Shown here piece after piece: positions 1 to 64,000 of a stretch of 64,000 bases of DNA. The notes beneath the pieces are model-generated. The model ran no database searches and was not told the origin of the DNA. It saw only the letters and a list, made by a program, of their open reading frames with translations. The DNA comes from Ascidiella aspersa (Eukaryota). Both the position numbers and the translations under genes were made by a program. The first letter of the stretch is position 1; each line of letters starts with the position of its first letter. The DNA is taken from assembly GCA_963924565.1 (NCBI GenBank), contig OZ004613.1, positions 7,998,001-8,062,000 of the forward strand, in the 5' to 3' direction.

Positions 1-707
1 TAAGTATATAATTATCTTTGTAAATGGTCGTATTTGTCTAGCTCTAAATAGGGTGATCAGGTGGCACTAAAATCGTTTTGACCGTATAAAGCACGGTTGT
101 GCGAAATTTGTCAAGTTTCAATACAATTTGTCTTTATATAGTGCCACCTGATAATATAATAATAATGTAATAATAATTCAGTAAATTTTTTTTATGGAAA
201 CTATAATAGGCTAATGGTTTCAAACGTGGTATGAAAGGTTTCAAACGTGGTATGTCAACCAGTCAAATATCGCGCTCAAAACAACGTTACATCATTTCTT
301 TCAGTACTGCACTAAGCCTATACTCTTGCTTGCAATTACGCAACCAAGATGGGTTTACCCCGAGGTTGACCTTTAGTAACCCCTGGCGCAGTTCGTAGGT
401 AAACATTTGCACCTATATATCATTACACGTTAGTCACTCAACCAAAGTCACTTCGATTGCCACGTGATAATAATGATTGAACGGGTATCGGGAAGTAAAC
501 TAAATCATCAAATTTATATACTAAATTTATAATCACAACAACAAAAAGCATTTGGCAACTTTTTAAATGCGTATAAAAACTACGACGCCACCTTTGATAT
601 TTGAAAAAGTTTTGAATAAAATTATTTCTGCATTCATTACTCGATACAAACGACAATCTAATCTTTGTCCTACCTGTTTTTCACTGCCCTTCTATTTCGG
701 TGCGTAC

Positions 708-1178
708 CAGTGTTGTAAACAAGTCATTTTGGAATGACTTGAGTCCCAGTCAAGTCATTTGTAATAAAAAACTTGAGTCCAAGTCAAGTCATTTTTCAAA
801 GAACTTAATTCCAAGTCAATTCATTTTAAATAATAACAAGGCAAGTCCAGGTCAAGTCATAAATGCAAAGCAAGTCCATTTCAAGTCAAGTCCTTGTCAT
901 AAAAATTAAACGTTCAAATATTAAAATTATAAACTATTTCGATTATGAACTGTAACTCACATAAAAAATAAGACAAAATGAAACATATAGCAAGCAAGTT
1001 GTTTATGTGCAAAACTGAAGGTAAATATCCCAATTTTATAATGAACAGCAATGCTTAATGAAACACTTTATTTCACCAAAGACATTTGTCCAAAAAACTT
1101 AAGTCAAGTCAAGTCTTTTGAAAACAGTGACTTAAGTGCGCTTAACTCAAGTCATCGACTTAAGTCATTACAACACTG
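708..1178. mobile_element. hAT-like MITE family A (CAGTGTTGTAA TIR, internal AAGTC repeats)
   Basis: TIR CAGTGTTGTAA...TTACAACACTG, flanked by the 8-bp TSD GTGCGTAC/ATGCGTAC. Confidence 0.85.
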
Positions 1179-1765
1179 ATGCGTACACATGCGCTGCATT
1201 TGGTCAATTCTTCTTTATAGTTGCGCTTTAAGCAAGAATTGTAATTTACGCAAAAAATTGGTTTTCAGTTTATAGCAGGGATAAAATTATATTAACTTAC
1301 TTATCGGAAAGCGAAAAAACGTAATACCGGAATGCATGAATCATTTTAGGAATGACATCACAAAGTTACGTCATAAAGCGACATCATAAATAAAGAATGC
1401 AACCATTAAAAACAGGCTTAACCCCGGATGTCGTGCACAAATATGCAACTAAAATAAGCAAAAATATTTGGGACAAGATATTTTTACCGGTTTGTTGTAT
1501 CGGCAAAAACTATTTTACCGGTGCCTATTCCAGTAGTATACTTCTTTTACCGAAACGGTGTTCCGGCCTATTTCTACCCCTGGTCTAAACCATTAAACAG
1601 AAATTGTCGCAGATCAATAAATTGAGTCCAGTCTAGCTTAAGAGCATTAACCTGAATCGAATTGCACAAGCATTGACGAGCGGGGAAGTGCAAAATTCCA
1701 ACCAAGCAATTCTCAACACATTTTTGTAAGAAAAACAGCTATTTCTGTGAAATTATCGTTTTCAG

Positions 1766-4700
1766 AAAAGGCCATGCAACCAGGGGTTTTGCGCATTTAC
1801 CGACCAAGTGCGCGTCAACTTAACGCAGTGCAACGCAACCTGTGAGAGTGATGGTCAGGAGCTACAGCACTTCGTTTGCGCAGTCGACAATAAAATCGTC
1901 CCGGAAGGCTGCAGACACCCTTTATGGGAGCCGTGTCGCAAAACCTGCGTTGCATCAACCACTGTGATAACCTCAGGTTGGTACGCCTTATAATCAGCAA
2001 TATAGCTAGCACCAGGCCAGTGTTGTAAACAAGTCATTTTGAAATGACTTAAGTCCCAGTCAAGTTATTTGTAAAATAACCTAAGTCCAAGTCAAGTCTT
2101 TTTGAATAAATAACAAGTCAAGTCCCAGTCAAGTCATAATTAGAGCAAGTCAACTTCAAGTCACGTCCTTGTCGTAAAAATAAAACGTTGAACTATTGGA
2201 ATTTTTAAACTCGTACGATTATGAGCAATAACTGAACTAAAAAATGAGAAAAACGCAACTTATAGCAAGCAAATTGTTTTATGCGCAAACATTTGGATAA
2301 ATAGCTCAATTTTATTTAAAAAAATACTTACAGAAAGCACTTCAATTCAACCTAAGTAATTTGCCCAAAAAGACTTAAGTCAAGTCAAGTCATTTCGCCC
2401 AAATGACTTAAGTCAAGTCAAGTCATTTCGCCCAAATGACTTAAGTCAAGTCAAGTCATTTCAAAACAGTGACTTAAGTGCACTTAAGTCAAGTCATTGA
2501 CTTAAGTCATTACAACACTGCCAGGCCTATAAATCTTCAGCCACCTCGGCTTGGTATTGCTCTGTATAATGATCAGTACGCTAGCTGCCACCAGGGCTAT
2601 ACCTTGGACTAAGGATGTCTGATACTTGACATTTTTGTCCGATACCGATACTCAATGTTTTCGACAAAAAGTATCGCGATCCGATACCAAATGACGTCAT
2701 TACTATGCACCAGGACTATACTTTGGACTAGGGATGCCCGATACACATTTTGTTCCGATACCGATGTTTTGGACATAAATTATCGCGATACGGTTCGATA
2801 CCAAATGACGTCATTTCCATGGACCAGTGCCATACCTTGGACTAGAGATGTCCGATGCTTGACATTTTGTTCCGATAATGATACCCGGTGTTTTGGACAA
2901 AATTATCGCGATCCGGTCCGAAATGACGTCATTACTATTCTCAAACAAGCAAAATTCTAAAATTAAATGTCGAAATGTAGTTTTTTTTCAGGTTATTACG
3001 CTAAAATTAGCTTTGAAATTTAGAAGTTTAGTTACCTTATACGTTGTCAACCGATGTATTATTTTTTTTACCACCAAAGCCGAAATAGGTGCGTTGAAAT
3101 ACAAATAACGATTGAAATTTCTATATTAATTTGGTATCGGATCGGTCAAACCAACAGGAAAAGAGTCGACAAAATAAGAAATGCTGTAACTGTGAAGAAA
3201 CAATAGACTTAGATTAAGGGCCCTAAAGACCATTTAACAGTAGCCTACCAACCATTACAGGTAAATAAACTTTTCATAGCATATAACCGATTAACTAAAT
3301 TCTCTTTTATCCATTTTTCCTCCCCCAATGCTCCCTGGAACAAATCCCCCCGAATTAAAAAAATCCTTCCTAAGGGTGTCAAGTGCTCCCCTTTGAGAAC
3401 CACTGCCGGCTAGAGGTTTAGCAAAATTGCTTTAAATATTGAGCGACATAATTGGCTTCTAGCGAGTAACGACGTTAGGGTTTGTTCAGTGTTTACTTTC
3501 TTTTTTGTTGGAGGAAAATCGTATTGGATACTTGTGAAAATCACACCCGTAAAAACTAATTTCCTTTTAGCTAGGCGCTATAGGTTATTTTACACACTGT
3601 TGGAAATTGGAATACAGTTTTACTTTTCGCCAGGGTTTTTAGCGACGGAATCAAAAGTAACCAGTCACACCACACCATCGACCCGTACAACTTCAGGTAG
3701 GTGCTTGAGAACATTTGAGTTTACGCTTATAATGCCAAACAATATGGGAATCGAGAGAGTTCTGGCGTAATAAAATACCATAAGAACATCACATTGTATT
3801 GCATAATACACGACAGAAACTAATCACACATAATTGATTTAGTAATATACCTGCTAATCGTACGACATTACACTTACGTACTAACACGCAACTATACTCT
3901 ACACAGATTTATATAAGATGACCATTTTATATTTGTTATGCTTTGCAGGAACCAGCAGTGAAGCACTTAAAGCGGGAATTCTGATCGTCGCTATACCAAG
4001 CGCCATTGGAGGATTGATCATTCTAATTGTCTTACTCGTGCTGGGATTGTGGTTTCTACAAAGGTAATACAATTTGTCTTACAAGTTATTTCAAAATGAC
4101 CCTCAATGAAGAACAATTGTAAGCTACACTGTTTGCAACCTTTTAAGCCCTTTCACAAGTTATTAGCACTCAAAGAGAAGCGCCGGCGAGTTGATGCAAT
4201 CATGTGACGCCACGAACGACATTCGCGTCACAACATACGTCACAAAAGGTTCCATACAACAAAATAGCAAGCAAACGATCAAAAAAACTTTCTGCAAATC
4301 CTATAACATGATTAGTCAAACACCAGTTCTACATTTGTATGAGCTTCGGTTTTAATATAACGAAATGGCAAACAAGGTTGTTATCGCTGTAAAATGTATG
4401 ATTTTATTGTGGAACAGAATGAGGAGATCAAACAAGATGAGCACTAACAGTCCCAACACACCTAGCGCGTTCAGCAACTCCAACGGCGGGAGCGTCGAAC
4501 TCGTAACACAAGGTAATCAAAAATCACAATTTACACTTGACTGTAGAATGCTTACATGTAACAGGGAAGTGGAGTCTGGTAAAAATACCCCGAGTCCGAC
4601 ACTACAGGCTGTGATCCATTCATTTAGGTAACTGAAAAAGCACCCATACCCTATAGGGGTGTCACATAATTCACCCAAAATACATGTTAGGAAATATTCC

Positions 4701-6423
4701 AGGCGGTTGAATACTAAATTAAAACGACATTGATAAAGGGTTTTTTAACATCCTAAAAACTCTGAATTTTTGATTACACTTTATTATTAACAGTATTAAT
4801 AGTAGTATCCCTATCAAATTTGTATAATTTTATAATCCGAGTAATCAAAATGTCAGTCTTTTCGAGTTTTAAATTAAGTTTGACGTTGCATCCCGAGTTA
4901 ACAGACCATTTTAAACCAAAATACGCGTTGGGAAGCAACATTGGAATGTGAACTCTATCTCTTGTTTAACAGTGGAAATTGTGGAAAATCGTCACGCCCA
5001 CACCTACGACTCCACGCCGAACGAAAACGAGTACGACACGCCAACTAACGACGGAAACTCCAACGGTAAGCTGGAGACTTGGGATCTTTAAACTGTTTTC
5101 CTAAAAGGCCGGGATAACTGAAAGGTCTGACAATCGCGGGACGGCTATAACTTGTTTGTCAAATTTTAATACCTTGGGTATATTATTAAATGAAGGAAAC
5201 ATAGCGATAACCATATAATAAAAACTGTTACCTCTAACAAATTGCCGTATATTAAACTTTTATCAAAATGTTTTATATTCGACAACATTTCAACTGCACT
5301 TTGTCTTTATGAAGGAAATATGCCGTGGCCCGATCTGGTCCGCAGGTCGTAGTTTGATGACCCCTGAGCTAGGTCGTGGCAATATTAACATGTATAAAGT
5401 ATGAGCGAGTGCGATTTCCCCATAAAAAGCAAATGCTCGCTTTATAATATTAAAGCGAACTTTTACAAGTATAGTTTGGACCACATTACCCTGGTTTGGA
5501 CTGGAAGGCGTTACACTTTAACAGCTCTAAAATATATCAAATTTATAGCGTTAATTAAAAAATAAAATTCATCTGTAACCCAGAAGCAGTATTGCGCAAG
5601 ACTAAAACACTCCAGTCTGCGAATAAACCTTTTTAAGGCTATATTTAGACAAATGTAAAATCGCTTTAACGGTGAGAACTAAAAATCTAAAGGACATTAA
5701 GCAATAGTATTCTGATTTTTTTCGCAAGGCAAATTTTATTATAGAATACGCTTAAACCGAAATCCGTAGAAACGGTTCGAACTCGCAAATTTGGAGTACT
5801 TCGTTGCAGACATATCGTCAAGGCAGCGGAACCTCTACGACCGAGTGACAGAAGAAAACGAATATGACGTTGCAAGAGAGGAAGATGACGTAACAACGAC
5901 GGCAACGACCACGCAACAGCGACTGGCCCAGATGAACGGATCTCACAATTATGCAAGCCCGCAAAAACGGCGAATTCCGGCGGCGAAATACGAGGAAATG
6001 AGCATAAGCAGTGGCCAGCATTGCAACAGCCTAAAAAGCACCAGCAGCGCAAACAACGGAGGTACGCCCCTGCCGGTAGACGGACAGTACGACACACTGG
6101 AAGAAGTCAAAGAGGCAATGGGCAAAATCAACGCCAAGGCGAACACATCTCGAGAGGTCATTGCGAGTGCCTATGAAGTGATACCGGACTTAAAGGCTCC
6201 CGTTGAAAAACATACGCTCTCCGTTAGCGGCGAATACGACGTCATTTCGCACGAAGGGGCACTTCGGAAAAAGTCTAGGGACTACGCTAGTCTTAAGCTG
6301 GGAAAGGACGGCAACGCAAGCGACTCTTCGGCGCTTCCTGGCCCACAAAACAACGCGAACCACGAATCTTTACACGACGACGGCATGACTGATAACATTC
6401 TTTACAAACCGGCCAGTATGTAA
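1766..6423 (+). CDS. 3' part of a single-pass type I membrane protein: TSP1-like Cys module, S/T stalk, TM helix, long Tyr-motif-rich cytoplasmic tail (5' exons not identified)
   Basis: Phase-compatible GT-AG exons 1766-1976 (KRPCNQGFC...CNATCESDG...CRKTC), 3634(or 3643)-3696 (S/T rich), 3949-4063 (GILIVAIPSAIGGLIILIVLLVLGLWFL = TM), 4418-4512, 4973-5065, 5810-6423 (stop TAA). The TSP1 call rests on Cys spacing only. Confidence 0.75.
2018..2520. mobile_element. hAT-like MITE family A, second full copy
   Basis: Same TIRs and body as 708-1178, with a partial flanking duplication CCAGGC and an internal tandem expansion at about 2372-2460. Confidence 0.85.
2590..3140. repeat. Three tandem copies (about 115 bp) of a flank plus the left end of a CCGATAC-rich MITE
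   Basis: The unit ACCAGGGCTATACCTTGGACTA(A/G)GGATG...CCGATACC...AAATGACGTCATT recurs at about 2590, 2709 and 2823. Related sequence lies at about 52620-52930, 55090-55215 and 59390-59750. Confidence 0.7.
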
Positions 6424-7685
6424 GGCAATGGTTTCCAAACTGTGTGCTGCGGGACAAAAGTGGGCCTTGATAGATTTTTAAGCGTTTCGTAGAACGTTTT
6501 GCAATTTAGGAAAATAACAATTGGTATTTCAAGAAGACATACAAACACGCGGTACTTGCTCAACAATATATATTAGACACTTATAATTACATATCAAGGT
6601 ATTACCGATTTGTTTCATTGAAAGTGTTTGACGAATGTTTTTTTAAGAACCATTTTTCCAAGGGCATGTATTCGAAAATACACGAACAGTTGGACACCCA
6701 ATGTACTTCGGGATTTCTTTTATTTGCCATTCGAACCCTCATAAAACGTCTTGAGCATTTTATTCTTTACTTTATGGTGATCTCAGAATCTTTAACAACA
6801 TTTTAAAACGGTTTGCTTATAGCTACCCAAGGAAAGGGTGTTTTTGACAAAGAGGTAACTTCAGTGGAAGTTTATTAATTCTAGCTTGTCTCAAGCATTT
6901 CTAAGAGGGAATAGTTGCATTTTGTTTTGATACAAACCAATAAAAGAATCATAGTAGAAAAAAATATGGATTTTGATAAATTTAAACGTTACTGACTATC
7001 ACAATAGTAGCAAAATGGTCCAAGTTTTTGTTGTACTGTATGTTTTCGGTAATTTTTTTCCAAAATAAACAGTTTTTAGGTTATTGAATGTGTCAAAATG
7101 AGTAGCGCCCGGATCAAGCATTTTCAAAACCATTTTGTCCAAGTAAAGTCGTTTTAAAGAAATGCAAAGTCAAAACAGTCTAAGGTCGCAAGTTTAAATA
7201 TTGTTAGTTTTTTGCCTTTCGCTATTGCTCCATTTCTCGTTTTTGAGCGCGCATAATGGCGCGACGCATCGCATAAGCACACTCACTTACTTAGGCGCGG
7301 TGGTGCGCGCCTCTCACGCAAAGAATGCAATTAGCTTCTAGCCTTTGGTTGCCGGGCAAACAGCCTTCTCCAAAATATACTACTTTGCTCTAAGGTGGAT
7401 ATTTTGCCGTAGTGCACCTTCGAATGTAAACTGTTAGGTGCACTTTTGAATGTGCACGATGCACATATCGCAAGTGCACATTTTGGTTTTGAGTCCTGTT
7501 GCAAATTTAGTGATACATCGTTCATAGTGAGATATCGGCGGATATGTAAATGTATTGGCCTTTCTGTAGTCTTTAGGATGAAAATAAACATGGTACATTT
7601 AAAGGTGTTATGAATGAACGGTCATATTGTATATGTTTTTTTAATAGAGCGGTTAAATCATCAATGAATTGTTAAACTGCACTAT

Positions 7686-10467
7686 ATGGCTTGTAGAAGA
7701 TTAATTTGTTCGCTATCAAAGAAGGTTTTACTTTCTCCATCAAATCACCAAGTTACCTGCTGTGCATTGGTAAAGAAACCTGATAAAACTTCCTAGATAC
7801 CTATTTAAATATATTTAACTGTAATGTTTACCTTAAATCTGTTCTTCTATAAAATATTTGTTTTATTTTATTATTTTAAATCAACCTATTATGCTGCCCA
7901 TTTAACTTATGGTAAATGTGTGTTGCAATTTCAAAAATAAATTAATAGGCTAGTTTTATTGTAAATTAGTGTCTACTCATTAATTTTTGTTATATCTGTA
8001 ACAGTACATTCACTTTCCTAACATATCTTATTTAAAATGCTATTTCAAAATATTTTCTAATATTTATTCATACAATGATTTGTTAATGCAAATCTAAATT
8101 CTTAAAATTCCAGGCACACACCATCAAAGTAGCACGATATTATGAACCAACGGAATTTAATCGTGGAAGACCAGAAATTACGTGGGAGCATGAAATTTAC
8201 AAAGTGGTAAAGATTGAAACTGGACCCAAGCTGCTTAAAGTGATTTTGACAAAGAACATAAAAAGTAAGACATTTAAAATAAAGATTTCGCCCGTCATAT
8301 CAGTGGTCCTCATCTCCTCAACCAATGCTACACATACCAACGGTTGATGTATTAGTGGCTTGTAAGTCTTATAAAGAGCCCAGGAAAATAATCGCCTTTG
8401 TAATATTATTGCTGAACATATTAATTAACCTATACAATCGGTAATCAACCTGTTATGTAAGTCAAAAAACTATGGTAATGAGTGAGTTTTTCTTCAATTC
8501 ATTTCTACAATATTAAATTATAAGCAAACATTGGGAAAATTGTTGCTTTGAAAATCAAATGGTATTCAGTGATAGAAGGTTGACAACCATTGCTTATATA
8601 AATTATATGCACTGCTAAATACCTAATTCTTAAACTACATTTGGTTATTTTGTTCAGATGTGGGAATAGAAGGAGAGGTGGTAGAATTGCCCAAACGGGT
8701 GTCGCGCTTTCTGCTGCACAGCAATCAGGCTGTATATGCTTCACCAGAAAATATTCGAGAACTTGCAGCCAAAGTGGTATGTTTCACCAGACATTTTTTC
8801 TTGCATTTTATTGTTAAGTTCAAGTGAATTTTGTGTGTTATGTTTAATATTTCATAATTCCACGGGCACAGGAAAACATATTTGTTATTTCCTGTGCTTT
8901 TTTCTAACTGCAACATTGAAGGTTGACCATTGATAACTTTAAACGCTTTTTGAAATTAAAACAAACTTATAATAACTAAGAAATAGCATAAAAAATATAG
9001 TTTTTTGGCAAGCCTTGAAAGATGGGCATTCAGTAGCTTGACAAAAAGTTTGTGAGAAAAAAATACATTACTTCTAAACCCAATTTTACAGTTGTAAAAA
9101 GCAGAAGACAAAAAATACAATAGCACACATAATACATTACAACCAATTTTAAATTAAAAAAAAAGTTATGTAAAGAACACTATCAGATGCCTCTTAACTG
9201 TGATCCACAGAGCATTGGGATTAATGTAGATTTGTTTTTAGGCACTGGCCACAAGTCAAACTGTGTCGGGAAGAAAAATGGAGCAACATTTAACTGGCAG
9301 AAAGGTTTACAAACTTCGAATGCGGAACCATATTGAATGGAAATTAACGCCTGAAATCCTCTCTCGTTGCTTCTTAAGGGTAATTATATATATGTTAGAT
9401 TTTGTTTTTAAGTACTACCAGGAAGAAAAACTGTTATCAAAACTCTAGCCTTATATAGCAGCATGTTTCAAATGTTTAGTCCAGTATTAATGTTAAATAT
9501 TACTTTTTGGCCTATAACAATATGCGGATGTTATAACTGGGAATAGATATTTTTTTTTTAAGTTGCATCATTGGTTTAAAAAAATAACACACATTTACAC
9601 CAATTAAAAATATTTATTTTTTATGGTGATACATTACGGATTTAAAAGTGTAGAACCTCTTGAAAACCTGTTCATTTTGTACTTTATTAACCCATTTCCC
9701 ATAAACCAGGGCTAAAGCCAGGCATTTTTTCTTGAGCCGGAGCCATTTTTATTATTTTTCTGGAACTGGGGTCATTTTTAAATTGTGAGAGCTGAAGATT
9801 TTGAAATTTTTCTACGGAGCTGAAGCTGGAGCTATTTAATATTTGTTTGGTGGTTTTAGAGCTATAACCGTAGCCTTGGATGTGTTTTGGTGGCTCCGAA
9901 GCTGGAGCCATTGGTTAAGTCACTGTTTCTCCGAATTTTATGACTAGCGGCACCCCTATAAGATTTTCTGTAGTTACACAACATAAAAAGTTATAATTCG
10001 ATGTATTTCACTCTAATTTTACACAAAAAGTTGTAAGGGTTGACCAAAATCGGATACCTAAATATTCCAAATATGTCTGGAGCCGGAGCCAATTGTGGCT
10101 CCCCAGCTATGTATTAAACAAACAGGCTGTTGTTGCCCAGACAAACTTATTTTACTTTTTTGTTTTTGCCAAGGATGCCGAAATCCACATTCCACCACAA
10201 GCCATCACTTTGCCTGGAGAGGAAATTACGGAAAAAGACGTCGGGTCTTCGCGCACATACCAAGTTGAAATATCTGTAAGTTCTCAAGTTGTCGATTTTT
10301 CTGTGGACCTTGCAAACGTGACTAAATAGCTTTTAACTAGTGATTGTTTAAAATCTCAGGTGAACAAGTTAAAACCGGTCACATGCAAAGTTCAGTTTGT
10401 TCCTTGGACTGATCCAAAATCCAATCCTACGCCTCAACAAAAATCTAAATCTGCGAAAAAAAAGTAG
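7686..10467 (+). CDS. MRPL9: Mitochondrial ribosomal protein bL9m (MRPL9)
   Basis: Exons 7686-7769 (MACRRLICSLSKK..., presequence-like), 8114-8264, 8658-8776, 9242-9379, 10174-10275, 10360-10467, all phase-compatible. LKVILTKNIKNVGIEGEVV...AVYASPEN matches the L9 N-domain and the MRPL9 AVYASPEN motif. Confidence 0.9.
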
Positions 10468-12680
10468 GCTGCTCTCTCCTGGATTGTCATTTATAAGTTC
10501 TCAACAGACGAGAAGTTCGTAAAGTACATTCATTGTGGTTGGAGGTTACATGTAATATTAAATCGGAATCACTTTTTACACCTTCATGAGTGATGGGCAG
10601 TAGAACCAACTTAAATAGACGACCGACCTCGTAAGCATTCAACTTCAAATGAGCTCCGAAAAAATGCAAATTCATAAAGAATTAACAACCTGCTGCTTGT
10701 TTTTGTCAAATAGGTTGCCGCTTTTATTCTATGGAATAAATACACATCAACAGGATTTATGTTGTTTGCTTGATTTTGTAATACTCTGGTGAGATAAAAA
10801 TCAAGAGAAGACATCTTCCTAAATTGCTTTCTAAGGTTTATGAGGCGTCGTTGTAACTTGTAGTTTAACCCAAGGGGAACTGGGTTAATTATAGTTGGTT
10901 GCGGTCACTTTAATACTTCCTTTAAATACTAAATAATTATATTTTCTGAAAAACACCGTAAAATGAACAATAAATAAATATCTAGGTTTGAAAATATGCA
11001 TATAATGCCCAACTACTTGGCCTTGTACTCTTGTAAGCTGTAAAATTGCAAATGCGGTCTATGCCTGTATTTAATCAAATGCGTTTTTATTGGACTGGTA
11101 CAAATACAATTGCATAATTGACGCATTAACTATATTACATACACACAGACTTTACATTTTGAAGCACAAAGATACAGGAATGACCCTATTTACAACAAAT
11201 ACTGATATGGCGCCGCAAAAAACATTAAATTAATTAATTGATTACAATGCCTAATATAAATTGGATTGTTAATAACGAACGATAGTAATGGACAGTATAC
11301 AAACCAGTGTGTGCGATTTAATACAGCTGCATTCCTTATCCCGATTATAGCCGGGAATCACAATAAAAGTTATACGCTGCACTCTACTGTAATTAACCCA
11401 AGAAACTACCAAACGGAATGTAAATTTTACCATACAATACATAACAGGCAGTGGATAAAAATGCCATTTTAGGAAGGATTAGAGGATTTGCTAGGATTAT
11501 CAGGTGCAAATTTGTTATTCACGTCCAAAACAGCACCGGTTTAGAAATAATAAAAATAGCTCCAAAGTCTAAACAGTTCTGACAAAAGTTAATCTGCGAA
11601 AAAAGAACCTCAAATCGACAGATAAAAATCTTAGAAAAAAAACATCTGAAAAACGAGAATGCAACATCAAAGTTTCGGCATCTGAAGTAAAATGAAATAT
11701 CAACCCTGCATACAATGCCGATAATGGCGTACAAAAATATAAACATCTTCAGTTCATTAAGATCTTCGGTTACAGGCCTTCAAAGAAAGGATAGCTTCAA
11801 GCAACAGATCTGCGAAGTTTTTTTTTCAACAAAAAAAATCAGTTAAGGCATATCTCTAACTGGACATCTTAAACCACATTTAGAAAACACAAAAAGTGAT
11901 TAAACTGCTTCAGGGTAAGCGAGAGTATGTTAAGACGGGAAACCTTTAACTGGATTCGATTTTAAAGCCCACACAAAAGTACAGTAAACCTATAGCATAG
12001 ATCAGTCATCAGTGGTTCCTAACCTTGTTCCTTACGGCACCACCCGCAGAAAAAATAAATATATGCGGCACCCCTATAAGAATTTTTAGAAAAAATACAT
12101 TTTGATTTTCCGTACTCGAATCGTACATTGAGAGTGGTATCAACAGTTTAGCAATATTCGCAAAAATCTATGTCTTACCAAAAGACCTTAAGTATATGAT
12201 TTTGAAACCAACTTACTCCTATTGTTTGAAAGCCGGTGCAGACAGCTTGGTTTACATATTCTCAGAATAAATTCGCGCAAAAGTTCGACTGGTCAGTGGT
12301 TACACCAGATTCATTTGCAAATTATAAAACATAAACAGAGAAAAACTGTTTTATGGCGTAATTTCGTGCTGTAATGGCTAAAACGCAGTGAGGAAATCAA
12401 ATCCCACATTGAACAAGATGTTAAAAAAAATACAAAATGGTTATTCGAAACGTTGAAAATGTTACCTATACTTGTGTATGGGCTTTCATATTCTTACTAC
12501 GTCGTACTACAACCTTTAACCATTATGCCCCAATGGCTGAAAGATTTGCATTTCCCTTTGGATATCAAACAAATCGTGGAGGAATCCTGGGCGAATAAGG
12601 ATCCACAGCAATTGGGAATTTAATCGATAACGGGCTTTTATACCTATCACATACACACACACAGAAGCAAACCTTTTCTT

Positions 12681-15600
12681 TTACGCTTTAATCTCAAACG
12701 GCTCGCTGACCGCAAGCAGACAGAGCATCTTATTGCTGTAAAAGCCAAGCCTATATTTGACAACCGGCGAATCCTTGGTGTCGAAGCCGGGAAATTCGAC
12801 GCGGTGCCTTTTCTTGGCGACCACGCGTTCCGAATCGCTGCTTTCGGGAACGTAAACCCACTTCAGGTAGGCTCGGAAGTCGGTGAAGTTCTCCTGGGAT
12901 TATAAAAAAATAGTTATTATTTTCGGCTCTCACCTTTTTTATTTTTTAACCCGGGGTGGCATGGCACGGGTGCATGTTGTATGGTGGACTTGAGAGTTTA
13001 AAAACGGCTTAATGTGTTTAGATCAGGGGCTCTTAAACTGGGTTCCATGGGCCTCTTGGGGGTACGGAACTAGTTTTAGGGGGTCCAAGAGGCGAAAAAA
13101 TATTAATGTATATTTGAAAAGTAATCATTTTTTTCCGAAAAAAAAGTGTTGAATTAAAAATAAAACGTTTGTGCAATGAATGTCTAGTTAGACTGCATTG
13201 CGCTTTCCCATTTTTTGAACCGGAACAGCAGATTTTGGAAGTCTGTTTGTATTGTGACATCAATTTATGACGTCATTTCTAAACTGGTCTACGCGAGGCA
13301 CAAATATATGTTAGGGTTCTGCGGTCAAATCAGTTTAAGAACCCCTGGTTTAGATCATTGGTTCACAGCCTTTTCTGGTCGCGTACCACTTAGTGGCTTT
13401 CTACTGTCGTTTTTCTACCTGGTTTTCAAATAAAAACTTTAGAAGCGATTCCACTTGCTGTTTTAACTACAATATGACACTTTACAAATATCCGGGGCTG
13501 CAACATAATTTTGTACAAAAAATCAAAGGCTTTTTAAAGAAAATTTGTAGTTTTTCATTAATCAAAAAGTAAGTCGTCCGACGTTTTTGAAAATATTTCG
13601 AAAACTATACAGTATAATGGTCAACACGACCATTTGTTTAATCACGACCATTTGTTTAAAGTTTTTTTTAACAGGAATTTAAACACATAACTTAAGCTAG
13701 ACTTAAATTAAATTCAAAGACTTAAAAAAACATATAGTTTTTTAAAGACTTTTGAATGCGCAAGTCAATTGAAAGACATTCAAAGACTTTTGAAGATTAA
13801 AAAAATTCATGGCAACCCTGAGAAATGTCCTAAAACGCCAACCTGGTATAAAGCGAGGTAGTCTTCCGCGTCTTTCAGCATTCCAGGGTTGTACGTGATG
13901 CTCAGTATCCCGGGAGAGTCACTTTTCCAAACACCTTCGATGTCAAGTTCAATAAGAGCAGATTGGTCTTTGCGAGTCTTCCAGGAAAAAAAAGACAATT
14001 AGCTTTGCCAATTGGCTTCCTAGTAGTGTTGTAATGGGTTGACCTCACTTAACATTGGATAACTATTCAATACACTTAATTCATTGAATTTAAATGACCT
14101 GACCTGACATGAACCCATGGCCAAAGTTGCTTGACAAGTCCCATGGCCAAAGTTGCTTGACTTGGACTTGATTCATTTATGCAAAGACTTTTACATTATT
14201 CCTAAGTGTTTCATTTAAAAGCATTCTTCATTTAAAAATTGATTATTTACCACAACTTTTAGCTGTAAAAAAATTGGTTGCCAATTGTTTCGTTTTTTGT
14301 GCTACTTAGAAGCCAAATTTTGCTTGGAATGGAAAGAAGTAATACTTTTATTAGTTTGGCATTTATTTCTCATGCCAATGCCTCGAGTTGACTTGCTCTA
14401 ATTGCGACTTTGGACTTGACTGATTAAAAATGACTTGGCTTTGAATTAAGTTATTTAAAAAAAAGTAATTGACTAGGACTTAAGTAAAATAAATAGGTTG
14501 AAAACTGATTAAGTGGAGCTGGATAATGAGACTATAAGCAGTGTTCGTTATCCTCTCAATATAATGTTATGGGTACAAGATTTAGTAAACAAAACAACAT
14601 AAGTTGCTGTAGTCAGATAACAACGCCTTAAAATTATTTATAAGTCCTGTCAATGAGTTCATCAGATCACACACAGAATACTCCCTAAATACATCGTAAT
14701 AGCGGGTACGACCAGAGGTCGTGAGTTCGAACCTCACCGCAGGCTGGTTGTTTTCTAGCCTTGCCTTGCTTGCACTACAGTCCTGATCAGGCTGACAGAT
14801 TTTATTCAGAAGGCAAGTTGTGTACTATATATAGGTGCCGTTATCGTTGGCCAGTATGGCTACTGAGGGCTTGATCACAGAATATCCAGAATACACATTA
14901 TGTGTATCTATGTTTCAGTAACAGAATCATATTAACAATTTTACTTTAGAGATTTTTTTATTGAGGATCAAAATTACCTGAATAGTGTATTGAGCCGACA
15001 CCGGTTTATGGTCACTTATAGTGAGGTAAGGATGACTCTTGTAGGAATCCTTCACCTGTTTGATGTAGGAGGCACACTTGTTCCCATCCGAAACTGTGGC
15101 ATAATCAAAGAGGCTGGCACATAATACTACATATTAGACAGGGCAGGGGTTCTTAAACTGGGGTCCATGGACCCCTTGGGGGTCCGTAAACTAGTTTTAG
15201 GGGGTCCATGAAGGTATAATTAAAATATTAATGTATATTTAAGAAGTAATTAGATTATTAAAGGAAATAATTCAATCAAAAATAAAAAGGTTTTGTACTG
15301 AATGTTTTTATACTTCATTTCAATTTCACATTTTTGGACCAAAATCAGCAAATTTATAAAGTCTATTTATATTATGACGTCAATTTATGACGTCATTTGT
15401 TAAATTTATTTTTTTTTTGCCTACAGTGGTCCACGCGAGATCAAAGAAAATTTAAGGGGTCCGCGGTAAAAAAAACTTAAGAACCCCTGAGATAGGGTAT
15501 ATACAATAATAAAAATAGAAAAAGGTATGTTTAATTAATTATTGTAAAAATAAAAAATAAAATAAATAAAAAATAGACATCAGTTTATAAATAGTTTTTT

Positions 15601-18600
15601 AAAGTAAACAGCAGAAAATACATTTAATCAGTAACTTATGAAGTATAAAGTGGCCTTAAGGTAATTATAATCTGCTCAACCAGATGTCTTTTTTATTCAT
15701 GTGTGCTTCATTTCAGTCGTTTAATTTTTTTAGAAATACTTTTAAAATTATCAAATTAGTGTAAACAATTGGCAGCGCACCACTTAATCGCTCTAGCATG
15801 TGCAGTGCATCAGGATTAATTCTGAGCAATATCCTGTCAGTCCAAGCGGGTTTTCGTTGTTTCTCGCTGGTGTCGTACACATCTGTGCCCGGATCAAACT
15901 AGAATTAAATTAAAACAAACACATTGACTAAAAAAATGAGTTTAAACTTGGTAAGCCGGGATGCTATTTACCAAGGCAGATACAAGAGTTACTGGTTGTT
16001 TGGTAAAAGACAATAAAATAATTTAAGAGTTCAAGAAATTCCAATGCTTAAATTCCATTATTAATACATGCCAGGGGTGGTAAACCTTTTTACTCTGTTG
16101 ATCACAAACAAGATATTCTGAAAAAGTTTATCTTAAAGTTTGTTAAGATTATCCACAATTTATTAAGACAATTCTGTGCATTTGATTGTATAAATTTTAG
16201 TTATAAAAATTGGGGTTTGCTTCAATATTACAACCAAATAAACTACAACAAATCTTTTCATGGTGTCAAAAGGTATAATTAAAATATTAGTGTATATTTA
16301 AGAAGTAATTAGATTATTAAAGGAAATAATTCAATCAAAAATAAAACGGTTTTGTACTGAATGTTTTTATTCCAAAACAAATTTGGCAGGAAGCTCCATG
16401 CTGTAAGAATTGTATTTTTACATGGCTTAAACTGCAGTGCCTGGTTTCTAATATTTTTTATCACATTTTGCTCTTTTCTAACACACTTTGTGACCTGCGG
16501 GTTAGCGGTTTGCAATAATAATCTTTTTTGCTTAGATTTCAAGTTTGTCATATTTATTTAATTTTAGGTTCTCTTAGTACTCAGTCAAACATTTAACTTT
16601 CTGGAAAGCATTTAAACAAATGCCAGTAAAACCATGCTAGTGTATTTGTAATACAGTATTTACAAGCGCAGTGTTTGGTACAGGTGTGGTCACTTTGAGA
16701 AAACAAATAACAAAAATAGTTATGGTATGGTGTATTGACTGAGATATATCGTAGTCAGGAGAAAGTATCTTAAACATTACATGAAGTGATGAAAAAACAT
16801 TTACAGACATTGTCTTGCTGTTTAAATGTCCATACTTAGTTTACAGATTACAAGATCTCTAGATTTTAAGATGAGTCAATCTTGGTCAAGATTACAAAAA
16901 AACATTTAAATATATATTAACAGAATATATCCTGGAATATATAAAAACAAAGCGCTACATGATGGTAATAAAAATACTCTGTTTGTTTGGCATTTTAAAG
17001 TAACAGCTTTATTTATTGAGGGCACTAAATATCCTGGTAAAATAAACATTTTAGTACACTTCATTCGTTTAGTGTTAGTGTAGTGTAGTGTTACAGCAAT
17101 AAAAAAATGCAATTTTATAGGCTAGTTTTTTTGTAATCTTGACATTTTGCAGGCTGATGGGGTCCCTAAATAAATGTTTCATTTTAAAAAATTACCAAAA
17201 TATAGTTAAATTTTCACCTGACTAATAATACCATGAAAGCACTTGAAAATGATACTGAATTAAAAGTGATCAGGTGGCAATGGTTAACACATGTCAAATG
17301 ATTCTGTAAAAAATAATTCCCTTGCTGGGAAAATTTGAAGGCTGTTTACCAAAGGTGCCACTCTGTCATTACAGCCTACTGTTGTATCTCATTACCTTGT
17401 ACGTCGGTGGAAACGTAATAGGCCCTTCCTTGAATTGTCTCATCATGTCATCTTCAGGCTGGTGCTTTATCAACTAACAAGAAAAGATACGCAAATAGTG
17501 AAACTCACAACTCATTTATTTAGCAGCCTGTGTAAACACGGTCATAATGTATTATAATTTGACAAGAGAAAAGATACCGGTAAATTAATCCTCGTTGTTA
17601 AAAAAATAATATCAGAAAGGAATTTAAAGTGAATAATAAGTTTGTTGTTTTGAAAACAGCTTAAGGTAAGCTGAAGCATAATATATGCAATTGGTGGGTA
17701 TTTGCGCTTGCCGTATACTGACTATCATTCTGCTCAATAAATATTAAAAAGTAGACTAAAACCTTATCCTTCAATTTTCATAAATATTCTAACCATATAT
17801 TGCTTTGTTCAATTAAAATTAAAGAAGATTTAAAATACTTGATCATTTTCGATCAACCTAAAGAAGTTTTATGCATTTGGTGGGTATTTGTGCTTGCCAT
17901 ATACTTACTATAAATCTGTTAAATAAATGTTAAAAAAGTAGACTAAAACCTTATCCTTCAATTTTCACCAATTCGCATAAATATTCTAACCTTAATGCAC
18001 ACTTTGTTCAAATAAAATCAAAGAATATTCATAATACCTGATCATTTTCAATTAACTTTAAGAAGTTTTTCTTTTCAACCAGCTGAATTGTGTCTTCCCT
18101 TGTGATGGTATCGATCCGAAAGTTGGTGTCTCCGATCCAAAATGTGGCACTGAAAGTTTGGCAAAGATATGTTAGATGTAAGCTTGGAAAAATATTCTTT
18201 TTAAAAGTTTTGCCAAAAATATGATGCACAATTTAGTATTGAAAGTTTTGTAATGTTTAGAATAATTGTTTTAAATAGAATAATTTTGTTTTCTGATTTA
18301 GTTTATTTAACTGTATAGTTTCAAAGAGGCTTGCACATAAATCAAAATATAAGTTAGGGAACCAAGAAAATTAGAGACTTAACAAAAATGCAAAATTTAA
18401 TCAGTTACTCCTGTCGTAAAAAGTATTTATAACCTTTTATAACTTGAACACAAAAACTATTTTCTTTTTTTAAATTTAGTTTATTTAACTGTAATGTTTT
18501 AAAAAACAATTCAAACAAGTTTTAACGATAAAAAAAATCATATAGATCCATGAAGATGTAAATCCTAATTTTTGACAAAGTTTAAAAAGTAGCTTACTCG

Positions 18601-21600
18601 TGGCTGAGAATGTTTGCGGTTTCGCCGAAATCGATATCGTCGATAATCTGGTAAAAAGCCTCCACTCTTTCTTTCTTGTTCTTGAGGTGCGGAGGCAAAT
18701 GGGTGTTGAGGAAGCACAACCTCTCGCCGTACAGCCACATCGAGATTGCCACACCACCCTTGTTGCCCTACAACACAAAACACGTTTATGAATGTACTGT
18801 TGCGGGGGTGTAATGACCTGAGTAAATGGCTTGACTTAAGTACACACACTGTTTTCAAATGACTTGACTTGACTAATGTTTTTAGGGCAAAATGACTTGA
18901 CTTAAGTCTTTAAGGCAAAATGACGTTACTGACCTTAAGTCTATTTGGACAAATGACTTTTTAAAGCGTTTTTTTTAAATTGGGGTATTTATCTCTGCAC
19001 ATAAAACAATTTGCTTGACTATATGTTGCGTTTTGCGTTATTTTTTAGTTGAGTTTTTGCTCATAATCGGCCGGGATACAAATTTTAATAAGTTACAGTC
19101 AAATATTTTGAACTTGACTGCTCTAATCATCACTTGTGATTTATTTAAAAAGACTTGACTTGGATTTAAGTGTTTTTACAGTGTTGCTGCATGACGTTTG
19201 TAGCGCGGGTCACAAACACGACACTAATTCTTACAAAATGCACAAGTGGGTCAAATATTTAAGTATATGCAAGACATTGCTGCTGTGTTGTTTGAAGTGT
19301 TAATGAGTGGATTGGTAATTCAATGATTTGGGACGATTTCCAAATTCGTATTCCCATGAATATTAAGAACCTAAATAGTTAACAAATGTTGCAGCATTTT
19401 TATGAAATTATAAGAGTTCAGCAGAAAGCTTTTCAGCATGGATTCCCCAGGGTTTTCAGAATTTTGAGTCTGTGAGCTCTCAATTTACCCTAAACAAATT
19501 TGTTAAAGTGCAGTTCATGTAGGCCTACTAGTCACCCCTTAAACAGCTTTGCGCGACCCACAGATTGAACAACCCTGATTTAAACAGTGCTATCAAACCA
19601 GGAATTGCTTTTTTAACATTGATCCTTTCCTGAAAATGGTTGATAACATTTTGGTATTTCTAGAGAGACAAGTGGGTCATTAAAAATCTGTGCTGGGCCA
19701 CTTTGTGACAGGCGGTTCAGTGGTTTGCCATCCCTGATCTAGGCAATAACATTAAAGAATAATTGTTTGTTTGACTGCTTTATATATTTTCCACCCAGTC
19801 GCAATATATCATTGCCCTGAATGCGAACTGTCAATACATTCAATAAAAAAATATTTCCAGGAAGAACCATTTTACAATTGATACAACAGGTTAATAAGTC
19901 TGTCAAACTACTTTATTAAAAACTATTTTTATTTAGGACAAAATACTAGTAGCAATTTTGCCTAAAGGTTAGAAGCCAGGACAGTCAATAAAATTTTTAT
20001 ATCCATTTTATTGAGTGGGTTTTGTATTTTTACTAAAATTTTGGATTAGCAAACTTACAAAAATTATGTCTTTTAATAGTGTTTTAATTATGAAAATATT
20101 TATTCAATTTTTTTATTCTTTAACTTTTAGTCGATAGACTAGGTTTCGATCATGCCGTTTTTAAAGACACACTTGTAAGATACATTAAAAAATAATTGAT
20201 CATTTTTTCCTTCTAGACAATTCAGTAGAATATTGCTATGTTCGAAGTAAACTATATTTGAATGAAAAAAAGGTTAATGAACCTACCCAATTTCCACCAA
20301 AACCTGTTCTTTCATAACTTGTTCTCACAAATCTGACAAATGGAAGGTGAACTCGCTTGAAAAACACAGATAAAGACATCCCTTGCAGGCGAATGCTTTC
20401 TACCTAAAATCAAAATATTTCCTTTTGTAAAGCACATTGGATTACTACAAAATATCTATAATGAAATAATTTTTATTCACCTACAAAGCAAATTTGAATA
20501 TATTAAAGTCTTCTTACCATATAAAAGCCACGCTTAGATAAAACTTTCATTAGCTTTTCGGCCCATTCATCATAGGAAATAAAACTCAGGGCAGTTTCTT
20601 TAGCGCTGGTCTGAATTTCTTGCAGTCTTTAAACAACATGAATTGTTAAGTTTAGCTTAACAAGGCTGTAGAAAATTAACCAATTATATTGGTGGAATAA
20701 TAAACAGATTTCCAATAATGTTAGTACTATCAAAACTAGATTGATTGAATTTTATTTCTCAAGTATTGACATGAAATAGAAACTCGGCAAACAAAAAACT
20801 TTGACAGCACATATACTGCTTCTTATAATCATTATATATTAATTTGGTAAAATAACTAAAATAGTTACCCAATGACATAAGCATCAACATTGTTTTCAGG
20901 TTGTATTTCAAGCAGCTTGAGAAAATCTGGTTCATTTAATGGATCGGACGAACCCACATTCCATGTGCAAAAATGGAATCTATAAAAAAACAGTTTTAGC
21001 AACAAACTCGTAGCAATTTACTACGATAAACTGGTCACCAACAATGCAGACACTGTGATTTGTGATATAATTTCTGTTGAGTGGATTTAAGTTTAGTTCA
21101 GCTTATACAGGTAGTTTGACATCATAAAGCACTTAAGCTGCTTAATGCAACCAGTAACCACAGTTATAGAAAGGAATGCAGCAATTTATAAAAGTTCAAG
21201 ATACGAGATTAAGTCATACAACAACTGAAAGACATGGTTTTAAATAAAATGAAAGCTGCAATACTTTTTAAAATCATCATGTACAAGAACAGATATTAAA
21301 ATGTAACTTGTTGCTGGCAAACTGGTGCACAGTTAATTATGTTTTTTAATGTTCATTTATGAACTTGTTTTAATTTGTTTTTGCTTTTTGAAGATGGTTT
21401 ACACAAACACTGGCAATCCTAAATTTTAACTAGAAAAACATTTCAGCGAATGTTTTTGTAGGAAAATAATTTCTTTAAAAATTTAACATATATATATATT
21501 TATAAAAAATACAATAAAAACATTTTACCATCTAATCTTAATGGCAGTGTTTAATAGTTCATTAAATAAAATTGCAAAGCAATAATAAATAGTGTTGTTG

Positions 21601-21619
21601 CTCACCTTAAATCTTTCAT
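12681..21619 (-). CDS. INPP5K: Inositol polyphosphate 5-phosphatase K/J (SKIP-like) with C-terminal SKICH domain
   Basis: Minus-strand exons 21619-21606 (MKDLR), 20979-20869 (CTWNVG...YVIG), 20626-20518 (LQE), 20403-20287 (RTGFGGNW), 18767-18598 (GNKGGV...FLNTHL), 18149-18038 (WIGDTNFR), 17473-17396 (FPPTYK), 15898-15781 (YDTSEKQRKPAWTDRIL), 15093-14978 (SDHKPV), 13977-13843 and 12893-12681 (SKICH-like, ends SEPFEIKA*). The start codon is less certain, and K versus J cannot be resolved. Confidence 0.9.
13024..13347. mobile_element. hAT-like MITE family B (CAGGGG(C/T)TCTTAAA TIR)
   Basis: CAGGGGCTCTTAAACT...TTTAAGAACCCCTG with a perfect 8-bp TSD GTTTAGAT. Confidence 0.88.
14025..14500. mobile_element. 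MITE family A, degenerate reverse copy
   Basis: AGTGTTGTAATG start and GACTT repeats. Ends are approximate. Confidence 0.6.
14700..14900 (+). mobile_element. Possible tRNA-derived SINE fragment
   Basis: GAGGTCGTGAGTTCGAACCTCAC (about 14715-14737) resembles a tRNA T-arm/B-box. No full cloverleaf is present. A similar reverse motif lies at about 40008-40029. Confidence 0.4.
15144..15489. mobile_element. hAT-like MITE family B
   Basis: CAGGGGTTCTTAAACT...TTAAGAACCCCTG, TSD AGACAGGG/AGATAGGG, body similar to 13024-13347. Confidence 0.88.
17686..18069. repeat. Tandem duplication (about 190 bp) that includes the 3' end and donor of an INPP5K exon
   Basis: ATGCA.TTGGTGGGTATTTG...AAAAAGTAGACTAAAACCTTATCCTTCAATTTTC... 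occurs twice (about 17686 and 17871). Confidence 0.85.
18808..19187. mobile_element. MITE family A, reverse copy
   Basis: GACTTAAGT/GACTTGACTT repeats and a body complementary to 708-1178. Ends are approximate. Confidence 0.65.
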
Positions 21620-22413
21620 TTTGACATCAGCAAAATCACTGTTATAAATCACTTGGCATAGCAAATGCAACTCCAACTCATATACTGTTTATTATATATT
21701 ATATATATGTATTAGTCTTTTAATCTTGAACATAAGAAATACAATAGGACAGTCAACAATTCAGTCGCGTACATCCCGCAGGAAATTACATAAATATATA
21801 TAAACATTAAACATATAATAAGACTAATAAGAGTGACCTATTTTTTGGGAATGCATGCTAATTACAGTTTGCAAGAAAAATCTGTACAAAAAAGTAAAAT
21901 ACAGTATTTCTTTATTTTTCATTGGTTATTTAAATGTTAACATATTTAACTGCTAGAACAAATAACAGCAGGTGGCATACAGTTTTAAGATGAACTTTTC
22001 ATTTTTGTCTTTTAACTGAAAAACACACAAAACAACAAACAGCTTCAATGTGAAGAAAATTATCTTTTGTTTGTCTTTTTCTTTCTATATGGTTTATACC
22101 TATGAAAGTCAAAAGAACGGAAAAATAAAAGTAAAACTTTCTTTGCAAGTCTCCGCGACTGTTATATACAGGAACAAAAAGTTTACACAACACCAGCCTT
22201 TCTATGGAACCTTGAGAAACAACAAGCAAAGCGAGATGAAATAAACATAAAAAATATATGTATGGTTTGCATTACATCGAGCAATACGTTCAGGATTTTT
22301 TGTAGGTTGTACATGGAAAGCAATGTGACGTTCACAAACGATTGCTATTTTACAAAAAAAAGAGTAGAAAACAATATTCACAGTATTTCAACAGGGGTAC
22401 TTGACAAGCGTGA

Positions 22414-23328
22414 CTAATAGTATTTGCTGTTGTTTTTCTTGCTGCTGCCATGCTCTCTTCTTCTTCTCTTAGTTTGTTCTTCCAAACTTGCCTGGGTTGC
22501 CCGACGCACAGCCTCATCTTCGTCGTAATGTTGGTTGTTCAGGCCGTAATCGTTGTACGGATGATAGTTATTCATTGGCGCCTGTGACCGGTGAGATTTA
22601 TGGGAGCTGTGTCCGCTGTTGTGATGGCCTCCATTGCTCTCTTTGCTCAGTTCAATTGCGAAACGCTCATCATCAGGCTTTCCATCCACCATTAGGGATG
22701 TCAGTCTACCGTTCTTGCGAACTTCAACAGTTTCTTTGCCGTTTTCAACCACCTTTTTGGTCTCCACCTTTTCACCGTTGACAATCTTCACCGATTTTGT
22801 GACGGACTTGTAGCTGCCGCCGCCGCCCATTCCACCACCGAAACCGCCTCCAGAACTAAACGAAGTAAAACTGCTTGAACTGCCACCAAAATCACCAAAG
22901 TTGTTAAACGACGTAAAACCTCCAGCGCCAAGGCCACCGAAACCCATTCCAAATGGGTCGTGAGCATTTGAACGAGACTGTCCCGCAAAATTAAACATGT
23001 TAGCAAACGGATCGCTGTCCCCGAAGAAATTGCGGAAGATGTCTTCTGGGGAGTGAAATTCAAAATTAAAGTGGGGCATCCCTGCACCCCCTCCCCCACC
23101 ACCCCCAGTCAGCCCCTCTTTTCCATATCTGTCGTAAACCTTTCGCTTTTCCGGATCTGACAATACCTCATAGGCCTCTGAAATCTCTTTGAATTTACTT
23201 TCGGCAGCTTCTTTGTTGTCAGGGTTTTTGTCCGGATGCCATTTTAGAGCCAGTTTGCGATAGGCCTTTTTTATATCACTCTCCGTTGCGCTCTTTTGAA
23301 TCTCCAGCGTCGCATAATAGTCGGCCAT
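22414..23328 (-). CDS. DNAJB6: Class B J-domain co-chaperone, DNAJB2/6/8 family, intronless CDS (304 aa)
   Basis: MADYYATL...[18 protein letters not shown] (J domain with HPD), G/F-rich region, S/T-rich [11 protein letters not shown]-terminal [13 protein letters not shown]...ENGKETVEV...LTSLMVDG, and a UIM-like [19 protein letters not shown] at 23328. Confidence 0.92.
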
Positions 23329-23821
23329 AGTGTGATGAAAGACACCAGTATAAAAAAAATACACCAGTATGGCAGTTAAATTTAAACTAGGCCGAGTTCT
23401 GTCTTGTTCACAAAATTAAAAATGAAATACAGTTAAATAGTTTTGTAGCAGACAATACTGGCAAACTAAAATGTAAGTCATGCTGTTGTTTATGGCACAT
23501 TCAAACGTTATTTTATTGTAGATATATATGACATTTATTTTTTGTGAATAATTGTTAATTTGAAGTAACTTAATCTCTAATGACCTGATTAGCCTTCAGT
23601 AATGAATAAACTAACAAAATTGAAAATAATTATTTAAAAAAAGTCTTTTGATGTTAAATTCCTTAAATCGTTGCCAGGTCTGATATAATGTTAAAATAAA
23701 GAGAAAACTGTAGGTTAAAATGCGCAGTGTTTTAAATTCTATTAACAAAGCGAAGTTTATTCCCACTATAGCTTTGTTTCAACTTTGTGCAAATCCTAAA
23801 TGATTTTTTAAGGCTGATTTA

Positions 23822-24440
23822 CAGTGTTAGTCAAGTAATTTGTAAAAAATCAAGTCCAAGTCAAATATTTTTTAAAAGAACTTAAGTCCATTTCAAGACT
23901 CAGTCAAGTCAAAATTAGAGCAAGTCAATTTCAAGTCAAGTACTTGTCATAAAGATTAACATTAAACTATCAAAATTGGGAGCAGTAACGTACCTAAAAA
24001 ATAACACAAAACGCACGCAAAATGTTCTGTGTTTTAAATTTAAACTAAATAGCCCAATTTTATATAAAAAAATCCCTAATAAAAGAAGTTTATTTTAACA
24101 CGACTCAATGTCCAAAAGACTTAAGTCAAGTCGAGTCTTTGTCCAAAAGACCGGCGCTGGTCTAGAATCCTACCACAGTTCTAAAATCAACGCACAAAAT
24201 TTTAGTTAGGGTGCGGGTTAGCGTTCGGGTGTGGGTGGGTCAAGTATTATTATATTCTTTGTTTAATAATAATACTTGACCCACCTTAACCCAAACGCTA
24301 ACCTGCACCCTAACCCAAATTGTGTTTCGGTGTGGTAGGATTATAGACCAGCGCCAAAAGACCTTTTGTCCAAGACTTAAGTCAATTCATTTGAAAACAT
24401 TGATTTAAGTGCACTTAAGTCATTACAAGTTACAACACTG
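23822..24440. mobile_element. MITE family A carrying a nested foldback element
   Basis: CAGTGTT...TTACAACACTG ends and AAGTC repeats, interrupted at 24153-24355. Confidence 0.75.
24153..24355. mobile_element. Palindromic (foldback) MITE with GGCGC termini and 8-bp TSD
   Basis: GGCGCTGGTCTAGAATCCTACCACA...TGTGGTAGGATTATAGACCAGCGCC with perfect TSD AAAAGACC. The inner arms are also inverted. Confidence 0.88.
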
Positions 24441-26119
24441 CTGCATTTACAAAATATATATTAGATTATTGCGCATCAAAATGCCAGGCCTAATTGGTAC
24501 CTTCACTAATATAAATGCGATTTGAACTGTCAAAGTTCATTTACCAACAAACCTATACATTTAGACTTCCCTTTTCGGTTTGTCGGCTTGTCGCTAACCA
24601 TTGCAACACTTCAAGCCATAAAAGGGGAACATAAAAAATATCAACCTCAAGGTAATTCCCCTGTTCTAGAAAAGTCATTTTGCTGTCGTCATTGTTATTA
24701 CAAAGCACTGTCGTGTTTTTAACAGCAACTGGCAAATAATATCTGCGGAAAACCATTAACAAAGAAAATAGTTAAGATCTGCCCAACTTTGGTAAATATC
24801 CAACGTTAATCTATGTTTCCACTATCACCAAACGGAAATTCTTTTTCTCAACGTTTAAATGTAGTAGTTCAGAAATTTGCTGAATCGACTAATTTTTTTT
24901 CGCGTTTTAGGAGCCGAACCACGTCTTGCCACGTTAAGAAGAACAAAGGGTGTTTTTAACCTTTATAATTAAACATTTGGTAGTAGTTTCTAAAGGGCCG
25001 ACAAAATATCCGCTATTGTGTATTAGCAATTTCCCGTGTCCGATGCTTGGTATTTATTATGCCGACAACCGATATTTTGGGGTAAACAGAACGAACGTCA
25101 AATCTGATACCCATTGAAATCACTATGGCAGAATAAATAAAATTAATCCTTTTAAAAGTGCAAAATGGAAATACTTTCCAGGTTTACGCCTGCATTTTAT
25201 TTGTGTGAGGAAAGGATAGGCTACAACGTAAGTCTTCAACAGACTAACCGAATCAGTCGATCTGGTAAGGATGTTCATGCAAGACAGGCTAGAAAGCAAC
25301 ATGTAGGCTATGTGTATGCATCTTTCTTTAAATGGTAATTATCTTCTAATTTTTATAGTAATATATTGTAGGTATTTTAAGTTGGATCGTTAAACAATTA
25401 TTCCTGTTGCATACAGGCTATATATGCGCCGATACCACCAAACGAGATATAGGCCTATTTGCGAACGAGTACCGATCGAAGCTCGAATCGGCTCAGATCG
25501 GATAATTTTGGACAACCCTATAGCGCCTACTAGCGTGGTCAAACTACAAGCCCGGCATTTTATTCGCCCGGCCAGACAGTATTTACTCCCTATTTATTTC
25601 GCCACTATGAGTGCCCCAAAACTGTGTTTTTGCCAACTTTAACCACGCAAAAGCAAAGTTGTTTTGCCATGTGCGCGACTATTTTCCGAATATATGTTTT
25701 ACATTATGGCATGTCATTGTTTTTAGCATTAGGACCGTATGCAATATATTAACCTTTTCTATAAGGCACGCCCTAGGGCTGTATGGACGTATATTCTCTA
25801 CAAAATGCCCTTCTATAATATTTTCTACACAGCTTTGTAATATGTCTCCTTTATCGTGAGTAACGCCTATCCACTTATTAAAACATGATAAACGTGGTGT
25901 AAGCGTTTTGCGCTTTATTTGAACCTTTCAGATGATTTCAGCGCAGCCAATCAATTAGACAGATTTTTCCGGGCTTGCCATGCTTAACGCCAGTTGCATA
26001 ATTAGCTACCAGACGAAATTTGAGACGTCAGTGTAATATTTGAACTTAAATCTTGCATCTGTCCATGCAACATTGGCCCGCCGTATGAAACAAAATACTT
26101 CTGACAGGCCGTGATAAAG

Positions 26120-26697
26120 CAGGAAGTCGAACCGTTTGACTTTTCCGGTTCAGGTTCGGTTCGGGTTCAAGGATTTTTTTGGAATCCGGTTAAGTTCCGG
26201 TTTCGGTTTCAAGCAATTTAAAAGTTCCGGTTCAGCTCCGGTTCGAACATCGTTATTTCAAAACCGGTTCATAAAGTTCCGGTTCAGATACAATATAATT
26301 TACGTTAAATCTCAAAATGTGGGTCAATAAATGTAGAGAATAAACTTTGAATTGTAAGTCATTTAATCTAAGTTCCATGACTTAATTCAAAAAACAGCAA
26401 CTCAATATTGAAATATCTAAAAACTAAAAAATGAACGATTTTTTTATTCAATATTCATATTTTTTTCATAAAATTTCGAACATGACGTAACTTGACTCTG
26501 TAAAATAGAAGTTATGACGTCATGCTGGAGCGAACCGCTTTTGTTTACAGGTTCGGGTTCGGTTAAGGTTCAGGTACTTTCAAATTATTCGGTTCAGTTC
26601 CGGTTCGGCTCATTAAAATCTTAAATAAAACGGTTCAGAAAAAATTGACCCAAAACCGGTTCATAAAGTTCCGGTTCGGTTCCGGTTCGACTCCCTG
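26120..26697. mobile_element. hAT-like MITE family C (GGTTC-rich)
   Basis: CAGGAAGTCGAACCG...CGGTTCGACTCCCTG, perfect 8-bp TSD TGATAAAG, many CGGTTC repeats. It appears nested in an older element (about 25530-26810). Confidence 0.9.
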
Positions 26698-29494
26698 TGA
26701 TAAAGCATATACCTGCGGACTGCACTGTATTAGGCCTTTATGATAATTCAAACATAGCGCGTGTATTGGCAGGGCCGCAAACAGTTGAAAGCACTTTTAT
26801 CCATGCCCTAGCAAACATTAGACACTTTTGTGGTAAACATGCTACTAAAACCTTGACAAACTGGACGAAACTGCATACGTTAACTGCATGGTTCTGAGCA
26901 GATATTTGTAGCGTATTTTACAACGAACTTGTACGGTTTGCCATCAAAATTTGCATTTATTAGAAAGTATGAATAAACCATTTTAAGATATTTTAGTTAA
27001 TCAGTTAACTCAGAATCAGCCAAAAATGCAATGGCTAGAAAGCATTGTTTTTGAGCCAGCAAGACCTCTCTAAAACTAGCCTAAATGTCTAAAATTAGCC
27101 ATAACTTGGCCATCCTGTGTATTAGTCAAATTGGAAAAAAACGTTCCTATCACTTTTCAAAAATCAACACTATACACAAACAGCAGCCTATCTGCATAAA
27201 AATAAAATACTAACTTTCAGACAGGGTATAGGTTCTCGAAAATAAAGCAATACAAAAACGTCATATTTTGGTAACTTCAGTCAGTTGTTTATTTGGGTAT
27301 TTCTGCAAAACAGTCGATTTCAATTCGATTTAAACGAATAGCAAGACAATTTTCAGGACGGAGTTTAGTCATAGCAACAAAATAAATCTCAACACATCGG
27401 CATTAAACTAAGGTGGAACATTAAAATAAATAATTGTAAATAATTCAAATTTAGGCAATAAGCCGCAATATAATTGTCAGTATCGTAAACAAGTCATTTT
27501 GAAATGCCCTAAGTCTCAGTCAAGTCATTCGTAAAATAACTTCAGTCCCAGTGAAGCCATTCATAAAATATCTTAATTTTAAGTTAAGTATTTTTGAATA
27601 AACAGCAAGTCAAGTCCCAGACCAATTAAGTTATTAGCTGACAAATTCAAACCCTGGTCAAGTCATAATTAAAGCAGTCCAACTGCAACTCAAGTCCTTC
27701 TTAATATGGAAACAGAAAATTGTAAAATCGGTAATTCCCTGGTTGGTCAAGAATTGAATTTACCAGAGGAGCTGTTTTTTCATTTGTATTACTATGCCTG
27801 GTAGGAACAGTTTATATATTAAATAATAAAATGGAAATGGGTACGTGTTTGCTACAAATTACAAAAGTTGTTCAGAAAATAAATCACAGTGTTGTAATCT
27901 AGACACATTGATATAAATGAAAATTGACTGTATTCCAACACTTATATTTTGTTTCATTAAAAATAGAAAAACAGCCGAGCGTTTTTATTGGGTGAAAATA
28001 TTCATCACGAGTCATTAAAGAAAATGACGCCATGGTAAACTTTTATCGCAACGTACAAGAACGAAAATGCGACACACAAAATTCATAAACAAACAATCTT
28101 TACATATACGTTAAGCGTCTTTCGCAAAGGTGGCTGTGTGTCCACCTAATTTGGGTTTGGCAATGCAGTCGCTAATCGTCATTGACCCATATAGTGACTC
28201 ACATTAACACGAATATATAAAAAAATAATACAATCCTGTAAAATAAGCATAATAATTAAAAGGTTTGATACAAAAATCATTCTTAAATCTTAATAGTTAT
28301 ATGTGACCCAGATTAATTTAGGTCACAATTTTGGTCTTATTGAAACACAATCTTGGTCTTATTGAAAACAGTGTATCCAAAAAAGTAAACCGATGCTATT
28401 TGGGATTGTATAACGAAAGGAAAATTGATTCGCCGCCAACGCGAAACGCGTTTTTATTTATTTAGTTTTTAATGTAGCCTGATTTGTTTTCAAATACGAA
28501 TTAAAGGTTTTGGAAAGGCCTCAACCAAATATATTCCTTATTAGCTCAACACAGCTAAAACATGTTTTACTAATTATTATTATTAAAATCGGAACAAACA
28601 TATGTGCCACCAATAAGCGCAAATGTAATCGAGAGTCCTGACACAAGCCAAATACGAAAATAAAATTATAGAAGAGCCAAATAAGAAACCGAAAATTGTA
28701 CACAAGGCAAAAATTGATGGTCGTTATGACGCATTTTCCTATCTGTCTTTACTTCGTCTAATTAAACGATTCGTTACAATTTCTGCGTTTTTAAGTTACA
28801 TATTTAGTTGTGATAATGGTTTATATATTTTGTTTATAGTGAATTTTTTTTTTAAACTCGGGAATCGGATAAAATAATAAGTCACGAAAATGGCGCAACG
28901 CGTGAAGAAATGGTTAAAAGTTGTGCTCTGAACGAGACTAAATATTTATTGCAATTATTCCTATTTTTGCGAAATCAGCGAATATCGGCAAAGATCTACC
29001 AGCAAGTTTCCCGATGTCAAAACGATGTAGAAATGTAGCCAATATGGCTCTACGACTGCATATAATTGACTTGAAACATCCTTACAACATATATTAGTAA
29101 CGCGGAAAAGCTATGCCACAAAATTACACATGTTTGTTTTAGATCACCCCTTACAAACTGTAATATCGTATAGATTTTAATCAAAAACGCGCTTACAGTA
29201 ATGACTTTAAAAACGGAATTACAAAGTCAAAATTTCAAGACTGCAAAACTGCAAAACTGCAAAAACAAAATGTGATAAAAATCATATGTTTGCAAAAGTA
29301 ACTGTTGCTCAATTAAGTAAAACAGATATTTGAACAAATGTATTAAAATATAGCCTACAAATTCAGAGGTTTCCTCTAAACACGTTTCACTGGTATAAAT
29401 ACAGGATTATCAAGAATTTGCAGACTAAACAAACCATTTTGTATGAGGAAAATCTTTCACTTAGCAAATTAAACTGGCTTACAAAAACAATTTT

Positions 29495-30255
29495 ACTTAC
29501 CTTCTGAGCAAGTATTTTGACAATGATAATAATTATATTAAAAACAGCTTAATATGTTTCTTATAGAAAAACATTGGAACACTCTGTTGGCGCACAAATC
29601 ACGTTGAATTTTATGTTTTGACATTGTTTTAAAACTTATGTTTTTGCTGTTCGCATGTCCAAACAGAAAACTGGCAAATTAATTAAAAAGTTAAACGTTA
29701 TTCTAATAAAATCTGTAGTTTTAGTGATAAATGTATGCAAAAATGCCGGCAAGATGGCGTTTCGTGTTGGCTACACGCAAAATCATCAAATTGGTGAAAA
29801 CGTTCACAAACTTTGCGGCACTTATTAGCCCAAACGGGTGAAACTTTCCGCCAGCAAACGCCACTGTAGGATAATGCAATCTTGGCACCACATTTTGACG
29901 GCAAACATTTACACAACCAATCGCCAGGGCCGAAATAAGACCCAGAAATACATGCGAATTTGCTCGAAAACTGTTCAGCGTTTTTACGCAGCGAACGCCG
30001 TACGCATAAAGCAACAGCTCAACGCAACCACGTGACTCAGGCCGAATCACTTGCGCGGGTTTTCTGCCAATTTAGAGGGAGAAAGTCTACACAGCTGATA
30101 TTGCCTCGTGCCGTTTCCGAGCACGGGCGTTGTTTTGCACGACGAGTATGCTTTTCTAAATGCCTGTCGTCCCAATTATCAAGTTCACAGACGGTCAGCT
30201 AATTTCCAGTCGGCGATGTTAACTCTTGTTTTGCGCTCTCCTTAAAACGGTAAGT
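29495..30255. promoter_or_regulatory. Candidate NSD promoter and first non-coding exon
   Basis: CpG-rich stretch with YY1-like CAAGATGGCG (29750) and E-box/AP1-like CACGTGACTCA (30030). Plus-strand donor ACG|GTAAGT at 30250 would pair with the acceptor at 30800, 4 nt before the ATG. Confidence 0.5.
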
Positions 30256-30804
30256 TTTTTGCCATGCGAAAAACACGTGGAGACTGTGTCTAGTCTGGGC
30301 GGTCTGCGAAACCTTTGTTCGTTTGTCTGCGTCGTTTATTTCACAACCACAGTTTGCTTAACAGTTATGGCATTTGGATACACCACATACATTTTTTTAT
30401 GTAACAACTTTTCAGTAATTCAACTATTAACTATCTTAATTTTATTCCATTAAAAATTCAACACAGTTTTGTATTATATTTTACAAAGTAGTTTTTTTCA
30501 AAACTATGCAAAATACGTTTTTGCCAATTTATTTTAAGCACTAAAATATGATATTTCAATGAACAATTGGTTAACAATGTAATGTTGATTTTAGTCCAAC
30601 ATTATTGCAAATTATATTAGTTGGTAATATTTTATTTGAATGCAAAATATTCAATCCATTTTGCAATATATAAGTGTTTTTTTGCAAAACTAAACCGCCA
30701 ATTACAAAACAAACAACTATAATATTGGTAATATAAGTGTTTTCTTTATTTGCATTATGTTTGACATTTGCTTAATAATGAAGCATTATACTTTATGCAG
30801 CAAA

Positions 30805-33800
30805 ATGGTGTCGAATGGTGATTTCGTGCAAAGTCTGGTGACCCAGAATCTGAAAAACGATGTTATACAACCAAAGTTTAATGAACAAATGGACGACATT
30901 TCAGATTCCACAAAACCAGCCACACATGCCATTTTGAATGGAGATACTGCTGCAACCGATCATACACATGAGAATACAGATATTTTCGAAAAGCATTCCA
31001 ATTCAGTAAATCTGGAAAAACCTGTTGTTACAACTAAAAAGCCAACAACTGAAAATAAACTTCCAGTTGTGATGGAAGAAAATACACAAAAAGACGCTGA
31101 AAAATTGAGTGAAACAGATACAGTAGCTAACAATGGCTTAAATAATGCTGTAAATGTGTCAAAAACCATTATCGAAGAGCTTATTACTTCTGTTCTTAAA
31201 CAAGAAGATATTGACAGCTTGAAATCGGAAATTGGAAATACATTTGCCAAAAATCCTACTGGTATGTTAATTTTTGCATATCCTTTAATTAAAGTCTTCA
31301 ATTCTATTATTTGTTAGTTCATTAATAGTTAACTATTTATCTTATGGCTTCTGTCTAATATTTTAGAGGTAACTTTTAATTTTAGGTCTTTCGCTGGCTA
31401 AAGATGATAAAGAAGTTCCAACCTCACCTAGGTTTGTGTCCTTTTTCTATTTAACTTAAAATTATTTATTTGATTACAATGAGATGACCCTTGTATTATA
31501 CATATATATATACCTGTTTTATTTTAGTTTATATGTTAGTGTAGTGGTTTTCAACCTTTTACAGCTTACGGCTCCCTGCCCCCAAAAGTGAATATATTTC
31601 GGCGCCCTTACCAGAATTTTCACAGCATAATCAACATGTTGGAAAATATATTTTGCTTTATTGTCCTCATATCACACGCAAAGAGTTTGTATCAAAATTT
31701 TAACCAATAACAGCAAAAATCAAACCTCAAGATTCCCAAATATTTCGCAGCACCATTGAGCATTAGAAATGGCACCCCGATTGAGAACCACTGTGTTAGT
31801 TTGTCTGCTACTACTTGATTGGAGCTGATTACAGATACCAAGTGCCAGTGTTGTTATTAATCATAGGGTGATCATGGTCCTGATCCGAACCCACAAAAAA
31901 CTCAGAACTGTTTTATTTTTGTCAATTTTGTTTGTTTAACCATAGCAATTAGTAATGACATTATTTCGCGTAGATTTACAGCCATAATAGCATGCATCGG
32001 TATCAGAATGAAATTTCAACTGTCAGACATCGCTAATACATGTATAATTTATTATTATTAAATCGTTTATTTCACCATTCAATCATTTGTTTAAGAGAGA
32101 ATATATATATTTGAATATAGAAATATGTTAGGAACAATCTATTACAGTTTTCTATTATTAAAACGTTTTTCAGAGTTTCGAAGAGAAAAAGAAAGCCCAA
32201 AAAATCCCTGGACTACGATGAAGAAAAAACAGAAGACGCAAAGCCTGAACCACTTCCACCAAAAGAAAGGGTAATTTAAGATAAAAAATGACATAACATA
32301 CCACATATTCAACGCAATAGGACAGGTTGTTGGCTACGCCTGATATCTATATTTGGTTAGTTTAGAATTTTTATCTCCAAGTCTGTTATGTGCCATTTTG
32401 TCAATTAAGAATGCCGTTGGCAATCATTTGACCTAGTTTGGTGTTTGTAAATTTTGTAAAGCACAATAAAATTTGCTTATTAGCTGCATTAAACTTAGTT
32501 CATAAATATGACTATATCTCAACTTCCTAAGTTTGGCTTTATTGTTTTAGATCCCCATCATAGAAACCGAAATAACATGGAAGATTGGGGACTTGGTTTG
32601 GGCTTATGTCCCCGGTCATCCCTTATGGCCCTGCATGATTACTCTCCATCCAGAAGAGGAAATATTCACAAAGATGCACGGTCAGTTATGACAGCTGTAA
32701 AAACTATACATTATACCAAAATATTAAAATTTCCAATTTTTGTAAAATAGAATATGTTGAATTAATTGTTGGATTTTGTGGTTCTTGTATAAGATAATTT
32801 TATGACACAGTATAAAGAATCATTAAAAACATTTAGTTGTAGTTGCAACAATATCCATTATATCAATAGGCCACTCTCTTGTTAACAGATTTACCTTCTT
32901 TTGGTTACATTTTTATATCTGGTTATAGGTCGCGGGCCGAAAGGGTGCCGAGTATACCACGTTCAGTTTTTGGGCGACAGGCCAGAACGAGGTTGGATCA
33001 CGGAAGCTAGAATCTTTGTTTACGAGTCTCCAGAGGATTATTCGAGAATCATTAAAGATTTAACCGTAAAAAGTAAAAAGATGCCGTCAATAAACAAAAT
33101 ACCAAGAATGGACATTCCTGTAAGGTAGGTATATTAGTTTTAGTTTTAACTGTTTGTCAACTATTAATGTACGCATATTTCTCAACATTAAATACTTCTA
33201 AAAAGTTGCAGCCTTAAATTTCTGCCTTGGCAGTAATATCCTCCAATTTTATAATATTTTGATAAATCCTGACCTATTTTTTTTAACACTTTGTTGTACA
33301 TAAGGCAAACATGTGTCAGAAGCTCAAAGTTTGTTTCACAAAACTACAATTATATTTTTTGCCGTCAAATGTTTTAGACCGATTTTTGTACGATACTTTA
33401 TAGAAAAAGTATACATCGTAGAATTCTCAAATTTTCAGACAAGACGCAGAGTGGCATATAGGTGTGCATAAGACGTTCATGAGTCTGCAACCCTAGGGAC
33501 CTTCGATTGGGGGGCAAAAAACCTAAAATATTGTGACGTCATTGAATTAGCTTTCTGTAGCTGTCGACCACCATCTAGTTTTACTTATTATTATGCGACT
33601 TGTTATGTTGCCCGAAAAAAAAAAATTTTGTACAGATGTTGTGTCTGAATTATTTTTTTAATATTTGTTTAGTTTCAATATTGTAAATCTTCGTTAGGTT
33701 GAAAGATAATTGGGATTCGGCAGTTGCTGAGATACTTGAAGCTGTCCCACATTCAGCCGAAGAACGAATTCAATTGTTTGGCTACGACTTCAAGCCCTTT

Positions 33801-36800
33801 ATCAAAAAGCTGGTTAAGCAGAAAGTTGATGTAAGTCAAGACTGTTCTTATGTTACACTCTTTTTTTTTGCCAGATTGCTGACAGTTTTTGGTAGGCAGC
33901 AAGCAAGTTAAGAAAATTAATCTTTGATAATTTATCTACACCCTAATAGCTATGTCCCCTGGTATTTACCTATCTATTACATAGAAGACTAAAACGGATT
34001 TGAAGGGCAAGCACTGTCTAACAAAATCATTTCCATTCATTTTTTTCAATTTTGTGGTTTTGGTTACTTGCATGAAATTTTGGAATACGCTATAAGTGAA
34101 ACTTGGCATACTAGTTATGAAATGGCCTAGTGAATTTTAAAGCCTATACAGAAGTAGGTATCATTTTTAACGAATCGACTAACTCTTCATTAGATGTTGA
34201 TTACCTACTTTCTGTATGGGCTTTATTATTCTAAATACGTCTTACTAAAACCTCAAACCAGTATGCTCCATAGTTATAAATAAATTTTTAGAGTTTATGT
34301 ATTGCATGTTTTTGTTTATTGGTGCAAGGCTTTATAATTTTCATTTAAAACGTTAACTTGAGTGACTAATCCTGTTTGATACATTTCTAAAAGAATAACG
34401 AAGAGGTGTCGGCGCAAGCTAAAAACACAGACCTACAGGAACTCCTGATTCAGGCATTACAACTAGACTTACTGCCATCGGATGAAAACAGCGTCATTCA
34501 AAGCAAATTTTCTGCAAAAAACTTTCAAGAAATTGCAGCAGGGGACGCAATGTTAATTCCAGCCTCAACTGCTATGAGTAAAAACAGTATCAGTGACCAA
34601 AATACCTCACAAACGCAAACAGATGTTGTCATCTTTAAAGAGGATTCTGTAGTAATTCTTAAAAAATCTGTCAGTTCAGCAGAACTACCGAATGTCCAGT
34701 GCCAACCCTCTATGCAAGATATTGATGTAAATTTTGAAACAACGGACACCTTCAAATCCATGTCGAATAAGGATGGCAACTTAAAATCTGGACAGAGTGA
34801 AAGCGTTTTGAGTAACGACTTTAAAACAGCCATAAAGAGTAACAGGACTGCACAACCGGAAATGGCAGGTCCTGCAAGTTGTGTAGCAGCGGTGTCAAGT
34901 GAAAAAGCAATTGATAAGACTACTAGCCATGTCGGATATGGCCAAACTTCTTTATCAACAATTCATTCTGTGCCAGACTGCATTGAACTACCCACTCCAA
35001 AAGTGACAAAATCTATCAGAACTAGTTTGCTTTTTTCCTATGTGAGTAGTAAGCCTAAAAAGCGAGTGTCGCTGGGAGACCAAATTGACACCTCACATAT
35101 CAGAAGACTTTCTTTAAACATCCCTGCGCAAAATCGAAGAAAATGCAAATCGGAATCGCATATATCACTATCGAAACTGGGAACTACAACAAACACTGCC
35201 CTTTCTGAAAACACTGAAAGGCGAGAAAAGCAAATGCACACATTGCTTTCTGAACAAAGTATCGCAGAGCAAGAACAAACTGTTTTGCACTGTGAAAAAA
35301 CAGCCACTTTCCGACAGTGTCTGGGACTCATTGCCAAACATACGCCAGCAGCACTTAGTCAAAGTTGCACATTGACAAAAGAAAGAGCCGAAAATGCGGT
35401 GGCTGCTTTAAAATCAGAGTCGTCCGATGCCGCTGCGGAAACGACCTGCTCTTGTACTGCGTTAAAAGAAACCAGGGGTATCGGAGACAACACGTACACT
35501 GTCCGTGAGCTCATAAGTGCAATTAACTTGGTCCAGGACGGATTCCCGGTTCGCGCTGTTGCCCCCAACTTTCAGATTCCTTCGTCTACCCTTTTCGATT
35601 ATTCAAGTGGCAAGAAACACCTGGCCGTCAAGCACCATTCCGACTGTAAACTTTTTGCCAAGGGAAAGTTTGTGATAATCCAAAACCAGGTGCATCACAT
35701 TCGACTGATTGGCGAGTCGCGTCGACTAAGAATTGCCGAAAAACTGGACAAAGCCAAACCTACAACTCCAAGTTCGATTCCCAAGGAATCTTTAGAGTTA
35801 AAAGTCACACAACAAAAAGATAAACCTACAGCAAGTTTAAAATATCCAAGAGTTTTACTTAAAAAACATGTAGAAAATTCAACTTCTGTTCCTAAAGTAA
35901 CAGAACCAGATATCGCCCATATTGGTCGTAGAAAACTAATTGCCGCCCAAAGAAAATACAAGTTACTTCCCGAGAAAGATAAACTCCCAGAATCTGGTGT
36001 CCTAAATAATGACAACTTCCAATCAGCACTGAGGCGGTGCATCAGAGGAAAAAAGCTAAGTTTGGCAGCAAGACAGCATAACATTCCCGTGCAAGATTTT
36101 TCTGACAAGATCCTTTCTCTTTTGGGAAAGGAGAGAACACAGCAAGACTGTCCCCCTAAACCTGTCCGTGTGAATTCCTACACTCACAAAAACATGTTGG
36201 AAGCACTTGACGCATATTTTAGCGGCGCCTTGACTCTCAGTCAATCCCACAGAAAGTATAACATACCTGGAACAACGTTAAGGGACAGTGTGGTTCGCAA
36301 CAAAGCCATTTATGACCGGGTGATCAAAAACCCGAAAATGCAAAGAAGAAGTCGCGTTGCTCTGCTTATAAAAAATATGAATTTCTTCCGAATGTTTGGT
36401 TCAAACTCGAGACGCAAAAGTTCAACCCGGCTTTTAATGTCACAGGAACGAAGCAGGCCAACGGAAAACCTGAGGTCATCGAAAACCTCAAATTTAGTTG
36501 CGAAAACAACAAACCTACCTCAAGACGCGAAAAAAGATACTGTTGAGAGGCCGAAAATGGCTGCAAGAACGTACAGCTTAGAGATCTTGCAAACTGCAAT
36601 TGCGCAAGTGCGTTCTGGGGATAGACTGGTGGAAGTGGCGCACAAGTACAACATACCACGTAGCACCCTTTCCGATCATGTGTTTGGGCGCCACAGAAGA
36701 GGTCTGTCCAGTGGTTTAACTGCTCGGTGGACCGCTGATCTCGACAAGAAAATCGCTATTTGCATCAAAGAAATGATGCGCTGGGGTTGGACCTTGAGCA

Positions 36801-39800
36801 AAAATCAACTTTCGTCGTTAGTTGCCGAGCATTTGACGGCAATTGAAAGCAAGCACTGTGTGACTGATATTTGGCAAAAGTATTTTTGTTGTCGTAACGG
36901 CATCATTACCAGCGATGTTAATGAAGCCATGTCGGATACTGAAGCCGACCCCTATACAGTTTACTCCTTGTTCGACAGACTGGAAGAAGCGCTGAAAAAT
37001 TTTGGTCTTGAGAATAATCCCTCACAGGTGTTTCTAATCCACGAGCTCCCAATAACAGCAATTGATTTACCGCAAGCCAGTACTCTTCTAACTGTTAATG
37101 CAACTGGCGAGAAATTCACCCCTCTTATCATTTTCAAAAATGACACTATATGGACCTGCGATCAAAAAAAGCCATTTTGTTATTCGGCAACAATGACGAG
37201 CAGTGGCTTTCTTGACCGCACCACTTTTTCTCGGTATTTAAAAAACTTCGTTGCTGACATTTCAAAACCCACTGTGTTTTTGTTTGACGGCCAATTGACA
37301 GACCTGACAATTGGGTTTTTATCGTGGGCCTTGGAGAAAAAAGTGGTAGTGCTAAAACTGCCATATCCATCGAGCAAAATAATCTTTGACGTTCCGTACA
37401 GTAATGTTGTCAAGGCTATGCGTCAAATCCTGGCAAGAAAAGCAAAGCAAACGAGAAACAATAACAGAAGTGCTTTGTCGCTTGTAAGTGAGGTTTGGGA
37501 CAATGTGCTGACTCCAGAAACAGTAATATCCAGCTTCGACGAAAGCGGCTTTTTCCCAGCCAATCGCGACAAGTATCCGGCAGAGACCTTCAATCCAGAA
37601 AAGCTGCACGATTTCTGTCTCCGAAATGGAAACAATCTCTCTGGCTCGCTAAGGCCACAAGTATGTTGAACAATCAGCCAGCAGACCGTATGCTTGACAG
37701 CCAGTTTTCAGCGCCTTCTCCCTTTAATTTTTTAACCGGTATTCTTATTTCAGTGTTCTGGAACAACTGTTCTACTGCTGCTGCCAAAGATGGCCACTTT
37801 GCTATTTTTTCTCTCCTTGGATTTCTTTGTGATTTTTTTGGCTGAAATTTGTCGCATTGAAGTTTGTGCGCACAGCAGTGTTCGTTTGTTGTTCCAGAAC
37901 ATTGGACATTAGAAGATGTTTGGTTGTGAAAATTATTTTAAAAACCTAACCCGGTTGAAAGCAAAAAAACTGGCTTTCAGGCAAACGCTGCTGTGCGTAC
38001 TTTATTACCTCACAATTGACATTTGTTTTCTAACAAATCTACTCTTGTTATGCGCAGGAGTCCGATGTCAGTGCCCAAAAGAAGACGCAGATTGGTCGCA
38101 AATTGCAGCAGTTAAAGCAAAAGCAGGCGGTCAAACGTCTTAACACTGCAAAGGCGCGAAAGACTGAACAGCTGAGAGCAATTCGGAAGCAAAAAACAAG
38201 AATACACCAGTCCGGTATTGTCATTTTCTATTTACTGTTTACGGATTTTAAATATGTTTAACCATAGCAGCCTCAAAAACAAGGTATTGCATTACTAATC
38301 TTAAATTATTTAAATTAGGGTAACTTTGAACATTTGTTGGATTTTTAGCCCAGGTAGTTTGCCATACAAGTTAACCTAGAATGCAAAACTAAAAAAACAC
38401 ATTATATATTCATCCTTACATAGGGTTGTTAACCCTGGCTGAAATGCTTGTTTTAATTTGGGTGTTATAAGCACAAATATGATTCAAGTTGTGAATTAAA
38501 TACTGCTACTATGACCTGGCATCAAGAATATGATCCCAGATTCTTATTTTAAGTCACTATATTACCAAGATGTTTTTTTGCCAAGCTAGTTGCTTTTGAT
38601 AAAAAAAACAATTATTTCACAGTTTATATAATTATAAAAGCGACATGTTATTTGTTCAGATATATATCTGTTTTTGTTACAAATTTTGTTTTCAAACGTG
38701 TACGGCTACCAACTAGAATCTGTACTAATTGTACAGTTAAAAATACAAAAAAAATGTATTTGCAGATCAGTTGAAGCAAAAGTTGTTGAATGGACCGCAA
38801 TGCCGCAACAAACTTTCTGATGCCAAGTTGTTTGAGCTCTATTGCCAACACCACAAACCATCGGTAAATAATACTAAACATAGATCTGTTATTCATAGAT
38901 TTGTTCATTTTAAATTATGGTTACCACAGTTGTAGTGAAACAACTGATATCTTAAAGCATATGTTTAAAACAATAATTTTGCTACCAAATTACTTATAAA
39001 ATATATCATCATTGTTATTATACATTATATTCCCTATAACTTTTGGGTTGTTCTTTCTATACAGGAGAATATAAATAATTAAAAAGCATTTTTTCTTGAA
39101 CTGGTTTAAAAAAAGGTTAAGTTATCTGCCATCCTGTACAGCAGACGTTCTTAATCTTTTTTACCTTATCACCCATTTCTGTCCAGATCAAAGTCCCATT
39201 ACCCAAAATCCTATTTTATCTATTTTGCTATTTTACCATACTAAAAATACAAAACACCGTTATTCAACTCAATATAGATCGCACGTCTCAACACTAACTC
39301 TAAATGTACACTTAGCTGTACTACTCCAAACAACTCCACTAAGAATACCTTAAAAAATGAACATGACAGCGATCAAGCTGCTCATAAAACAGCTGTAACT
39401 GAACTGATTATGAAAAAATAGCTAGGCTAGCTGATACAAGAAAAATCTTAGTACTACGCCATAAAAATAAAATATGTAAACAGCCGACAAAACATATCAC
39501 TTTGACGAAACAATTCTAAAATTGATAAAATATCACTGTGCTTGTTTGGTTGTTTTAAAAGCACTCAAAACATTAAAAAGTGTAAGTAATAAAGAAGTTT
39601 TACCACTTATAGCTGTGACATTGTTTGTTAAAACCATAATTCTAAATATTCTGGTCAGCTGATTACCCACCTGTCATCCTGAAATTACCCACATTGGGTA
39701 ATTCTGCATAGGTTAAGAACCGCTCCTGTACAAAAATATTGTACAATGAGTTACTGATAATTTTTTTTGACTAGTTTTGATTATCACTGAAAGCCCTTTT

Positions 39801-42800
39801 ATGTTTGCTAGGTTAATTAAATTATTGCAGTTTAGTTTTTTTCTTATAATATTTTTCAAAAAAATTTGTCAAAAGTGCTGTTTTAATCGGATTTAATATA
39901 TTATCCAAAAAAAAAACTTAACAGCTATATACCAGGAACTGCCAATAGACTAACCGAATCATTTAATCCATTGGGATTTGCATGCAGGGCCAACAAAAAA
40001 AACTCCTGTGAGGTTCGAACCACCAACCCGATCATACCAAGCTATCGTTTTGTTATTGTTGAAGAAATATTTTTTTTAAATCATGTTAACTAGAGATCGA
40101 CCGATATCGCTTTTTTTTTACCAATACCCGATTTTTTACAATTTTGTCAACCGATAATACCGATACCGTTTTTATATACCTAAGAAATGTTCAAAATTTG
40201 AATTAATTGACAATAAAATCCAAATAACGTTTTAGTTTATATACCTTTATTATTTATTTAATTATTAGTTTGCATATTAACTTGCCTGATGCTAAACCCA
40301 ATTTTTTTAATAAAAAATGGGTAAGTTGTTTGCTGTACAGGAAAAATGATATCATATTTTCGCACTAAAATATCGGCCTACATTTACCGAGCCGATATAT
40401 CGGTAGAAGCCAAATATCGGCCGATATTATCAGTAAACCGATATATCGGTCTATCTCTAATTTTAACCTTCTAATTTTTTAGATCGCTGCCCAGAATCCT
40501 GAGATGACCCCGGAACAGCTTGAATCAATGATCTGGATGGAGTGGGAGGCACTGTCGCCACAGGAACGGAGCTCCTCTGTGCAGAAAGAACTCGTTGCAA
40601 CTATTTCGAAGCAGAGTAACACACTAAAACGAAGGCCCGGTCGGCCCAAAATATCTCGCGAACCCCAGGTAACTGTTTTGGTGTAGCACAGTGGTTCTTA
40701 AACTAAGGTTGTAAGCGAAATGCCAGAGAATTTTTTTTGGGGGGAGGCCTGCAGTTAATCTTTTAAATTCATAGACTGCTAACATAATTCCTTTAATAAA
40801 TAAATTAGACAACTTGTGTACACTGTAGTTCAGTGATTCCCAACCAGTGGGTCGTACTTCTTAATGTTACAGTTTTCCATTAGATCGGAAAATTATTGTA
40901 TTACCTTTGAGTAACATTTGTGCAACAAAGTAACAAATATGTAACAATTAGATGTGTTGTGTTGCATTAACTATATCAGTACGTACGTCAGTAGTAAAGA
41001 TGCAGGTTTTATGTAACTTTATTCATTTGGACGTATCTCATTGTGGGTCGCACAATAAAACTTGCATTTAAAGTGGGTCGCGAACTGCAAAAGGTTAGGA
41101 AGCATTGCTGTAAAGCATAGATTTTACCCATGCAGAAAACCGTGTCTTTCACTAAACGAACATACCCCAAAACTAGCATTTCTCGATTCTCGTTTACCTT
41201 CTATTTCACAACATCAAGGTCATTTCCGATGAATCGGAAGAAGAGGATGACTTTGTAGCAGAGGAGGGAAGCGATGGCGAGTCATACTCGTGCCCTCGAT
41301 GCCAGGTCGCCTATCCAACCAAAGTGTCGTTGGGTCAGCACAGGCGATGGTGCATTCCAAGTAATGCAGGTAACGTCTTGAGCTCGCTGCAGATTTAGTT
41401 TTTATTACGAAACACTCTGACGAGAAACTGTGCTTGCAGATGACGTCACGAAAAGATCGAGATCGAAAGAATCGCGAAAAACGTCGGCTGAGTCTCAGAG
41501 CAACGACACCATTCGTAAGATTGCAGTTATTTATCCTAATCTAACGATAATGATGCCTAATAAATTCAGAGGGTTTCAATCGTTCTTTTGTGTTTGTGTA
41601 CGTACAGTAGCGTTGCATGAGTTGACTGCTGTTTTCAGTCTAAAAAAACGTGTAACTGAAATCAAATCTAAATTGATTGAGTGCTAAAACGTCAAATTAA
41701 ATTCTATTAAAAAAAAAATCATTAATTTTTAAATAATTTACTAATGTTTGAATTAGGCCTTCGTGGAACTTAACTAGTTTACGTACCCCCAATGTGTCCA
41801 TGGACCCCAGTTTTAAGAACCACCGGCCTAATTAGTTATATAGCATTTTTTTTAGTTAAGCATTCATCGTTGACATGTTACCAATAATTTGTTCTCTAAC
41901 ATCACAAGTTCTTCATTTTGTGACAGGGGGAGAGGGTGTTTCGCATTTCACTTTCGCCTTTACCCCGGCGCCGAAAGGTTTCGCGTTCACCTGCGCCAAA
42001 TGCAGAACCAAGTTTTTCAGCGCCAAAGCCCTGCAAATTCACAAGAAGTTCTGTTCAGCAGGTACAAGTAAGGCACTTTTGTTAATCCTTGAGTGGAAAA
42101 AAACACATTTAGATGTTAACACTTGGTTAGCTAGGCTTAATAAAGCAGGTCTGCGGAGTCGGTTAAAATAACCAGAGTCCGAAATGTTCGATTTTGTCTA
42201 GTTCTCAGCTCGTAGACCCGAGTCCGACTCCAGCAAAACAAACTACTCCGTCGGGTCCGAGTCTGTAGCCCTGCTTTAAAGTTGCTTGATTCTCGTTTTG
42301 CTCTCACTTAAAAACAAATGTGGTAATCTGACGATTTGAGAATTGTGACAAAGATTGTTAATCTTGTCTGCTGTCTGCAGCAACTAGGTTAACAAGCAAC
42401 TCTTAAGAATTCCCTTCATCTTGAAGAAGGCGACTTGAATAGGTCGCCGAAACGCTGGACAATAAATATTAATGCCAGGGGGTTATTTTTTATTAATATT
42501 ATGCCGGGCAGCACAGTTTATACAAGCAACAGTAAAACAGTTATACAATCAGCTGTTAACGATTCAATTGTTATGGTGAAGGGGATATAGCAGGGGTGGG
42601 CAAATGTATTCAATGGAAGAGCCATTTGCAGAAAATACAAGCACCAAAGAGCCTCAAAATTATTTCAATACGAAAACGGTAAATAATGCAAGGCCAGTCG
42701 CAATAACAACAGAATTGTAATATAACGAAACGGTAATAATCAACACAATAATAACGGTAGTAGCAAAATAATACGCACAATATTTATTAATGTCAGTCTT

Positions 42801-45800
42801 TTGTTAACTAACTCTTCGGCCTCTATGTCTAGTGTGACGTCATAAACGAAATGCTGGCCTAAAATAAAGAAAAGAAAAAGAGGGAAGCGTTTATAAACGG
42901 TATTTTTGGTAACCTTTAGATTTTTTTGAAATATTACGATTCAACTAGAAGAGCCACAAAAAACATGCCGGAGAGCCGCAGTTTGCCCACCACTGGTATA
43001 TACCATTAAGATCAATAGTTGGCTATATTTTTGAACGCCTTTTTATACTTATTAACTGTTACAATCTTTGCATAAAAATGTTTAAATAACAGAATTGCCG
43101 CAAAGCCTTTTAAAGTTTAAATGTCTATGAATTGATTAAAGGCCTTACTGAAAATCAATAATTAAAAAAAAGACACGAATATTTCAAAAGAAAAGAGTTA
43201 AATTAAAAAACAATGCTTCGGCGCATTTATTTTAAATGTATTTAAACTTCTTGTTCTTGACGTCAATTTATGACGTCATCTTAAAAAATTTCTTATCGAC
43301 TCTGGTCCACGCAAACCCCCAAAAAATATTAGGCCGCACGCTTTAAAAAAACTTCAAGAACCACTGTGCTACCCCAACCTTCCAAAAAAACACCAGAAAC
43401 TTAAAACAGCAGTTCCCCTGAAGTAATAGAAGGCTTACACATTTAAATAGCTCATAAAGCACTTACATTAAAATGTGCTTTAGCAACCTCACTGTTAATC
43501 TTAACACCCCCCGATCGCAGCTTCGCCGGTCAAGTCTCCCAAGAAGTCAAAGGTGCCTTCCACTACCAGCTCAAGCGCAGCTTCGTCGCGCAAGGGTAGC
43601 ACGAACCAGGATGACGCCAGCAGTAACGGTGACTCTGTGGAGAACGGCACCGCCAAGAGGTTTAAGGGACCTCAGCTGGGATCGAACGCCAAGAGGGAGA
43701 ACATTTGCCCCGTAAGGAGTTTTTGATTTTTTTTGGTTGGTTTGGTTGTTTGTCTTGTGGCATACTGAGTGTGTAAAAAGAAAAGAAATCTACTCGCCCT
43801 CACACAGACTTTGACAACTAGACAATTCTAGTTTTCCAATTCAATGGATTAGAGCACAATGGGGCTAGTTCTAATTTATAATCTGATTTGTGAATTGCTT
43901 GTTGTGCTCAAATTCTAGTTCTAATGTAAATAGGATTTTACCAAAAATGCTAGAATATAAATTGAAATTCTTTGGTTGGAACGACTTGTAGGTGATTTTT
44001 ACAGGCTGAAAAGCATATGTTATTCTAAAAGGCATAAAAATTAGGGCGGGAATATTTACCATTCACATTCTAATATTCTTTAAGACTTACCTGTCTCAAC
44101 CAAAGTCAGTCATTTATAAGTTCTACGGCCTCATCAGTCTTATTTTGTATGAATCTTATTACGAAATTAATTCAATCGTATTAAGACTGATAATTTAATG
44201 CGTTATTTTGTTAATTCCCCAAACATTTGCTTAGCGCCAAAAAGTATTTATTTTGTATGGAACCATCATAGGGCTTAATGTAGGGTTGCTACCAAGTCTT
44301 TGAATATTTGATTGTCTTTCAATTGAATTGATTTACGTATTAAAAAGCCTTCAAAAAACCCTATGTTTTTCCGAAAGTATCCAGCTAAAGTTATGTGTGT
44401 AAAATATTTTTAATTGTGATGACCATGACATTTATACCGCTTTGTTTTCGAATTGCATTCAAAGAACGTCAAGCTATCTTTAATAAAAAAGCACAAAAAA
44501 ATTCTTTAGAAATTTGAATTTCTTATATCAAATTATGTAGCACTAGATGACTAGAGCTTAAGATTTTCGTCCTGGGATTGTTTGCCTTTAACTTTCTCCT
44601 GTCGTTTCACATTATAATTCGTTCGATTCTGACAGGTTTGTGAAAGCTTCAGCGACGACCTGATCCCATGCACGGGCGGCTGCTGCCAGAGCTACCACGA
44701 TTCTTGCGCCAAACTTAGCCCCGACGGGGAAGGGTCGGTATGCGACAACTGCAAAAACGGTAAGTCGCCGTTTATGGCCAAATTGGATTGCATGTCTGTC
44801 AGGGTTGTCGCAAAGTGTTGATTTGAACATCGAAAAGGCGTTGAAAAAACCTTTTTTTAACTATCTGTTATTGCGTTGACCATGTGGCATGTACACTGTT
44901 TTATTTTCGAATTATATACACTACATGTCAAGTAAAACTATTTTTTTAAAGCATAATTAAGTCTTAAATGTTGTGAAATTGTTTATTAATATTGTGTGGC
45001 CAATATAGGGATGTTCAAAGTAGAATCCAAGAGGATTCTAGAACTTTAGGTTTCAAGTCTAGAAAAACGAATCCAGAATAGCCAATCCTAGTATATATTT
45101 TTTGTTTGGGGGAGGGATTAATCTTAATATACCCTACAGGGCCAACAGTTCCAGCAATAAACATTTTGTAATTAATGAGCCATTTTGCACAGGTTAGAAA
45201 AAATAAAGCCCTGGAGTTTTGAAAGTTGGCACATATAAACGTATACTATACAACCTAACATCCCGATTGGAAAATACGCACAGGTTCACACGCCTGCTTC
45301 ATTTGCAAGAAGGCGCCTGCGGAAAGCACCGAAGACCTTGGTGAGATGCGAAGGTGTGGGGTGCAGAACTGCGGGCGATCCTACCACGGCACCTGTCTGC
45401 GCATGCGCAAGCTCGCCATCGCCGGTGACGAGCTGGACAAAGACAAGGGTGAAAGGTCAGTGGCTGACCAGTGCTTAGATTGCCCTGAATTTTGATTATG
45501 ATGATTGTAAAATCATAGATTGCTGAAAACCACATTATCACAAAAGACTTGAACGGTTCATTAAATCATTTTGGATTAACCAATGTCGTTACACCATGAA
45601 CAAAAATGATTCGTGGTTTCCGGTTATACTCGTCTCTTTAGCTAACGCCTCAGCTGATAAATTCCTCGTTGCTCAATGGTGCAGTTTAGCGGATGACTCC
45701 GTCACTTTAAAACTTATCGTATACTTCAGCGACGTCTAGCTTTATTTTTGTTTCAAACTTTTTAGTATATTATCTAGCTAACACATTCTCGTTTTAATTA

Positions 45801-48800
45801 TTAACCCTAATATGGTTAGCTGTTATCTTCTGTAGCAACATCGGTTTATAACTTCATTAACACCAGAAGAGCGATTTCTACATAATGACCAAATATGTCA
45901 GTACTTCTCTGCTACTGCAGTAGTTTACATGCTTCAGATTAGATTGATTATGAGCAAAATGCTCTAAAAACTATTGAAGCAATACAAAAATATGGCTGAT
46001 AGTAGTTAACTTTGTTATTGGCTAATTTGTGATATGTTAACTTTAGGCTTACATTCGTTGGAGAAAATTCCCGCCGATAAATGTTCAGTTTTAATTGTAT
46101 CCTTTTGTAAAAACCTGCAGCAAATTAGGCTACGAATGTTTAAAAGCCTCTGTTTTATACTTCTGTCTAAATGAGTTTAGGCATTTTATGTGGTTAAGAA
46201 TACACTAAGATTTATAAACCACACCTAACCACGTTTTTTTGTTATACCCATGAATGATACGTCTTGGGCCCGTAGTGTCTTCATTTTCTTCTACACTGCG
46301 ATTCTTTGAAGGATAAACTAAACAAGCTAACGATACAATCCAGTGGTTCTCAACCGGGTGCCGCTGCGCCCTAGTGTACCATTTCTAATGCTCAATGGTG
46401 CCGATAGGTTTTCTTAAAATTTTAAAGAATTTAAAGTTTGCTTAATTGGTATTGAATGTTAGGTTAAACTCAACATAAACCCGCCGGTAATGTCGTTTAT
46501 TGCCCAAGTATAGTTAACAGAAAACTCTTTTTTTGTGTCGAACTTAACTTAATTAATCGTTTAACGGACACATTTTTACTAACTTTTCAAAAAATTTCAA
46601 AAATAAAAAGCCTAAACGCCCGGGGATTGGTATTTTGACGTCGCGTGTGTACGTTTTTATCTATATGTTATTCTTGGTTTTTAGACAAAACTTTCTCAAC
46701 AACACCCGCTGTACATTCCACCATTGCGCCACTTGTGCTTCAAAAGCTTCTGGAGAAGACCCTTGCCTCACTAACGCCGCCCGACAGCGGATGTTTAAGT
46801 AAGTTTATCTTTTGTAACACCGATTAAATATTTGTCAAGAATTTCTAATGGTTTACAGAAATATATAGAGTTTTTCACTTTACTAATTATTTTTCCTAGT
46901 GTTACCCTTTTGGTATTTTCTCCCAAGACCGCTTACAAAAGTGTACGGTATCTTTAAAATTTATTTATTGATGAAAATGGTAATATTTTTTTTAAACTAT
47001 TTTTAACCATAACATGTGCTTTAATTACCCTCCCGCTTACCACACGGGCGACAAAGTCTTAAAAAATATTTGAAAATTTACAGAAATCAGGGTATACCTC
47101 GATTTACCACACGGGCGACGGCCGTATGACAAAGTCCTGGGACAATTTGGCAAACTTATAGAAATTTTATTCTACCTTGTTTTTTCCACCACCTCAGGTG
47201 CATCAAATGTCCTACCGCTTACCACACGGGCGACGACTGCTTGGCTGCCGGCTCGGTGATCAAACCCGGCCTGAACATCATCTGTCCCGACCACTTCTCA
47301 CCGCACAAGCAAGTCCCACATCACCAACCCGTACACGTCAGCTGGTGTTTTGTCTGTTCGAAAGGTAGATATCCACAGACTGGAAAAATCTTGCCAGTCT
47401 TCTGGTGCCAAACGTTTTGGCCCAAGTTCTTTATTTATTTTTTTTAATAAGTTCGAGATGACCGTAAGGCCTGACCATCGCGGGCCTGATATTACATTTT
47501 GTTTCGAACTTAACCTAATTACTATCGTTAAACGAAGAAAAATATAAAATATAGAAGCCTATGCAACAAAAAATGTAGTGAACTTTAGTAAATTGTCGTT
47601 CATCTTAAACCCCTCTTTCTCCCAACAGGAGGCCAGCTTGTGTGCTGCGAGGGTTGTCCCGCCGCATTCCACCCTACTTGTGTGGAGATGGAAAAACCTC
47701 CTGATGGGGAGTGGTTCTGCCGGGATTGTCGCAACAGAAGAAGGCCACTGTATGGCGAGATCGTCTGGGTCAAACTCGGCTCTTACAGGTGGGTCGCTCG
47801 ACGGGTTTGAGACATGGCTGCGGAGTCCGACTTTGGCGAAAGAAATGAACACGAGCTTCGACTTACGACAAAATGTGCGATTTTGTAGATTCCTGAGTCC
47901 TACTCAGTCCCGAGTATCCTACCAAAAAATATACACCAGTCCGACTCCGGCCAAATGAGCGATTTTGTTGTCTTATCAGTTTCGAATCTTTGTACTGCGC
48001 ACGTCGGACTCGGGACTCTGATAGTCTTACGCGAATCCCAAATCTAGCTTCAACAAAAGAAACCGATTTTCCAAAAAATGGAAAAGTGAAATGGAGTCTA
48101 AATACATTAAGTGCAAAAACGTTTAATTTTTAAATAAACTCTTTTCTTAAAATAATTGATTGCATTGAGTATTTCATTTAGGCGTTCATGGACCCCCTAA
48201 ACTAGTTCACGTACCCCCAAGTACTTCAGATCGTTTATTATAATTAGAGAATAAAACCTACAATTTCTAATTGGAAAAAATAAGTTTTTTGTTCCTTGGA
48301 CATTTAAATTTAGTGATATAGTCAATTGTCGTTTTTTTGAGTAAGGATAAAAACTTGTTAAGTTCGATTGCATCGGCCTCGCAAACCGGCCTAAAACATT
48401 TTTTACGCTTTCAGATGGTGGCCTGGCGAGATTACCCACCCGAACGAGATCCCGGATAACATCGAGCGAATGCAGCACGGGGTCGGAGAATTCGTCGTCA
48501 AATTTTACGGCTCGAACGACTACTTCTGGCTCAACAAGAGACGCGTCTTCGTATACCAGGTAATTTATTGAAATTTTGAAACAGATTTTGTTCGAAGCTT
48601 TAACACGAAACTGCCGTTAAATTTTGTTTTGTATATTTGATATTATCCTGTGTAGAAATTGTATCCCTGTTTTTCTATCGAGACTTTAGACACCAGTGTT
48701 GCAAACAAGTCATTTTCAAGTCCCAGTCAAGTCATTTAAAAAAAAACTTAGTCAAGTCATTGTTAGGCTTAACCTTCATCATTTTTAAACATTCTGGTTG

Positions 48801-51800
48801 TTGGTGATTGCTAGGTATACAGCAAGTCCGGCCCGATGCGTTGGAATCGTTTTTCTTACTCACTGTGTAATGCGCGATTCATTACTATTAAAAGAGTTGT
48901 TTAGTAGAAGTATGCCGATTACTTACCACAATACTGTGTAGAATTGACCGAAAGTTGTGTCACACAAATTAAAAACCTTATCATTGAAACATATATATGC
49001 CTGGCATTTTTGAGGTCTGGCTTCAGTGACCCCACAGTATTTTTTGTTGTCATTTTCCGGAATTCTAAACGCGAGCGAATTTTATGAAAACTTCTAGGCA
49101 TCTTGATTTTGTTAATTACTGAAAATTGTTTACGGTCGACTGGCGACTATTAAAGTAGACGCAAAATAAGGTATAAAGGCAATTTTTTCTTATTTTACAC
49201 CCATAGAAAAAATTGTGCCAAACAGAATAAATATTTTGTTTACTTGCTTTAACGAAATATTTACACTTACTTAAAAAAAATAAAATTGTAATTTGACCTT
49301 TCTGAAGTCCTACTTGAAAAATCGTACTTTTTGAAACAAAAACTCTTCTGAAAAGTGCTTCAAAAAACGCGGAAAAACCCACTTAGCGCTTCAGTTTTTA
49401 TACTCATCTTACCAAATTCCAAAAAATTCTTGATTGTTTTTGCAACAGGAGGGCGACACAGGTGCGACCGCTGCCAACTGTTCGCGCGGCATCAGCAACG
49501 TTTTCAACAAAGCGCTGCAAACAGCACGTGAGAGGTTCGAGTCAATCGCCTCGCACAAGCAGAAGGTGCAAGACAAGAGGACCCAGAATAAGAGGCCAAC
49601 CTACAAGCACATTAAGGTGGGTGGTGGATTGTAAAATGTCAAAAGATATTGTATTCATGGGTACACTATGCACGGATCTGTAATGTAGCTTAGTCGACCC
49701 TTTTGGGCTTTGCAATTCATTATCAAGCTATATCGTATTCATGTACTTAATTGAAATTCGAGGTAGACCCATATAGTGGGTTACCGATAAGGTCGCCCGA
49801 TATTTTGCTTCTCTCGGTATATCGGTATAGGTTAACTTAACTTTTGTTAAAGCCATAAGACCTTAATAGGAACAACATCAACGTCGGAATAAAACACAGT
49901 TCTGAATGAGACCAAAATAGGAATAAATCCTAATAGGCGTAATAACGTACAAATCGAAATAAGCCGTAAATCTGTCGAAATAAAATCTCAATCGTCAGAA
50001 TCAGGTCTATACAACCTGCAGTTTGTTTTTAAATTTGTACTGCGCACGTCCGACTAGGGACTCGGAAAGTTTTCTGTGGTCTTTCTCGAGTCCGACTCCA
50101 GCAAAATAAACCGACTCCATTGAGTCCCGAGTCCGAGTCTGACACCGCAGTCCTGATGACAAGTTTTCGCAGCCAGGTCAGACTTAATACCAGCTAACGC
50201 TTAAAATCACCTATTACCAACGTTTATCTTACCTAAGTCAAAACGAGGTGCCGCGATCGACGCAATCAATTTATCAAATGCATATAGCGTTAAACGTTGT
50301 TCGAACTTGACGACAATTATCATCAACAATACAAATATTGTTGAAAAACGATGTTGAAAATGAATAAAGAGTTATTCGAAACGTTCAAAGTGATACCTAC
50401 TTCTGTGTGGGCTTTGATATTCTAAATACGTTTTACTCCAACCTCCAACCATTATGCTCCAAAAAATACCAATATTTTGTGTGTGCAGATCAACAAGCCG
50501 TGTGGCAACGTGCAAGTGTACACGGCCGACCTTAGCGAGGTTTCCCGCTGCATTTGCAAGCGAACTGACTCGCACCCGTGTGGACCCGAGTCCGAATGCC
50601 TCAACAGGATGCTTATGTACGAGTGCAACCCGACTCTTTGCCCGGCAGGTGAGCGAGTAGGCGGGTATTTCATTCTGGGTTGACTCTGTTTTTGGTTGAC
50701 TTCATCTTATTTTTGTCGCCTATCACGGATTTTTAGCTTTCTAGTCTGCGATCCTTTTACATTTATTTTACACGTTTTGCGACTCTTTCAGATTGAAAGT
50801 AATAAACGAAATCTTTCTCACTGTTTGGCTCAATACACAATTATTTATGTATTGTGAAAGTCAGCTAATTGCTTTGTGTATTATTTAAAGTAAAATAGAG
50901 ATCTATGTAGATTTTGTGCGAAATTAATTATCGCCCATTTTGCGAAGTTCACCGCAATTATGGTATTAACAGTCGTTTTTCGTTTAATTGTTTTTTCAGT
51001 GTAACTTTGGTTTGTTGTTCTTATATGTTATAAATCAACCTAATCAAAACTAGGGCTAGTGATGTACTTAGCGTTTTTTTTCCTTCGCACGCCACAAAAC
51101 AGGCAACAACACAAAAAAAACATTTTTTCACAGGCCACAAAAAACTTTTTTTTTCGAAGGCCACAATTTTTTTATTTTTTCGAAGGCGACAAAAAATATT
51201 TTCTCTCGCAGGCGACAAATGCGAGAACCAACGTTTTACGAAACGAGCTTACCCCGAGTCTGAAGTTTTCCGAACCGTGTGGGGAGGTTGGGGACTCAGG
51301 ACAAAGGTCAAGATCAAGAAGGTAAGTCGAAGTCCAGAAAAAAAGTGGAATTTGTTAAAAAAAACATAAATAATAATAAAAAATAAAAACATGCCCTTTT
51401 AAACAAAATTCAGCTTGTAATGGTTTACAAGAGAAAACAAAGTTAAAAATTGGGAAAAAACATTCAAAGGATTTTCTGAATGTCAAGTACTAAGGTTTGC
51501 CAAACAAAACTCGCTCAAGACAAAAAAGAGCCTGAAACCTTTAAAGCAATGTCTGCCCACATCTCGAAGTTCGTTTCATATGAGTTTTATCCCACTTCGA
51601 CTAAATGTCACAATTACAGTCCTAATGATTTAACGAATTTTACATCCAGTACTTGAATGTTGACAAGCCGTACTCGCAAATTTAATTATGTACTCGTATT
51701 GTCACTAGCCGTATTCATATGTTTACCAACCGTAGTAGTATATTTACGTCACATACTCGTAGTATACTTACATCCATATACTCGTATAGATTTACATACA

Positions 51801-54800
51801 AATACGTATATTTACACCCTAAAATACTCGTATAAATACATCCTAAAATACTCGTATAAATACATCCTAAAATACTCGTATAAATACATCTTAAAATACT
51901 CGTATAAATACATCCTAAAATACTTGTATAAATACATCCTAAAATACTCGTATAAATACATCCTAAAATACTCGTATAAATACATCCTAAAATCCTCGTA
52001 TAAATACATCCTAAAATACTCGTATAAATACATCCTAAAATACTCGTATAAATACATCCTAAAATACTCGTATAAATACATCTTAAAATACTCGTATAAA
52101 TACATCCTAAAATCCTCGTATAAATACATCCTAAAATACTCGTATAAATACATCCTAAAATACTCGTATAAATACATCCTAAAATACTCGTATAAATACA
52201 TCCTAAAATACTCGTATAAATACATCCTAATACTCGTATATTTACATCACACTACTCGTATATTTAAATTCAAATACTCTTATATTTACATTCAAGTACT
52301 CGTATATTCACATCCTGAACTCGTACAATAACACACCTCATACACTCAGGGCATGTTCGTGAACGAGTACGTGGGCGAGTTGGTGGACAACGAAGAGTGC
52401 TTACGCCGCATCGAGCAAGCGCACAAGAACAACGTCACCAACTTCTACATGCTCACCATTGACAAGGTAGGACTACTCGTATATTGCACCTGTTTTGTTC
52501 CTTGTTATAACGTGGTCTGTAAACACAATCGTATCTAAACAAGTAAAAGGTTGCATCTGCCTGGCAAACGGTCTTGCTATTAAAACACCATTGACAAGGT
52601 GCGGACCCGTTTTGTTTCTTGCACCATTGTGTAAATACGATACCAAATGATGTCATTACTATGTTCAAATTAGCGAAATAGATTCAATTAAAACGTTCAA
52701 ACCTATTTTTCAAGGTTATTTGACAACAGTTTGCCTTAGTGATAAATAGGTTGGATACATCCAGTTGTTATCTTGTTATTTTTTATCAATTTACCTTTAA
52801 AAGTAGAAATCGCTGCGCTGGGTCGCAAATCACGGCTGAAATGTTAATTTGGTGCCCGATACCACGAGATATCGGACGAGTAACGATACTACCACTTGGC
52901 ATCCGGTATCCGATCTGATTCTAAATTTTATCGGTCATGTACAGTAACATGCGAGTAATTTTTTTTTTCACGATTTTATAATTTTTTCACTTGTTAAACA
53001 CGAAAAGGCCAATAATCTTGTGGTCGTGCGTAGGACCGCATTATAGACGCGGGTCCGAAGGGCAACTACTCCCGCTTCATGAACCACTGCTGCGACCCAA
53101 GCTGCGAGACGCAGAAGTGGATGGTGAACGGGGACACGAGGGTCGGCCTTTTCGCCAGGAAGGATATCAACGAAGGTGGGAGAAATCGTACTTTGTGTGC
53201 CATTAGTCCTATCTGTTTTGTGTGTAACTTTGGTTAATGTTCTGTACCCGTCTTGTCCCATGTGGTTTAGTTTATATGCTGACCTTGTTGGGTTTTGCTC
53301 TTGCTTTCTCCTTCACTTTATATTTGTACCTCCAGGAGGGTTAAATTAACCCGATTTGCCTCTGTTCTAATGACTTGAGTGTTTTTGAATGACTGTGTTT
53401 AAATAACTTGGCTTGAATTTGATAGTTTCGGTAAAATGTCTTGACTTGGACTAAGGCCATTCAGTCAAACGATTTGAAGTTTTATCGTCTTTGGTTGTCT
53501 TTAAATAATTATATAAAAAAACTGTAATAGCCACCCACACCAGGTGTAAAATATACAAGGGAGAAAGAGAGTTTTCCAATAATATATTTTGTCTGCCATC
53601 AGGCGAAGAGCTCACCTTCAACTACAACCTCGACTGTCTTGGCAACGAGAAAACAGCTTGTATGTGCGGATCCAAGAACTGCAGCGGATTTATCGGCGTA
53701 AGACCCAAGGTAAGTAAAGAACGACCTTGGTAAAACACTTCTAACAAAAAAGGAGTAAAGGTCTCCGATTTTGTTCTGGTATCGATTTAACAGAGCCCAA
53801 TGGGCAATTGGGCCGAGGAATAAATACGCCGTATTTTTTACCCGGGATAACAGCAATGGTCATAATTTGTGATAGTGAAGGTACGTAACTTTTAATATAA
53901 GACAAATGATAAGCTCGTAAACATACGAGCCGACGATGCCAATATAGGCGAAATATATATTCCTTTAAAAAATGTCTTATCCTGGTTTATTTGGGTTTTT
54001 AAACTTCGAGTTTTATTGTTTAATTCTCGCTTTGTTTAGTTATATTGTCATTAAACTTGTACAGTATTAATATTAACTATATATTCAATCTTTATCCTCA
54101 ATATATCATCTCTCAACTTTCTTTCGTTATAATCTTCCTTATTATATATAATCTTCTTTGACACAAGGTCTGATAAAAGGTATTTGCTTTAATAAATCCT
54201 CTCCTAGATCGTCCTCTCAATCTTCCTCTTCCTCGTTTACGTCTTTCTAATTTTCTGACCATACTTTTCTCATTTTATTTTAGTAACAATTGTCCTCTCA
54301 TAGTCTTGATTTTCCACTTTAAATCCCCTTTGTCCCGAAAAATATTAAAAAAGTTGTTTTTCCTTTTTCTTAAGCACAGCAAATTTATTCCTAAAATTTG
54401 TATTTTTATTTCTATATTTCCACTTCCCGCTTACCACATCCGATTTATCATAACAATTTTTTTTTTACATTCCGCTTACCATACTGGTGTTGCTTTATTT
54501 TTTTCCTTCACCACTCCCTCCTCCTTACAGCCACAGATGGACCCAGGAGCCGCTCTTCCCGCAGCATCCGGGAGGAACAAGCGGAAGAAGAAGAGGGCGG
54601 ACTCCCGCATTGTTCCCAAGCACGACGACTTCTGCTTCCGATGTCGTCAGACCGGCATCCTGGTGTGCTGCGACGTTAGAGGGTGCCAGAGAGCATTCTG
54701 TCTCTCCTGTCTTCGACTCACCAAGCCCCCGTTCGGTAAAAAGCGAAAAGAACCGAAATTGCTTGGCTGGGAGATTTAATCCTCCAAATATCATATGCAT

Positions 54801-57800
54801 CTTTATAAAAAAAAAAAATTGTTTTTGCTGACAGTCCAAGACTCCCAGTTTAACATGGGTTCCAATTAAGTGAACAACCTATAAGTTTATAAACGTGTAA
54901 TAAACTGCTACCCAGAACCGTTTTTTTACCAGTTAAAAACGGACAAATTTTTGTACGCAAACATCAATTACGTTTCTTCTCATTATTTTTATTTCATTCA
55001 CACGAAAAGCACTCACTTTTTTGCTGTAACATACGCATATTACCAAAATACATTGCAACCTTTTTTGTAAATCATTACGAGCCAATTCCTTTTGTCCGAT
55101 AGTATCCGATCAAGGGGTGATACCCGTTGCAAAGTGGTAGTATCGGACGATACTAGGGTGGCATCAGTGTCGATCCGATACCTAATTAACAAAGTTTTCC
55201 AGCCATAATTTGAGATCAGACGCAACGATTCAAACTCGAAAGGTAAATTTACATTTCGTGACACCATCGCCCAAAATGTGTTCAGTGAGTTTTCCTTGAA
55301 AGGGATTGCAGGCACGAACGATTGTAATCCATTGACCTTGCATCGTTTTCCACCCTCAGGCAAGCGGTAGTTCCCGTTATTTTGGTTAAACGTTTAATTA
55401 TTTTAGATTTTAGTCACGCCGCCCGAAATGACTGTTTCCATGGGAGAAAGGGGCAGGATTGTGTTGAATTAGGTTGAGGATCCAAACGGATCCAGTTACC
55501 TTATTAGAATCGAACAATGCCATCCAAAACCTTCCACTTACTTGCATGTGAGTTATACCGTCTTTGCAATACATCGATTGTCGCTATTTGACATCGTTAT
55601 TTGGACAAGGTTAAAAAAGGCTGTAACTTGGTTGCTGCGTTTCGTACGTTCATACGGAACATGACAAAAAAGTTTGCATCATTTCTGACTGTACCTGAGC
55701 TTAAGACTGCCGAACACGCAGTGATTACCATTGTATCGTTTTTCACTCACTCTTAGGCAAATGGAAGTGCCTGTGGTATTGGTTACATTTTGTCACAAAC
55801 GAATGTAAACCTTTAACCTTGCATCGTGTTCTACTTACTCGCAGGCAAGTGGAAGTGTCCGTAGTCCCCTCCTCCCAAAAAAAGGTTTTCATAGAAAAAA
55901 GGCATGCATCTGTTTAAGTAGGTTTAGGCATCCACAGGGAGCCAGTTACCTTATTCAAATCGAACAATACAACCAACACATTTTACTTGATTTCAGGCAA
56001 GTGGGAGTGTCCGTGGCACCACTGCGACTTCTGCGGGCGTCGGGCGCAGCGCTTCTGCCACTTCTGCCCCAACTCGTTCTGCGCTTCGCACGTCACCAAC
56101 CAGCTGGTGGCCAGCGCACCCAACAAGTACGACTGCTGCATCGACCACGACCCCAACGTGGCAGAGTACGAGATGGAGGAAGCTATCGTCACCGTCGCCG
56201 AGTCCATGATCCCTCCCGGAGGATCCCTTATGGAGGAGGAAGAAGAGGATGTGGAGGATGACGACTTGGAAGACGGTGAACCTCAGATCTCTCCTTCCGC
56301 TGGTGGTGGGGTTTTCGCTGCTAAAATCAGTGACGAAAAGGTTTGTGTGTTGTTTGCGGTTGCGCAATCGTGTAAAGAAGGCGGTTTGAAAAGACTTAAG
56401 TCCCAGTCAAGTCTTTGTAAAAGTCCAAGTCAGGTCATTCGTAAAATAAATTAAGTCCAAGTCAAGTCGTATTTTAGACGTTTAACTATTAAAATTGGAA
56501 AACCGTCTGAATATGAGCAATAGCTCAACTAAAAATACAATATGAACCTTCGCTCTTTCCGCTGGTGGTGTTGTTTTCTGCTAAATTCAGGGACGAAAAG
56601 ATTCGTGTGTGATTTGGTGCGGTATTGGGCGTTTTGGAAACGGTTGCGCAGTGTTGCAACAAGTCATTTTGAAAAGACTGAAGTCCCAGTCGAGTCATTT
56701 TGAAAGGACCAGTCCCGGTCAAGTAATTTTAAAAAGACTTAAGTCCCGGTCAAGTAATTTTAAAAAGACTTAAGTCCCGGTCAAGTCATTTTAAAAAGAC
56801 TTAAGTCCCGGTCAATTCATTGTAAAATGACTTTGGTCCCAGTCAATTCATAATTAGAGCAAGTCAATTTCAAGTAAAGTCCTTGTCATAAAAATTAAAC
56901 GTCAAGCTATTAAAATTAGTAAATTCGTCTGAATATGAACGAGAACTCAATTAAAAATAATTTTTTTTTTTTATGCGCAAATATTTGATTAACTTCACCA
57001 AACTTTATTAAATAAAATGCTTAAATAAAAACTTTTTCTTTAAACCCAAGTCATTTGTCCAAAAGGCTTAAGGCAAGTGAAGACTCGGAGGGAGAGGAGC
57101 GAGTCCAGAAACATTACATACAACCTCAGCTGGAAGTTTCCAACTATTAATGTTTTTATTTATTTTTATTGTCTCAACAGGAGCCGACGAAACCCAAAGT
57201 GCAGCGTACATCTCGCGCCGGGCGTCCAGTCCACGCCAAAACCCAACTCAAACCCTTCAAACCACTCAAACAACCCAAAACTCAACCGCCCCAAGCCCCG
57301 GCCGCAGGGGAAACCCCCACACCTAAGAAGAAGCGCGGCAGACCCAGGAAACAAACGTAATTTAAATTAATTATTATTCAAAAAGCGGATCTTCTGGTAA
57401 TTGTTATTCTTTACCAACGTTCGGCAACCATAGCCTTTCGTCCCTGACTCTTTATTAGAAAGAGCTATAATAAGAATATCAAAACCCATACAGAAGTAGG
57501 TATCATTTTTAACGTTTCGAATAGTTCTTTATTCATTTTCAACATATTCATTTTTTATTTCATTTTCAAGATCATTCGAAACATTTAAAATTCTACCTAC
57601 TTCTGTATGGGCTTTGATATTCTTCTTACGTCTTACTACAACCTCCGACCATTATGCTCCAAAGATTAGAAGAGCAGTTTTTTTGTTTAATATTACTATG
57701 CCTTGTAGCAACAGCTTTTATATAGGTAATTTAAATTCATTCACGGCCGCCTGTCTTAATACTGTTAGGCGATTAACTTTCTTTTGAACTTTGGTTTAAG

Positions 57801-59839
57801 AATTATGCACCACACCCATTTTGATGCGGCTTTCCTATTAAACAAACGACGTATATTAGTGGATTGTAAGTTCATGTCAAACTACTTTCTAAGCAATCAT
57901 TTACTGATAGAAATGTTCCAAATGCTAAAAAAGTATGATTAATGCTTGCTAAAACGTAGTGTTTTTTAAGTGTTTTGTTTAAACATATATACAGTATTTT
58001 TTTATAAATATATTGTTTTTAATTTATTCTCATTACTTTAAATCTTATTGCTAAATATTTGAAACTCTATATAAGATGTTTACACACAAGCTTTCTTTCA
58101 AGCGACTTTTCCTTTTTTCCTAGGTTGGACGGGGTCCAGGCTTCCATTCAGGCAGATCTAGATGCTGTTAAAATGGAAGTTAAACCCGTCGTAGACGTCA
58201 ACGCCCTGGAACCTACGCCTGCTTCGACTGAGACCGGTAACATACAATTTACATTGAAAATATATCTATATATTAGGATTAGTTGTGTTAATCACAACAC
58301 ATTTATGGAGAATTAAATGCTTTTGGGCACGAAGTTACGCGATTGGAAATTTCAATTGTTTTTCTTATTTAAAAACCAGAAGTACAGGGAAATAAATAGT
58401 ATTTACTTCATTTTATAACGATACGATTTGTTAGGTCTTCTTTTAACTCCTATTGGTACGTAGAGTCAATAACATTTCACCAATGCAGCCTTCTAAAGTA
58501 ACTATAGTATTTTAGTGCATTTAAGTAACCTATGCGCTTTAAATTTATGTTTTTTTTAGCTTTTTCAAATTTTTTCAGCTAAAAAAGACAAAATTTGTCC
58601 TGAATAGGTCTCTAGAATAGATGATACATATTACCTACGCAATTACCGGTCTTAATTAAAAAAATGGTAACCGAAGAAATGCCACTTCCTACTAAAGAAA
58701 CATAATAACTAATATTAAACCCTAATTTACAAATATATTTAATAAACATAACCTAATTCATGGTCCGCCACAAAATCACAAACGCTCTTGTGACGTCACA
58801 GACTCGGACGACGACCTCGGACCGACCATGTCGTCGCCAGTCAAGCGGAAACGCGTCAAGACGAAGCATTACGTCGGGCGACGCAAGAAACGTAGAAAAT
58901 CGAACGTAAAAGACGCGCGAGCGGCCGTCGCTGTTACGTCACCTGTCAAGATGGAAAGCAACGAGATGCAGGGGTAACTATGGCTTTCGCATGTCAGTGG
59001 GTTTCAAAGTTTGTTTTATTTATGTCAGTGGGTTTTAAACTTTTTTTTTATGCCAGTGGGTTTTAAAGTTGTTTTTTTCATGTCAGTGGGTTTTGATTGT
59101 TTTTGGCCGGTCCGACCTATATAGTTCGGGCTTGTGATTTAACGGCGGGCCACATTCGATTTTATCGTAATGAACTTTTAAATAAAACGCGTTAAAACAT
59201 ATTGTAACTTTTCACTGAATTCAGTAATAGTAATTTGTAATTCGGCGTTTCTCTACCTTTTACGCTTTTACTAAGAGTAATTTATAATCGCTGAACTTGT
59301 TGCAAGCACACAAAACGTAAAATATTGGCATTGTTAAGGTTACATTTACTTAATATGAGCCTTTTTTCCGTTTTTTAAAGGCGAAGCAAGTTATTACCCG
59401 ATGCCAAGTGTTAGTATCGGAACTCTTCCGATACTATGGTGGTACCGGTTCCGATCCGCTACCAAATTAATATCGAAATTTCAGTCATGATTTGTAATTC
59501 ACTGCGGAAATTTCCGTCTCAAAAAATAATAAAATAAGCATAAGGTCACTTAACTCTTGTTTTTTTTTTAAGCAAATTTTGGCCAAATGACCTGTAAAAA
59601 ACGATGCAAACGGTTAAATTTTATCTAATTTGCTCATTTTGGCATTTGGGGCATATTAATGACGTCATTTGGTATATAACCGGATTGCGATACTTTTTGT
59701 CCGTAATATCGTGTATCGGAATGGAAACAAAAAGTATCGGACTCCCCTATTTGATATCACAACGCAGTAAACATCATCCTTCTCCAGAATTGAGGAGCCC
59801 GCCCAAAAAGCGGAACCAAGCACAGAAGAGGAAAGTTGA
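30805..59839 (+). CDS. NSD2: NSD-family histone H3K36 methyltransferase (PWWP1, HMG-like, 2 C2HC fingers, PHD1-4, PWWP2, AWS, SET, post-SET, PHD5-C5HCH)
   Basis: Phase-compatible exons: 30805-31261, 31386-31431, 32174-32270, 32551-32680 ([15 protein letters not shown]), 32929-33124 ([15 protein letters not shown]), 33698-33830, [34394-37660 optional], 38058-38214, 38766-38863, 40483-40668 (HMG-like), 41219-41369, 41440-41514, 41927-42061, 43521-43711, 44636-44759, 45284-45455, 46685-46798, 47198-47364, 47629-47788, 48415-48559 (RWWP), 49449-49616, 50489-50648 (AWS), 51212-51321, 52350-52466, 53034-53175 (RFMNHCC), 53603-53709 (ELTFNY, post-SET), 54531-54735, 55997-56340, 57181-57356, 58124-58236, 58802-58973, 59788-59839. 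Probably a pro-ortholog of NSD1/2/3; the HMG box makes it most NSD2-like. Confidence 0.93.
31542..31793. mobile_element. hAT-like MITE
   Basis: TAGTGGTTTTCAA...TTGAGAACCACTG, TSD TGTTAGTG/TGTTAGTT. Confidence 0.75.
34138..34270. repeat. Hairpin-plus-tail dispersed repeat (family D)
   Basis: AAAGCCTATACAGAAGTAGGTA...TACCTACTTTCTGTATGGGCTTT followed by TACGTCTTACTA.AACCTC..ACCA.TATGCTCCA. Copies at about 57478-57661, 50393-50461 and 12464-12532. Confidence 0.75.
34394..37669 (+). CDS. Domesticated pogo/Tigger/CENP-B transposase-derived exon inside NSD (4 x HTH_psq, CENP-B HTH, degenerate DDE_1)
   Basis: Uninterrupted frame of about 1090 codons. psq-like repeats [10 protein letters not shown]...[11 protein letters not shown], ...[21 protein letters not shown]...[21 protein letters not shown]...[14 protein letters not shown]_1-like blocks [45 protein letters not shown]. 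Acceptor AG at 34392-34393 and donor GTATGT at 37661. Confidence 0.88.
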   Translation, partial: NNEEVSAQAKNTDLQELLIQALQLDLLPSDENSVIQSKFSAKNFQEIAAGDAMLIPASTAMSKNSISDQNTSQTQTDVVIFKEDSVVILKKSVSSAELPNVQCQPSMQDIDVNFETTDTFKSMSNKDGNLKSGQSESVLSNDFKTAIKSNRTAQPEMAGPASCVAAVSSEKAIDKTTSHVGYGQTSLSTIHSVPDCIELPTPKVTKSIRTSLLFSYVSSKPKKRVSLGDQIDTSHIRRLSLNIPAQNRRKCKSESHISLSKLGTTTNTALSENTERREKQMHTLLSEQSIAEQEQTVLHCEKTATFRQCLGLIAKHTPAALSQSCTLTKERAENAVAALKSESSDAAAETTCSCTALKETRGIGDNTYTVRELISAINLVQDGFPVRAVAPNFQIPSSTLFDYSSGKKHLAVKHHSDCKLFAKGKFVIIQNQVHHIRLIGESRRLRIAEKLDKAKPTTPSSIPKESLELKVTQQKDKPTASLKYPRVLLKKHVENSTSVPKVTEPDIAHIGRRKLIAAQRKYKLLPEKDKLPESGVLNNDNFQSALRRCIRGKKLSLAARQHNIPVQDFSDKILSLLGKERTQQDCPPKPVRVNSYTHKNMLEALDAYFSGALTLSQSHRKYNIPGTTLRDSVVRNKAIYDRVIKNPKMQRRSRVALLIKNMNFFRMFGSNSRRKSSTRLLMSQERSRPTENLRSSKTSNLVAKTTNLPQDAKKDTVERPKMAARTYSLEILQTAIAQVRSGDRLVEVAHKYNIPRSTLSDHVFGRHRRGLSSGLTARWTADLDKKIAICIKEMMRWGWTLSKNQLSSLVAEHLTAIESKHCVTDIWQKYFCCRNGIITSDVNEAMSDTEADPYTVYSLFDRLEEALKNFGLENNPSQVFLIHELPITAIDLPQASTLLTVNATGEKFTPLIIFKNDTIWTCDQKKPFCYSATMTSSGFLDRTTFSRYLKNFVADISKPTVFLFDGQLTDLTIGFLSWALEKKVVVLKLPYPSSKIIFDVPYSNVVKAMRQILARKAKQTRNNNRSALSLVSEVWDNVLTPETVISSFDESGFFPANRDKYPAETFNPEKLHDFCLRNGNNLSGSLRPQVC
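40091..40459. mobile_element. hAT-like MITE (CCGATA-rich)
   Basis: TAGAGATCGACCGATAT...ATATCGGTCTATCTCTA, TSD ATGTTAAC/ATTTTAAC. Confidence 0.82.
42591..42995. mobile_element. hAT-like MITE
   Basis: CAGGGGTGGGCAAA...TTTGCCCACCACTG TIRs, imperfect TSD GGATATAG/GTATATAC. Confidence 0.75.
51815..52230. repeat. 24-bp minisatellite (CATCCTAAAATACTCGTATAAATA), about 17 copies, in an NSD SET-domain intron
   Basis: Direct tandem array with rare single-base variants and degenerate units on both flanks (about 51670-52325). Confidence 0.97.
56650..57078. mobile_element. MITE family A with internal tandem expansion (partial copy also at about 56390-56540)
   Basis: CAGTGTTGCAACAAGTCATTTTG start and repeated TTTTAAAAAGACTTAAGTCCCGGTCAA. 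Confidence 0.75.
57478..57661. repeat. Hairpin-plus-tail dispersed repeat (family D)
   Basis: CCCATACAGAAGTAGGTA...TACCTACTTCTGTATGGG inverted arms plus the conserved tail. Confidence 0.78.
58991..59096. repeat. Four copies of a ~30-bp tandem unit (ATGTCAGTGGGTTTT...)
   Basis: Units start at about 58991, 59022, 59050 and 59080. Confidence 0.85.
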
Positions 59840-61499
59840 CGGGAAAAACACAAGTCCGTCTATTCCGCCTTTTTGCGCGAATTCCCCTCAGACCGATGTC
59901 GATTATCTCATTACACGGAATGTCTTCAATCTTAGGGAAAAAAAAACTCGTCGATTAGTGTGTTGAAGCTTCGAAAACACTAGTTTCGCTATAGGCTCTG
60001 TTCGATTTTGTGTTGTACCTGGATTTATACTGTTTTGTTTTGCGTTGCTTTTTCTTGTTTTCTATCCTACAGTTGGAAACCGGTAGATAACTGTAGAGAT
60101 TAGTTGACAATTTCAACTCAAGGAAAAAAAAGCGCAAGATGAATTATGTCCATTTGACAATCGTCGATGAATACCAAATGCATTTGTTTTGTACGGCCGA
60201 AATCATTGTTTATTTTGCCAGTTATTTGTTCTGTCTTCGGTTTAGTGCCTGGCACCTCATTTGTGTACTTCGGAGCGTTTCCGTTCTTTAAAATACCCTA
60301 GCTATTTGTTTGGTTGCTATTTTTACTGCTAACGACAATAAAACACAAACGGTATGTAGTCTTAATGGATAATTTCAGCCACTATAGTAGTTTTTGTTTA
60401 ATTACCCTAAAGGTTCGATAGTTTTTTAATGTTGTATAAATTAATACAAAGGAGGCAAAAACACTGGTTTGATCAGTGGTACTCGTAATGTTGAACTTAA
60501 TGTTTAAAACTCAGTAAATAATTTAATTCACGATTTGCCTACAAATAAAAGCTAGGGATTACAAATACTTATATAAAATTAGAAAATTATGTTTTTTGTA
60601 TTTTGTAATCTTTTTTTTATTTAAAAAACGTAAGTTTTTTTCCTGAAAGCGGATGGTGCTGCAGTAAAAAGTCCTTAGATCGTACATGGCCAGATAGGTT
60701 AAGAATCACAGCTTTAAACCTAAGCAGATGCAGAAAATATAAATCTCCTAGCTTCCCCTCTATTCTGTAAAAAAAAAACGAACACAACTTATGTACAACT
60801 ACTATTCGACAGTGTACACTATAAGTTGCTGAACAAGACCGCGTAAAACCACCAGAGTCCCAAAATCGACGTGGGCATGCGTAGAACTAAATTTTGAAAC
60901 TAAAATGGCAGCCAACAGCAAGTTGTAAAGGTGGAATAGTAAATGGTGGATATTTTCCAATCATGTTATATTTGTGGATAAATTGTATGACACACTTATG
61001 AGGGATTGCTGAAAATTCAATTTATTTAGTTGCGTAAATTGGTGAAATACATGCTGTGGAGTTGGAGCCGCACTCGGGACTCGATAAAATCGCACATTTA
61101 GCCAGAGTCGAACTCATGACTCTGGAATGGAGTTAACTTGGGTTTATTTTATTGGCCGGAGCCGGATTCGGGAGTTTGGACTTAACCGACTCCGCAGCTC
61201 GGAAAAAACAGTCAGCATATTTTTTGAAAGCTTTTGTTATTACAATTCAAATTCATATTCTTAAATCTGTTGGGCTTACAGGAATATGTGACGAAACTGT
61301 AAAAGTTATACAATAGCGCAAAATAAAAAATGTACGTGATCCTTATCCTATTTATTTCAGAGATTGGATGAGCGGTAGACACGAGTTACGGAAGGTTAGA
61401 AACAAGTTGCTTTGCTGGAAATTTAAGTTGGCTCGAAGCAAACTTGGCACGTTTGGCGTGACTGTAGAGTTATATATTTAATTTTTTTAAACTGGCAAG

Positions 61500-63961
61500 A
61501 TGTTGACCTCGAAAGCAATTTCCCAACTCAGTAGGTCTTTGCGTAAATGCAACATTCGTCAAAAGGCAAGTGGGATTTCAAATTTTTTTTTTTTAAAGTA
61601 CTATAGTTTCGAAACGGCCAATCATTTCAATCAAAAAACTAGGTGCTGGTCTAGAATCATACAACCAGCGCCCAAAACTACAAACTATTATATCTTTGAC
61701 TTATATAAATATCATAGCCCACATAAAACAGAAAGTAGCATTTTCCAGTTTGTTATTGAAATATAAATATTTTGCCCTTGTTTGGCACAATAAAAGAAAG
61801 GATGCCAATAAAGCCTTATCAATTTAAGGCCATGCATTAGGTCATTTTTATTCAATTAGGATTTGACGAATTTAAAAGAAAAAAAAATTATAGTACTTTC
61901 AAATTACTGGCGCTCTTTTACTTATGTACGTGAAAATTAATAAAAAAAAACTTTCTTCAAATGCCGCATACCACAGCGCATATTGTTTGGGTTAGGGTTA
62001 ACGTTTGGTTGAGGGTGGGTCAAGTTATTATTAATAATAAACATAATATTACTTGACCCACCCTCACCCAAACGCTAACCCGCACCCTAACCCAAACAAT
62101 ATGCGTTGTGGTATGCGGTATTATTTTGTTTTGTTGTTTGCATAACTTTTCACGTACATAGGTAAAAGAGCACCAAATTACTGAGTAAGAATATCATTAT
62201 TATCTCATCAGACATTACCCAAGCGATTTTCAGCTGTATTACTCATTCTAAGTTGGTATTTAGCCAATTTCAAATACATATCTTTAATGCTATTTTTTTT
62301 TATTAGACGCTACTTAAGCGATTTGGATCCAGTCAGGCTTCGGTCCATGTGAACACCCCCGAAACGAGGGTCACAAAGCTTGCAAACGGCCTCCGCGTGG
62401 CCTCGGAGGATTCTGGCTTGTCGACGTGCACCGTTGGTTTGTGGATTGATGCTGGTAGCCGCTATGAGCGAAACGACAACAATGGAACTGCACATTTCTT
62501 GGAACACATGGCTTTCAAGGTAACTATAACTGTTTGAATTTATTACTCAAATCAATCTAAACATGTTTTAGTAAACATCACAAATTACTCAATAAATTCA
62601 GCTTAGTAACGATTTGTACACATATATTTTGCACAAATATTGAACATAAAAAATCATTATTTTCTAATCAAATAAATTTTAAATTTTTTTGTTTAAATTT
62701 CCAAACCAACGAGGTCACTGAATTAAAAACATGCTTTTTAAAATACCATACCTAGGAATATAATTAGTTGATTGCCTAAAAATGATAAAGTATAAACAAA
62801 ATTAAAATTATATGAACTTGTTCTTAACATGGTTGCCACAAAGTAGTCTTCAAATTGATTTCCGCATTAAAAAGTACTATCTTTTCAATATTCTTTAAGG
62901 TTGTTGTATGTGCAGCGTAAGTTAATCTGTTTAAAAAGTGTGAGTGTGAATTCCTTTAACTATTTGTTATTGTGTTTGACCATGGCATTTAAAGTGACCA
63001 TATTTGTTTCAAAACCTGGTACTGCGTACGTCGGACTCTTAAACTCAGGTAGTTTTAAGTGGTCTTACTCGAGTTCCAAGTCCGCCCCAGCAAACAAACC
63101 GACTCCCGAGTTCAGAGTCTGACTCTTCAGCCCTGCTTTAAATGCTCAAATTCATCTTTCTATTTATAATGCATTGTATTTCCATTGCAGGGAACCGATA
63201 ACAGAAGCCAGCTTGATCTTGAACTTGAAGTGGAGAACATGGGTGCTCACTTGAATGCGTATACGTCAAGGGAACAAACTGTCTACTACGCCAAGGCTTT
63301 CAGCAAAGATCTGCCCAGAGGTGCATTTTTTTCAGGCGATTTGTTTGTGACTAAAATAACCAAAGATATTAACATATTAAAGTCCTAAAAAAACATGTTA
63401 ACATAATTCATAGTTATCATGATAGTGTAATAAACATATTTCATGGTGGTAATAAACATATTCAAAGAATAATGGTATGCAAACATTTAGTAACTCCTAT
63501 TTTATATTGTAACATTTCATAGTTTTTATGATAGTGTAATAAACCTTTTAGAAATCCAATTTACCCATTAGCATAGCTGCTGTATTCACTTACAAGATGG
63601 ATACCTCATACTCTTAATCGATGGAGTTTTCTTCTTAAAATTTGGTCGTGTTGATAGCTGCACTGGTTTAATTCTAAATCTGGAAATCAGTTGGCACTGT
63701 TTTAAAATAGGTTTTTTGTTTTGACCTGATGTAGGTGGTGCGAAAGCTTTTCAAACGATTAGTAGTCAAACAGTGCCATCTGAGTTCTGAGTTTTTAAAG
63801 GTGTATATCAGAGCTAATAAGCTACCAACTTTGTAATTTACATTTCAGCTGTTGAGATTTTGTCAGACATCATTCAGAACAGCACATTGGGTGAGGCGGA
63901 AATAGAACGGGAACGAGGTGTTATTCTTCGGGAAATGGAAGAAATTGAACAAAACCAACAG
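61500..63961 (+). CDS. PMPCB: Mitochondrial processing peptidase beta subunit, 5' part (runs off the window)
   Basis: Exons 61500-61565 (presequence), 62307-62519 ([15 protein letters not shown]...GSRYE...[12 protein letters not shown]), 63191-63320 ([15 protein letters not shown]), 63849-63961 ([14 protein letters not shown]). The intact HxxEH zinc motif favours PMPCB over UQCRC1. Confidence 0.92.
61909..62174. mobile_element. Palindromic (foldback) MITE with GG(C/T)GC termini and 8-bp TSD
   Basis: GGCGCTCTTTTAC...GTAAAAGAGCACC with perfect TSD AAATTACT. The inner core is shared with 24153-24355. Confidence 0.88.
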
Positions 63962-64000
63962 GTATATATTCTTTGGAATCTATTTTTTTAAATACACCCT

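Follow-up and report, generated by a model that had tools for sequence, protein, structure and literature searches.

The open block at 34394–37660 on the + strand of the Ascidiella aspersa window (the whole analysed stretch of 64,000 nucleotides) is an alternatively spliced in-frame cassette exon that gives two mRNA forms, and it descends from an inactivated pogo-type (Tc1/mariner superfamily) transposase. We consider it probable, at roughly 85%, that an ancient pogo insertion was captured as a cassette exon of the surrounding NSD gene, became domesticated and is still alternatively spliced. We favour this ancient domesticated fusion because of the spliced RNA, the single copy, the absence of terminal inverted repeats (TIRs), the synteny and the purifying selection, and the same evidence bears out the first-pass annotation, which had proposed a transposase-derived, frame-preserving cassette in an NSD gene, analogous to SETMAR. 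A pogo-type DNA transposon would have inserted in an ancient event into the NSD intron that follows the PWWP1 exons, and the host would have taken it up as a coding exon. The exon would then have shed its terminal repeats and catalytic residues, its HTH DNA-binding units being kept and multiplied and the transposase core fold retained. Given phase 0 at both ends, two mRNAs result, one encoding plain NSD and the other NSD plus ~1089 residues. These extra residues would sit between PWWP1 and the PHD-PWWP2-SET part. They begin with a stretch predicted to be disordered, continue with a Cys/His-HTH module, three more HTHs and a putative HTH of Tc5-like type, and finish with the dead DDE core.

Host gene and splicing of the cassette exon

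Based on its Pfam domains (PWWP, NSD-type PHDs, AWS-SET and C5HCH, all in one colinear gene), the host gene was assigned to the NSD family of H3K36 methyltransferases. All its exons lie on the + strand and are colinear with those of the Ciona NSD gene, at 45–89% identity per exon. PWWP1 starts in the exon at 32551–32680 (Pfam PWWP on the open stretch) and its remainder lies at 32929–33124 (weak Pfam PWWP); the RNA junction 32679>32928 (cut +1; runs X4 and X2) connects the two, and 33122>33696 (cut +2; 9 reads in X4) leads from the second into the following exon. The exon directly 5' of the cassette (33698–33830), which is conserved in the syntenic loci L005–L011, ends in phase 0 (GAT/GTAAGT) and is joined in RNA to both 34394 and 38058. 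The exon 3' of the cassette (38058–38214) begins in phase 0 and connects to either 33830 or 37660, and loose RNA ends at 38214 run on into the following NSD exon. The remaining exons (40483–56451) contain, according to per-exon Pfam searches, PHD_NSD, PHDvar_NSD, PHD-1st_NSD, PWWP2, AWS, SET and C5HCH. No Pfam match was obtained for the exon at 40483–40683, and the HMG box proposed for it was left unconfirmed.

The cassette exon is stop-free over 3267 nt (1089 codons), from an AG acceptor to a GTATGT donor, and since both ends are in phase 0 the NSD frame is kept by inclusion and by skipping alike. On the acceptor side (...CTAAAAG/AAT, exon start 34394) an in-frame TAA is located at 34388–34390, and the sequence contains a candidate branch point, TGACTAAT, at 34363–34370, 24–31 nt 5' of the acceptor. 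On the other side, the donor and the stop codon occupy 37661–37669 (CAA/GTATGT); the TGA lies two codons past the donor and would close the frame if the donor, which is used in the RNA junction 37660>38058, were not. AATAAA and ATTAAA were absent from the downstream intron (37661–38057), and no inverted-repeat pair was found around the ORF, which lacks TIRs. All of these borders, phases and lengths, together with the open frame and the lack of TIRs and of AATAAA, agreed with the first-pass description. The upstream intron harbours, outside the exon, a palindromic MITE-like repeat (34132–34275) with depth peaks of 30,000–40,000 in DNA runs X1 and X3 and at least 600 first-look candidates genome-wide, on both strands and at 73–91% identity.

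The RNA runs were X4, which is stranded and gave signal on the + strand, and X2, of unrecorded library type. Two predicted junctions were recovered in both runs: the skip junction 33830>38058 (5 reads in X4; X2 contig at depth 11.8) and the 3' inclusion junction 37660>38058 (4 reads in X4; X2 contig at depth 3). The third predicted junction, the 5' inclusion junction 33830>34394, was present in a single X2 contig only (depth 6.75, 24-nt short side) and stayed under the listing threshold of 3 reads in X4. Each junction read links adjacent exons only, and none covers PWWP1, the cassette and SET in one molecule. The RNA depth of the cassette exon (3.4–9) was comparable to that of the flanking NSD exons (5–6), versus ~0–0.6 in the introns, and X2 also included unspliced contigs across both introns around the cassette.

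Domains of the transposase-derived exon

The N-terminal part of the exon (residues 1–299; 34394–35290) is poorly conserved, with no Pfam domain match and no alignment to Ciona; 10 out of the 13 SNPs listed for residues 1–180 were nonsynonymous, and DNA run X1 carried a 27-nt in-frame deletion allele at 34810. The most conserved block lies at 35447–35704 and comprises HTH1 (residues 370–404) and a short beta unit, around which C352, C354, H414, C418 and H435 are invariant among 11 aligned sequences. It was modelled by AF2 with pLDDT 74–86, matched only HTH_23 and CENP-B_N weakly in Pfam, and yielded no lead in the Atlas search; its Cys/His columns suggest a possible zinc module. Further downstream we found HTH2, psq-like (residues 539–576; 36008–36121; HTH_psq 14.5 bits, three helices, pLDDT ~80), HTH3, psq-type (residues 598–643; 36185–36322; HTH_psq 34.4 bits, E 1.8e-8, pLDDT ~90), and HTH4, of psq / CENP-B_N type (residues 729–764; 36578–36685; HTH_psq 22.7 bits, pLDDT ~87–95). 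HTH4 aligns to the first (N-terminal) HTH of pogo-like transposases. A putative second transposase HTH of Tc5/CENP-B-like type (residues ~780–835; 36731–36898) is suggested by alignment and AF2 helices, its WGW/WGF motif being aligned to the matching part of pogo-like transposases.

Over the whole ORF, Pfam gave HTH_psq at E 1.7e-15 and CENP-B_N at 23.3 bits, in agreement with the N-terminal psq / CENP-B-type HTH of a pogo-type transposase. Of the four psq units originally claimed, HTH3 (match over residues 598–637) and HTH4 (730–765) exceed the HTH_psq cut-off of 20.4 bits, whereas HTH1 and HTH2 remain sub-threshold, but are modelled as three-helix units and conserved in the orthologues. No Pfam match was obtained for the second HTH region, of Tc5/CENP-B type (residues 776–860).

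The exon ends with a degenerate DDE (RNase-H-like) domain at 37001–37618, recognised by Pfam DDE_1, alignment, AF2 and Foldseek. DDE_1 scored 20.4 bits here, below the cut-off of 22, versus 32.9 bits in the Ciona orthologue. The AF2 model (pLDDT 83.8) matched the catalytic domains of SETMAR/Metnase, Mos1 and Sleeping Beauty in Foldseek (probability 1.0, target-normalised TM 0.52–0.60), the SETMAR transposase domain structures being 3k9k and 3f2k, and phmmer matches to pogo-like proteins (E ~1e-20 to 1e-30) cover the region. The DDE-like domain of the first-pass annotation is upheld by fold and phmmer, with a sub-cut-off Pfam score and a destroyed triad. In total, 502 library proteins matched the exon, 98 of them at E<=1e-10; the top eight were NSD-linked, and those listed below them were mostly pogo-like proteins of 500–900 aa. 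The best homology included the Ciona NSD RefSeq isoform X1 (E 4.8e-90).

In the catalytic triad, D1 is replaced by H883, D2 is kept as D965 and D3 is lost, with P1001 in its column. D1 is H or Q in 9/9 NSD-linked copies, ~20 residues are deleted after it, and D3 is lost, which leaves the domain catalytically dead. Neither the intact DDD triad nor the TIRs and multiple copies of an active pogo transposon were found.

HTHs of the psq and CENP-B types bind DNA in a sequence-specific manner. We tentatively propose that the long isoform would recognise specific DNA sequences through its HTH array and would thereby place H3K36 methylation at certain motifs, perhaps remnants of the ends of the ancestral transposon, with splicing setting the choice; DNA-guided H3K36 methylation by the long isoform is plausible. 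The captured domain could instead be a protein-interaction, dimerisation or regulatory module, a role that has been proposed for inactive cores in other pogo-derived proteins, or else a DNA binder without sequence preference. Conservation of the dead DDE core indeed equals that of the HTHs, 2 of the 4 HTHs are too diverged for the Pfam cut-off, and the most conserved block, the Cys/His module, has no assigned function; however, all lineages retain four folded three-helix HTH modules with invariant IP..TL-type recognition-helix motifs, and we regard such a role as rather doubtful.

Conservation of the exon and the Ciona gene models

Only one copy of the ORF occurs in the 308-Mb genome, where the next best matches reach 24–26% identity; the many near-identical TIR-flanked copies named beforehand as speaking against the fusion were not found. 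The gene order of PWWP1 exons, big ORF and rest of NSD is the same in Ciona intestinalis and in seven more lineages (L005–L011), so that the syntenic exon looked for in relatives is present in eight further lineages, nine in total with Ascidiella aspersa. All orthologous frames are open (1072–1454 aa) at 20–44% identity, and 7/8 loci conserve a pyrimidine tract followed by an acceptor in phase 0, and 7/8 a phase-0 GTAYGT donor. The nine NSD-linked copies formed one group (SH-aLRT 94) in a quick tree, in which they are on long branches. Among the listed SNPs, a set that leaves 26 further variants aside, residues 300–1089 (HTH and DDE parts) had 9 synonymous versus 1 nonsynonymous changes, and pN/pS was 0.26 over the whole exon, which indicates purifying selection within the species; saturation of the sequences precluded a between-species dN/dS estimate. 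Orthologous position, open frame and purifying selection together mark the exon as domesticated.

In Ciona intestinalis, the RefSeq models of LOC100184753 (XP_009860574.2, XP_078492441.1) already join, in isoforms X1 and X2, the cassette exon to the NSD PHD/PWWP/SET exons. This automated model is labelled "uncharacterized protein", although one of its isoforms bears the name NSD2, and carries no annotation of function or origin. It is the orthologue, with an HTH_psq and DDE_1 region followed by PHD_NSD, PWWP, AWS, SET and C5HCH, colinear exons and the same donor type at the exon end, and its cassette part shares ~27–31% identity with that of Ascidiella aspersa. Our literature search found no paper on an NSD-transposase fusion, and the fusion is apparently undescribed in the literature, though modelled in RefSeq; the earlier statement that no NSD of such architecture had been described holds for papers but not for these gene models.

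The predicted Ciona CDSs begin inside the exon, at an ATG (isoforms X1 and X2) or at M720 (isoform X3), and not in the PWWP1 exons, which are nevertheless present upstream in the Ciona locus; inclusion transcripts may thus partly stem from an internal start. It is nonetheless unlikely that the exon is mainly the first coding exon of an internal-promoter NSD isoform with transposase and PHD-SET and without PWWP1, although such an isoform may coexist with the cassette form. The weak 5' junction in X4 next to the 4 reads of the 3' one, an unspliced X2 contig (34146–34417) that enters the exon, and a first in-frame ATG at codon 53 are in line with an internal start. However, the X2 contig links 33830 to 34394 across a GT..AG intron, the phase-0 acceptor and its pyrimidine tract are widely conserved, and the frame is open from the acceptor, 5' of any ATG, in all loci. 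Moreover, X4 depth is 0.3–0.6 in the intron directly upstream versus ~4.9 in the exon, and no read-start pile-up was reported.

A recent neutral transposon insertion spliced in by chance, for which the transposase homology and the MITE-like repeat in the same intron could be invoked, has a negligible probability and was rejected given the copy number with such distant paralogues, the missing TIRs, the triad loss, the nearly all synonymous listed domain SNPs, and the orthologous position with open frames in nine lineages.

Comparison with known transposase fusions

The NSD cassette is an old parallel to primate SETMAR. In SETMAR (Metnase) of anthropoid primates, a histone lysine methyltransferase gene is likewise combined with a Tc1/mariner-superfamily transposase via splicing, and in both cases the transposase is single-copy, constrained and catalytically impaired, with the HTH units kept. 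The host differs (NSD here, the SET gene in SETMAR), and so does the source, pogo with psq and CENP-B HTHs versus the mariner Hsmar1. The triad of SETMAR is DDN, with the third residue changed, whereas D1 and D3 are lost in the NSD cassette. The NSD capture is much older than SETMAR (~50 My), because it is common to lineages that are only 20–44% identical. PMC6326780 describes SETMAR as a sequence-specific histone methylase and places the Hsmar1 integration site downstream of the SET gene, in contrast to the NSD capture, which is an internal cassette having an acceptor and a donor of its own.

CENPB, JRK, TIGD1-7, POGK and POGZ are likewise domesticated pogo transposases with CENP-B/psq-type HTHs and a DDE_1-like core. 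Pogo/Tigger elements are a frequent source of fusions, and most vertebrate pogo-derived genes arose from a complete transposase gene; CENPB, POGK and POGZ constitute chimeric fusions with extra domains, none with a SET methyltransferase partner, in a survey of vertebrates that mentions neither Ciona nor NSD (PMC7386202). The birth route of the NSD fusion is that of "transposase capture" (e.g. KRABINER, POGK, POGZ; Cosby et al., bioRxiv 10.1101/2020.05.07.082677): an intronic transposon is alternatively spliced to host exons and its DNA-binding domains come under purifying selection. That survey covers only tetrapods and includes no NSD fusion; the old fusions in it generally retain the fusion transcript only, whereas the NSD fusion is old and both forms are still made. 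Finally, the NSD fusion has a chromatin writer as partner instead of the KRAB or zinc-finger domain of the surveyed fusions and, unlike them, an HTH array grown to four units with an added Cys/His module.

Boundaries and alternative splicing of the cassette exon

The longest stop-free frame by far within the 64-kb window comprised 1092 codons (34391-37666, + strand) and held the cassette exon at 34394-37660 (+). The first-pass annotation had described this exon as a transposase-derived cassette lying in frame inside an NSD H3K36 methyltransferase gene, and every boundary detail that it gave was found in the sequence. On the + strand, the upstream NSD exon ended with ...GTT GAT/GTAAGT at 33830, TGACTAAT was located at 34363-34370, an in-frame TAA (34388-34390) preceded the exon, and an AG acceptor set the exon start at 34394; the donor CAA/GTATGT followed position 37660, with a stop two codons further on, and the next NSD exon started at 38058, preceded by ...GCGCAG. 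The exon was 3267 nt long (1089 codons), with phase 0 at all three boundaries. A poison-exon reading was rejected, since inclusion of the cassette does not introduce a premature stop. With a GC content of 0.43, the exon was richer in GC than the introns on either side (0.31 and 0.39).

As the annotation had stated, AATAAA was lacking downstream: neither AATAAA nor ATTAAA was found in the intron 3' of the cassette. The reported lack of terminal inverted repeats was also borne out, and the inverted-repeat search around the ORF returned zero pairs bracketing it, the sole finds being small intronic hairpins at 37687-37987. These nested inverted repeats in the intron 3' of the cassette (I1, I4 and I7, with arms of 17-22 nt) possibly form a long hairpin or a small foldback element.

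Exon-by-exon Pfam searches of the host gene recovered PWWP (32551-33125), PHD_NSD, PHDvar_NSD, PHD-1st_NSD, a second PWWP, AWS, SET and the NSD-specific C5HCH domain, and the NSD exons of the window were colinear with a Ciona intestinalis NSD protein. An HMG-box label given earlier to the exon at 40483-40683 was left unconfirmed, as Pfam reported nothing for this exon at E 0.01. An NSD intron also contained a minisatellite (51657-52331), whose tandem units encode a repeated 'KYSYKYIL' in one frame and yield long spurious ORFs on both strands. Finally, 5' of NSD and on the opposite strand, we observed an intronless 316-aa ORF (22414-23364, -) whose N-terminus is putatively DnaJ-like (J-domain) and which also has a Gly/Phe-rich region.

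Splicing was followed in X4, a run of stranded RNA from the same species (raw reads, of which about 6% were read), and in X2, a run of unrecorded type whose contigs were spliced. The first mates of X4 mapped on the - strand, which indicates RNA from the + strand, as for most stranded libraries. Depth in X4 was 5-6 over the flanking NSD exons, 3.4-9 over the big exon and 0-0.6 over the introns. All the junctions were of the GT..AG type. Those between the exons encoding the first PWWP domain (PWWP1 exons, 32551-33830) were covered by 2 reads (32679>32928) and 9 reads (33122>33696) in X4, and by X2 contigs of depth 17.9 in both cases. The skipping junction (33830>38058; 5 reads in X4, depth 11.8 in X2) and the inclusion junction on the 3' side (37660>38058; 4 reads in X4, depth 3 in X2) were each seen in both runs, as the annotation had predicted, so both forms exist. 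By 3' junction counts, the cassette was included in about 4/9 of the X4 transcripts, although this is a coarse estimate because so few reads were available. X2 additionally had unspliced contigs across both introns.

The weak point of the RNA evidence was the inclusion junction on the 5' side (33830>34394), which was found in one X2 contig (depth 6.75) with a 24-nt side and fell under the three-read listing threshold in X4. Some of the transcripts that carry the exon may begin within the intron or within the exon itself, as the coding-sequence predictions in Ciona suggest; no pile-up of read starts or read ends was reported among the RNA reads on the window.

Encoded domains, catalytic residues and copy number

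A Pfam search with the whole exon returned HTH_psq (E 1.7e-15), CENP-B_N and DDE_1, the latter at 20.4 bits versus a cut-off of 22. When the exon was searched piecewise, two of the four helix-turn-helix units previously claimed as psq units passed the Pfam cut-off for HTH_psq (HTH3, residues 598-637, 34.4 bits; HTH4, residues 730-765, 22.7 bits). The other two fell short: HTH2 (residues 539-565) reached 14.5 bits, and HTH1 (residues 369-410) gave weak HTH_23 and CENP-B_N matches and nothing else. AlphaFold predicted four three-helix units at residues 370-404, 539-576, 598-643 and 729-764 (pLDDT 74-93); the mean pLDDT over residues 299-775 was low (61.9) because the linkers are disordered.

The part comprising residues 720-1089 was predicted with a pLDDT of 83.8 from 43 aligned sequences. 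Besides HTH4, the model shows an alpha/beta core and another helical unit that resembles a DNA-binding domain. Against the PDB, Foldseek matched this model to the transposase domain of SETMAR/Metnase (3k9k, 3f2k, 3k9j), the Mos1 catalytic domain (2f7t) and Sleeping Beauty (5cr4), with probability 1.0 and target-normalised TM of 0.52-0.60. A sequence search of the PDB with the exon gave zero matches at E<=1. An exhaustive HMMER search recovered 502 proteins at E<=0.001; the matches listed after the top eight were mostly pogo-like proteins of 500-900 aa, covering exon residues ~720-1075.

We aligned the exon with 15 pogo-like transposases and examined the three positions of the catalytic triad. 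At the first (D1, motif N-L-D-E-[ST]), the window exon has His883, each NSD-linked copy has either His or Gln, and a deletion of ~20 residues follows. The second (D2, motif Y-D-G-H) is retained as D965, and the third (D3, motif Q-P-L-D) is lost, the column being occupied by P1001 inside a conserved L-P-Y motif. Judging by these residues, the transposase of the exon is catalytically dead.

The exon was single-copy in the 308-Mb genome, with the next best matches at 24-26% identity; a recent neutral insertion was excluded. Elsewhere in the genome, a distantly pogo-like frame (L002, G000:C6:19350303-19351325, -; 632 aa) showed 24% identity to the DDE part of the exon; it could be either a transposase in its own right or one more domesticated copy. 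High-copy repeats were also observed in the neighbouring introns. The intron 5' of the cassette contained a palindromic MITE-like repeat of ~140 bp (34132-34275), over which the depth of DNA runs spiked to 30,000-40,000 and which had at least 600 first-look candidates genome-wide, on both strands and at 73-91% identity. A second repeat, in the intron between PWWP1 exons (33288-33681), reached depths of 1,400-14,000 in the two runs behaving as DNA (X1 and X3) and, as is typical of variants of a repeat, had numerous loose ends together with small 'joints'.

Orthologues, age and selection

The best library match of the exon (E 4.8e-90) was isoform X1 of Ciona intestinalis LOC100184753, a 2305-aa 'uncharacterized protein' in which Pfam identified HTH_psq and DDE_1, followed by PHD_NSD, PHDvar_NSD, PWWP, AWS, SET and C5HCH. 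Locus L008 of Ciona has its PWWP1 exons at 11557-14752 and, downstream of them, an open frame of 1262 codons (15296-19081). This frame ends in phase 0 at a GTACGT donor, which is connected to the NSD exons in the RefSeq model. In that model (15692-19060), the coding sequences of isoforms X1 and X2 begin at an ATG within the big exon and that of X3 at M720; yet the gene range also contains the PWWP1 exons further upstream, and the frame would be preserved by a phase-0 acceptor at 15308. The Ciona models possibly lack part of the N-terminus; alternatively, an internal start could be in use.

Matches 2-8 were ORFs of 1065-1432 aa on eukaryotic contigs (ENA, Logan and JGI assemblies). The loci of six of these ORFs were compared (L005-L007, L009-L011); a ninth copy (P0005) was available as protein only. 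All six had the PWWP1 exons followed by the big ORF, and five of the six had further NSD exons downstream; in L007 the contig stops ~3 kb 3' of the ORF, with zero downstream NSD exon matches. The open frames spanned 1072-1454 codons with pairwise identities of 20-44%, and the NSD core exons were 60-93% identical. Seven of the eight loci had a phase-0 acceptor of the TTAAAG/A type, and in seven of the eight a GTAYGT donor in phase 0 lay close to where the frame ends. Word-index protein searches, with an index too insensitive at 25-30% identity, recovered nothing with the exon (proteins of 600-1900 aa) and the Ciona cluster only with residues 60-1123 of the Ciona protein P0151.

The nine NSD-linked copies formed one group (SH-aLRT 94) in a quick maximum-likelihood tree (IQ-TREE) built with 65 pogo-like proteins; this grouping is supportive and not decisive because these copies are on long branches. 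Together with the common position, the common substitution at D1 and the common deletion, this grouping points to a single old capture of the transposase by NSD.

Selection was assessed from within-species SNPs instead of dN/dS because synonymous sites are saturated between orthologues that are 20-44% identical. We classified the 23 SNPs listed within the exon, which are the best-supported variants: 12 were synonymous and 11 nonsynonymous (pN/pS = 0.26 for the whole exon). Residues 1-180 had 3 synonymous and 10 nonsynonymous SNPs, and residues 300-1089 had 9 and 1, respectively. The variable N-terminal part also carried an in-frame 27-nt deletion allele (at 34810, in X1). Sampled individuals differed from the assembly at many sites, indicating that the species is quite polymorphic.

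Function, known fusions and a conserved Cys/His block

The exon is an old, domesticated, catalytically dead and pogo-derived coding exon of NSD that is alternatively included. As to its role, we infer, with a probability of about 40%, that the HTH array enables the long isoform to recognise DNA sequence; methylation of H3K36 would then be steered by DNA sequence and switched by splicing. The motifs read by the four HTH units would perhaps be scattered end-relics or MITEs of the ancestral transposon family. The fuller proposal is doubtful: a splice-switched isoform of tunicate NSD whose pogo-derived four-HTH array reads DNA motifs and writes H3K36me2 there, having arisen independently of SETMAR and been kept from before the split between Ciona and the other ascidian-like lineages. 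If true, this would be a DNA-sequence-guided H3K36 methylation system that arose independently of the primate fusion. Alternatively, the exon could act in protein interaction or in regulation.

New regulators are known to arise by transposase capture, and SETMAR, the textbook methyltransferase-transposase fusion, is young, restricted to primates and still debated in function. NSD enzymes write H3K36me2, and SETMAR too has been reported to act on H3K36. SETMAR is the closest analogue of the NSD-pogo fusion: both join a Tc1/mariner-superfamily transposase to a histone lysine methyltransferase, the NSD fusion being a second, independent and much older case. It is of the same kind as the host-transposase fusions described in a survey of tetrapods only by Cosby et al. 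(bioRxiv 10.1101/2020.05.07.082677), but it is unusual among them in its host (NSD), in its clade (tunicate-like invertebrate chordates, judging by the closeness to Ciona) and in having the transposase internal, with its own acceptor and donor. Moreover, old fusions generally retain the fusion transcript only (bioRxiv 10.1101/2020.05.07.082677), whereas here both isoforms persist despite great age.

Neither NSD nor Ciona is mentioned in Cosby et al. or in PMC12062965, the NSD-pogo fusion is not mentioned in a survey of pogo domestication limited to vertebrates (PMC7386202), and our literature search found no paper on such a fusion in tunicates. The sequence is already known from an automated Ciona RefSeq model, in which a coding exon of 1000 aa is labelled merely 'uncharacterized'; the origin, conservation and splicing of the exon appear to be undescribed. 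The general questions are whether a captured transposase can steer a chromatin writer to DNA motifs and why both isoforms are retained. The fusion survives as an optional exon and also occurs in Ciona, a model organism amenable to genetics, which makes these questions testable; this testability and the convergence with SETMAR give the case above-average interest.

The analysis also brought to attention a conserved module outside the classic transposase part. Across all nine lineages, conservation within the exon was highest in a block at residues ~350-437 (352-437, window 35447-35704), for which neither Pfam nor the ESM Atlas provided a family lead (Atlas scores of 0.80 or less). This block comprises, in order, C-x-C, HTH1, K-H-H-x-x-C and one more His, and C352, C354, H414, C418 and H435 were invariant among 11 sequences. 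The block was modelled as an HTH with a small beta unit, and the Cys/His pattern around HTH1 suggests a zinc site.
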